Shown: positions 1-64,000 of the stretch, in pieces
Position numbering within the stretch: position 1 is the stretch's first letter
Layout: the number at the start of each line of letters is the position of its first letter
Assembly: GCA_963514005.1 (NCBI GenBank)
Contig: OY740816.1
Location: forward strand, 16,554,001 to 16,618,000
From: Raja brachyura
Lineage: Eukaryota
Length of the DNA stretch: 64,000 nucleotides
Direction of reading: 5' to 3'
Position numbers and translations under genes: made by a program
Notes under the pieces: model-generated
Databases searched by the model: none
Told to the model about the DNA's origin: nothing
What the model saw: only the letters and a program-made list of their open reading frames with translations

Positions 1-166
1 TACAAGCCTATACATGTTTGGAGTGTGGGAGGTAACAGGAGCACCTGGAGAAAACCCATGCGGGTCATGGGGTGAACGCGAACTCCGTACAGACTAGCAC
101 CTGTAGTGAAACCGGATCTCTGGCTTTGTGAGGCAGCAACTCTCCCGCTGCGCCACCATGCCACCC
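1..166 (-). mobile_element. HE1/V-SINE-like tRNA-derived SINE (5' part)
   Basis: Shares the core GGTTTCCTCCCACACTCCAAA and the tRNA-like head with many copies in the window. Confidence 0.8.
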
Positions 167-469
167 TAAATCACTTCACCATTATATAAATGAACAGCCA
201 GGTTGGATCCAGTAAACAGAACACTGCCGCCCCAACTGTTTATCATCCACTGGTCCCGCAAGAAATGCAATTAATCTTGCATCAGACAACATTCCCCCAC
301 GCATTCTCCACGCGAGAGATGCACACCTGCATCCAGGGGCAGCAGCAAAGGTTCACGGCTTCAGGTCCCGAGACATGCAGAGGTGTCCAAAAGGGCATTT
401 TATAAACACAAAGCTCTCTCTCTCTGCTAAACAAGAGATCAAGTTATCAGGATGAGAAACATTTTTTAA

Positions 470-725
470 AAAATAGTGAAAGACCTGAATAGAGTGGATG
501 TGGAGAGGATGTTTCCACTAGTGGGAGAGTCTGGGACCAAAGGCACTGCCTCAGAATTAAAGGACGTACCTTTAGAAAGGAGATGAGGAGGAATTTCTTT
601 AGTCAGAGGATGGTGAATTTATTGTGTCCCATTCATCAGGCAGCTGTGGAGGCCAAGTCAATGGGTATTTTTAAGGCAGAGATTGACTGATTCTTGATTA
701 GTGTAGGTGTCAGGGGTTATGGGGT
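470..725 (+). mobile_element. CR1-like LINE 3' fragment
   Basis: Encodes a decayed RT C-terminus (FPLVGES...RNFFSQRMVN). Confidence 0.8.
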
Positions 726-735
726 TCAGAACTTT

Positions 736-890
736 TGGGCTGCACAGTGGCAGAGTTGCTGCCTTACCGCTTCAGGGACCAGGGTTCGATCCCGATTATG
801 GTCTGTACGAAGATTGCACGCTCTCCCTGTGACCTGCGTGGATTTTCTCTGGGTGTTCCAGTTTCCTCCCACACTCCAAAGGCATGCAGT
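736..890 (+). mobile_element. HE1/V-SINE-like SINE
   Basis: B-box-like GGTTCGATCCC plus central core. Confidence 0.8.
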
Positions 891-1238
891 GTTGGCTTCA
901 ATAAAAATTGGGGAGAGTGGGAGAGAAACCTAAAATTAAAGGATGCTGGAACAAGTCAAGCAGCATCTGCAGAGAGGAAAAGTGAGTGAATAGGACATGT
1001 CAATTACCACCTATCAGAACCGGCCACCATGACTCTAGGAATATGAAATGGCATTTGCCGGGGCTTGGTAGGACAGGCATTGTGGCCAAGTAGGGTCAGA
1101 ACATTGGTGATATGATTATAGAAGCTGAGCTTTACAGACAGAAAAGGGTTTTTTTCTGCAAAGCCTTTAGCCAAGCTGAATTTTGTTTCTTCAAAACTAT
1201 GTTGTGTGTTCCGAGGCTGGTACAAGAAATTGTCAGTG

Positions 1239-1632
1239 CAGTAAAGTCTCGTTATAACGGGCCATAGAGGGGGGGGAAATGGTGCCCATTATTGCCGATT
1301 TCCGCTATAACCGAGTAAGAGAGTGCCATTGTATAAGAAGATGCAAACGGCTGTAGTTGCTGATCAATACACAAAAGGGCACAAAGTGCTGGAGTCACTC
1401 AGCGGGTCCGGCAGCATCTCTGGAGAATATGGAGATGCGACATTTCGGGTCGGGACCCTTCTCCAGACCCTCGGTCCGGAACTGCGCCTGGAATCCAGGT
1501 GAGTTGACAGACCCGGCTTGCTGGCGGCTTGGGGAGAGGCGAGGAGGAGCCAATGGTAGCGGCCCGCGGTAGTGCAGGGGAGCCATCGGTAGGTCAGTCC
1601 GCAATAACCAAATCCGTTACAAAGAGGTCCGC
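1239..1632. mobile_element. Tigger/pogo-like non-autonomous DNA transposon remnant with internal Penelope-terminus fragment (about 1365-1470)
   Basis: Starts CAGTAAAGTCTCGTTATAAC; subterminal CCGTTA/ATAAC motifs recur near 1600-1630; right TIR not intact. Confidence 0.5.
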
Positions 1633-1982
1633 TAGTGCAGGAAATGGTGCTGATGCGACGAGAGGTCTCTTGACAACGGTGGAAGAGAAATCATGCTCGA
1701 GGCAAATGACATGAAGGTGTTGCCATCAGAACAGACATGGAGGTGCCAGAGAAAATAGGAGAGTAGAATGGAGCCATTATAGGAGGCAGGAGGAGGAGGC
1801 ATGGATAAAAGTACGCAGGGAGTTTAGCCCCTACTTTCTCCTCCTCTCCCCAGCCCTCTGGCTCCACCACTTCCTTTCTTCCCACTCCCTCCCCCAAAAC
1901 ATTGCCCATTTCCTTTGCTCCATAGATGCCGCCTCACCCGCAGAGTTTCTCCAGCATTTTTGTCTTCCTTCGGGGAGTTTTC

Positions 1983-2242
1983 GTTTGGTTTAGAGATACA
2001 GTGTGGATACAGCCCACCGAGTCCACAGTGACCAGCAATCACCCAGTTCACTAGTTCTATCCTACGCACTAGGGGACAATTTACCTACATGCCTGCACAT
2101 CTTCAGAATACGAGAGGAAACGGGAGAAAACCCACACGATCACAGGGAGAATATACCAACACCATACAGACAGCATCTGTAGTCAGGATCAAACCTTGAT
2201 CTCTGCCACTGTAAAGCAACGGCACAGCTGCACCACCGTGCC
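1983..2242 (-). mobile_element. HE1/V-SINE-like SINE
   Basis: Head, core and (TAAAC)n-like tail. Confidence 0.8.
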
Positions 2243-3084
2243 GTTCGAGTTGGAGCGATTGCATCAGTCTCATTCCTCTCCTCGTTCCCCAGTAACCCTG
2301 CAACTTATTCTCTCTCACATATGCGGTAGATAAAATATGAGGGGCACAGAGAGGGAAGACAGCGAGAACCTTTTACCCCGGGATGGTAAAATCAAATACT
2401 AGCCGGAATAGTTTCACGGTGAGGGACAAAGTATAAAGGTGATGTGCGGGGTAATCAGGAAATAGTGAATACATGACAAGTAGGTCAGACTTGGGGAAGG
2501 GATGGAGCTGGAAGAAAGAGAAGGACGAAAGAGATTTGGAAAAGTACTCGGATTTAATGTTTTTTTTAAGCTTGCAATCTTTGAAGCCTGAAAGGAAAGT
2601 AAAAATAATATTTTCCATTTGAGAAACAAAACCACAGGGGGAGCCCAGGTCTGCAGCCCACGATATCAGATGGCTTGCAGGAAGGATGAATCAGCTACAT
2701 GCGTCTGGTCCTGGCATCGTTCGGAGGCTGAGATGTTTTTAAGAAGTCTCGTGTCATCTGCAAGCCCCCTCTTTTCTACTTTGCCATTGTCACAGTTGCA
2801 CCACCAACATTCTTGTTACAACAGCAAAAAGAGATGGACACTGTGGTCAGGTGCCAGCGGGAGATTGGACCAGGAGAGGGTGTGATCTTTACAGAGATTT
2901 GAAGAGTTATAGGAAATATGGTGCCAAGGTGCAAAGGGTGCTTAGAAGATTTGCAAGAATGTTGCCAGGACCCAAGGGAGAGTTCAGCAGGTTGGGACTA
3001 TTCCTCAGAGCACAGGAGGATGAGAGGTGATCTTATGGATGTGGACAAAATCATGAGAGGAATAGATCTGGTAAATGCACAAAG

Positions 3085-3290
3085 ATCAGCGATCACCCCA
3101 TACACTATTTACACACACTAGGGACAATTTAACAGAGGCTAAATAATCTACAAACAAGCACGTATTTGGAATGTGGGAGGAAACCGGAGCACCCAGAGAA
3201 AACCCACATGGTCACAGGGTGAACGCACAAGCTTCGTTCCGACAGCACCTGTGGTCAGGATCGAACTTGGGTCTCTGTCGCCGCGCAACC
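3085..3290 (-). mobile_element. HE1/V-SINE-like SINE
   Basis: Core matches other copies. Confidence 0.8.
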
Positions 3291-3635
3291 GTGTTTCCCA
3301 AAAGTTCTCAAAGACTTACAACGTGTCACAAGTCTCGGAGATGGAATTAAGGCCAGGATTCCATCTTTTTATGCATCACAAATGCTTCTAAAACTTGATT
3401 AAAACCATTAGGTGGGAATGGTACGTGACAGCAACCACTCAAAGTTTTCCTGTGATTATTGAAATCTGTGTTTTATAACCCAGTCCTATATATTTATTGC
3501 ACACAAAATTTAACATTTACTTAACCAATGCCTTCAACATCCACAATCACAGACTGCAGCGACTCCAAGTGTCTTGAAAATAATCCAAAAAGCATTAGCC
3601 AACACAAATATTAATTTAGAAATGGGGGGGGGGGG

Positions 3636-3945
3636 NNNNNNNNNNNNNNNNNNNNNNNNNNNNNNNNNNNNNNNNNNNNNNNNNNNNNNNNNNNNNNNNN
3701 NNNNNNNNNNNNNNNNNNNNNNNNNNNNNNNNNNNNNNNNNNNNNNNNNNNNNNNNNNNNNNNNNNNNNNNNNNNNNNNNNNNNNNNNNNNNNNNNNNNN
3801 NNNNNNNNNNNNNNNNNNNNNNNNNNNNNNNNNNNNNNNNNNNNNNNNNNNNNNNNNNNNNNNNNNNNNNNNNNNNNNNNNNNNNNNNNNNNNNNNNNNN
3901 NNNNNNNNNNNNNNNNNNNNNNNNNNNNNNNNNNNNNNNNNNNNN
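3636..3945. other. Assembly gap
   Basis: Run of N flanked by poly-G. Confidence 1.
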
Positions 3946-4039
3946 GGAAGAGGGAGGGGGGGAAGGGGGGGAAGGGGGAGGGGGAGAGGGAAAAAGGTGG
4001 GGGTGAGGAAGAGGAGGGTGGGAGTTCACCGTCACTGTT

Positions 4040-4440
4040 GAACCCGGGGCCGGGCTGGGTTCTGGCTCTCGGGCCCTGGGCCCCGGGGGCGGGTGTGAGC
4101 CGGGCCCGGCTGTGCCGCGCTGTCAGGCCGCAGGCCCGGGGCCCAGTCAGACCAAGCGCGGCTCCCGGCTCCCGTTGTCCCAGGCTGGGGGGGGGGGGGG
4201 GGGGGGGGGGGCGGCGGCTACTCACTGCTGTGGAGGCTGAGGAAGGCGTTGTCCTGGGTGGTGCGGATCTCCAGGCGCAGCGGCTGCTGCTCCGAGTGCC
4301 GCTGGATCTCCCCGTTCTGCTCCGCGATCGACACCAGCCGCACGCCCGCGAACGCCGTGGTGGCCATTTTAAACAGCCCCGTCCGTGCGCGTGCGCGTTC
4401 CCCCTTCTCCCCCGCCCTCCCCCCAACTGACGTCAGTCGC
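4040..4440 (-). promoter_or_regulatory. CARM1 CpG island / core promoter
   Basis: Very CpG-rich. Full CRE palindrome TGACGTCA at 4428-4435, GC box at about 4410-4418, NRF1-type CGCGCACGCGCA at 4397-4386, YY1-like GCCATTTT over the ATG. Confidence 0.8.
4226..4367 (-). CDS. CARM1: CARM1/PRMT4 histone-arginine methyltransferase, first coding exon (rest of gene lies left of the window)
   Basis: AAAATGG start; MATTAFAGVRLVSIAEQNGEIQRHSEQQPLRLEIRTTQDNAFLSLHS matches the CARM1 N-terminal PH-like domain (human FPGARLLTIGDANGEIQRHAEQQALRLEVR); phase-1 donor A|GTGAGT. Confidence 0.92.
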
Positions 4441-5670
4441 CCGTGAGCTGCAATACCCACCGCAACCCCACGGGGCGCCCGTGAGCTGCAATACCCACCG
4501 CAACCCCACGGGGCGCCCGTGAGCTGCAATACCCACCACAACCCCACGGGGAGCCCGTGAGCTGCAATACCCACCGAAACCTCAGGGGGAGCCCGTGAGC
4601 TGCAATACCCACCACAACCCCACGGGGAGCCTGTGAGCTGCAATACCCACCGCAACCTCAGGGGGAGCCCGTGAGCTGCAATACCCACCACAACTCCACG
4701 GGGCGCCCGTGAGCTGCAATACCCACCACAACCCCACGGGGAGCCCGTGAGCTGCAATACCCACCGAAACCTCAGGGGGAGCCCGTGAGCTGCAATACCC
4801 ACCACAACCCCACGGGGAGCCCGTGAGCTGCAATACCCACCGCAACCTCAGGGGGAGCCCATGAGCTGCAATACCTACCGCAACCTCAGGGGGAGCCCGT
4901 GAGTTGCAATACCTACCGCAACCTCAGGGGGAGCCCGTGAGCTGCAATTCCCACCGCAACCTCAGGGGTAGGCAGTGAGCTGCAATATCCACCAGCACAA
5001 CACGGGGAGCCAGTGAGCTGCAATACCCACTGCAACCTGACGGGGAGCTCGTGAGCTGCAATACCCACCGCAACCTGACGGGGAGTCCGTGAGCTGCAAA
5101 ACCCACCGCAACCTGACGGGGAGCCCGTGAGCTGCAATATCCACCATAACCTCAGGGGGAGCCCGTGAGCTGCAATATCCACCATAACCTCAGGGGGAGC
5201 CCGTGAGCTGCAATATCCACCATAACCTCAGGGGGAGCCCGTGAGCTGCAATATCCACCATAACCTCAGGGGGAGCCCGTGAGCTGCAATACCCACCATA
5301 ACCTCAGGGGGAACCCGTGAGCTGCAATACCCACTATCCACCACAACCTGACGGGAGCCCGTGAGCGGAAATACCGACCACAACCTCACGGGGAGCCCGT
5401 GAGCAGAGCGCTGCAATACCCACCAGAACCACAGGAGTGCACAAGGTGCGGCAATACCTTCTCTCCAGAGACGCTGAATGTCCCGCTGAGTTCCTCCAGC
5501 TTTTTTGTGTCTATCTGCAATACCCACCACAGCCACACGGGGAGCAGGTGAACGGGCTGCTGCAATGCGTGCATCGGCCACATGTGGAGACCGTGAGCAG
5601 GGCGCTGCAATACACACAGTGGCCACATGAGGAGCCGGTGAGTAGCGTGCTGCAATGCCCACAATGCCCA
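4440..5670. repeat. 38-bp GC-rich minisatellite (about 23 clean copies to about 5330, then degenerate)
   Basis: Unit CCGTGAGCTGCAATACCCACCRCAACCYCASGGGGMGC; first copies start at 4441 and 4479. Confidence 0.95.
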
Positions 5671-6261
5671 CACGAGGATCCCATCAGCAGTATTTGTTTC
5701 AGCTTTCTCTGTTGTTGCTGATTTCAACAACTGGTCAATCTTTTTTTTAGACCATTTTCGTTCAGTGAATGCACACAACTTGTTGGTCTCTTGGAGACAG
5801 TGGTGGAAATATGGGGGGGGGGGGGAACGCAGTGGGACGGCATTCCCCTACTTTTCAGTTTCCAGTTTGTGTGCAATTTCTATACAGGGAGTCAGGGTTG
5901 TTAAATACGGATTTTAAAAAAAGACCATGGATAATCGTTACAACGAGTCACCGCTGCATTGGCCATGAGACGAAAATGATTTGTTAACTACCACTGTTAG
6001 CATTTGTTAACAGCAATTAGTTAACACGTAGTTATACAATGTGTCATCTTTACATCGATCCACATTCCCCAGTAAATGTCACTGTGTTTTGACCAAGTAT
6101 TAATGACGCCGCATTCCTTTGAATAAAAGTCACGGGAGAATTTCTTAAAACTCACTGTCAGGCTCCGGACCGCGAGTAACTTCTGGTGTGCAGGTAAAGT
6201 CGCGTTATTTTGTTATTCCACGTTAATTTATTCTCTCTTTCTCTCCCGTTCTCTCGTCCTC

Positions 6262-6825
6262 TCCCTCTCTCCATCCCTCGTTCTCTCTCTCCATCCCTCG
6301 TTCTCTCTCTCCATCCCTCGTTCTCTCTCTCCATCCCTCGTTCTCTCTCTCCATCCCTCGTTCTCTCTCTCCATCCCTCGTTCTCTCTCTCCATCCCTCG
6401 TTCTCTCTCTCCATCCCTCGTTCTCTCTCTCTCCATCCCTCGTTCTCTCTCTCTCCATCCCTCGTTCTCTCTCTCTCCATCCCTCGTTCTCTCTCTCTCC
6501 ATCCCTCGTTCTCTCTCTCTCCATCCCTCGTTCTCTCTCTCTCCATCCCTCGTTCTCTCTCTCTCCATCCCTCGTTCTCTCTCTCTCCATCCCTCGTTCT
6601 CTCTCTCTCCATCCCTCGTTCTCTCTCTCTCCATCCCTCGTTCTCTCTCTCTCCATCCCTCGTTCTCTCTCTCCATCCCTCGTTCTCTCTCTCCATCCCT
6701 CGTTCTCTCTCTCTCCATCCCTCGTTCTCTCTCTCTCCATCCCTCGTTCTCTCTCTCCATCCCTCGTTCTCTCTCTCCATCCCTCGTTCTCTCTCTCCAT
6801 CCCTCGTTCTCTCTCTCCATCCCTC
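6262..6825. repeat. 20/22-bp pyrimidine-rich tandem repeat CCATCCCTCGTT(CT)4-5
   Basis: Directly visible; it generates the spurious MERE-repeat ORFs. Confidence 0.95.
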
Positions 6826-7352
6826 TCTTGCTGGTTTCTGTCTTTCGCGCTCTCTCTCTCGGGGGGGGGGGGGGGGGGGGTGGCTACTCCTGGTCCGTTC
6901 CCTCCACAGCAGCCGCCTGGCCGGCTGAACTGCAAATACTGGGACAATCAAAGGTAGACAAAAATGCTGGAGAAACTCAGCGGGTGAGGGAGCATCCCAC
7001 CCGCCGAGTTTCTCCAGCATTTTTGTCCACCCACGTTATTTAGTAATTTGTACCCGTCATTTAGGGATGTTATATGAATTTTTAAAAATCGTTTATGTGT
7101 GTTTTCTCTCTCTTCTGGTAGAAGGAGACTACAAAGCTTGTAATTTTTTTTTACACACAGTAACTTTCTACATTTCTAGTTTTGGGTATGTATGTGGCAC
7201 TTATGGCCCATGGAATTTTCTCCCACACTACTAGTTATATTCGTAAAAACATATTTAAACACGTGCAATTTTCGATCTTTCCTTGAAACATACCTGAAGA
7301 AGGGACCCGACGCTAAACGTTGCCTAGCCGTTCCCACCATACACAGACACAA

Positions 7353-8029
7353 ATTTTTTTTTAATATTTCAAAATAGACTTTATTCGAGTAATAAATGTA
7401 TACAATACATCAACCGTGCGAAAAATCCATCCGACATTTTTGGAGGCTATACAAATTTTTCCATACAGTCTATACACATTTGTCAAATTTCACGAATCGA
7501 TCCCCCACTCATGTGGCCCCCCCGGCATGGGATACCTTCCCTTATTTTGAGGGGCGTCTCCACCATACTGTGCCCCCCATGTCCAGCAGCGGAAGGACCT
7601 TAGACTGTGGCCCTCCCCCACCGAGCCTTGGCGCTGGCTGCACCGAGTTTCAGTGCGTCCCTCAGCACGTACTCCTGCAGTCTGCAGTGGGCCAGTCGGC
7701 AACATTCCCCGACGGACATCTCGCTCTGCTGGGTGGTGAACAAAGCTCGGGCAGACCAAAGAGCGTCTTTCACCAAGTTGATGACCCTCCAGCAGCACTT
7801 GATGTCAGTCTCTGAATGTGTCCCTGGGAACAGTCCGTAAATCACAGAGTCCTCTGTGACGGAGCTGTTTGGAATAAAGCGTACCAGGGACCCTTGCATT
7901 TTCCTCCAGACTCTTTGGGCAAATCCACACTCTGCAAAGAGGTGGGCAACCGTCTCCTCTCCATAGCAGCCGTCCCGAGGGCAGCGTGCGCTGGTAGTCG
8001 GGTTCCGACGGTGCAGGAAGGATCTGACT
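7353..8029 (-). mobile_element. Tx1/L1-like non-LTR retrotransposon 3' end (ORF2 C-terminal zinc finger, 3' UTR, A-tail), cut off by gap
   Basis: CPRDGC...EETVAHLFAEC...W motif, open to the stop at 7600; AATAAA at about 7380 and an A-run at 7353-7362. Confidence 0.8.
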
Positions 8030-8161
8030 NNNNNNNNNNNNNNNNNNNNNNNNNNNNNNNNNNNNNNNNNNNNNNNNNNNNNNNNNNNNNNNNNNNNNNN
8101 NNNNNNNNNNNNNNNNNNNNNNNNNNNNNNNNNNNNNNNNNNNNNNNNNNNNNNNNNNNNN
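8030..8161. other. Assembly gap
   Basis: Run of N. Confidence 1.
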
Positions 8162-8536
8162 TGGAGTAACTGAGTCTCTGAGCAGCATCTCTGGAGAGAA
8201 GGTGACGTTTTGGGTCGGGACCCTTTTTCACACCCTCCGTTGATCCAGCCTGACCTGCTGAGTTCTCTCACACTTTATGTTTTGCCCCTAAAATAAATCC
8301 GTGGTCCGTTGAAGAAACAACACAATAGACCACTCTGGAAGTGCAAGTTTTGCTGTACACTTCATACTGTAGAACACATCATAATACACCCTGAGTGATT
8401 TAATGGGGTTAGATTATTTTTTTAAATCTGTTTTCTAGAATTAATCGATATCCACTCTATGTACCTTATATCAAATTTAAATCGGAATTCTGATTTTTTT
8501 TTGTTTTCCTATTTGTCAATGTTTTGTGCCTGATTA

Positions 8537-8750
8537 TTTGGCGGCCAATCAACCGCTGTCTCTAAGGGGGTTGCGTCCAATCACCGACCAGCTTACCTTA
8601 AAATTCACGTCCAATCAACAAATCATCTCCTCCTGTCCAATCAGCCGCTGTCTCTAAGGGCATTGTGTCCAAACACATAATGCTCTGGTCGGTCGGCGGC
8701 CAATCAGACGCAGTCTCCGAAGGGAGTTGTGACCAATCACCGACCAGCTT
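8537..8750. promoter_or_regulatory. Phased CCAAT-box cluster (candidate NF-Y promoter/enhancer)
   Basis: CCAATCA at 8545, 8577, 8611, 8637, 8700 and 8733; degenerate CCAAAC at 8669; TTTGGCGG at 8537. Confidence 0.55.
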
Positions 8751-9039
8751 CCCTTACTAAGACACCTATCTTTATTTGACTGAGTTACTGGTACAATGTG
8801 CATGTAATCATCACACCCAGTGCATATAGGCTCAAAAATGGCCCTGAGGTTTACCATATTACAAAATAATTCTCACAGGGGCTTATAGCATCTACATCCC
8901 CCTTCCGTCCCAACCTCAGCCTCATGGACCTTAGCGTACCCCTAGTTCCTAAACCCCATTTCTATCACTGCTTGGAGAACAATATTTCCTGGTCATGGTA
9001 ATGCAGAATGACAAAGTGTCCAATTCCTAAGACTTCAAG

Positions 9040-9083
9040 TAGAAGACAACAACAGACATTTTTGTTATATCTGCTCTTTTATT
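9040..9083 (-). terminator. Polyadenylation signal with downstream GU-rich element
   Basis: AATAAA at 9083-9078 followed by TGTCTGTTGTTGTCTT; a second AATAAA lies at 9596-9591. Confidence 0.7.
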
Positions 9084-12000
9084 TAAAAGAAACACTACAA
9101 AAAGTAGAAAACAGCTTTTGCACCAAAACAAAACACTCATACAAATGCTTACATATCACCCCAAGCTGAATGACAACACTAAACAGCGCAGTCTCAAACA
9201 CTGCTTCGTTCTCTCGAGATCCGTAGCTCAGCAAAAGCTAACCAAAGTACCCAGTTTACAACAAAACTAAGCATTTCTTGTTTATACAAAATACAATATT
9301 TACTTTTCCGATACAGAACGGCATACAACTATTTCACAGATGTATCTCAAGACTAAAGTTCCAACAAATAAGGCCATAATGGTTCAGAAACAAATATATC
9401 AAATAATCATTTTCTTTTCACAACTCACCCAATATTAATGCAACGTGTAATAAAGATTATAATTACGTACAAAAGCACAGATTGTTTAGTTTTTCAAAAC
9501 TATATGTAATTTGGAGTTACAAACTGGTACAACAAATATATTACAAGTGCCTCAATTAACTGCAAAATACATAAGTCACATCACACACTCTTTATTTGAA
9601 AAAGGAAAAAAACAAAAACCCTACAAATGATTTTAAGTTAATATTAAGTGTTAACAAAAGGCAACAAACTGTTCTGCCATCAGGCTCATCATGTTGACTA
9701 GAATTGTGTGAAGGAAAAAACTGAATTCAATGTCATATTATTGGTGAAGAGAGAGTGGTAACTACCTGTGCATTATCTTTCTGCAAACCTATCTTCGGGT
9801 GGTTTGACAGAGGCACTTATCTTAGTTTGAGGCTGCATTCTTTAGACATTATCTAATGTACCAGAACTATGAGGCATCAGCTAAGTTCTGCAGTGCAGAA
9901 AGAAGTTGAGAGAATACACCCTTCACAACAGAGGTAAGGATCCTCTCATGAACAAAGTATAGCTTCGTAAAAATGGTAAATAATAGCTAAATTAAACAGA
10001 AAGCCTAATGCAGCAATGCCCATTTCTCAAATATATATTCATAATTTGGATCTGTGTGATGCAGAACAATCTCAGATATATAAATACGTTTGCGCAAGAT
10101 ACTAAAACTTGCCTCAAAATGGAGGATGCTTGAATTTATTGGTTTATAATTGCAATAAAATATATAGGAGACAACATCTTTTATAAATCAAAACCTGGGC
10201 TCCTCAAATGTTTCCCATTCCACTACCATAGTTTAGCTGGAAGTAAATCGGAAATCCTGCTGTATATATATTTTAATTTTAAATCCAGCTACATTACACT
10301 GCCAGGCTGGACATGGTTCCAATTACACACTTTGGTTGTGTAAGAACATTGTGCTTACAAATTGCAATTAATTCCACTGGTTTCCTCAGGGAGGAAAGAA
10401 CATCAGATGCTGGGTCAAGACAACATGTGGATGATGGCCATGAAGTACACAGGTTGTAATTATGATCCTGTCCCATCTGCTTGGCTGAAAAAGGATTTGG
10501 AAAGGAGTTACTGTTTGCATAATTATGAATGTGAAATATCTAAATAATCCAGCATTAGATTTGACAACCAGATAATAATTCTGCACAGAACAAATGGCTG
10601 TACATTCCTGTAATTCACTATCGTTTTTTTTGGAGTTAAATAAACTGAATTATTTAATCAAGTGAAGAATTATCAATAGTAGACTTTATGAAACATGCCA
10701 CTGCAATTTTTTAAACTATTCTAAGAGTTGCAGTCCTTTGATTTAAAAAAGTAGGATTTTACCTCCGTATATTCGTGCATTACAGCAGTGTTCATTGGTT
10801 CAGTACTAAAATCGGATTAGTTGGGCAAATGGGAAGAAATGTTCACAACTGCGTTTATCAGTGAGTAGTTTTTGGACATTCACTGGGGGAGAGGGAGTGT
10901 TCTAGCTGCGTTTCACAGTCAACTTACCCAAGTGCACTTTACAAGTCGCAAACCACTCATTCACATATTGAACTTTCCTCTGACCCAAATCAAACTGAAT
11001 GATCTGCAAAACTGCTTCCCTTACCCATGCACAGCAGGGCTTTTTAGTATTGGTACAAATCCACTATGAGGAATGAGTGTTTTAAGATATAAGGAGCTCC
11101 TCTGTTCTAGACATACAAGTTATTCTCTGCCTTCTAAAATGGTGCTCCAGTTGACACAAGCCTTTGCTGGCTATGAAGGTTTTAATTGACGGGACACACA
11201 CTCACAGTAAGCACACACTCACCGCAGGCATATCTCCCAGGCACCACCTGGTCAAACTCACTTTGTTTGGGCCGTTTAATTGGAATTTGGCAGAAGAGCA
11301 ACCTCTGTTCTTCACACAATAAGCAGAATGACTGAAACATCCCATCCTCCTGGCACTTGTCTAAAGTTCGTCTACCATCCAGACTAGTTACTGGTGACCA
11401 GGCAACACATCAATGCTGGGAGAAACCCTATCGCTTTCCAGGAAAACAAGCCTATATTGGCCTGGGAGCTATAGTACATTAATCCATTTTCCTGGATTGG
11501 GGCCTGCTAGTTAGTGGTCACTACTGGCTCAAGGAGGACTGGAGCAATATGTTTGATGTATACGTGTTAGCTGTTCCTCCTGTTCTTCAATTACCTGGCA
11601 TGTTCTCCTTTCCATGGAACAAGGGATATCTGAATTCCACACATTCAATATGAAGTGACTTAATGAGTTACTTATCATCAAACTAGACAACTATTAATAT
11701 CCCTGCCTGAAAAATTGTTTTTTTTTTTTAAAAAAAGCTCAAAGCTCAATTTTAAAAAGTTCAGTTTTGGGCAGTCATATTGATCTTTGATGGTGAGGCT
11801 CTTGTCCTGTCCACTGCCAAGCTGTTAAGAGAGTGTGCAGAAACTAACGTTGATGGCTGGTTTGCAGTGAGCATAACAGAAAAATACTGAGACAGTTTGT
11901 TAATGTACAGCTGACGAATAACTGATTACTGTCAGTGTACAAGCTGAAATTCCTTACTGACTATTAAAAACAATAGTGCTGTTGAAGCAATAATTGGAGG

Positions 12001-14250
12001 CACAGTGGTGAACCATGACTCCGATTCACTTCAGGGGGAGGACTGCACCTACTGTCCTTTCTTCAACCGTTTCAATCTAACTTCTCCCAGAATTAAAGCT
12101 ATTTCATCTTCTGCCTTTGCTTTGGGTATGGTCACACACTACACAAACTGTACCATCAGACTCCAATCATTTGGAAGGCCCATGTCATATTATCCACAAG
12201 TTTGTTATAGTCGAGGGAACGCCCTCATTACAGCACAGAATACGCGCATTTTTAGCAATGCGCACAGATAATTATGGGTGTAAATAGAGTATTAGCAGGT
12301 CCAGATGCAGTAGTACCTAATGCTATGAAAAGTAGGTCCAAAGTAAATGGATCTCATGGTACATGGGAGTCTTCTAGTTTATAACATCACTGATCTACCC
12401 CTGTTCAATCACAACTTAAAATTGATCCAACCTATAGTGGATGGAGGTATTTTAAAGATAGAAAATGCAAGCATGCCACATATTTAGCTAGTTTTTTACT
12501 GAAACTGTTAATTGTTCCCTTATTTGTGCATGCAAAGTTAAAAGAGTGGCTAAGATTATTGTTACAATAGGTCACAAAAAATAAGACCCGATTCAAGTTC
12601 AAGATTAGTAAAATGGTACTGGTACAAATTTTGCTATTCTCCAACTAAATTATGTTATTGGGAAAGTTACAACCTAACACAATAGCATCCTGATATTTTT
12701 CCCTCTCTTCAGTGCCATGTTTTCATCCCTGCCTGGTTTTACAAATGGATAAAATACACTGCAAAGGCAATAATCTACAACCTAAAATAATTAAACTTGC
12801 CTAACATAATCCGAAAACATGCCCCCTAGTCTCAATCTTAGGACACGCCATACACCGTGTAATGTATAACATTTGCAGCTTTCAGCCTATTTTAACTTTT
12901 ACTTCTCTTGTATCCCTCATTTGTAACTATTGTAACCAACTCTGATAATGGGATATTAAAGAATTTTAAAAATACTTTAATACAATAGGCAATAAAATGT
13001 TCAATTTCTGACTAGCTCAGTAACATAAGGAAAATTTTGAGTTTAAAGCCAAGAAAATAAAAGACGAATGCTGATAGCAACTCTTTAAGTAATAATTTCT
13101 CATTTTAAGATAGTACCTTATTGTACTCTATGTAAGTGCGCAGTTCTTCAAGTTCAGCAGCAATAAACAGGGCTGAAGTAGAAGGGCCGCAGATTCAAAG
13201 GACAAAACAGCAAGATGATGTAGATTTTGCTGGACATAACCTTAATTCTATGAATGGTAGAAGAAAATATCATAAAAATTATGTGATTTACCTGTGTGAA
13301 AGTTTTTAAAAAAAAGTGTTTTTCTGTTATTCAAACCAGCTGGTGGCCATATGAAAGCTGCACATTCTTTTAACAAGTCTAATCCACAGCGCTTTAAAAG
13401 TCAGTGACAAACAAAAAAGCTGAAGAACCCTTCCAAGACTGATTGAGAAGAGAAATGTTCCACCAGAGTGAAAGTATGAGCAAGTTTGTCAATTATCAGT
13501 GAGTTATGTCTCAGCAATTTCATTCCTGCATCCTCTCTTCAACCGTCTATTCCTGGCAGCTGGTTAACTGTGGATTATTTTAACTGGGTTATGTTTCTTG
13601 TGCAATTTTTTTTAAATCGAGGAAACCCATAAAAGCTGACCCAACCATCCAGTAGGTTTCAAAGTTTATTCTCACTAATGGTACACTAGAAAGCCAAACA
13701 CCAAGCACTCTGCTTCCCATAGGTGAGCACTTTTTAGTGTACCTAATACCAGGTTTTGAGCGAATCTCAACTCCGTATTTGTTTTTAAAATCAGAGTGAT
13801 TTTCCATTTTGTTTTATTACAGCAGCACCAAAGATATATTCAATGTTACTTATTTTCTTAACAAAAAAAACAAGCAAATATCTGCTGAATGAGATTAAAT
13901 CGTGGTGTTTGGGAAATATTTGGCTCCTGTGACATTCAAAAGCAGCACAATACTGAGCTTGGTAGTGCTTTAGCTCTCATATACTCTGTGAGCTGAGTGT
14001 TTTAAAGTTAGTAATTATGTAACAGCAGTCATTTACTAATATACTATACTCCTAGTGGAAAGATTCTTTTTATTTCTTAAATACAACTTATAAATAAATG
14101 TTGAACTAAAATAATTTTGGTAGAGGTTGATATTCGTGATAACTATAGACAATGTCTTTCTATGCAATGGCTATCAGGTGCCAGGGATGGAGAGTTAATG
14201 ATATTAAATTGAAGCAAATGTTTTCCTCTTTTGCGTCCTACGTTATATAT
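9060..14250 (-). other. RFX1: Probable RFX1 3' UTR (about 5.2 kb)
   Basis: AT-rich, no recognisable interspersed repeats, ends at AATAAA plus a GU-rich element. The true end needs transcript data. Confidence 0.65.
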
Positions 14251-14408
14251 TCAGTTGGTTGGTGGTGCTTGAACAAACACCCCCCTCGAGTCTGTCCGTG
14301 ACAGTTTGGCTGGTGGCTCCAAGGAGTCCGTCACTAACATGGGCTCATTGTCCATTGGAATCTCTTGTTGGCTGTCATCATCACTTTCCTCTTCCTCCTC
14401 CTCTTCAT
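14251..14408 (-). CDS. RFX1: RFX1 last coding segment [12 protein letters not shown]...VFVQAPPTN*
   Basis: 158 nt ending in TGA at 14253-14251; acidic RFX1-type tail. Confidence 0.95.
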
Positions 14409-17400
14409 CTGATTAAACAGAAACACAGATACAAGTTGATCTCGGCCCGATCTTATGCCTCTACTGAAATTCATTCCTTATTTAGCTCATTTTACTTTAT
14501 TTCCCCGATGGTTTGGATCAGAGATGGCAAACCATAGAATTCTACTTAAACACCTAATACGTTTCTTAATTGTGCATGCAAAGTTAAAAGAATAGTTAAG
14601 ATTATTGTTGCAATAGGTCACAAAAAATAAGAGACGATTCAAGGGAATAAGAAAATTCAAATTAATGTAAGAATCTGAGTCCTCAGTGTGGGATGGGCCT
14701 GACCACACTGCCATGGAGCATTAACTCGGACACCACCTTTAAACACAAACTAATCAGACAGTACTCTAACCAAAATGTCACCAGAGGCCTGTAGAAAAGG
14801 AGTCAATGGCAGTTGTTCTCCCAGATTTAGTCCTCTGGCAGAATGCCTCATCGTCAGAACTACCGAGAAGCACTAAGACCATTCCCTTAAAGGGCCATCC
14901 CCGTCAGATCCTTCGCAATCAGAGCATCGGCAACAACCCCTTGGGACTGCTGTGTTGGAGATGAGATTGTCATCCATCTTCTTGTTTTGTGGGGAAAATT
15001 TGGGAAGAGTTGATTCAGGGATATTTGTTGATGTTTGTCCTGGTCAGGTGCGCAACCCAACTCTGCACTCCACTGGCTCCCCCCCAGGGATATGCACTGA
15101 AAGAATCCACATATTGATCAAGAACCCCCATGCTCTCCTCACTGAACTTGAACTTCAGTGCAAGGTATTGTCCCTGCCAGAGTACGCCAAACTGGCATGC
15201 TCTAAGGGCCAGGACTTTTTAATTATTTTTTTTAGTTTAGAGATACAGCACAGAAACGGGCACTTCGGCCCACCGGGTCCGCGTCGACCACCGATCCCCA
15301 CACATTAACACTAGGGACAATTTTTACATTTACTACGACAATTAACCTACAAACCTGTACGTCTTTGGAATGTGGGAGGAAAATTAAGATCTCGGAGAAA
15401 ACCCACGCAGGTCACGGGGAGAACGGAAACACTCCGTACAGACAGCACCCTTAGTCGGGATTGAACCCGGCTCTCCGGCGCTGCATTCACTGTAAGGCAG
15501 CAACTCTACCGCTGCACCACCGTGACTTTGCTGAGGAATGCGCTGACGCGAGATGTGGCCACAGCAGGGTAAGTTTAGAAGCCAATCTTTAAACTGAGCC
15601 AAGCAAGGATCATTTCTGGTGAATGACAATACTGCATTTAATTAAATATTTACTTTCACCTTAAAGAATTTTCTTCCAGTGCCATAAACGCAGCTGTAAT
15701 AGAAAACTGTAGAGGCGTTAAGTTATTTTGTGCTCAGTTACTGTACTAACCTTTGTCAGGGTCCAGAGGGTTTAAAGCCCGCCCAAGATCAGCAAACTGG
15801 AATGCAAAGAAAAAAAAATTAGTTTGACTTTATTGCATTGCTATAATAAAATGGTTGAAGAGATATGAACCAGCAGCCTAAATATTAGCATGTTTGACTG
15901 ACAACAAACAGCTGAAGGACATAAGCAACGCAACTGATATCTTCTAATGCATAAAATAGAATGAAGCTGATTGTTGACTCCCTTGTTTTAATCACGCTGT
16001 CAGAACAAAAGTGGCCAGCACAGACAATGCTGGTCACACTCAGAAAATACAGGTCAGGCAGCATCTGCGGAAAGAGAAACAGTTAACATTTCACACTGAA
16101 GATGATGGGGGGGGGGGGGGGGGGGGGTTTATCGTATTTTCTTTATGTTTCTGGCTGGGTAACTGTTGCGTTATTCTTTCTTTAACAATGTCCTGGTCTT
16201 CTTTTACTGAATTCTGAAATGTTCGCAAACCAGAATCCCAATGCTTATTTGCCAATATTATACGTTTTTGAGATAATAATTGTCTTTAACTCAATAGCCA
16301 CACTTGAAGCACATTTCCTGAAGGATACTTTTTCACTTAAACTGGGGGAATCAGGAAGGATGAGAGGGGAAGAGACAGAAGTGGAAGGGCCGAAGAGAAT
16401 GGCGGGAAAATCTGATAAGCTCAAATCTGATAAGATCCATCTTTGCTGCTCAATCACCACAACATTTCCTTTTCTCCACAGCCAATTAATATTTAATTAT
16501 CATGTGTAGTGAGTTTGGCAATTTTGGAAACAACAGCATTTGGAACGACTGCTGATTGGAAGATAAACATCTATTCAGTTGTTTTGTTGACTTAGGATTT
16601 TCTTGTTTTACATGTTTAGTAAGTGACTTCGACTTGCTCCAGAGGCGCAGAATTGGTGAAGCAATCTATCCGCAAGCTAGATTTTTTTTTTCCTCAGCTT
16701 TCAGTTCTAATTACTTTTATTGGACAAACTGCTTCCGTGTGAGCTGATGGCAGCACGGCATCTCTGGGACACATGGGACAAATGGTATATTGCCTTAACC
16801 ATGCAGAATTAAGGATGGAGAAAGCAGAGCAAAGCATAAAAAATAATGATAACGGTCAAACTAGATATTAAAGGCGAACCAGAAAGCGATTGAAAACTAA
16901 AGACTCAGAAAGGAAAGGCAGCAAAACATGACATTTAAACTTTGAAAGCCTTTGGGAACAACTTTTAGATTTTAAACTTTAGTGCAGAACAGGCCCTTAC
17001 AATTTACAGAAGTCAATTAAGCCTGTACATCTTTGGGGTGTGGGAGGAATTTGGAGCAGCCGGAGAAAACCCACAGGGAGAATGTACAAGCACCGTACAG
17101 ACACCACTCACAGACAAGATCAAACTCAGGACTGTGAGACAGCAAATCTACCGCTGCACCACTGTGCCACCCACATTTGCATAAAGAATAACTCATCATT
17201 TATGTTTTTCTCTTTCTGAATGCTCACGGTTCTGGGATTGCAGGAGTATAAATATGAAATTAATTAGATTCATTTTTGTGCTGCTGCAGTATCAGTAGTA
17301 GCCAGGTTTTCACTATTTAGGTCACAAATACAGCCATTTCTTATAACATAGTAACATTATGAGGCAAACTAGGAAACAGCTCAAACTATGTCCAGCAATG

Positions 17401-20400
17401 TACACCAATTTGTAATTTATACCACATCTTTCTCATCACAAATTAGTGTAATAATTACACTGATTTGACTGAAAACATGTAATTTTCCAAGAAATTTCTG
17501 GATCAATGTTCCACATATTTATCACGTCAACAAAATAAACCATAAAGATGCCAGCTGTTTTCACTACTGATCCTTAAAAAATATTCCATTTTGACCTAAC
17601 ATTTTGCTTATAAAGGCCAGTGCTTCATTATTTAGAGTTTATCTGCATTTAATAACTTTGAACCGAAAATCAAGTTATGTTCTCATTGTTCCCACATATC
17701 TAAGAATCCTGATAACTCAATATTTTCCTCCGTATTTAAAAATCCTTTTAATAAAATTAAAAATAAGAACATAGTTGAAAACTCATACATGATCCATGAC
17801 CCACTGCAAAACAGCTTAAAAGGTATGTAAAATCTTAATCCTATTGAAATGTCTTGTCAAATATCATGCAGTAAGACCTACAAAGTGGAAAGTATTGGAT
17901 TATCCATTCTCCAATTCAACTAGTTCACATGGTTATCATCATCGCACTCTGGCCACTGTTTTTTAATCAATTTGCCACCAGAGTAGATATGTGCATGGTA
18001 GAACAGATGCAAGGTTTGTATGCTATAATTCTACGCTAATTTACATCACCACAATGCATCACATCTGCTCTGCCGCTCTGCTTATTCGAATAAATATTTA
18101 AATGTAGCTCAGTGCCGGACTCTGTTCTACATCAGAATTTGACCCAAATGATATAATTGAAGGCCTAATAAATGCTTTAATCATACATTTCAGAAAGATG
18201 ATATTTGAAGATTCTGCTGGCTGAATATATTTGGTAAAAGCACACACTGATGGATATTTTATTTTCTACAAATTTAAAGGGGTATTTCCTTGTTTTTAAA
18301 ATTAGATTGTTTAGTGCTTTCACAACTCAGAATAGTTGGTCATTATTTATGCAATTGGAAAAGTGCACAGAATGTCAACAATAGGTGGCAGCTGCACAAA
18401 TTGTAGCAAACATTTACAATGACGGTACTCAGCATGCAGGTAAAAAATAACACATACCTATGTGCAATTGCAAATTGACAGGGAGACACATATAGACTTA
18501 CCTCGCCCATGACAGCAATGGGTGTTTCTCCCTTTGCCTGAGCCACTCGGTGTTCTATCAAATAGTACATGTATTCATCATATAGAAGGCGAATGAGATG
18601 AAAAGACCCAAAACTTGCTGCACTCCTTAAAGTCAAATCCCGAATCACCATTGAACTAGAATAAGAAGAGAAGCTGTTTCTGCAATCCCTTTATACATGT
18701 TTAAAATTGGAACTGTCTTAAATTATTTATTTTTGAAGCCCTTAAGTATCCTGTATCATTCTTGCTTTGATAAAAGAAAAACAATGTATCAGGTGGATAA
18801 ATAGCAAAAAACCTGTATTTTGTAATACAATATTAGCCAAGTATGTTTTGCAAAATATGAGGAATTTCTTTTGTAAGTGAAGAGGGATCCAAGTTTCAGA
18901 GTTGGCTTTTCAATTAAAAAAAAATTAAAAACTGGTAATGTAATAATAAAGATGGGGCAACCAGTGAAATAAAAATTAAACCGAAATATTGACTGCATTC
19001 CACTCCTCAGATTCTGTCTGATCTGCTGAGAATTTTCTGGCCTTCTAGAGTAGCATGGACTGTGGCATGTTTTCTTTTCCTGAAGAAAAAGGACTCAAAT
19101 ATTTTCCCCTTTAAACTGCACGTGGGTTGTAGAGTTAATTAAATATAGCTATTACTGTCATGATATTAAAGCATATTGCGATGCCATCTCTTGTAGGATT
19201 CCTGCTCCTTTTGGGTGTTGAGCTTCAGCAGTGCAAGGACGATACCGGAAAGAAGAATAACTAACCAAAGATCATTGAAAGTCAGATCAAATTTTGCATG
19301 CATTTTGTTCTAATTATGGAATAAGTGACTACACTTTAATCATCAATTGCTTGTGAACTCAGGGGGTATCCAAAGTCTTGAATGAAAGCTTTTAAATTCA
19401 TGTCTACCTTTCCAAACCATAAACCTGTGTCCATAAAATGCCACCTGTCATTACACATTTACAGTTGAGGGTCAGTATTATTAAAAGTGAGGCAACATAT
19501 TAACTGCCACCTAATAAATATGCTGATAGAATGGTGATCTATCAAGAAGAATCTTTGTGCATGCTGCAGCACCATCTTTCGACACTGAATGAAATGATAT
19601 AAATCTAACTGTCTGCTTCTGCTCAGAAGGCTAAGACTTCACAAAGTCTTTGAAATTTATTCACCAACGCTTCTCTGCTTTGAATGCTATATGTGAAACA
19701 AAACTTTACAGGATAAGAAAAAGAGGTCAAGGAAAGAGCGTTCACGTCGCGGCCGTGTTTTCACCAATCTTTCCACCACCACCACACACAAGAAGCGCAA
19801 GACAGACACCATTGTATGCAGATGCTGAGAAGTGTGTTCAACTATGGCTGAACAACTTCTAATCTTGTGTGTGGACTCGACAAGAAGAATAAAAAAAGAA
19901 CATTTTGTTTGTTTCATGTAACTGAAGTGCATTGATGACATATTCCAATTTAAAAAACACAAATGGCTAGCTGGTTCTTCATGACTTATCGACCCTCTTA
20001 ATTAGATCACTTAATATTTTGCTCTGAGGAGATAAGCAGAAAAAAACCCACCTGTAGAAAGACCACTTGAGAAGGAATTGTTTGGCTGCTTTGGGGAAAC
20101 TGGGGCAACCATGATATGGTTTGAGGACCTGGGTCACCACGCTGTCTAACCAAGATGCCCATTGCTCCAGGGAGTTCTGCTGTTGCAAAGTCATCTTAAA
20201 GTCCTGCTCCAGCCTTTGCACTATACCATCCTCACAACGACACACCCATGAGGCTTGCTCCTAGGAAAAAACAATACGACATTGTTATGTAAATCTGCTC
20301 ACGAACTACAGGTACTTCTCATGTGTTTCCAGAACACTGGTTAGACATAATGTGAGTGATGAATTATACAATACAATAGGTGCTCGAGTAGGCCATTCGG

Positions 20401-23400
20401 CCCTTCAAGCTAGCACCACTGATTGGGGATGATCAGCCCGCATTCCAATGTGATCATGGCTGATCATCCCCAATCAGTACCCCGTTCCTGCCTTCTCCCC
20501 ATATCCCCTGACTCCGCTATCTTTAAGAGCCCTATCGAGCTCTCTCTTAAAAGTATCCAGAGAACCTGCCTCCTCCGCCCTCTGAGGCAGAGAATTCCAC
20601 AGACTCACTACTCTGTGAGAAAAAGTGTTTCCTCACCTCCGTTCTAAATGGCTTACCCCTTACTCTTAAACTGTGGCCCCTGGTTCTGGACTCCCCCAAC
20701 ATCGGGAATATGTTTCCTGCCACTAGAGTGTCCAAACCCTTAATAATCTTATATGTTTCAATAAGATCCCCTCTCATCCGTCTAAACTTGAGCGTGTACA
20801 AGCCCAGCCGCTCCATTCTCTCAGCATATGACAGTCCCGCCATCCTGGGAATTAACTTTGTAAACCTACGCTGCACTCCCTCAATAGCAAGAATGTCCTT
20901 CCTCAAATTAGGGGACCAAAACTGCACACAATACTCCAGGTGTTGTCTCACTAGGGCCCTGTACAACTGCAGAAGGACCTCTTTGCTCCTGTGCTCGACT
21001 CCTTTTGTTATAAAGGCCAACATGCAATTTGCTTTGTTCACTGACAGTGCTCTGGATTATGCGAGCAGAATTGGTTATAACACAATTTTGATCCTGAACT
21101 ACAGAACCACTAAAGAGTTATTGACTTATTAAGAGTTATTAAGCTTTGGAAATTGACAAACAGAAGAAAAGCTATCTCTGCTTCCATGTACCTTCCCCCA
21201 CCCCTCAGTAACCAGACACCATCCTCCCTGCAAAACACAGCTGCTATTTTAAGAATGCAGGAACAAGGAACTGTATAGAGGGTGGTTAACCAAAAACGCA
21301 CACAAAGTGCTGGAGGAACTCAGCGGGTCAGGCAGCATCCCTGGAGAACATGGATAGATGACGTTTTGGATCAGGACCCTTCTTCCGACTGAAGATGAGA
21401 TGTATGAAGAAGTGTCCTGATCTGAAACATCACCTACCCGTGTTCTCCAGAGATGCTGCCTGGACAGATGAGTTACTACTCATTTTGTGTCTTTTGCTGC
21501 TATTCTAAGCTTCTATTGATACTTGAGGTTATGCAGTATGGAAACGGACCCTTCGGCCCAAATTGTCCATGATGCCCTATCCAAGTTAGTACTATTTTCC
21601 CATGTTTGGATAATATCCTTCTAAACCATTCCTTTCCATGTACCTGTCCAAATGTATTTTCAATGCTGTGATAGTACCTGCCCCAACTACCTCCTCTGGA
21701 AGCTCATTCACCCTCATTGTGAAAAAATTGCCCCTCAGGTTCCTATTAAATCTTTTCCCTCTCACCTTAATACTGTACACTTTAGTGCTTTTTTCCCCTA
21801 CCCAGGGGAAAACAGTATTTATCATTGGATATAAGACTTAATTAAACTTTGCCATTTCTACATGCCTCTCCCAGCAGGAGTCAATGGGATATGAGGTCTG
21901 CCCAAACTAGGCACACTTAAGACCATACGAGATTCTCTTAGCTCTGCTAAGGTCGAACACAAATCTTGCATCTGACGCAATGCTAATTACCTGAACATTT
22001 GCAAAATCTACTCGGTTTAGATCACTCAGCATCTGGTTAATCTGCGCAGTATTCTGTAAGACAGCACGGGCTGCCTGAGCAAGATGGTTTAACGATGTGT
22101 AGCGCCTCAAAGTCTGTGCAAAGGCACTTGCTGCTGCCACCTGCAAAAGTTAAAAATGAATAGCAACGTCTGTTGCCGGATAACAAAACGGTTTCCATTT
22201 TTTACAGACATCCATTAGTTGGTATTTAAAAATCCACACAACTCTCAATGTGGTAAGCAACGCAGTTTAATCAATGGCATCAAAAACATACAAGATTGAA
22301 AAGAATGATTAGTGAAATACTAAAAGTGATGGGAGAGGAAACAAGTTCTGATATTCATAGAAATGATGTGTGCAGACTTTGGATTTTGGGGGAATTTAAT
22401 AATATAATGGGAGTTGGATCATATGTAGGTGTGTTCATAAATCAGGAGTTCATAATCTACATCCACATCATTAATTACTTAACTGATAAACTGAGTGGGC
22501 TCAGATTTATTATTATGTCTTCCAAAGATTTAACCTGCTTTTCTTTGCATTACATTACATTGCACAGGAGAGGTCTCAGAAACACTTACCTTCACACGAA
22601 CCATTTCTTCAGGGACATTCATCATAGCATTGGTTAACCAGCTTTCCAAACTTTTTGCAAAATTCCGAATTGCTTGAGTCAAGGCACCTGGAAATGAATT
22701 AACTGAAGTTAATCAACATTTCATCCTGCGCAGTGGCTTCCGAACCACAAAACTCCAATCAGAATCTTTTTTTTTTAAAATTCACAAATGAATGATCTTT
22801 CCTGAAAATACTTACTCGGGATAGGCCGCAAGACATCTGGGATTAGGATCTCCACCAGACCTTGGTAAAGCATGTTATCACAGTACTTCGTCCACTTCAG
22901 GGAAGGCTCATACTTACAGAGGACAACAAGGCATGACTTAGGGAGGCGTTTCTCAGCTTCATCATGACTGCAAAAAAGAAAGCAAAGACATGGGACAATT
23001 CTAACAAGCACACAATAATCCTTTGGTTCACTTTTGATGCTAAAATCATTCAACACATTCTCCAAAGCAAATCACGGATGCAAAAAAAATATTAACCCGT
23101 TTGTTTTCAGCAGCTTTAGTTTTATTTTTATTCCTCTGAATGGACTTTTTTAAAATTGAAACTGGATATAAAGTAGCAGCTCTATCCAATTGAATGTACT
23201 GTTGGCTAGAAATGCATTTTTGTTCAGCTATTTAGATAGTAAATTAGCTACTTGGCCATATCGGGGTGTTGTACTCTGCTTCGACTGATGTTGATATTGT
23301 GACTGTGGGGGGATTGATGGGCATATGTTTTCTTTTTAAGAGAAAAGGTGTTTGGGCAAAATTGTTTTCTCACTGAGCAGCGGTAGAATTCCTGCCTTAC

Positions 23401-26400
23401 AGTGCTTGCAGCACCGGAGACCCCGGTTCGATCCTGACTATGGGTGCTGTCTGTACGGAGTTTGTACGTTCTCCCCGTGACCCGCGTGGGTGTTCTCCAA
23501 AAGCTTCGGTTTCCTCCCACACTCCAAAGGCGTACAGGTTTGTAGATGAAATGGCTTGGTGTATATGTAAATTGTCCCTAGTCTGTGTAGGATAGCGTTA
23601 ATATGCGGGGGTGGGGGGGTCACTGATCGGTGCAGACACGATGGGCCGAAGGGCCTGTTTCCACGCGGTATCTCTAAACTAAGCTAAACTAAAACTGAGA
23701 GAAAATTAAATTAAAGAAAATGTTGAAGCCTTTATTTTATCATTCTAATCTAAAACAATACCTCACCACTCTCCAATGATTTGTATGTCAAGATCAGGCG
23801 CTTTTCCACCCTTACTTTATGAGTTGCACACTTCTGAATATAATTTTGTTGTCACTCACACTGATAGTCCTGAGCCATCACTGGACTGGGAAGAATTGAA
23901 TCGCCAAAATGTCTTCCACAAGGTTTCAACCAAAGTAAACTGCAAGTTTACCATCACATCCAAGATCGCCTATAGAGATTAAATGGGAGTGGATTAGAGA
24001 TGTTTGTCTAAAACATTTAAGTCAAAAATGTTACATCCTACAAAATAAACCAGTTTGTAATAGCATTGACAAATTAGAAATGTATTTATTTTATCTAGAA
24101 TTATTAGTAAAACCATAATTTATTTATTTAGGTGAAAATCTTATCTGAGAAGGTACCAAACTTGTCATCCAGAACATTCTTGTTGATGATGGCATGGATA
24201 TCATGGCCTTGATACATATTTTAGTAAATCATACTCTAGTCTTTCCCATACACCTATGGTACTTACTTATGCTTTAATTATCCCTTTTGTCGATAATGTA
24301 AAACTCTTGAACACTCATCTAAGTATGATAATCTTCTCCCAAAGCTATCTTATACTACTTTACTACTCAGCCTTTGCACCAAGCAATTTTTTCAATCACT
24401 GGTAACTGCAACCACCATTTTATGTACCTTGCCCTCGATGTTCTTATCTTCATTAGCTCTTATTCATTCCCAACTCATATTCTTAAACATTTGCTTGACC
24501 TTGCCATTTCACCTGACCTCAGTGCTCCCATTATCTCAATCAAAGAACCACTACCTTGAAGATAGACACAAAATGCTGGAATAACTCAGCGGGTCAGGCA
24601 GCATCTCTAGAGAGAAGGAATGGGTGACGTTTTGGGTCGAGACCCTTCTTCAGGACTGGTCTCTACTCACATTGTCTGCCCCTATCCTCACCCCCTCTTT
24701 CTGTGTCTGTCCTGGTGAAAGCTCTCTCCCTATTTATCCATTATTGCACTTTCAATAGTATAACCTTCGTCTCTCCATTTGTCCCGCTTCTGTATCTACC
24801 TTGATTCCATTTGTGATGCTTTCATCCTCATTACATCCAGATCTTCTCCCCAAAATATAAGAATGTCACAAATCGGAAGCTTTGACTGTTATGTTTGGTA
24901 CATAAACTTGCACTTTTAATTATACACAATATACTGTATTATGAATATAATAACACCTCGCAGTGCTCCCGATAAAGGTGCTGGAACGCCTTGACGTGTT
25001 CAATGGAGATACCGTCAGGTAATGTCTTCCCCTGCAAGTCAATTTCAACAAACTCTGGTAGAGCCCGAGAGGCATCTGAAATATATTACACAATGAAGAA
25101 TGCAACAAGTTAAAATGCTTGCAATCAAATCACTATACTCTTAAAGGAGAATCTGAACACACTCGATCAATTGTCAAGCTCTTGAACAATATGGTGAGAA
25201 TGCTACTTTTACAGTTCTGTACTTGTATATTTGTATAATTGAACCTGTAAATTTCAAATATAAAAATTCAGAAATTGTTTTCACACCATTAGATTAAATA
25301 TCCAATTGGAAGGAGTTTTAAGAGTTTGTACGAGTTGTGCTGCATTGCTTTTGGTCATTTCAAAAAAACATTCATTTATGATCATGGAGGTGTCAATTAG
25401 CATGAGGTGCTTAAAGTTAGATCTAGCCATGTAAAATGGATCTCCATTTCAAAGTAAAATATGGATAAAATATTTTCCAATGGATTGAACAAGTATTAAT
25501 TTGATAACCAGAGCACATTAATAAGGGGAGAAGGTAGACATAAAAGCTGGAGAAACTCAGCGGGTGAGGCAGCATCTATGGAGCGAAGGAATAGGCGATG
25601 TTTTGGGTCGACACCCTTCTTCAGACTGAATGCGGGGACAGATTATTTGCATCAAAGATGATCATCAGAGCATCATAGACAATAATCCATTATATCGAAG
25701 ATAGACTCAAGATGCTGGAGTAACTCAGCGGGACAGGCAGCATCTCTGGAATCCATTATATCCTCTGTCTGCGATGAATACATACTTTTGCATGCCACCC
25801 CTTCAATCTCTATTATTATCTCAACAGAGATGTCTACTGTTTTCCTTGATCCATTAAATTATATTGTAGCTTTTCACCTCAAATAGATATCAATGAGATT
25901 ACTAAGCAGTTCATGAAAATATATGGCATATGATTTTGTACTGCAATAAAGTGTCTCAAAGCCATTTTGAATGCCCCATTCTGCATCTCCACAGTTATCT
26001 CTCATGAATGGAGCATTTTCTGGAAGGCTCAAACTTCACCACAGCAGGAAAATAAAAGATAGATACAAACAAGGTAAAAAAAGAAAAAAAAAGATTTGTT
26101 TTAACTGTGGGACGAATGAGATAATGCAACATTCAGATAAATTAGTTAGTGAAACAGATAATAGATTTTGGTTTCACTGATGAGCTGAAAATCGGTGAAA
26201 GCGTTACTATGTTCCCATTCGTGACTACCATAGCACTGCAATACAAAATCTATGTATTGCACCTGCTATAATGAATGTAGATCAACTCCAGTAACTCACC
26301 CAAGAATTGCTGATATTGCTGCACCTGAGCACTGATATCTGACAGGCCACCAGCCTGCTGTTGCCCAACTCCCATGCCATTTGTCATCCCTTCCACCTTC

Positions 26401-29400
26401 TGGATTGGCTTGAGTCTGTAACATGGAGAAAACGGACTGAAATACAGTCCATTCCTTTATGGTCAAAGTAGCATTTCCAAAAAAGTTAAATATAGAACAC
26501 GTCTTTTTTTCCCCAGTGTTGACATTTGATCCAGAATTGTAATCCAGAAGTAATTAATGCTCCAAATGGGACAGTCCATTATGAATGGTCTCTCAAACAT
26601 CAACACTGATACCAACCACAGTGACCTGGAGGTTAGCATCTAACAAATCTCTTAGAAGTGCCATCCACTGCTTTCACCACAATAAATGGTGACAGAAACT
26701 TGAGGACACCAAAATGCCCAACGTGGTGATGACAAAGTTAATCATGAAATTTGGAATTCTTCATTCAAGAATTATATGATGCAACAAATGTCGTTCTCTA
26801 AGGATCTGCAACAGGGGGTTCAGCTTTACATCACCTGAATGCCTGAAGGATCACTAAAGCCCGTGAACGTAATGACGTGCAATAATCTGCTTGAATAAGG
26901 TCAGAAAGATGCAAAGGAACAAAGAGAAACTCAGCAAGTGGCCAAAGTAACAGAGGATAGGGTATAGTGCAGGGAATTATAAAACAATCGGTATAGATCA
27001 GAGAATGACAAGTTGCTGGGTCTAAATCCTGGAACTCCCTGCCCAACAGCACTGTGGAGTACCTTCACCATAAGGACCGCAGTGGTTCAGGGCAGCAGCT
27101 CACGAACATCTTCTCCAGAGCAGTTAAGAATGGGCAATAAATGCTGCCTTGCCTGCGATGCCCTAATCCCAAAAATGAATTTTAAAAATCCTAAATGATA
27201 AAGAGACAAGCAGCAACGGTGAAATAGAGATTTAGCAATCCATGAAAACAAATGATTGAATATTAATTACCTAGATGTGCAGCGAAGTCATCAAATTAAA
27301 AGTAATTGAAAAGTTGACCATTACATTAAAAGAGTTGAAATTTATGGTATTGTTTCACAAATCAGTGGTCGGATCTAAAATAGAGCGCTATTTTCAGTTC
27401 AAGCACCAAACGCTAGGAAATACAATTTGGCCTTGGTAGCAATACAGCATAATGCTGAGGTTTAAATTATGAGGACAAATAATGTAAGGACAGATGCCTT
27501 TGGGTTTTTTTTAAACGGTAGCTGTCTCAACTGAGATGTCTAAATGAACAGAAAGCAAGTAAAATGCTGGCATCTATGACAAAAGGATGTTACAATAGAT
27601 ATATTGAAAAAACTGGACAGAGTAGGCATGGATTTATGAAAGGAAAATCATATTTGACTAATATACTGGAGTTAAAAGAACTCCAGTTCTTGGAGATAAC
27701 CATGCCAATTAAATGGATAGGAGTGAACCAGTGAATGCCATGTGTTTGGATTTTCAAAAGGCTTTATAAAATTATCAGTCAGGAGGTTGGTGAATGAGAT
27801 TAAGGCACATGCAATTGCAAAGGAAAAAAATGATTAACAGATAGAAAGCAAAGAGTGGAAATAAACAGTCCTTTGAAACAAAAACAAAACCTGGAGGTGC
27901 TGGAAATCTGCTATAAAAACAAAAAATGGTGGAAACACTCATCAGGTCAGGCAGCAGCTTTGGAAAGAGATGCAGTTAACTTTACAAGATGATTAAGGTT
28001 CCCCTATGCAAGAACTAGGAAATATAAACAAGTTGATATTTCCACAGATACTGCTGAGTATTTCCAGTTTGTACAAACAGATCTTCATCAGATTGTCAGG
28101 CTGTGACTCGTGAGTACTGCAGGAGTTGGTGCTTGGGACGCAGTTATTTACAATCTTGCTGAAGGGACCAAATGGTATGTTTCTAAGTTTGCTGATGATA
28201 CAAAACTCGGAGGGAATGCAGGCAGGGAAGAGGATTAAAAGGGGTTTAAGGGAATATAGTTATGGGCAAGAACATGGCAAATTGAATTTTCTGCAGAAAA
28301 GTGAGATTATCAATTTCAGTGCACAATGCAATAAATAACAATGTTATTATATTAGTGTAGTCATGGTTCAAGCAATCAACCTGCAGCAGAATGATTTCAA
28401 GCCTTGTTCACAATCCTTTTCTATTGTATTAAAAAATATCCTCTGAATCAAATCTCACTGAATGCAAAGTGCAGATACAGAAAGCTAATGGATTTGATGC
28501 TACAATAAAGATTACTGGACTTCGTTAAGCATGTACCTTCTCATTAATCACAGAAAGCACTATTGGAACCACTGCGCTTCATTTTAGCGATTAGTTGTCT
28601 TAAAAATATATACTTCCACAATCTGAATCAGTTGTAGATTCAAAATTGCCGCCTCTTCACCAGCATTAGCATGATGGGATCTTTGCTTACTCACCTCTGC
28701 TTCTGTGTGAAAGGCTGTTGTCTTATGGCCAAGTGTTGCTGATCCTCGATCAGTCGAATTAGTGGTGAATTTGCTTTAATCCGAAGCCCATAGTAATGAT
28801 ATTTTGAGTTTCCCCTAAAAAATGAAGATAAACATTTGATAGTCGTAATATAATTTCTTATAAAATGCATAGGAGGATCTGGATGATCAACCATGATTTG
28901 AGTCAGAAACATCAATTCAAGTCTTACATTATTTAATAAAACTGCATTGCTCAGTTATGAGCCCAGAATGCACAGAGTACACAAGATTGATATGAATCTT
29001 TGTGTCACATACATTTACCACACTGGGCCACATACACGCACCTTGCATATAATGTTGATTTTTAGTTTAGTTTAGTTTTGAGATACAGCATGGAAACAGG
29101 CCCTTTGGCCCACCGGGTCCGCGCCGACCAGCAATCCCCGCACGTTAACACTATCCTACACCCACTACGGGCAATTTTTACATTTACCAAGCCAATTAAC
29201 CTGTACGTCTTTGGAATATGGGAGGAAACTGGAGATCTCAGAGAAAACCCACGCAGGTCATGGGGAGAACGTACAAACTCCGTACAGACAACACCCGTCA
29301 TCGGGATCTAACCCGGGTCGCCGGCACTGCATTCACTGTAAGGCAACAACTCTACCGCTGCGTCACCGTGACTGCCGTGATTGTTGGAAAGCAGGTCCAA

Positions 29401-32400
29401 ACACCAGGTAAGACTGTTGCACCTGGCATTAAGGGATCCATATTTGGAACTCCTGGCTGTCCACCAGCAGAAATGGTTTAATTTCTTGACCATGCAAACG
29501 GAAGCTTGCAAGTCAGTCAAAGGGCAGTTAAGGATGGCCAAATGGCACCCTTTTCAGCAATGTCAACACTTGAAGAAACAAATGTTAAAGTAGGGGAGAT
29601 CCATGCGACTAACAGGCAAATTGCTACATGTCCTGTGAGAATCAGTATTCTAGTGCACATTTCACAACAAGAGACAATTTCCAGGCCACAATATTTACAT
29701 CTACATTCTTGTGCTGATGAAATTCATAATAATAAATGAATCCCTCCAATCAATATGAACTTCAAACATTCCAAGTCATAAACTGACCAATGGCCAAAAT
29801 GATTCTCAAAAACACGGTAAGTGTTTCGTTTGCCTCTCCCTGCAATCAATTATCACTACTTGGATAATTCCAACTCGAGGCAAGACATATAGAGTAAAGG
29901 AATGTAAATAAATAAACATTCTGTTCTATTCCTCCTTTCCTCAATTTTTGTAAATATTTCCTTCATTTTGCTTTTATTTCACTTTTCCTTGCACTTTTTG
30001 AATTTCAAAACAGTTCTAATATTGATTAATTTGCTATTTCACCACTTTATTCAGTACCACACACATTAATCTTTACAAAAGTAAGATGCCAAGATAAGTT
30101 AAGATTAATCTCATAATTTATCGGTTTCCATTGATCACCCTTTGGTGAACCATTCGTAATTACTTTTGAAACTTTCCAAAGTTTAGGAGCAATATCTATT
30201 CTGGCCACACAGTGGTGCCACAGCACATTGCTAAACATTTGACAGAATTAAAGCATGGCACAGCAGCTGTGGAGATGTGAAGCAAGAGCAGTTTAGATTA
30301 AACAGATCTGACAACATCTATGGAGGGAGAAAAAGAATGAACATTTCAGAATAATGACTTGTCTTCAGAACTGAGATAAGTTAGAAATAAAATAAGATTA
30401 AAATTGCAGAGAATGGGGTAAGGGCAAAGAGAACATATGAAAGGATTATGGTGGGGCAACAATAGTTGCTGCCTACCAGCACTTACAGCAACGGAGACCC
30501 GAGTTCGATTCTAACTATATCTGTATGGAGTTTGCATATTCACCGTGTCACCTTGTGGCTTTCTCCGAGGTCTTCGGTTTCATCCCACACTCCAAAGACG
30601 TAGAGGTTTGTAGGTTAATTAGCTGAGAATAAATGTAAATTGTGTCTAGTGTGTGTAGGATAGTGTTAATGGGTGGGGATCGCTGGTCAGTGGGGACTTG
30701 GTGGGTCAAAGGGCCTGTTTCCGCACTGTATCTCTAAACTAATCTAAATTATGATATAATTAAGTGCAAGAGAAAGTAAGATAAGTCCTAGTGGTGCTGA
30801 TTGAAAGAGGGTGGGTAATGCTAGGTGAATAACAAAAGGTATGTCGAGAGGACATCTAAATAGATTTTGAGTATAAACTGAAACACTAGCAAAGGATAGA
30901 AAAATAAAAAGACACTGAATGGCAGGAATGTGAAATTGTTCTCTTTATCTTGTGTCATCAAGCCTGTGATATGCCATCATAAAAAGGGGTGCGGTTCTAC
31001 AAGTGTTTGTTGAGCTTTGTCTTATTCTGCCTTTATTCGTTTACTTGACTTTCTAGAATATGCTACGATAGTCAGTTTAATAATGAATACAAGATCACCA
31101 AATTGACAAGCCAAAGCAGCTACATCAGATAATTATTTCGTTTAGTTTAATTAAGAGATACAGCGTGGAAACAGGCACTTCGGCCCACCGTGTCTGCGCC
31201 GACCAGCGATCCCTGCACACTAACACTATCCTAAACACACTAGGGACAATTTACAATTTTAACCAAGTCAATTAGCCTATAAAACTGTACGTCTTTGGAA
31301 TGTGGAAGGAAACCAGATATCCCGGAGAAAACCCACGCAGGTCACAGGGAGAACGTACAAACTCCGTTCTTTTGGAATATAAGCAGGCTTACATTAAACT
31401 GTCATTATGATTAGAATAATGAGATGAGAAAGGCTCAATAAACTACAATAAAAATTGACATGTCACCCCAATAAAATGTTTTAATACTGACATTGTGAAG
31501 TAAAGATCCTTGATATGTTTAGTTAGGAGGGTGAAAAACTGAAAGTAACAAATTATTTTACAATACTCGTCTAACCATTTTAAGTTTAACAAAGGACTTT
31601 CAAAAGACAGTTTGGTCTGCAATCCCAAGCTTTGCTGAATACTCTGTGAAAATTTTAAGGTAAGAGCTAACCTTGTGCCAAGTCTCCGAGTCCGGAGTCC
31701 CATAAATACTGATCGTATCAGTTTGCCAAATGAGGCAGCATTTACTGGCTCTAGTTTTTGCTCCTGACAGTGTAACAGGTAATGACAGTACAAAGTGCTT
31801 CGGGGCAAGCTAACTCCTTCTGCCGTTTCATAGTTATCCAATAACCACTGAACCTGTGCAAAAACAAAAAAGAATGGATTTTTATCATTTTGATATGTTG
31901 CTTCCTTGCAATATCATTTTATCATAAATTTAATTATTTAAATGCAACTTAAAAGGGCCAATTCAGCAATACAGTATTAAATGTATAATATTTAACAGTA
32001 CAATTCCACAGAAGAGGAACAAAAGGCAATTCATGCAAGAAGATATATTTTTTGAATTTTATTTAAAATACAGCATTCAAACAGTAATTTTAATAAGTAA
32101 TTGATCTGCCGTCACATTGTTAACAGCCAAAAGGGAAAATGAATTGGGATAGACTTAACTTGCAGATTGGGTCAAAATATGGCTTGACAGGTTTGTTATT
32201 GTAAAACCCTTATTTTAATTGATTCCATTGGAAATAAAAAATGCTTAGTTTCTAAAGCAAGTAAAATTTTATCGACAAGAAAATCGAACATTTGCCCCAT
32301 TTTATAATTGAGAATTGTCACAATCTTTCTCTCGGTAAATCTCTGTTTTTCTCACTCTTTTTCGTTCTTCCTCATTCTTCCTCTCTCCCTCTTTCTATAA

Positions 32401-35400
32401 GCCTTTCCACCCATTGTCTTTCTTCTGTATAACTCCCTCTCTCTGCTCTGCCTGAAGGTACAAGATTCACATGTACATTAATATTGTGCCACTGTTTCTA
32501 TTCACATTCATTTCTTAGGTACTTAAATGATACCATATTTAAAAAAAATAAACAAAGCTCTCTGAAAGTGATCTACCCCACACGCACAGTAATTTGGTCT
32601 TCTACATAGCACTTCTGTTCATTATGAATCAATTGAATGCACTGCACAGACTGTTTGTGCTTTTTAGGTGTATTTTTGTGATATATGTTATATAAAAGGC
32701 TCAGTGCACTGCTAGTTTCAAAACCCTACACCAAATTAATCCTTCAATAGTTCTACAAAATAGTTCAATATTTCTATAACATATTTCAGTATCATTGATA
32801 ACATGTGCAAAGTCTGTAAGTATTTTATACTAAATTGAAAAGCACAGTCTTGTAATAATCCGGAATTCTCTATTCATAATTTTAGGAGGTTTGTCAAAAT
32901 TTGTTTCCATTCTAATATATTTCTTGATTAAACACCAATTCAGTAAAACAAAAGTGAAATCAAATCCTTTTTAATTGAGTATCGGAGTCTAAGAAGCTAT
33001 GAATCTGGGAGTTCAAGTGTCTATAAAGCACAGATTTTTCATTTTAGTAATTTAAAATATGGGAACTCTCATGTGAGATTTAGCCGCAATACTCAGTGCA
33101 ATTATTATTCTAAACATTTTATATATTTAATATTTATAAATGCCTCTTTTTTACTCCACATCCAATTTTTATTCCAATCTTGATGTACAAATTCTTCTAC
33201 AACTACTGTAAATGCTATTCCACTAGACAACAGAAATTAATCTTGCTGTTCTAGATGTTTACTATCTCTTTTTTTTAAAGAGCATCCCCCCTTTAAAATA
33301 TATTTTATCTGGAAAAAGCCAATTAAATTTGAGCACAAAAGTGATAGCAATTAAACTGTGACAGGTGATCTTGTGATTCAGATCTTCAACCTTCTGTTTG
33401 GGAGGTAGGTGTCTAACAATTGTGCTATTGACCATCCTTATTGAACAATACAAAACAGAAACCCCAGGGGAGTCAGCACTTGGAAGAGTTGACCGGTGAC
33501 TCACTGTGGCTGGAGAGGCACGCATGGTGTGACTGTAAGACTGACTGGAGCTCCCCAGCATGTAACCTCCCTGGATGACATAGGTCCCTCCTCCTGGGTT
33601 GGCCACAATCTGCCCTCCCGTCACATACATTGGCACCGTTCCACTACTGACCACGTTCTGCGAAGTCACCGGCGTGGCAACCTGGTTTGGCGTCCCCTGA
33701 GATTCATAGTAACTCCCGCCTGTGTTCTGGTTGTACAGCTGAGTTTCAGAATAAGGATAGTTGTTTGAACGTCTGAAATGAAAAAGTATGGCAGCGGATC
33801 CACAAAGATGACTTTAGTGACAGTTTGTCGACTTATATTGAAAAATACATTTAAAAACCTTTTCTGGTGGTAAAAGTTAAAATAAATCGCATGGAATTAA
33901 ATATTATTAATTATTTTGTTACCAAAGAGGGGCATGCAGTTCTTTTAATTTGTTCCATAGATAGCCTTTCTCTAAAACAAAACAGGTATTCATTATGATA
34001 ATAATATTAAATGCAGGTATTGAGTTCATCAAATGAATCTGAAGATACAAAACGTGTGCATTTCAAATATTATGTAATGTTATGAAGTGTTGCACATAAT
34101 GCACATAACATAATGTTATGGTGGTTGCACAGTAAATGCAAATATGTTCTGTAAAGCTGTAACGCTGTAAATACTGTTTGAAACACAATGATAGCTGATA
34201 GTATATTTGTTACAATAATCTAAAATTCTGAGATCAATGTCTGAGACAGTTGCTTAATAATAGAAACTGATATCAATCAGAATTTGATTAAATTGGCAAA
34301 TAAATAGGAAAGCAAATTCTCAGTGTAGCAATTGTGTCTATGTTTATAGCAGCAAGTACTACAAAAATATTTTTTGTGAGATAATTGACATTTGCTTCCC
34401 TCCAAGTAACTTTTTATCAATTTGTGTTGGTGCTAAGATAGGTAAGATAGTAATCAATTTTACATTTACTCACGTAGATTAACAATTACCTATTTGTGGC
34501 CTTCTTTGGTACTTTGAAGATTCTAATTCCATTTTATTTTTTAACTATACAAACTTCCAGCTTTAAGAATAGCATTATCAAGCGCACTTTTATTTATCAG
34601 TCCTTGAAGTGTTCTGACAGTCAATATTTCTACTCACATTGTGCTTCCTGTATAGCTGGCATCACCCCCTTCTACATACTGCACCTGGTTCGAGTAGACA
34701 TGTTGAACAGGCTGCACTGGGACCTGTTGTAACTGCTGAACCTAAACGTTAAGATTATCCAGAGAGAAAAGGTAATTATGGCGCATCTATTAGTTAAAAA
34801 TATTAACAAGATTTATTTTGAAGCAAAGTACTACTTTTTCTTACTCATTGAAATAATATGACAGTCTACATGTACAGTTCTGGGCACAGTTATTTGAAGC
34901 CTGTGAGGTATCAGATGCCATAATCACAAGACTGCCGTCACTAACCTAATGCACCTAGTTAACATGGTTAAACACCAAGTCGTACAAGCCCAGGAGGGTC
35001 TTATTCTCTTATTCTTTCCTTGAATCACTGTCTAGTGCCTGGACATCCAGATGTAAGAATAGCTTTTTCCCTGAACCTTTCTTTCCAGAGTTGCTGCCCC
35101 ATAATCTTACTTTAGCTCCACCACATTTGGTTATTCCATTGTTGCACTTTTATCTTTTGTGTACTATTTCAGATTGCATGACAACTTTTGCATTATTCTG
35201 CTGTGTTGCATTTGTTTGTTTACTTTATGAGCTTCGTGCAAACAAGGAATTTCACTGCATCCTGCTGCCCATGACAATAAATTAATCTGATATCTTACAT
35301 CTGGGTACATGCCGGGGAACAGATTAAACAGGTTCAATAGACAATAGGTGCAGGAGTAGGCCATTTGGCCCTTCGAGCCAACACCTCCATTCACTGTGAT

Positions 35401-38400
35401 CATGGATGATCATCCACATTCAGTACCCCGTTCCTGCCTTCTCACCATATCCCCTGACTCTGCTATCTTTAAGACCTTTATCTAACTCTCTCTTGAAAGC
35501 ATCCAGAGAATTGGCCTCCACTGCATTCTGAGGCAGAAATTCCACAGATTCACAACTCTCTGGGTGAAAAGGTTTTCCTCATCTCTGTTCTAAATAGGCT
35601 ACCCTTTATTCTTAAAGGGTTCAGGTGCATAGCCCAAAAGAACAAACACTCCGTCGCATCACTGCTAAGGCTCACATATAAAGGGTAGCAACGGATCATT
35701 TATTTGTATTCAAGCAGGGATCTCCATTCTGAGGAATCAGATAAATCAACATCAAAAAAGAAAACATTAAAGTGTGATGAGTACATGAAGGTCTAGCTGC
35801 ATCTCAATACTAATGATGTAAATACTTACAATTAAAAATATTTTTTCTATAATTAGTGTTTAAATTCAATTTCTTCAAATCCAAACGTCACCACTCATTC
35901 CCACAAGTATTCTTTTAATAATCGTTCAATCTTCCAGAGTCTTTACCCAGGGTAGGAGAATCAAGAAACAGACGACATTGTTTAAGGTGAGAGGGGAAAG
36001 ATTTAATTGGAACCTGAGGGGCAATTTGCTCACTCAGAGGGTGGCGGGTAACTGGAATAAATCGCCAGAGGAAGTAGTTGAGGCAGGTACAATAAAATAT
36101 TTAAAAGACACTTGAACAGGTACATGGATAGGAAATCTTTAGAGGGATATAGACCAAATGCAGGCAAATGTGATTAGTTTGGATGGGGCATCTTGAATGG
36201 CACAGACAAGTTGGGTCGAAAGGTCTGTGTCCGTGCTATAGGACGATATAACAAAATGAACTGTTTGCAGCCACTATTCACAATTCAAATTATTGCAAGC
36301 CAATTATTATTTATAGAATTATCAGTCTTGTAAATTATGCATGCATTGCAACGTCTATACTAGTGTGAATGTGTTGCACAATTGCTTTTCTAAACCAATG
36401 CAGGTCCTAAACATGCAGTTCAGTCCATTTTTACTGGACTACTAGTCTGACTATCCAAGTACAATAAATATTGCAAGCTTATCTTAACAAATGCTATTTC
36501 AAAAGTACAATAATTATTTTGCATCCCCATAGAATATTTAGCTATCCATCATAGGACTTTCCTATAGGAACTATGCATCAAAAACTAAACTGTAATTACT
36601 GATTTTTCAATAGGTTTTTATTTTCATTATTACCCACAGAAATGTTTCCTTATATTCAGTTGAGGCAATAATAAAAAGATCAATTTCATTATTTTAATCT
36701 TGCAATTAAAAAATGTCCAAACTCACTTTTAAGATATTTTAGATTGTATGCTAGATGTTTAAATAGAAATATAAAGGTTTATTTCTTATCTAGGTTATCG
36801 AGAAGTTTGATCACCTAGGTTTCCAAATGCTCAAACATCTCTCTGACTTGGGACAAAAATGCTCAGCAAGAAACACTAAATGTGTTTGCCTCATTTTATA
36901 TTTGTTTGCCAGTATATTAACCTGTTTACCAAGATAAAATTTACTTCAGACAACAAAAACTGATTTTCTTTTGGGCCGAGGTCCAATAAATATTTTTAGA
37001 CTTTCCCACCGGAAAATGTCTATATCTGTCTGTGTTTCTATATTTGCTAAAATACAATACTTAATAGATAGATCAAATATCAACACAGCCTGCTAAGAAC
37101 TTAAATAACGAACCCTTCCATCCATTCTTATAACTATTTCCTATTTAACCTACTTTAAGTGCAGTTGGTCCAGTTCCGAAAACTAATGCTTGAGGGACTC
37201 GCTGAACCTTGACTCGCTGCTCAGGGCTGGCTGGTAACATGGAGAAAAATGGAACCTGCTCAATAATCACTTTCTGCTCTGTGCTGGGTAGATGCTGGGG
37301 TGTAAATCGAATCACTTCAACTCTCGGTGCTGAGGTAGAGGGCATCATATGTAGGACGTGCACTTTGTGTTCTGGACTCAACGCTTGGGAATTTCCTAAC
37401 TGATGTTCTTCATGAATACTGTTCCTTGAGCCGGGTGAATCGGCAACTACCTGCAGCTTCTGATCTTTCTCTAGCAAACTGGAAATCTCATTCTCCGTGC
37501 TCTAGTGTATAATATAAGCAAATTATTCAGAATACAACACACGTTCCAATGTAAAAAGTCACAAAGATGGAAGAAGGATGAACATGCCAGCATTGAATGG
37601 AAATGAACCAACAAATCATGAATAATCTGACCATTTAAGTGGTTTCTGAAATTAACTCTGGAGTATCTTAAAGGAGGGTATTAATCAATGAGGCTCTCTA
37701 TCCAGCTCCCATATAAAACCATAGTAAAAATTATTCTTAATATGAAAAAATATCGTTTATAAACATGGATAGTACAGGAAACAGAAAAGAAACAAGCTTA
37801 TGTTCATGAGGTTGACCAAAAAAATAATTAAAGGTTCATAATCTGTGAAATATGTAACCGGAAACTGTTTATCAATAATTTGGATACAAAAATAATTCCA
37901 TTCTCCAGCATGGTTCATCCCCCCACTTAGACAAAAACTAGTTTACGCAATTCACAAACATGCATATTAAACCAACTGCAATAACTGCATTGGTTATGGC
38001 CGCACACGTTAACCTCGAAATAAAAATTCAGACTTAATATTTATCCAAAAATATGCACTTAAAATTTAATTTGACTGTATCTCTCACTTAGAATTTTTTT
38101 TTTTTTTTAATTCCCATGGGAATTTTTCAGGGAAACTAGCTGGCAGCTATCTCTATTGGGCCACTGAATACGAGAACAAACTTTGGTTGACTAAAGAACT
38201 ATTATTCAAATTTTTGTCTTTTTCATCAGGGGGATGAAAAGCAAAGTGTTTCTGAAGTGAGGGACCAGAAGATGATTTTTAATGGCATTGGAATGGGGTC
38301 ATGTGATACTCTATGCCATTTACTCCATTCATTTTTAATTTGTAGGTTCTTGCAGCTGCCAGTACTTAAACTTGCAGTTGTGACCCCGGTGCCCAGTCCT

Positions 38401-41400
38401 TAAAGCACTGGTTCACGATCTCCAGCATGGCACAAAGTTGAGCTGTGGTCTGAAACTTGGCAATGAAGGGGTGGGGACTGGGGGGTCCAAAAATGTTTTT
38501 TTTTAAATTATGGATAATTCCATTGAATGACACACAGCCTTGTGCAAAGTTCAGCAAGCAAGGCATAGGCAGGTAGACCGATACGAGTGCTCAGTGTTGT
38601 CACAATATACATTGCAAGTCTCTGAGTGATTTTTCAAAGCCCATGGACAAAATTATTTCCCATTTAAACGGAGCAGAGGAACAGGCGATCTGGTGAATAC
38701 AGATGCGACACAGGAACCAGGGCCTGACGGGACAGATGCTAAAGCTTCTTTGCTTCCAAACAATCCAACAGTTTCTATACCAGGTCTTAATGGTTTATGA
38801 AAGCGGCTGATCATTAGCTCCTCAAAAGGGCCATTAAGAATAGGCCATCAGTGCTAGCCTTGGCTATGTCCCATAAAACGATTAAAAACATAATATTTTT
38901 GTGGGATCTGGTTGGGGGCATATTGTCTGCCAAGTTTCCTTCATTAAAACAATGACTATATCTCATGTGGGTAAGAGAGGATATATAAATACAAGTCTCA
39001 TTTTCATTTTTTAAGGATGCCAGAAAATTAACAAACAACTGATTTGCTTTCTATATTTAGGAACTACAGATTATGTCAGTGGATAGCACAGAGGCGCAGC
39101 AGTTGAGCTGCTGCCTTACAGCGCCAGAGACCCGGGTTCGATCCTGAAAATGGGTGCTGTCGGTGAATTCGCCCAGTGACCGAGTGGGTTTCCTCCGGGT
39201 GCTCTGGTTTCCTCCCACGCTCCAAAGATGTATGGGTTTGTAGGTAAATTGGCTTTGATATGACAATTTGGCTAGTGTATGAGGTATTTGTTGGTCAACG
39301 CGGACTCGGTGGGATGAAGGGCCTGTCTCTGTGCTGTGTCTCTGAAGTCTAAAGTCTGATTTTAGAGGCGAACAGCATCAAACTTGGTTTGCTGATTCTA
39401 ATTTCAATATTACCCCTCCCAAAGCCACTCCATCCATAAACTCCCAATTTCTTCCATTCCCACTCAACCCCAGCCCAATTCAATACTTAACTACAAATAT
39501 CTCAGCTACATATAGATGGCATATTTCTGTAAATGTCTCCTAATGTGCAGTGAGTGATGTGAAAGTGGGATAACATGGAATTAGTGTGAATGGGTAATCG
39601 ATGGCCAGTGTGGACTCGGTGGGCCAAATGGCTTATGCCATATATCCAAACTCTAAACTAAACTAAAATGTCCACCTAGTTCACATATTTAATAGTTCAA
39701 ACATGATTTAAGCAAATAGCAAAATTGTCTGGCAGAAAATAACTTTAATGACAGGAACTGTACTGTAATTCCTTTGCACAATTGAACATTTTGAAGTAGA
39801 GTCATAATTAATGATTAACAAAGTTGGTTGATCTCAATTTAAACCACGTTAATTTAAGTGGAATATAAATACAAAATAGGGATTAAAAAATAATCAACAA
39901 TGTTTACCTCCTGAGAAACATGAACTTGCTGTAGCGCTTGCACTGATAACTGTTGAACCTGGCTGGTTTTAGCAGCCTGTGGTGTTGTTTGTACAACAGA
40001 TCTCTGCAGAGGCAAAATAACATCAATTAATTCTACTTCCACTTTGAGCTAAAAGATCACCTTTATAAGAAAGAGCTGATGGTTAATATTTTAACAGCTA
40101 CTCTTCTGCAGAGACCCAAAGGGATTGTTGTATGAGATGCCTTCTTTCTTAACAGAGCAGATAACATGATACAACTAGAAATGTCTTCTTCTGCTGAGAG
40201 CATAAATCATTTCCACAGGAATATTTTAGCAACTTTAATCCCTATTGTATTTGAGATGGAGATGCCAGAATCAGTTAATAAGTTGAACTTTGGGTTTCCA
40301 TTCCTTGATGATCTTCTGACTAGCAGCAGGAAACTGTTATGGGGAGAGGAAATGTAAGGCGATGTCACAAGTAGAACTAAAAATAATGTTATCAATAGAC
40401 TGTTCTATCCTGATGATGATTTAAGATTTAATTTCAGGAGGAGATGGGTGCATCTCATTTAAACTATACGAATATTTTAAACTATAGTATTTCCTTTAAA
40501 CTATACAAGTATTTTAAAATTGCTAATATAATAAATCATTGTTCAAAAACAATAGATATCCTGAGATTTCCCATTTCCTCTTAAAAATGTTGCTTAAAAA
40601 TGTGCTATTTTGATTCCCTTTACTAGACATAAACTTTTTCTCTTTAGCAAATGCACAATAATAAGTATTGTGAGGAGAAAACCTTGTCCAAAAAATATAA
40701 AGCATATGACAGAACATTAATGAAATAGATTTGTAAACATTTTCTACAATGTTTTTGTTCAATCAAATATCAAAAATAATATCATTACGAGTATTTTTTA
40801 AATCCAAATTTTGAACTAATCAAATCCAAAGATCATAGAAAAAATTTGAATAACTGGTATGAAGGAAGCAGGCCGTTTATTGAAGGTAGACAAAAATGCT
40901 GGAGAAACTTAGCGGGTGAGGCAGCATCTATGGAGTGAAGGAAATAGGCAATGTTTCGGGTCGAAACCCTTCTTATTGTGATGTGTGGTTAGATTTATAG
41001 ATTTTCAGAGGTCTATTTAATTACTGGAGCTATTAAGATCGCTGAATTAAAAGTGAAGTCCAGAAGATGTCTGGTCAAAAGATGGCTGTTGTTATGCTGA
41101 GCTTTGTTTGAGCAACTGTTTTAGATAACATTCTTGCAGCTCACATTTCCACATTCAGTACTTTTTTTGACAATTTCAGATGTCTTTCAAATCAACTTGT
41201 TGACATGCTTTTTGTTATTCCGTTACCTTTGCAAACACTGTCTGCTGGGCCTATATTGCTTCATTCATTCGCTCCTGTTCCCACCCTATCTCAGAAATTG
41301 TCTTTTTCTCTCTCTTACACTTCCCATTTTAAATGCCTCTCTTCTCTGTCCACAGATTCTGACCCGAGTACTTACAATATTTTGATTCAGCGACCAGGAG

Positions 41401-44400
41401 CTGTTAAATATGATGAAAAGCTGTCGCAAGTTCAGTTACACAGAAGACAACCCCAGATCAATGAATACTGTATTTGTTACTAAAAAAAAGACAAGCACTC
41501 AATTTACCAGGCCAACGCACGACAACAATTTTGAAGGATCTCCCAGTGTATGACATAGACTGAGCTCAACAATGGTAATCATGCACATCAAATGTTAGGT
41601 CGAATGAAGGGCGTTTAGTACAACAATATAAAGTGGATGGGATCCTGGTTCTGAGGGGATATTATAGAATCTGGGGCTATACTCCTTAAAGATTGTGCGA
41701 ATTTAATCGTGGGTTCAAAGTGATGATGGGGTTTGACAGAATTAGAAAGAGAAATTGCTTGCATTGACGAGCCAATTGGTTGCCAGAGGAAACAAGGTTG
41801 AGAATCAAAGGCGGTACAAGCAGAAATATATTTACATAATGAGGTATGATCTTGATGTGCCTGAACGGATGGTGTGAGCAGATGAAGTTGCAAATTGGAA
41901 TTGAACAGGTAAACTTTTAGAGTTAAAGAGAATAATATAGGGAGAAGAATGGGCAGATTGGTCTCCTTCTGTAAAAACATTGTATGATGCTATTAATCCA
42001 ATCAAAAATAATTATTACTAACAAGTAAACAGGTATTATCTTTCCTTAATCTATATAGCATAAAGTGTTTTTTGGTTCTTTTTTCACTTAATGGAACCAG
42101 TGAAATTAGGTGAATTGAAATAAATCTATTGAGATTTTGTGTTTGAAGTACAATTCTCATGTATTGAAACAGGTCTTTTGATTGCTTATCAGTAATGTAC
42201 AGATACTAAAAACATCAACAATGCTCTGGAAAATGCATTGTCCAAAACAGACAAACAAATTCAGTAATTAAATATTTCAAGATTTCCCTTGCAATAATTA
42301 AAATTGTTATTATCAGTACAATTAAATGAATAAACTATGCATTAATCTATTATTTTACATATATCTGCAATATCAAAACAAAAATAACCTACTCCCAGCA
42401 AAGAATATTTATGAGTTTAGGCCATTGCACAAAACAAATAAATTAAAATCGCTACAGGAAGGCATTTTGTCATTGTAACTTTCAAAGACTGACACAAGAC
42501 CAGATAACACTACAAAAAAAACGACAAAACATTTAAAATAGTGACTGTGAAGAAAATTGACAGTTTTCATGATGACAATCTAAATAAAAGGTTTCCTATG
42601 TGAAAACTAAATTAATGTATTTATCTATTTTGAACTAAAAAGTGTGAACATAGAATATAAAATTCCTGATTTTAGCTCTGTATAATTTTGACAAAATTGC
42701 TCCATTGAAGAAACCAAAAAGATAAATTATAATTAAATCACTAAACACAGCCTTTATCAATATGGAACAACAATCTTCATTTGACAGCCATAATAGGTAC
42801 GAAAGGCAAACCTTAAATGTTACAAAATATATGTTAAAAAATAAAGGAAATCTGCATAAATGTTATAAACAATAATTTTCAATGTTAACCAAACTTACTA
42901 TTACATCAGGAATTACAACCATTACTTTGGGGAGTTTAATGTGGACTTTATCATTGGAATGAAACGGTAATGAGAAGAATTGTGGTTTCCTCCCAAAAAT
43001 AATGATGGGTTACGACAAAACAAATAAGAAAAATCCAATTCCAGTGGTGAAAAAAACATCATTAGAAGCTTTATATCTATAGTATGAAAAAAAATGTTAG
43101 GTGTTTTAAACCAGTGATCTGTTGTGTAAGATGCTCCACCAGCAGTGGTGGTGTAATCAGATTTCATTGCATTGCCATTAAAATTGGAAGGAGTTTATGT
43201 TAAAATTTGAATGAATTATGAAGCAAAAGCAGGGACATAGCAATTAGTAGATAGTTCTTTCAGCAGACTGGTAATATGCTGAAGAGTATTCAACTGTGAT
43301 ATTAAGTTCAATGATGTTGTAACTTTTGATATACTTTATGCCAGTCACCAACAAAAAAAACGTTGAAATTCAAAACATAGACCTTCAGAGACACGAACCA
43401 ATATTTTGGATTGAAAAAGAAATGTTGACTCGCACCAGCCAAAAAGACATTTGAATAAAAAACACGTACTTTTAAACCCATTAACAATAAATGAAACTTA
43501 CATAGCCACACAAACTTATGTCAAGAGTAGTATTAAAAATCATACCCAAAACATATGAATACTTGGACAATATGGTCATGATGAAGTAAAAAAGATAAGA
43601 GATTGCAGATGTTGGAATCTGGAACAAAACACTGCTGGGTGAACTCAATGGGACAAGCAACACCTGTGCAGTCAAAGGTGTGGCCAACATTTCATATTGA
43701 GACCATGCATCAGGACTGACAGTGTGGAGGGAAGATAGCCAGAATGTAGAAATGAGAGTGAAGGTGAGACAGCAGCTATTAAACTGAGACAGGATGTTGA
43801 GGAGTTGTTGTCAGGTACCCATGGGTTTCAGTCGGTTTATAGTAGATATTGCTGGATAGTTTGTCTCCTGGACTCTAGAGGTCTCTCTCGAGACCTAGAA
43901 AAGGGAAAGAAGTGTCAGGTGAATTTGTGTGCAGGTGGAAGATGGCGCCAAAGTTGTTGTGTTCTGTGCGTATGCTGAAAGCAGAACCAATGCAGTCATC
44001 GGTATAACAGAGAGAAAGTAATGGATGGGTGCCAGAGTAGGTTTGGGATGAGGACTGTTCGATATAGACAACAAAAAAACATATTTCTCCCACTTTCAGG
44101 TAGCCAACACCCATGTTTTTTCCCCATCCCCACCAATACACCCAAGTTCTTTCTCCCTTTATTCATCTTTTCCTCCCTCATTACCGAGACTCATTGCCCT
44201 TCTCTGTCTGGTTCCATCTGCCCATCACTCACATACCTATCCACCTTTTTAAAAATCTGTTGGTTTACATAGAAAATAGGTGCAGGAGTAAGCCATTCAG
44301 CCCTTCGAGCATGCACCACCATTCAATATGATCATGGCTGATCATCCAACTCAGTATCCCGTACCTGCCTTCTCCCATACCCCCTGATCCCTTTAGCCAC

Positions 44401-47400
44401 AAGGGCCACATCTAACTCCCTCTTAAATATAGCCAATTAACTGGCCTCAACTACCTTCTGTGGCAGAGAATTCTAGAGATTCACCACTCTATGTGTGAAA
44501 AATGTTTTTCTCATCTCGGTCCTAAAAGACTTTCCCCTTATCCTTAGACTGTGACCCCCTTGTTCTGGACTTCCCCAACATCGGGAATAATCTTCCTGCA
44601 TCTAGCCTGTCCAACCCCTTAAGAATTTTGTACGTTTCTACAAGATCCCCCCTCAATTTTCTAAATTCTAGCGCGTACAAGCCGAGTCTATGCAGTCTTT
44701 CTTCATATGAAAGTCCTGACATCCAAGGAATCAGTCTACCTTTCCTATCCATTTCTCATTCTCCCACATGGTTGCATCTGCACATAGGATCTTATAGGAT
44801 ATAGGATCTTATAGAGACATATAAAATTATAAAAGGACTGGACAAGCTAGATGCAGGAAAAATGTTCCCAATGTTGGGCGAGTCCAGAACCAGGGGGCAC
44901 AGGCTTAGAATAAAGGCGAGGCCATTTAAGACTGAGGTGAGAAAAAACTTTTTCACCCAAAGAGTTGTGAATTTGTGGAATTCCCTGCCACAGAGGGCAT
45001 TGGAGGCCAAATCACTGGATGGATTTAAGAGAGAGTTAGATAGAGCTCTAGGGGCTAGTGCAATCAAGGGATATGGGGAGAAGGCAGACACGGGTTATTG
45101 ATTGGGGACGATCAGCCATGATCACAATGAATGGCGGTGCTGGCTCGAACGGCTGAATGGCCTCCTCCTGCACCTATTTTCTACGATCTATGATCTATGC
45201 ACAACATCACTCCTTATCTCGTTATTACTTTCTCAAGCATAACCTAGGAAGCATACAAGATTTTGGTTGTACTTTCCAATTTTTCTGACTTTAACATGCT
45301 GAGGATATTAGCTGACATAAAACAATGACCAAAATAGAGTGATTTGTAATTAAATAATGCTGACAGAACACTTTATTTGAAGTCTGAAAGCAATTCAAAG
45401 AACAAGGATACGGATAACACAGCATTGCTGAACTCACATCAAACAAAACATTTTGCAATCAAATTATAAATTAATATTATTTCTCTTGCAAACTAAAAAT
45501 AAATTATTTGTACTTATCATTTAGATAAGTTAAACAGAGGACCAGGCCTCTTTTGAAGCTAACATCATCACTTTGTGTAAAATAATTCAAGTAGAGTTTA
45601 AGTATGTCGCATAGAAGTAGGTATAAGCACTATAGTGCAGTTCCAGAAAAAAAAAAAACAGGATATCCGATTTATACTGGTCAGAAAAGTCCAACTGATC
45701 TCACTGAACATTGTGTAAATGAAGCAGAGATGGCATGTATAAGTATCACTGCCTATAATGATGTTCATTATGATGTGCAAGTGATGTTGGAAGTGTTAAC
45801 TGTATAGTCACCAGAGACCAAGGCTAAGTTAGAGCAGACACTGTCTCTAATCTCATTACAGGCTGGTTTGTCTGGCTCCAATCACAATATGTCTATCTTA
45901 CGCATTTGTAATAGTCACCGGTGGATCCGCAAAATAATATCCGACTCAGTATTTTATGACCAATCAATTCCAGACATACTTTGTGAATAGTTTGTTATGC
46001 TTAAAAATGAGCAAACTTTTTTTTCACTGATCATTTGCTGAAATTAATCCCTCTTACAGTATTATTATCCCATCTTGGTGAAAGCAAGTTGACCATACAA
46101 AAAATAAATGTATTTTTCTTCTTAATTTCCTTAATTTATTTTCACTTTTCATTTGCTCCAGAAGCTCCACTCTTGATGAGTTAAATTCTACAAGTGCCAA
46201 GCACTGCTGATCACACAGTACAGGCTAATTCTTGAAGCAAGCATTGACTTGATATTAATAGTGTTAGGTTTTTACTCTAAAAAATACATAAGAGTAGTAA
46301 TAAGTACTAGTCTGGATTTTGCGATTAGCAGAAGAGAAATAGTATTCACAAGGATTAAGTGAGTTTTGCGGTCTTGATATTGGCAATCATCAGAAATCAG
46401 CTTAAAAAGAAGTCCCCAATATGCAGCAGCCGCAATGTCGTCGAGCTAGCTGAACAACAATCATGTTGAAGCATGCCAGGGAGCAAAAGGGAAAATCATT
46501 GTTCAAAAAGGTTCCAAAACGCCAAATGTTGACTGGAACATAAATATATGATTATCTAGAAGTTGGAATAACATAAATATTTTTTTAATCTACTTCATTT
46601 TAAATAGTCATGAGGCAACATAATCCACTTATTTAGGGATTTTAATGGTTGAAACTTTGCCCGGTGGTAATTATTTCTTAGTACTGCATTCTAATCTCAC
46701 TTGGAGTTCATGAACTAGAAATTGATATTTTAAAGCAATGACTACCTGTGAATGGTTGTTGAATCGCTGCCAGTAACGTTGAGATTTCTGCATTAAACAA
46801 TGCAGATGTGGAAATCCCAAACTTGCTCTCGATTTCAGTGAATTACCACAAACAATGATAGTTCTAATATCATTACTGCAAAACCTAGGCCACAGTTTCA
46901 CAAGTCTGCCAATTCAGCTAACAATGTTAATCATTTACAGAAAACCTTTCGTATTTAACTGTCCCTGAATTAAGGCCTTTGATATTTTTAATTCATATTA
47001 CTACAATGTACAAAAATCCAGATCCGAGCAGCCTGCATACAGTTATGCCATTTTTCATTTATAGCGAGAATAATAGAGAATAGTATCCATTACAAATGCA
47101 AAAGATCATTCTGAAATCTACTTACTAACAGAATATTTATCCAAATCTGAATTAGTTTTAGATCAGGAATCAAAATTATCCTTCAGTAACATTTTCTGAA
47201 TTTGTGGCAACCTCTATCCATTGACTAAATTAACATTGCTAAAACTGTTACCTGATGCATTACTGCTACCTGCTGGACTCCCGGCAGCTGGAGCTGCGGG
47301 AACTGGTCCACTTTCGATTGCACATCATTCTGTACTAGAAGCCTCTGCTCAGGAGAAAAGTAATACATTATAGAGAATCGAACTTTAAAAAGTACTGCTA

Positions 47401-50400
47401 AACAATTCTAATATGAAGGGCAATTCAGTCAATATTTACAGGTATATCCAAAGTCTGAAATTCCCATACCACACAATTTCCATTGAAAAAAAAAACACTT
47501 TATTAAATTTGAGGCCGGCAATTGTTAGTAAACAATTAATACACTCAGGACAATGAACGACAAATGAATACTTACTGTATATTGAAAATATGAATTGATT
47601 TCATGCACTTCGATACAGAAGCATCGTTAAAAATGTCAGATTTTGTGCAGTTGGATTACCACCTAGATGTTCTCTAACTATATATTTTAGTAAGTCACAC
47701 TATTCCCTGCAGCAAATTGGTAATATTCTGATCCTATAATATATGTTAATTTTATACCATCTGCCAACTTGTAAGGCTGTGGATATTTTCATCCTAATAT
47801 TTTCACTTCCACTCCAATCCGCTAAGTATTCTGATTTGTCAAGAGGAGCAAAGTACGAACTACAGATGGCTGGTGTTCTGTGCGGTCACTGTGAAGTACA
47901 TTTGCTTTTGGTTAGGAATGTATGGCAATTTTGAAAGGACTAATTTTTCCATTGATCAATCAGTTACATAGTAAGACTACTTTCGGACTATAATGTCAGG
48001 AAGTAAATCTGTGTATTTTTGTACCTAACTTCAGTTAAACCAGCATCTGCAGTTCCTTCCTATACAGTAAATTTTGGTTGGCCAATAAATAGTTTTATTT
48101 TAATTGTAATTTCTAAAAATATAAATAACTTCTGCAGAAGCTCTAGAAATACCAATAAGAAACATTTATTGCTCTCCACAGGTTGTAAAATCATAGGCAG
48201 AAACATTAGAAAGCACCAACATTGTCTTTCCTGGTCATTTAGGTGCTAACATGATCATCATAAAGAATTTGTTTCTTAAGCATAGTCATGACCTTGTTAA
48301 GTAGTTGTAATTACATAGTAATTTGTTGTTGTAATCTACATGGAATCCCAAAGCTTGTCCATGGGAACGAATGAAGTAAAATAAGCAAAGTATTCTTCTT
48401 TAGTTTGTAACATAAAATATGTACTTAAATTATTTTCTTGATGATTTATCAATGTGCAACAAGCTGAAATTATCAACCTTATTAGCCTCACCAAGGCCAT
48501 CAGGTTGGGGGTAAGACCTCTCCTGATGTGGAATTAACCCAATCCAAGCATAATAGAACTCTAAGCAGTAAATCGACTCTGATGAAAATATACTGAGTTT
48601 GAAGCAGAAGATGATTAAACAAGTAATAAATATTAGTTTTATAAATTGAAAAGAAATTCACAACTCAGGTGGATGTCGTTATATGTGACTTATGAGTTTC
48701 AGCAAATAATATGTTGCCAAGGAGTAATTTGGCTATGCACAATAGTGAGGCTGCAGCTCCAGCTTTATATCCCTTCCACTTTTAATTTCCATCGGCTCAA
48801 AATGTGACTTTTAATTCCAACTAGAGAGTTGAGATTGCATGTATGAATAATAAAAATTCCATCCAAATGGAACAGGCAGCAGCATTCACTATAACTGACA
48901 CATTTATTTTCTGCTTCAGAGGAAAGATGTTCCATCACATGGGAAATGACAAAATAAAGAAAAATCCATCGGAAAAAATTACATAATACTGGAAAAATTA
49001 TTTCTCTTCTTGGAAGATATACCCCCAAGCACCCCCAGAAAATAAATTATTTTTCGCTTTTTGACTTCCTGCATTTTATTTCCTCTCCCCAAAACAAATA
49101 TGTTGCATATATCTTCAATAGCATTTTCAGATTCAGTGGTTGCTTTATCATTTTTATCATTATCCTGATTCTGAGTCACTGTTTATTGCAAAAATAAAAG
49201 CTATTGGGGTATATTTTGGTTCTGATCATTCGTCTAGCACAATAGCATTAGCTGCCCCTTACATTAACTTTCCAAAAACCGATTCCATTGCCATTAGGGC
49301 AGCACAGTGGCACATCGGTAGAGCTGCTGCAATACAGCGCCAAAGTACCGGATTCAATCCTGACCACAGGTGCTGTCTGTACGGAGTTTGTACGTTCTCC
49401 CTGTGACAGCATGGGTTTTCTCTGGATGCTCCAATTTCCTCCCACATTGTGCAGGTTCATAGGTTAATTCACTTCTGAAAATTGTCGCTAATGTGGACGA
49501 CAGAAATAGTGTACAGGTCGGCGTGGACTCGGCGGGCAAAAGGGCCCGTTTCCACAGGGCATCTCTAAACTAAACTAAAATCCTAGCAAGACAAAATAAA
49601 ATGTAATAAGACTCCATATCAAATGATAAACAAGTCATCAGGTTGGCTAATGTCTTTTATAGAATATTTAACAAATCAGCAACATTGAAGTGTTTATATC
49701 ATGAATCATACCGAATGAAAACAAGCCCTTCAGTCTGCGCCTACCATGAGGTAACCATTTTACACTAATTTATGAATTGAATCTCATTCTGCCCATGTTT
49801 TCCTCGACTTCCCCCAGATTCAACCATTAGGGGCAATACATATTGGACAATTTATCCATCAACCCTCAGGGTTTTGTGCAAAGAAACTGCAGTCACCGGA
49901 GTAAACCAAGGTCGTCATTGGAAGAATGTGAACATCTCGAAGAGCAGCACCTTGAGGTCAGGATCGAAAGTGGATCACTGTGAGCTATTATACGAGTTGC
50001 ACCATTATGCTGTGCAACAAAAAGAGTTCAATGTAATTTAGTTTTGATAGAATAATTAATAAATGAATGCGCATCTTAAATTATCACTTTGTAATTTTAA
50101 CCAGGCAAAGAAGGTCCTAAAGTTATAAGACAAGAGATGGATTATGCATTATGCTTAATTTGCATTTTCCAATCTTTTTCTGCCACATCAATAAAGAACA
50201 AAACAAGGTTAAATTGTATTAGTACGACTGTAGAAAAGTGAATTGATCATGTGTCTTGAAATTAAAATTGTACTACATGAAGAATTATTGAGCACTTTGG
50301 CAGTGCCAAGCGTTTCATTTGTTGAGTGGCTGAGGCATCACAATGATTGCACTATTGGTGGCTCTTGTCTCAGCGTCAGAAGGCTACAAGTTCAGGTTTT

Positions 50401-53400
50401 TATCTTGATATTTAAACACACCATCATAGGCTGACATTTCTGTGTTGCAATGCACAGTAACAGGGGCTATCTTTAGGATTTGACATTAAGCTGGGGCCCA
50501 GTTGCTCCGTCAAGTGAAATAAAAGACCTCTCTATTGCAACAAGCAAGTTATCTATGCTGTTCACACAGATTTTATCTTCTTTAGCATCATCCTTACTAC
50601 AATTTGATTATTCAACAATTATCATATTGTCATTTGAAAGTGCTTACGGCACACAAAACAGCTCCTGTATTTCCCACAATAGTACTGCACTTCCAAAAGG
50701 TCTTAATAGTTGGTAAAATGCTTAGACGTTTCCTCAGATCATGCCCGGTGCTGTATAAAATGAAGCAGCTGTTGAATCAGGAATTTCAGTTTAAAATCCT
50801 TTCATAATGTGGAATTGCATCTCTTCTATCAGTGATAACATTTGAGTATATGACATTTGTGGGGGGAAACCATAGAATGTCTTTCCTTTATAACATTTGG
50901 AGGAATATATTGTTCTGAATATTTACTATTTTAATCTAGTCCTCAGTTTTCAAATCATTGTCATACAATTTGTTATAGAACTGAAATAATTATACTTTTG
51001 CCCATGGCCACAGTTGCTTCTCCAGATTCTCCTGGATCTCATTCAATTTTGTTTTATCTTTCATACACCGTCATGATTCTTAACTTTCTGCAGGATATAT
51101 ATTTACTTATCTTCATTCATTTTTAGTTTGCTTAATTAATCCGTAGATATCTACAATTTTGTTTTTAGATGTATTTTTAGCTTGCCCTTCATTATTCCAT
51201 TAAACAAATTATGTTTGCTTCTGAATTGCTTCAAACTATTTTGCTCCAATCTATTTAAATCTTCCATCATCTTTATCCATACAGCTCATTTAAAAGCATA
51301 CAATTTGTTCAGAATTTTGATTTCTTGCTCTATAAGATTACTGCCCTTAAAGATGCCATTTTCAGCATGTCAAAAACCCACGGGCAAATCAAAGGAAATC
51401 AGCTTGAAAACCTTCAACTGTTCACATTAATCACATCCTGCAAAACTTTCAATTTAGTAGGTCCCCAGAATACCACCTAATATTATTAATTTACACATTT
51501 GTCAATCTTGTATCAAACTCAGAGCCATATGACGAAGTAGCAATTTGCTTATTGCTTTTATATATATATATACTAGACTAAGCATGGGTTTTTATGAGGT
51601 ACTAGACTAAGTGGGACCCGTTGGGTCCCAGCATCACACGGGAGGGCTGGTCTCCCAACGCAATATTCCACCTCTCCACCAATTCCGATATTGGTGGCCA
51701 GTGGGGGGCTTTCTGGAGCGCTAGTATGGGTGTTGTGGGCTGAAGGGACTGGGTTCCAGAGGGCTAGTATGGACATTGTGGGCCGAATGGATTCTTGGGC
51801 TGGCGGCTCAGTCACTCAAGCCTGTTGTGTTGGTGGGCTGGCAGTTGACTCACAGCTATTCCTTGAAATTCCATTTCAAGCAGGGTGCAAGGCCACCAAA
51901 TTCAAGTGCGGTTTCTTACCACTTCAAGCCGGTTGCAAGGGCACCAAATTCAAGTGCAGTTTCATACCATTTCAAGCAAGGTGCAAGACCACTAAAGACA
52001 GCGAGTTGTGATCTTTCCCTCCTCCATCTTGCAGAGACTGAGCCATACCCACACTTCTGGGTTTTATAATCCCCCGCCCCTACCATCATAAGGGGTGTGG
52101 CCTTCATGGCGTGATTGACAGGAGAGAGAATCTCAACATTTTTTAAACACTAATAACTCCTTTATTTTTCATCGATGGGAGAACTCCTCAGCATCTGATC
52201 AGCGGAGGGGGACTCTGAGTAAGATGGCCAAAAATCTCAGCCATACATGGTAACATTTTTTCTAAAATCAATATAAAGTGCAAACAGGAAGTGGTCAAGA
52301 TTAGACTTTTAATTACATAGAAGGCAAGTCATTCCAAACCAAAGGCAATGTAGCTTTAGCATTTCCAAACTAAAGGCAATGCAGCTTTAGCATTTTCAAA
52401 CCAAAGGCAACACAACTTTAGCATTTCCAAACCAAAGGCAACAGAGCTTTAGCATTTCCAAACTATATTTTCAAACCACATTAAGGGTACTGACAGGTCA
52501 GTAAAGCCACTCACAGTTTAGTAGACATGTGTTCAGTGTTATTCACAGCTCAGACTGAGAGACGTGACCCTCTCGCTCCCCCATTTTGCAGAGACTGACT
52601 GAGGCACTCAACACTTCCGGGTTTTATAGTCCCTCCGGAAGGGGCGTGACCTTCAGGAGAGAGAATCTCAACATTTTTAAAACACTAATAACTCTTTTAT
52701 TTTTCATCGATGGGAAAAATCCTCTTGACCTGCGCAGCGGAGGCGGACTGAGTAAGATGGCCAAAAATCCACAGCCATAAGTGGCAGCGTTTTTTCTAAA
52801 ATCAATATACACAACAACAGGAAGTGGTCAAGATCTGACTTTTAGTAATATAGATTTGAGAACAAGAGGCAACTTTTCAGGTAATCAAATTTGCACTGCT
52901 ATTCAATTAGAGTATGGTTGATTTGTACCTCAACCCCTCTTACCCAACTTTATTTAATATTCCTTTGATAAACTGAAATTTCCAATTGCAACATTCAACT
53001 GTTTTTTATGGGAGCACGATAAGTAAGACTTATTGTAAACTTTGCATGGAAAATTAACTTCATAATTTAACACTTGAGTGGTAAATAGATGAGGCTGATG
53101 ATCTCAACCAACCTCCAATAAAGATTTTAATTAACACATGTACTAGAAACAACTGAAAATGCATAATAATTTATAGGGGGTAGACAAAAATGCTGGAGAA
53201 ACTCAGCGGGTGAGGCAGCATCTATGGAGCGAAAGAAATAGGTGGTGTTTCGGGTCGAGGCCCTTCTTCAGACTGATTGGGCTTCATTTCTGAATTTATT
53301 GGGCTTCATTTCTGAACCAAATTGGAGACATTTCCAGTTATGCTCACTTCAGATGAAAATAAATAAGTAGGTGAAAGTCAAAATCAGAAATAAGTGTTAA

Positions 53401-56400
53401 ATTAAATATTTTTGGTGTCTTAACACTTTTAGAAATATTGAATTGAATTCCTTGATTTGTGTAGTTAGATAAACCTTGTGTAAATCTAAGGCTGTATTTT
53501 GAAATACCATTACCAATAAACATGCTCAAGCAAGTTTTATATATCTAATAACAAGCTCTAAATCCTGCAAGGACATATTAATCAGTTAGTCACTCACTGT
53601 TCTTTATTGCTCTGGTGCACATCTGCCCTTTGTTAGTAGCCTTCAGCAGGTTTTGGTGTGAACAGTCGAAAACCACAAAATGGAGTCATACATTACCCAT
53701 TGTTTGGGCATTTTGGGTGCTGATTTGCTTCAATTTGAAATCAACACACATTAGTACCTAGTTGTAGGCAGAACTTTGTCAATCGTGATTCTTGTAATGT
53801 TATTGCACATTCGAAATACTCAGTGGAGGCAGACAATAACTAGTGCCTAACACTAATTTATTGCCAACATTGCCACACTGGAATTCAGTGTCACAGCCAA
53901 TGCATGGAGTATCAAGCACTCGGCAACAGATGGATCATCCCTCAACCCGCTTCGTTTCCCCAGAATCATCAAGTACAAACGAGTTGGTGAATGTTTTTTA
54001 TTGAATATATCTCAAGTCAACTGATAATGCTTAAGTGGTACTCTCTCACACTGAAGAATGACAGTGTGAATAATGATATGCCAGAGAAGTTCAGCAGGGA
54101 GCCATATCCATCAAGAGTTTTCAGTGAGCAATTTGAATTTCACCTCGACATAGAATAACACGAGGCATCTACAGCTCTTTAACAGCACCATGCTCCTTTA
54201 TAATTTCAACCATACTTCAAGAGTACAGCTACATTACCAAAGGCTATTAGGATCACCATGACCATTAAATTCCAGGTTGAAGCTGCAAGTTTCTGTAACA
54301 TATCAAGATTCAAGAGAGATTCAAGAATGTTTTTTTTTGGTCATATATACTCATATGAACCAGAACAAGGAAATGCTTACTTGCTCGCAGGTTTACAGGC
54401 ACATTAGATGCAACTACAATAAAAATAAGAAGATAATAAACTATCTATTCTTATAAGTAAAATAGATTATGATAGTTCGAACACCAAAGTATATAGAGCA
54501 GCCATCGTAGTCCAAAGTCTTAGTGCTTCTGTGCTGAGGTAGGATGTGGTTAGTGTTGTGAAGATTGGTTCAAGAACCTGATGGTTTATGGGAGGAAGCT
54601 GTCATCGAACCTGAAGGTACTGGTTCTCAGGCTCCTGTACCTTGTTCTCAATGGTAGCAGCTAGAATAAAGCATAGCCAGGGTGGACATTGTCTTTGATA
54701 ATATTATCTGACTTTTTGACGCCACGCTTCTTGGGGCTCGCTTTGATGGTGGTGGGGTCAGTACCTGTGATGGACCAGGCAATGTTCATTATTTTCTGCA
54801 GCCTTCTTCGTTCTTAAGCATTAAATTTTCCATACCAGGCCATGATGCAACCAGACAGTATGCTCTCCAAATGCACCAGTACAGGTTTGAAAGAGAATTT
54901 GGCGACAAACCAATTCTCCTCAAACTTCTGAGATGATAGAAGCATTGGCCACCTTTCTTGGTGATTGCGTCAATGTGCTGGCCCCAGGACAGATCATCAG
55001 AAATGTGCATGTTCAGGAACTTGAAGGTGTTGACTCTCTCCACCACCATCCCATCAATGAAGACAGCTGCATGGTCCCTTGACTTTGTTCCCAAAGTCAA
55101 CAATCAGCTCCTCAGTCTTGTAAAAATGAATGCAGGATTTGTTCTGGCACCACTCAACCAGATTATCGATCTCCCCCTTTATTCTGCTTAATTGTTACCC
55201 ATTATTCCTCCAATAACAATGATGGCTAGAATCTAGAATGTAGAAGATTGAGGGGGGATCTTATAGAAACTTATAAAATTCTTAAGGGATTGGACAGGCT
55301 AGATGCAGGAAGATTGTTCCCGATGTTGCGGAGGTCCAGAACGAGGGGTCACAGTTTAAGGATAAGGGGGAATTCCTTTAGGACGGAGATGAGGAAAACA
55401 TTTTTCACACAGAGAGTGGTGAGTCTCTGGAATTCTCTGCCACAGAAGGTAGCTGAGGCCAGTTCATTGGCTATATTTAAGAGGGAGTTAGATGTGGCCC
55501 TTGTGGCTAAAGGGATCAGGGAGTATGGAGAGAAGGCAGGTACAGCATACGGAATTGAATGATCAGCCATGATCATATTGAATGACGGTGCAGGCTTGAA
55601 GGGCCGAATGGCCTACTCCTGCACCTATTTTCTATGTTTCTATGATATTGTCAGCAAATTTTAAAAAAATACTCCGCAATTCTCCATAAGGTCACATGAC
55701 ATAATTATATCTTGTCAGACAGAGACCATGGAAAAACAATCTATCCAATCTTTGAGAGCTTTTCAAAGGTGCAGAGTGTATTGACTGCATTTATTTCATC
55801 TAAAATGGAAACTAGAAGGGACTAGTCTCACAATATCTATCTGGCATGCAATATTGCCAGTCCATCATGCAAGTTCATGTCTAGTATCCTGGTAGCATTT
55901 ATGATGCATTCGATCCACGTAAGTTAGGTATACCATTGTAATTTTGTCTCCGTATCAACAAAATAGTTGTTTCTGATGACAAGGCCTAATAATTAGCTAC
56001 ATGACTCTTGATTCTGTGGTGCAAATCAAGCACATCTAATACTACACTGCCTTTCGCATAGACCATCAGTGTGTTCAAGCAACAATTTTATTACATGAGC
56101 CACTCCAAAAGAGCCCAATAGTAATTGGCCGAACAGGAATCAGAGTTGGCGTAGCATGCTTTGCACAACAGAACCTTGCAACCATGAGGATTTAGATATT
56201 GCAATTGTTATTCAGGGAGCATTAGCATATGAATAGATGATAGGGTGGTTGAGTAGCTGGTGGTGAAGGGAGAATGAAGAGGTGGAAAATGAGAAAGCCC
56301 TTTCCAACATTGCTGTTGGGACCAATTCAACAGATTGTGCCAAATAACGTTTACATCAATATTTAAGACCAATCTGAACAATGGAGTCAACTTTGCAAAG

Positions 56401-59400
56401 GCCAGACGAGAAAAGATTTAGACTGGGACAGCTGTCTTACACATTAGTTCAACAATTTGCTGAAGATTCAGCATGTCCTTGGAATGTCCCAATTTTAATC
56501 TCTACCAAATCCCCAATATTTAGAACATGCCAATATCTTTCAACTTATTGGTTTCTTATTGCCACATATACTAATATACCGTGAAAAGCTTTGTATATAC
56601 CAAAGACCACTTCATCACCTTCATCTATAATCATCTGCTCTGGTTGTAGTTCTTGTACTTTTTACCCTCCTCATGGAGGAGAGTGGGATTGGAATAAAGA
56701 CTGGGATTGGTTGATTCTGGGAGGAGAGAGAGGTGTGGAGGCTATAAAGGAAGGGGTGGAGAAAATGAAAGATGCATGCTTACACTATCTGCAGCTAGTA
56801 AATTTGTAGGACTAATTATATCAGAATTAATTGGGGGGGGGGTGGGTGGCGGGGGAGACACTTCCTCCAGGACCCCAGGGCTTGACCTTACTCCTTCCCA
56901 AGTTTCCTCCCAGTGACAATCTGAAGGACCTACTGGATCTCTTTAGAAAAGGGACACTTCTCCAACTCCTCCACCAAAGCTTCCAATGCAATAATTTGTG
57001 GTCCATTTGCTTTTAGGTCAGGCAAAAATTGCAATCCCCTCCACAGCGACTTCTCCTACCTGTTATAGCAGTAATTCACATTTTAGAATCTAGTTTTAAG
57101 CAGTCAATTCCAGTTTTAAGCAGTTAGAATCTAGTTTTAAGCAGTCCATTCCAGATACTAGCTACATATCATATTTGGGCCTCCTGCTGATGTAGTAAGA
57201 GACCTCATATTTCAATGAAACCTCAGCAATATCTAATTGTTCCCACTCATTACCATCTTTCCACTTAAATGGTTAATAGGAATGAAGAAGCTGTTTTCCC
57301 TCTAAATTCAATATATGGGACTTTCTACTTGATTGATTAGGAATGAATCAAGGGGGCATCAGCAAAATATTGTAAGTAGAATCATAGGTTTATAGTTAAA
57401 ATAACCAACTTGTATATTGTGCTCTAAGGTCACCAACATTAATCCATGGGAAAGTCAACATTCATTGAGATGCAAAATCCTATTCTATTTATATCAGAAT
57501 TAACATGGAATAGTACCAAAGTTCTGAAAAAAGGGCTCAGAATTTCCTGGAACATGGACTGAGTAGAAGGTCAAACCTCTTTCCCCAAAACTGAAGATTC
57601 AATGATTGTTAAAGATAAAGGGTAAATTCATCAGATACAAGAAAAATTAATATTAAATTAACAAAACAGATTAAAGGATTGAAAGGGAAGGCAGATTTGA
57701 AAAACCTTAATCAACAATTTACCTGCAGGAATAACATTGTATGGTTGGAAATGTTGAGTGGCGTTGGTTTGATTTAGTTTAATTATGTAAATCAGGGGGT
57801 CCCAACCTTTTTCGTTCCGTTTACCCCTGGCAACTTTACTAGCACTGTTTTTAACTTTAAAAAACAATGTTATTTCATTTATTTATGAACAACTAATGAT
57901 GAACAGATACCGGTATACCGGAACGAGACACGGTCAGTCAATGAGAAAAAATGTACCAATCCAGAATCAACAAATTTACCCCCTGGGTAGGCAGCATTTA
58001 CAGAACCCTTGGTGTAAATGGTTCTGAAATGTCAATTATCTGGAAAGTCAACTGAAAGTGAACTAGAAGCATGGGTTTTTATGAGGTACTAGACTAAGTG
58101 GGACCCATTGGGTCCCAGCATCACACGGGAGGGCTGGTCCCTCAACGCAATATTCCACCTCTCCACCAATTCCAATATTGGTGGCCAGTGGGGGGGGGGG
58201 GCTTTCTGGAGCGCTAGTATGGGTGTTGTGGGCTGAAGGGACTGGTTTCAAGAGGGCTAGAATGGGCATTGTGGGCCGAATGGTTTCTTGAGCTGGCGGC
58301 TCAGTCACTCAACCCTGTTGTGCTTGCAGCTCACTCACTCACAGCTAGTGGGCTGGAAGTTGACTCACGGCTATTCCTTGAAATTCCAAGCAGGGTGCAA
58401 GGCCACCAAATTCAAGTGCAGTTTCTTACCACTTCACGCAGGGTGCAAGGCCACCAAATTCAAGTGCAGTTTCATACCATGTCAAGCAGGGTGCAAGGCC
58501 ACTGAAGACAGCGAGTCGTGACCTCTCCCTCGTCCATCTTGCAGAAATTGAGCCACGCCCACATTTCTGGGTATTATAGCCCCCCCCCCATCTCACCAGA
58601 AGGGGCGTGGCCTTCATGATGTGATTGACAGGAGAGAGAATCTCAACATTTAAAAAACACGATGGGAAAAATCCTCGGCACCTGATGAGCGAAGGGGGAC
58701 TCGGAGTAAGATGGCCAAAAATCACAGCCGTACGTGGTAGTGTTTTTTCTAAAATCAATATAAAGCTCAAACAGGAAGTGGTCAAGATTAGACTTCTAAT
58801 TATATAGAAAGGCAACTTTAATTAGGCACGGCAACTTTAATTAGGCAAGGCAACTTTAATTAGGAAACACAGCTTTAGCATTTCCAAACCAAAGGTAACA
58901 CAGCTTTAGCATTTCCAAACCAAAGGCAACACAACTTTAGCATTTCCAAACCAAAGGCAGCACAGCTTTAGCATTTCCAAACTACACTAAGGGCACTGAC
59001 AGGTCAGTAAAACTACTCACAGTTTAGTAGACATGTGTTCAGTGTTATTCACAGCTCAGACTGAGAGACTTGACCCTCTCGTTCCCCCATCTTGCAGAGA
59101 CTGACTGAGCACTCAACACTACCGGATTTTATAGTCCATCCGGAAGGGGCGTGGCTTTCAGGAGAGAGAATCTCAACATTTTTTAAACACTAATAACTCT
59201 TTTATTTTTCATCGATGGGAAAAATCCTCTTGTCCTGTGCAGCGGAGGGGGACTCTGAGTAAGATGGCCAAAAATCACAGCCGTAAGTGGTAACGTTTTT
59301 TCTAAAATCAATATACAGAACACCAGGAAATGGTCAAGATGAGACTTTTAGTAATATAGATTTTTATACCAATGCCAGAATACAATTGGAAAAGTATCTA

Positions 59401-60548
59401 AATGATTTGGGGAGATTTTTTTTTAAACCTAGTATTTGAATTAGTTATCCATTTGTTGAAATAATGAGCAGTTTCATGGGGGTTTATTTGTGATATGAAT
59501 CTTGCGGATCTTTCCATTGGTTGTGCCACGAAGAAGAAATAGTTGAAAGAAACTAATTCTCCACACTGAAGATTTCCTCTCGTATAACCCCAACCGATTT
59601 TTGCAGCAAGTACAATATGGTCTTTCCGCTTACCTTCTCAGCTGTGAATACATTACATATAACGAATAGCAGTGCCATAAAAATAAAACATCAAATATTT
59701 TACTTAAAATAAATCAAAGTCGAAAGGGTATATAATTCTGTTTTCATCCCACAGATGTTACCTGATCAATGGGATATTTCCAGCACTTTCTGTTTTATTT
59801 CAGATTTCCAACATCAGCAGAATATTAGGTTTTACAATACAACAGGTTGCGAATCCATCAAATATATTTAATAAAAAATGTGACAAAAGGAAGACAGCTT
59901 ATAATCAGAGTTTATTATGTTGTGCTATTTATTACGAACTTATAAAGTGCGAATGTAATATGGCCCACTTTGGGTTGAACTAATGCCAGCCTTGAACCTT
60001 CCTACCATCTGACAGCTTAATCAAAGATCTCAAACATTTCAATCCTTTAAGGGCCTGTCCCACTTTCACGAGGTAATTCACGAATTCTCCCGAGTTTTCC
60101 CCTGATTCAAAATTGCGGAATGCTCGTTACGAGTCTATAGGAGGTCGTAGGAGTTAGTAGATATATCGTAGCTGCTCGTTATGCTAGCCGTAGGTACTCG
60201 TGGCATCAGGTGAGTCTGGACGTTTTTTCCAGCCCAATAAAAAATGTCCACGAGTAAAAAAATGGTCGGGATGAAAGAATTAAGTCGTGAAAGTGGGACA
60301 AGCCCTTAACAAGGATGCAAGATGAGGTTTAATAAGGAGAAAAAAAGGAAAAAGCATTTTTTGATTATATATTGACTGTTCACAAGAATTAATGCTACAC
60401 AAACTATGCATTTCCATTATCTTCTACCTTTCACTCACCTGTTGCGATGCCTGAACTTGCTGTACCACTTGCGTTGGCACTCCAGATTGCGCTCCAGCTG
60501 ACGAAGAGCTGGAATCGGAGCCTGCCTCCGTTGGCCGCATACTTGCTT
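14251..60548 (-). CDS. RFX1: Regulatory factor X1 (winged-helix X-box transcription factor); 5'-partial, 17 coding exons in window
   Basis: Exons join in frame with GT-AG ends: 60548-60439, 47344-47252, 40003-39908, 34741-34638, 33772-33505, 31853-31672, 28814-28695, 26415-26300, 25075-24957, 23969-23860, 22967-22816, 22687-22590, 22140-21991, 20260-20052, 18655-18502, 15796-15751, 14408-14251. Contains the RFX DNA-binding domain, the dimerisation domain and an RFX1-type acidic C-terminus ([18 protein letters not shown]). Confidence 0.96.
14700..15570 (+). mobile_element. Degenerate Tx1-like ORF2 C-terminal fragment interrupted by a SINE
   Basis: [20 protein letters not shown]...LRNAL parallels QQSEMSVGECCRLAHCRLQEYVLRDAL of the copy at 7600. 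Confidence 0.55.
15220..15523 (-). mobile_element. HE1/V-SINE-like SINE, near full length
   Basis: Head to tail; flanked by a GACTTT direct repeat. Confidence 0.88.
15751..15796 (-). CDS. RFX1: RFX1 small exon [15 protein letters not shown]
   Basis: 46 nt, ccAG acceptor, G|GTTAGT donor; human has [15 protein letters not shown]. Confidence 0.93.
16965..17172 (-). mobile_element. HE1/V-SINE-like SINE, degenerate
   Basis: Core and head similarity. Confidence 0.7.
18502..18655 (-). CDS. RFX1: RFX1 exon [25 protein letters not shown]...AVMGE
   Basis: 154 nt, GTAAGT donor. Confidence 0.97.
20052..20260 (-). CDS. RFX1: RFX1 exon EQASWVCRC...FLLKWSFY
   Basis: 209 nt, dimerisation domain. Confidence 0.97.
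20376..21040 (-). mobile_element. CR1-like (HER1-type) LINE 3' end
   Basis: [19 protein letters not shown]...[13 protein letters not shown], followed by 3' UTR. Confidence 0.92.
21295..21497. mobile_element. Inverted pair of Penelope-like terminal repeats
   Basis: Arms of about 95 bp. The family recurs at about 1365, 1900, 5459, 6954, 8162, 24560, 25530, 25697, 40883, 53180 and 61010. Confidence 0.65.
21530..21820 (-). mobile_element. CR1-like LINE 3' fragment
   Basis: [17 protein letters not shown]...ELPEEVV. Confidence 0.8.
21991..22140 (-). CDS. RFX1: RFX1 exon [25 protein letters not shown]...DFANVQ
   Basis: 150 nt, dimerisation domain. Confidence 0.97.
22590..22687 (-). CDS. RFX1: RFX1 exon [18 protein letters not shown]...VRVK
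   Basis: 98 nt, GTAAGT donor. Confidence 0.96.
22816..22967 (-). CDS. RFX1: RFX1 exon [10 protein letters not shown]...[12 protein letters not shown]
   Basis: 152 nt, GTAAGT donor. Confidence 0.96.
23375..23695 (+). mobile_element. HE1/V-SINE-like SINE
   Basis: GGTTCGATCC box, core, TATCTCTAAACTAA tail. Confidence 0.88.
23860..23969 (-). CDS. RFX1: RFX1 exon [24 protein letters not shown]...
   Basis: 110 nt, conserved RFX B region. Confidence 0.95.
24957..25075 (-). CDS. RFX1: RFX1 exon DASRALPEF...LYREHCE
   Basis: 119 nt, GAG|GTGTTA donor. Confidence 0.95.
26300..26415 (-). CDS. RFX1: RFX1 exon [13 protein letters not shown]...QYQQFL
   Basis: 116 nt, phase-consistent, GTGAGT donor. Confidence 0.95.
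27590..28325 (+). mobile_element. Degenerate CR1-like RT fragment with inserted Penelope-terminus palindrome (about 27885-28070)
   Basis: [14 protein letters not shown] and KFADDTK motifs are recognisable. Confidence 0.75.
28695..28814 (-). CDS. RFX1: RFX1 exon [14 protein letters not shown]...QKQR
   Basis: 120 nt; end of the DNA-binding domain; GTGAGT donor. Confidence 0.97.
29062..29370 (-). mobile_element. HE1/V-SINE-like SINE, near full length
   Basis: (TTTAG)n tail at 29062, core and head. Confidence 0.88.
30450..30748 (+). mobile_element. HE1/V-SINE-like SINE
   Basis: Same family. Confidence 0.85.
31140..31368 (-). mobile_element. HE1/V-SINE-like SINE, 5'-truncated
   Basis: Tail and core. 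Confidence 0.85.
31672..31853 (-). CDS. RFX1: RFX1 DNA-binding domain exon [19 protein letters not shown]...GLRTRRLGT
   Basis: 182 nt; RFX winged-helix signature. Confidence 0.98.
33505..33772 (-). CDS. RFX1: RFX1 exon [13 protein letters not shown]...[12 protein letters not shown]
   Basis: 268 nt, [12 protein letters not shown] motif, GTGAGT donor; lacks the long poly-Gly tract of the human protein. Confidence 0.95.
34638..34741 (-). CDS. RFX1: RFX1 exon [34 protein letters not shown](I)
   Basis: 104 nt, carries the QVQYVEG motif of the RFX1-3 activation region; GTGAGT donor. Confidence 0.95.
35335..35615 (-). mobile_element. CR1-like LINE 3' end
   Basis: Similar to 20376-20670. Confidence 0.85.
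35930..36245 (+). mobile_element. CR1-like LINE 3' end
   Basis: Similar to 21530-21820 in the opposite orientation. Confidence 0.82.
37154..37501 (-). CDS. RFX1: Candidate extra (cassette) RFX1 exon, 116 aa
   Basis: 348-nt open frame bounded exactly by TAG|AGC and AAA|GTAGGT; phase 0-0 inside a phase-0 intron; rich in Q/V/S/P. No transcript evidence available. Confidence 0.6.
39085..39356 (+). mobile_element. HE1/V-SINE-like SINE (a further 3' fragment lies at about 39545-39668)
   Basis: Head with GGTTCGATCC, core and tail. Confidence 0.85.
39908..40003 (-). CDS. RFX1: RFX1 exon [32 protein letters not shown]
   Basis: 96 nt, phase 0-0, GTAAAC donor; matches human RSVVQATPQAPK...VHVAQE. Confidence 0.93.
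43595..44245 (-). mobile_element. Penelope-like retroelement remnant (RT fragment plus terminal repeat)
   Basis: CYTDDCIG...DTSFPFL resembles the Penelope RT motifs RYIDD / LPFLD; terminal repeat at about 43595-43720. Confidence 0.65.
44267..44737 (-). mobile_element. CR1-like LINE 3' end
   Basis: [26 protein letters not shown]. Confidence 0.9.
44803..45199 (+). mobile_element. CR1-like LINE 3' end
   Basis: [23 protein letters not shown] plus a short-repeat tail. Confidence 0.9.
47252..47344 (-). CDS. RFX1: RFX1 exon [31 protein letters not shown]
   Basis: 93 nt, phase 0-0, CAG acceptor, CAG|GTAACA donor; resembles human RLLVQTSVQAK. Not in the ORF track. Confidence 0.85.
49297..49580 (+). 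mobile_element. HE1/V-SINE-like SINE (older inverted copy at about 49700-50010)
   Basis: Head, core and TAAAC tail. Confidence 0.85.
51573..52854 (-). mobile_element. Non-autonomous Helitron, copy 1
   Basis: Minus strand reads A|TCTATATTAC ... hairpin TGGGACCC-AAC-GGGTCCCA ... CTAG|T; AT target, no TSD; second copy at 58063. Confidence 0.85.
54310..55225 (-). mobile_element. Rex1/Babar-like LINE 3' part
   Basis: [20 protein letters not shown]...HLRSLRR; (TCTTGAA)-type tail near 54310. Confidence 0.75.
55240..55645 (+). mobile_element. CR1-like LINE 3' end
   Basis: [17 protein letters not shown]...; TTTCTATG tail. Confidence 0.9.
57793..57990. mobile_element. hAT-like DNA transposon terminal fragment
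   Basis: CAGGGGGTCCCAACCTTTT resembles hAT-Charlie termini; the opposite end was not found. Confidence 0.4.
58063..59360 (-). mobile_element. Non-autonomous Helitron, copy 2
   Basis: Same TC start (59360), hairpin at 58099-58117, CTAG ends at 58089 and 58063. Confidence 0.85.
60051..60305. mobile_element. MITE with 21-bp terminal inverted repeats flanked by TTAA
   Basis: GGGCCTGTCCCACTTTCACGA versus TCGTGAAAGTGGGACAAGCCC (1 mismatch); TTAA on both sides. Confidence 0.88.
60439..60548 (-). CDS. RFX1: RFX1 exon (E)[36 protein letters not shown]
   Basis: 110 nt, tttAG acceptor, GTGAGT donor; matches human [15 protein letters not shown]. Confidence 0.93.
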
Positions 60549-61599
60549 CTAAACAGAAACAGTAACAACGCGTCAATAATTTTGTTTTCTCTTGTGAACA
60601 ATTAACACTGGACTTCTTAAGCAAAACTTAAAACATTGAGAAACTACGGCAATGATTTGAAGAACATAATATTACAGAAGCATTTTCTGTTCTGTTTTTA
60701 GTTTTATCTTGCATATTACACATTCATTTCACTATGCCAAAGCCTTTTTTCTGCTGACTGGATAACAGGCAACAAAAGCTTTTCACTGTACCTCGGTACA
60801 TGTGACAATAAACTCATCTAACTTCAAAGACTGAACCTTAGCCATCCTTTGAGTTTTGTCTAACGAAACCAGGATAGCATTTAATGAAAGAATAAATATG
60901 GAGACAGCAACTGCAGGATATTTTTTATTGAGGTCTACAAGATAGAATAGCCCAACTGGCAAAAGAATGACTCTGTATAGGAAGGAAGGAAAGATGCTGG
61001 TTTTCATCGAAGTTAGTCACAAAATGCTGGAGTAACTCAGCGGGACAGGCAGTATCTCTGGAGGAACAGAATGGGTGATGTTTCGGGTCGAGACCCTTCT
61101 TTAAAATAATTACTCTATGGCATTTAAGGAATGCTGCTATATTTTGAAAATGAAAAGGAAATGAATCAAATTAAATGATTGACTACTACTGTAATGTAAT
61201 TAAGCTTCAAGAAATTCAGCACTCACATTGGCTAAAAGTAATAAATGATGGCTTTGTTTGTGCCACTTTTGGACATTCACATTTGCCATCTGCTTAGCAG
61301 CAATTAATTTGGTTATTTCATATTTGACTCTGCATCAGAGTCAGTAATGAATGGTTTCAAGTTATGCAGCAGCAGTATTCCAAATTTCCAGATCTTTGAA
61401 CAACCCCAAGGCCCCGCTTTGCATCAACACCGGGAGGCTTCAATGCCAGGAGACTCCCGGGAGGCCTTCAATGTGTCTGGAAATGTGGGCAGGCTTGCAA
61501 GTAAGCATGAAGCACAGGGGACTATGACCCCACCCCACCATTCCACTCACCAATGTTCAGTCACTAGAAAATAAAGTGGGGGACATACAGGGAAGGCTG

Positions 61600-62350
61600 C
61601 TTTATCAAAGGAACATGAGGGAATGCTGTGTGCTCGGTTTCACAGAGACATAGCTCACCCTCAGACTTACTCATCCAGCCCAAAGGTTTCTCCATCCATC
61701 GCATGGACAGAACGAGACATTGGGAAAAGGGAAAAGCAATGGTGTCTGCCTCACGGTGAACTCTGTGGTGCTTAGACGTAGCATACGCGTCTAACTCCTG
61801 CTCTTCGCACTTGGAACACCTGGTGGTGAAGTGCCGTCCCTTCTACCTCCCGAGATAATTCACTTTTATCATAACTGTGATCTACATCCAATCCCAGTCG
61901 ACATTCATCTAACACTGGAGGAGCTGCAACTCCTTTTCCAGCATAGCCAGGGACTTCAACAAAGCCAGCCTGAAGAAATCACTCCGTAACTACCACCAGC
62001 ACATGCCCTGCAGCAGCAGAGGAGCAAACAACCTCGGCCACCACTGTTGCACCATCAGAGATGCATATCGCTCCATCCCTTGCCCTCACTTTGGGAAATA
62101 CGAAAACTCAGCTGTGCCTTTTCCACCGATTGAAGAGTGCACGCCCAACAGCGTGGACTGCACAGAGCTGGTCTGGGGAGGGCAGAGCATCGACTCTGGG
62201 GTTGCTTGTGGCTAGACTGGGCGATGTTCAAGGACTTGGCAATGGACATGAATGAATTTGCCATAGTTGTTACCAACTTCATAAGAAAATGTATGGAAGA
62301 GTATGTTCCCATGAAAACCATCTGAGTGTTCCCCAGCCAGAAGCCTTGGA
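61600..62350 (+). mobile_element. Rex1/Babar-like LINE internal fragment (endonuclease/tether region)
   Basis: LEHLVVKCRPFYLPR and DWAMFKD...FIRKCMEEYVPMKTI...KPW, frameshifted. Confidence 0.7.
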
Positions 62351-62699
62351 TATAATGAACTTTTTATGGTGTTTACCGAGTACTACATTTACATATCTGT
62401 TATGCTGCTGCAAGTAAGAATTTCATTGTTCTATTTCAACAACACTGTGGACTCTTGACATTCCTGACATTTACTGTATGTGATGTCCCAAAATGTATTA
62501 CCTCACACTCATCTAGATTAATGCCACAACTCCACCCAACTTTCCATCTGTTGTATATCCTGCTGCATCCGTTCACAACTTTCACCACTATCTGCTAATA
62601 CACTGCTTTTTATATCGTTGGCAAATTTACTGATCAGGCCACCCACGTTTTCATCCTCTCCCCACCTCTTTCTGCAGGGATCATTCTCTCCATTACTCA

Positions 62700-63075
62700 T
62701 GGGAGGTGGTCTTGGCGGAATGGATGCTCCTCAAACTGCAGAGCATCTTGGACAATACAGCTCACCCCCTCCATGACACACTGGTCAACCTAAGGAGCAC
62801 CATCAGCAACAGACTGGTTCCACCAAAATGCAGCACACGACCCATAGGAGATCCTTTTTCCGTGTGGCTATCAAACTGTACAACTCCTCCCCCTTCTGTC
62901 GTGGGGTAGACTGACCCCCCCCCCCTTCCCCCTCCCCAATCTTTGCACATCCCCAATCCTGGACTTTCCACTCCTGACCTTAACTTCATGTTTCATTGAT
63001 CTTATTGTGTTTTAAGACTGTTGGTAGACCAATTTCACGGTTGGGATAAATAAAGTTCTATAGTATCGTATCGTA
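62700..63075 (+). mobile_element. Rex1-like LINE 3' end
   Basis: SILDNTAHPLH motif; AATAAA plus (TATCG)n tail. Confidence 0.75.
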
Positions 63076-64000
63076 GAACAGTAAGAAAACAATAAGAAAA
63101 ACTCTTCGGTCCGCAATGTTTGCGCCAAACACAATGGCAAGGGGCACTAATCACACCTGGCCTCTTAAAAGCCACTATTGTAGGTCTCCACTACCACCCC
63201 TGACAGCACATTTCAAGGATCCACCACCTCGGTGCAAAATACTTGCCTTTAAATTTGCCCCTCTCACCTTAAGCTATGCCCTCTAGTCTTTGATATTTCT
63301 ACCATGATAAGAAAGTTCAGACTGTCTACCTTATTTATGCCTTTCATAATTGTATGTACCTCTATCAAGCTAGTCAATAGTCTGAATTATGGCAAGTAGA
63401 TGGGATTGCAGAGTTTGAATTCAATTAGATCAGCTAAAATATTTTTAAATGGTGGCCAATTTTTAGTCCTAATTCAGTACAAATGTTTGTATATGAAAAT
63501 GTTGCAAATACTCAACAGATCAAGTAGCAACAGTGGTTGATGATTGAAGATTTTTCAACTAAGTGATCATTTTTCATCAGATCCTGGGATGTCAGATGCA
63601 AAGCTAATGCCTGTTCTCCTCTGCAGAAACTTTATGATTTGCAGTTTCCATTTCAGATTTCCCATTATTGCATATGCTGTTGTATATAAACATGTTGTAT
63701 TTCAAAATGTTTTTCATTCTAGGCCACAAATTCCCAATAACGAAGGATACATGAACCTTTTAAGTTGCATTTAAACACCTATTTGTTTTTCTATTCTTCC
63801 AATCAAAACAGATAATCACACATTTCAACACAATTTTCTTTTTTATTGTTCCCTTAACCTTTTAACATCCTTTTGAGACCTTTGAGTTTTTCTCACGGCT
63901 TGCTTTCCAACCTATTTTGTATCGTCATCAAATTTGGCTACAATGCACTCAGTCTTTTCATTTAAGTTACAAATAGAGACATAGAAAAATAGGTGCCATT

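Follow-up and report, generated by a model that had tools for sequence, protein, structure and literature searches.

A cassette exon in the RFX1 activation region with orthologues in both cartilaginous and bony jawed vertebrates

RFX1, a transcription factor essential in mammals, is usually described as a single protein of 979 aa. Does an intron in its activation region hide a further coding exon, and what would such an exon do? The question was raised by a stop-free frame on the minus strand of the window (the whole 64-kb stretch of DNA analyzed here), which a first-pass annotation had proposed to be a lineage-specific cassette exon. We placed the frame within its host gene using tblastn with shark RFX1 proteins together with Pfam; the first coding exon of RFX1 gave no match in the tblastn search of the window. 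The relevant features, all on the minus strand, are as follows.

14254..60549, minus strand: coding exons of the host gene RFX1, including those for the DNA-binding and BCD domains (tblastn with shark RFX1 proteins; Pfam)
39908..40003, minus strand: upstream RFX1 exon, ending ...HVSQE
37502..37504, minus strand: 3' splice site TAG, whose pyrimidine tract is weak and broken up by A (joint 39908>37501, CT..AC ends on the plus strand, run X4)
37154..37501, minus strand: RFX1 cassette exon of 348 nt (116 codons) in phase 0-0; contig 17 of run X4 spans both junctions
37355..37378, minus strand: motif copy 1, SPEHKVHV, codons 42-49
37262..37285, minus strand: motif copy 2, STEQKVII, codons 73-80
37154..37228, minus strand: conserved core, codons 92-116, with the third motif copy at its start (72% mean identity in 34 bony-vertebrate inserts)
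37148..37153, minus strand: non-consensus 5' splice site, AAA followed by GTAGGT
34638..34741, minus strand: downstream RFX1 exon, starting VQQLQQ...

The frame proved to be built as the first-pass annotation had described it. Read from 37501 to 37154, it encodes 116 amino acids with zero stops, begins directly after an in-frame TAG (37504-37502) and closes at AAA|GTAGGT, with a TAA following; the plus-strand frame across the same positions contains many stops. Its phase of 0-0 in a phase-0 intron also holds, with 39908 completing the last codon of the upstream exon and 34741 starting the first of the downstream exon, and so does its higher GC content (47%, compared with 31% and 33% in the adjoining 348 nt on either side). 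We judged the splice sites by eye rather than with a scoring program, and the acceptor's pyrimidine tract is weak, as had been remarked, being interrupted by A. An open frame of this kind is weak evidence for an exon by itself, because frames of at least 116 codons turned up in 69 of 500 Markov simulations of the host intron; the case rests on conservation and splice junctions.

The frame had also been said to resemble none of the repeats in this DNA. In agreement with this, blastn with the exon and its flanks found no second copy in the 64-kb window (best other match, E = 0.19), none of the 14 repeat matches in the intron touched the cassette, and repeat-derived reads from the runs aligned to 33400-40300 stacked elsewhere in the intron. 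We rejected an origin as an exonized repeat because the cassette has no multi-copy similarity within the window. We likewise rejected the idea that the cassette arose as a copy of another N-terminal exon of RFX1, since a profile of the conserved core scored no higher than shuffles on 71 exon-less proteins (72 were searched, one of which was a mis-sorted inclusion form). Several other RFX1 N-terminal exons begin with a similar QR..VQ word.

To ask whether the exon is used, we turned to spliced sequence. Four of 21 listed sequencing runs were aligned to positions 33400-40300 at 85% likeness. Three of these (X1, X3, and X4) come from relatives, are presumed to be RNA, have no stated tissue, and were selected for containing the exon; contig depth in them is not a measure of inclusion level. 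The two junctions anticipated by the first-pass annotation, 39908>37501 and 37154>34741, both occur in contig 17 of run X4 (581 nt, depth 282.5), together with 34638>33772, all with CT..AC ends; no other contig of X4 has depth on the two flanking exons. In run X1, a 1,668-nt contig (depth 12.3) lies on both flanking exons and not on the cassette, which is covered only by a separate 215-nt piece (depth 4.6), so that skipping in this run is inferred from contig coverage rather than from a displayed joint. Run X3 gave low-depth pieces only, and run X21 (raw RNA, ~6 in 100 reads sampled) had zero depth on any RFX1 exon. Run X4 also shows contig depth within introns, 21 at 36865-37095, shortly after the cassette, and 33 at 34324-34554, shortly after the exon that follows it; with a relative's run aligned at ≥85% likeness, this may be conserved intron sequence or a retained intron. 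Gene models provide both forms side by side: the Mustelus RFX1 RefSeq models X2 (942 aa) and X5 (826 aa) differ by exactly the cassette, and a pair of mouse RFX1 models (971 and 861 aa) differ by exactly the corresponding insert. The segment thus has AG...GT ends in a spliced contig, occurs in inclusion and skipping forms, keeps the frame, and is free of stops, which identifies it as a cassette exon.

We next considered how widely the exon is distributed. The cassette peptide is 97% identical to the corresponding part of RFX1 from Mustelus, Scyliorhinus, and Pristiophorus and 87% identical to that of Callorhinchus, which marks the window as DNA of a cartilaginous fish. A protein search with the exon and its flanks, surveyed over the best 120 of 627 matches, revealed an insert at the same junction in RFX1 isoforms of coelacanth, caecilian, newt, frogs, turtles, alligator, squamates, placental mammals including human and mouse, and, in diverged form, gar. 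The proposal that the exon is lineage specific must therefore be dropped. The bony-vertebrate inserts range from 81 to 135 aa and are all in frame. Automatic RefSeq models carry the cassette at this junction in human (XP_047295148, X2), mouse (XP_011246631, X1), Mustelus (XP_078090995, X2), and Callorhinchus (XP_007905290), the human and mouse inserts being 110 aa each. The direct join to VQQLQQ that the first-pass annotation gave for human RFX1 is thus the skipped form, and the human gene has the longer form too. Because orthologous inserts at the same junction are found on both sides of the cartilaginous/bony fish split, the exon predates that split, which lies over 400 million years back. 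Comparison of these proteins therefore indicates an ancient in-frame RFX1 exon common to cartilaginous and bony jawed vertebrates.

Conservation is concentrated at one end of the peptide. Across 34 bony-vertebrate inserts (an alignment that includes three mis-trimmed rows), the average identity to the window rises from 15% over residues 1 to 49 through 28% over residues 50 to 91 to 72% over residues 92 to 116, and V97, P103, and Q104 are invariant. Identity of this 25-residue core to the shark sequence is 84% in coelacanth, 72% in human, and 44% in gar, compared with 75%, 69%, and 69% for the upstream exon and 83%, 80%, and 83% for the downstream exon; the shark-human value for the core thus falls between those of its two neighbors. 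The last 25 residues are therefore under constraint. A dN/dS estimate had been suggested for the exon, and between the window and run X4 (16 differences, 7 of the 14 listed being synonymous) it came to ~0.3 (binomial P = 0.026), on few changes. The core is present in 112 of 206 long RFX1 proteins, a set biased by the queries used. A profile search over 8,000 scored candidates picked out 61 proteins, of which 56 are named as RFX1 or as RFX-domain proteins and 5 are read-through fragments without a name. None of them came from RFX2-4, birds, teleosts, marsupials, or jawless fishes, which is weak evidence for absence. A 50%-cluster search returned five fragments of the cassette exon and one unrelated long repeat protein.

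The recurring motif reported by the first-pass annotation holds up in some of the peptides compared and not in others. Its third copy, SPEQRVKV, begins at codon 92. In the window, chimaera, and coelacanth peptides, none of 100 shuffles reached the score of the three-fold motif; in the turtle peptide the motif has decayed (50 of 100 shuffles reached the score), and the motif score of the human insert comes from proline runs and not from the three-fold motif.

What kind of protein segment does the exon add? Pfam PF04589, the RFX1 activation region, matches the skipped form as one stretch (104-261) and the included form as two, confirming that the cassette lies inside the activation region, which it splits. 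The cassette peptide alone matched nothing in Pfam (0 families), the PDB (0 at E up to 10), or the ESM Atlas. We therefore rejected the idea that it is further PF04589 sequence, as it has no profile match by itself. AlphaFold on the cassette peptide, with a shallow alignment of 17 sequences, gave a mean pLDDT of 55.8, a pTM of 0.16, and no strands, with pLDDT peaking (68-74) over residues 91-110. A folded domain was rejected given this pTM and the lack of PDB relatives for the peptide, which is instead predicted to be disordered. A full-length RFX1 model (P0002; 53 sequences) had a mean pLDDT of 37, low nearly throughout including the BCD domain, and is uninformative. In composition the insert is poor in glutamine (8-9%, versus 14-26% in the flanks), and its core is basic (net +3) and aliphatic, as opposed to the neutral to acidic flanks. 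Since the insert is Q-poor and its conserved tail basic, it looks like a different module inside the activation region rather than more of the same region. The suggestion that the exon enlarges a disordered activation domain thus survives as to predicted disorder; enlargement is doubtful.

A short conserved block (72% versus 15% identity) in a variable, predicted disordered context is the pattern of a short linear motif. We compared nine motif patterns with 18 inserts. The specific patterns occurred in only 0 to 2 of the 18, and none of them accounts for the core; the patterns common in the inserts were the low-specificity ones (SIM-like, LIR core, and MAPK-docking-like). A PP1-docking-like K/R-V-x-F word occurs in the human and mouse inserts only (P0063 and P0100; 2 of 18), the other inserts having I or L.

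A published mouse exon bears on where the cassette is used. Table 2 of PMC4111849 includes Rfx1 tNE-6, which is 330 nt long, in a set of testes-enriched novel exons from mouse (mm9 chr8:86608465-86608794). The mouse insert of 110 aa corresponds to 330 nt, and both primers given there translate into it; given this equal length and primer placement, tNE-6 is the mouse orthologue of the cassette. The accessible text presents it without a protein prediction, conservation analysis, or function. The same source describes tNE-6 as "barely expressed" in testis, and its enrichment test counts exon reads rather than inclusion, so high testis expression of the Rfx1 gene could explain the enrichment. It reports that 24 of 26 exons tested were confirmed, a set that may not include tNE-6. 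The suggestion that the exon may be tissue specific is thus backed by a testis-enriched listing in mouse, which rests on read counts for a barely expressed exon.

Taking these results together, we lean toward the following explanation, which we rate slightly above an even chance: a predicted disordered segment with a cofactor-binding tail, spliced in or skipped, changes the regulatory output of a testis-enriched form of RFX1. The weak splice sites would make skipping the default, and the exon would be included in some tissue, probably male germ cells. Once included, it would place a 116-residue predicted disordered linker in the middle of the activation region. The conserved basic-hydrophobic tail may act as a short linear motif, judging by its conservation pattern only, and likely binds a cofactor; it would thereby change which cofactor RFX1 recruits. 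A bolder version, which we put forward tentatively and regard as doubtful, is that human and mouse male germ cells make an RFX1 that is 110 residues longer, with an undescribed protein-binding motif in its tail kept since the jawed-vertebrate ancestor, and that this redirects RFX1, by itself or paired with RFX2, toward a germ-cell cofactor on which the sperm-tail gene program depends. In the accessible text of PMC2797782, Rfx1-4 are reported to be high in haploid germ cells, with RFX1 pairing with RFX2 in spermatocytes, and that of PMC4498915 reports that RFX1 deletion is embryonic lethal in mice.

Alternatively, the exon could work as an attenuator: by interrupting the Q-rich activation region and thinning it out, or by folding back on RFX1, it would reduce or abolish activation without a dedicated partner. 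This would suit an insert that falls in the middle of PF04589, is Q-poor with a basic tail between neutral to acidic flanks, and has a front half that tolerates any length and sequence; moreover, activation and repression regions of RFX1 neutralize each other, as cited in the accessible text of PMC2797782. A pure spacer, however, needs no 25-residue block conserved like constitutive exons, and if the tail folded back, the intramolecular contact would still amount to a binding motif. We consider attenuation unlikely.

Another possibility is that the constraint acts on RNA or DNA, through splicing elements near a regulated donor or an overlapping enhancer, with the peptide a tolerated by-product of a minor isoform. 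The conserved block does adjoin the donor, and the non-consensus donor itself appears conserved as GTNGGN, because read-through models of bony vertebrates have Val-Gly after the exon, as the window does. The low mouse expression described in the accessible part of PMC4111849 and an excess of AGAA words in the exon (6, compared with 2.4 expected from the intron) point the same way. However, core substitutions are conservative (K/R, V/I), every indel keeps the frame, synonymous changes are in excess, and the EQWVEL and QQKVV motifs upstream in the insert are also kept in most tetrapods. On balance we find an RNA- or DNA-level explanation quite unlikely. Counts of RBFOX, QKI, STAR, NOVA, PTB, and CELF motifs in the intron showed no clear enrichment, and an Rfam search with the exon gave no match. 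Some rodent and turtle models (P0164, P0172, P0173, and P0048) use an inner donor after ...PQ, by which the core loses its last 9 to 12 residues, so this end of the core is optional too. The inner GT is missing in sharks, and codon 105 of the window (37187-37189) is Ala (GCA), not Val.

It is also conceivable that the cassette doubles as an internal first exon, starting an N-terminally shortened RFX1 from an internal promoter, in the manner of RFX4 in germ cells. RefSeq models that begin inside the cassette exist for Cetorhinus and Carcharodon (X5; P0015) and for Hypanus (X5; P0024), and downstream promoters of RFX4 are active in spermatocytes and spermatids according to the accessible text of PMC2797782. 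Such models may nevertheless be 5'-incomplete predictions, their start methionines are not conserved in bony vertebrates, and the run X4 contig uses the cassette internally, through both junctions. Just 2 of 112 core-bearing proteins start inside the cassette, the 8 further rows flagged as doing so being full-length frog proteins that the pattern missed. We judge this use of the exon very unlikely. Finally, a chondrichthyan-specific exon or a chance intronic frame, to which the lack of a clear match for residues 1 to 49 outside cartilaginous fishes (15% mean identity) and the equally long frames in 69 of 500 simulations might have pointed, is refuted by the same-junction orthologues from coelacanth to human and by the spliced contig in run X4.

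The isoform with a predicted cofactor-binding tail, which we prefer, belongs to a familiar kind. Cassette exons under tissue control whose disordered products carry linear motifs form a general class, and the RFX1 cassette, conserved and probably regulated, belongs with them. It shares with that class an in-frame length, weak splice sites, predicted disorder, and a short conserved block, and differs in being unusually long (81-135 aa) and old, with tissue regulation only partly shown.

Other RFX isoform changes offer closer comparisons. RBM39-driven skipping of RFX1 exon 2 in liver cancer, described in the accessible text of the review PMC13111335, likewise alters the N-terminal region and the regulatory output of RFX1; it removes the N-terminus (exon 2), whereas the cassette adds an internal segment. 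The germ-cell isoforms of RFX4 reported in the accessible part of PMC2797782 are testis linked too, but there the change is a promoter switch and here it is an internal in-frame exon.

What was already known is the exon sequence, in automatic annotations and in one mouse table (PMC4111849); what is new is how old the exon is, the conserved core it carries, and the connection of these records with one another. We found neither the age nor the core nor any function in print. In the accessible text of the review PMC8106159, RFX1 is a single 979-aa protein and splicing is not mentioned. Those parts of PMC2797782, PMC4498915, and PMC7498320 that were accessible deal with the testis context and make no mention of the cassette isoform, and the parts covered of the supplements of PMC8187152, PMC5630039, and PMC3905889 held no RFX1 match. 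Beyond PMC4111849 we found nothing on the exon in the mostly open-access literature covered. Since human RFX1 contains a coding exon of 110 aa, with a 25-residue block conserved to the level of the constitutive exons, the usual picture of RFX1 lacks an isoform that is probably functional, and variant interpretation likely lacks it as well.

The window also contains other variable or neighboring features on the minus strand. A second optional RFX1 exon (47252-47347, QRLLVQ...MHQ), whose acceptor has tandem AGs, is present in Scyliorhinus models and missing from Mustelus X2. In some shark models, an alternative acceptor at ~26438-26415 apparently extends the protein by ~8 residues following the DNA-binding domain (P0003 versus P0002). 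Downstream of RFX1 and on the same strand lies the first coding exon of CARM1, at 4221-4370 (Pfam PF11531, E = 1.7e-14).
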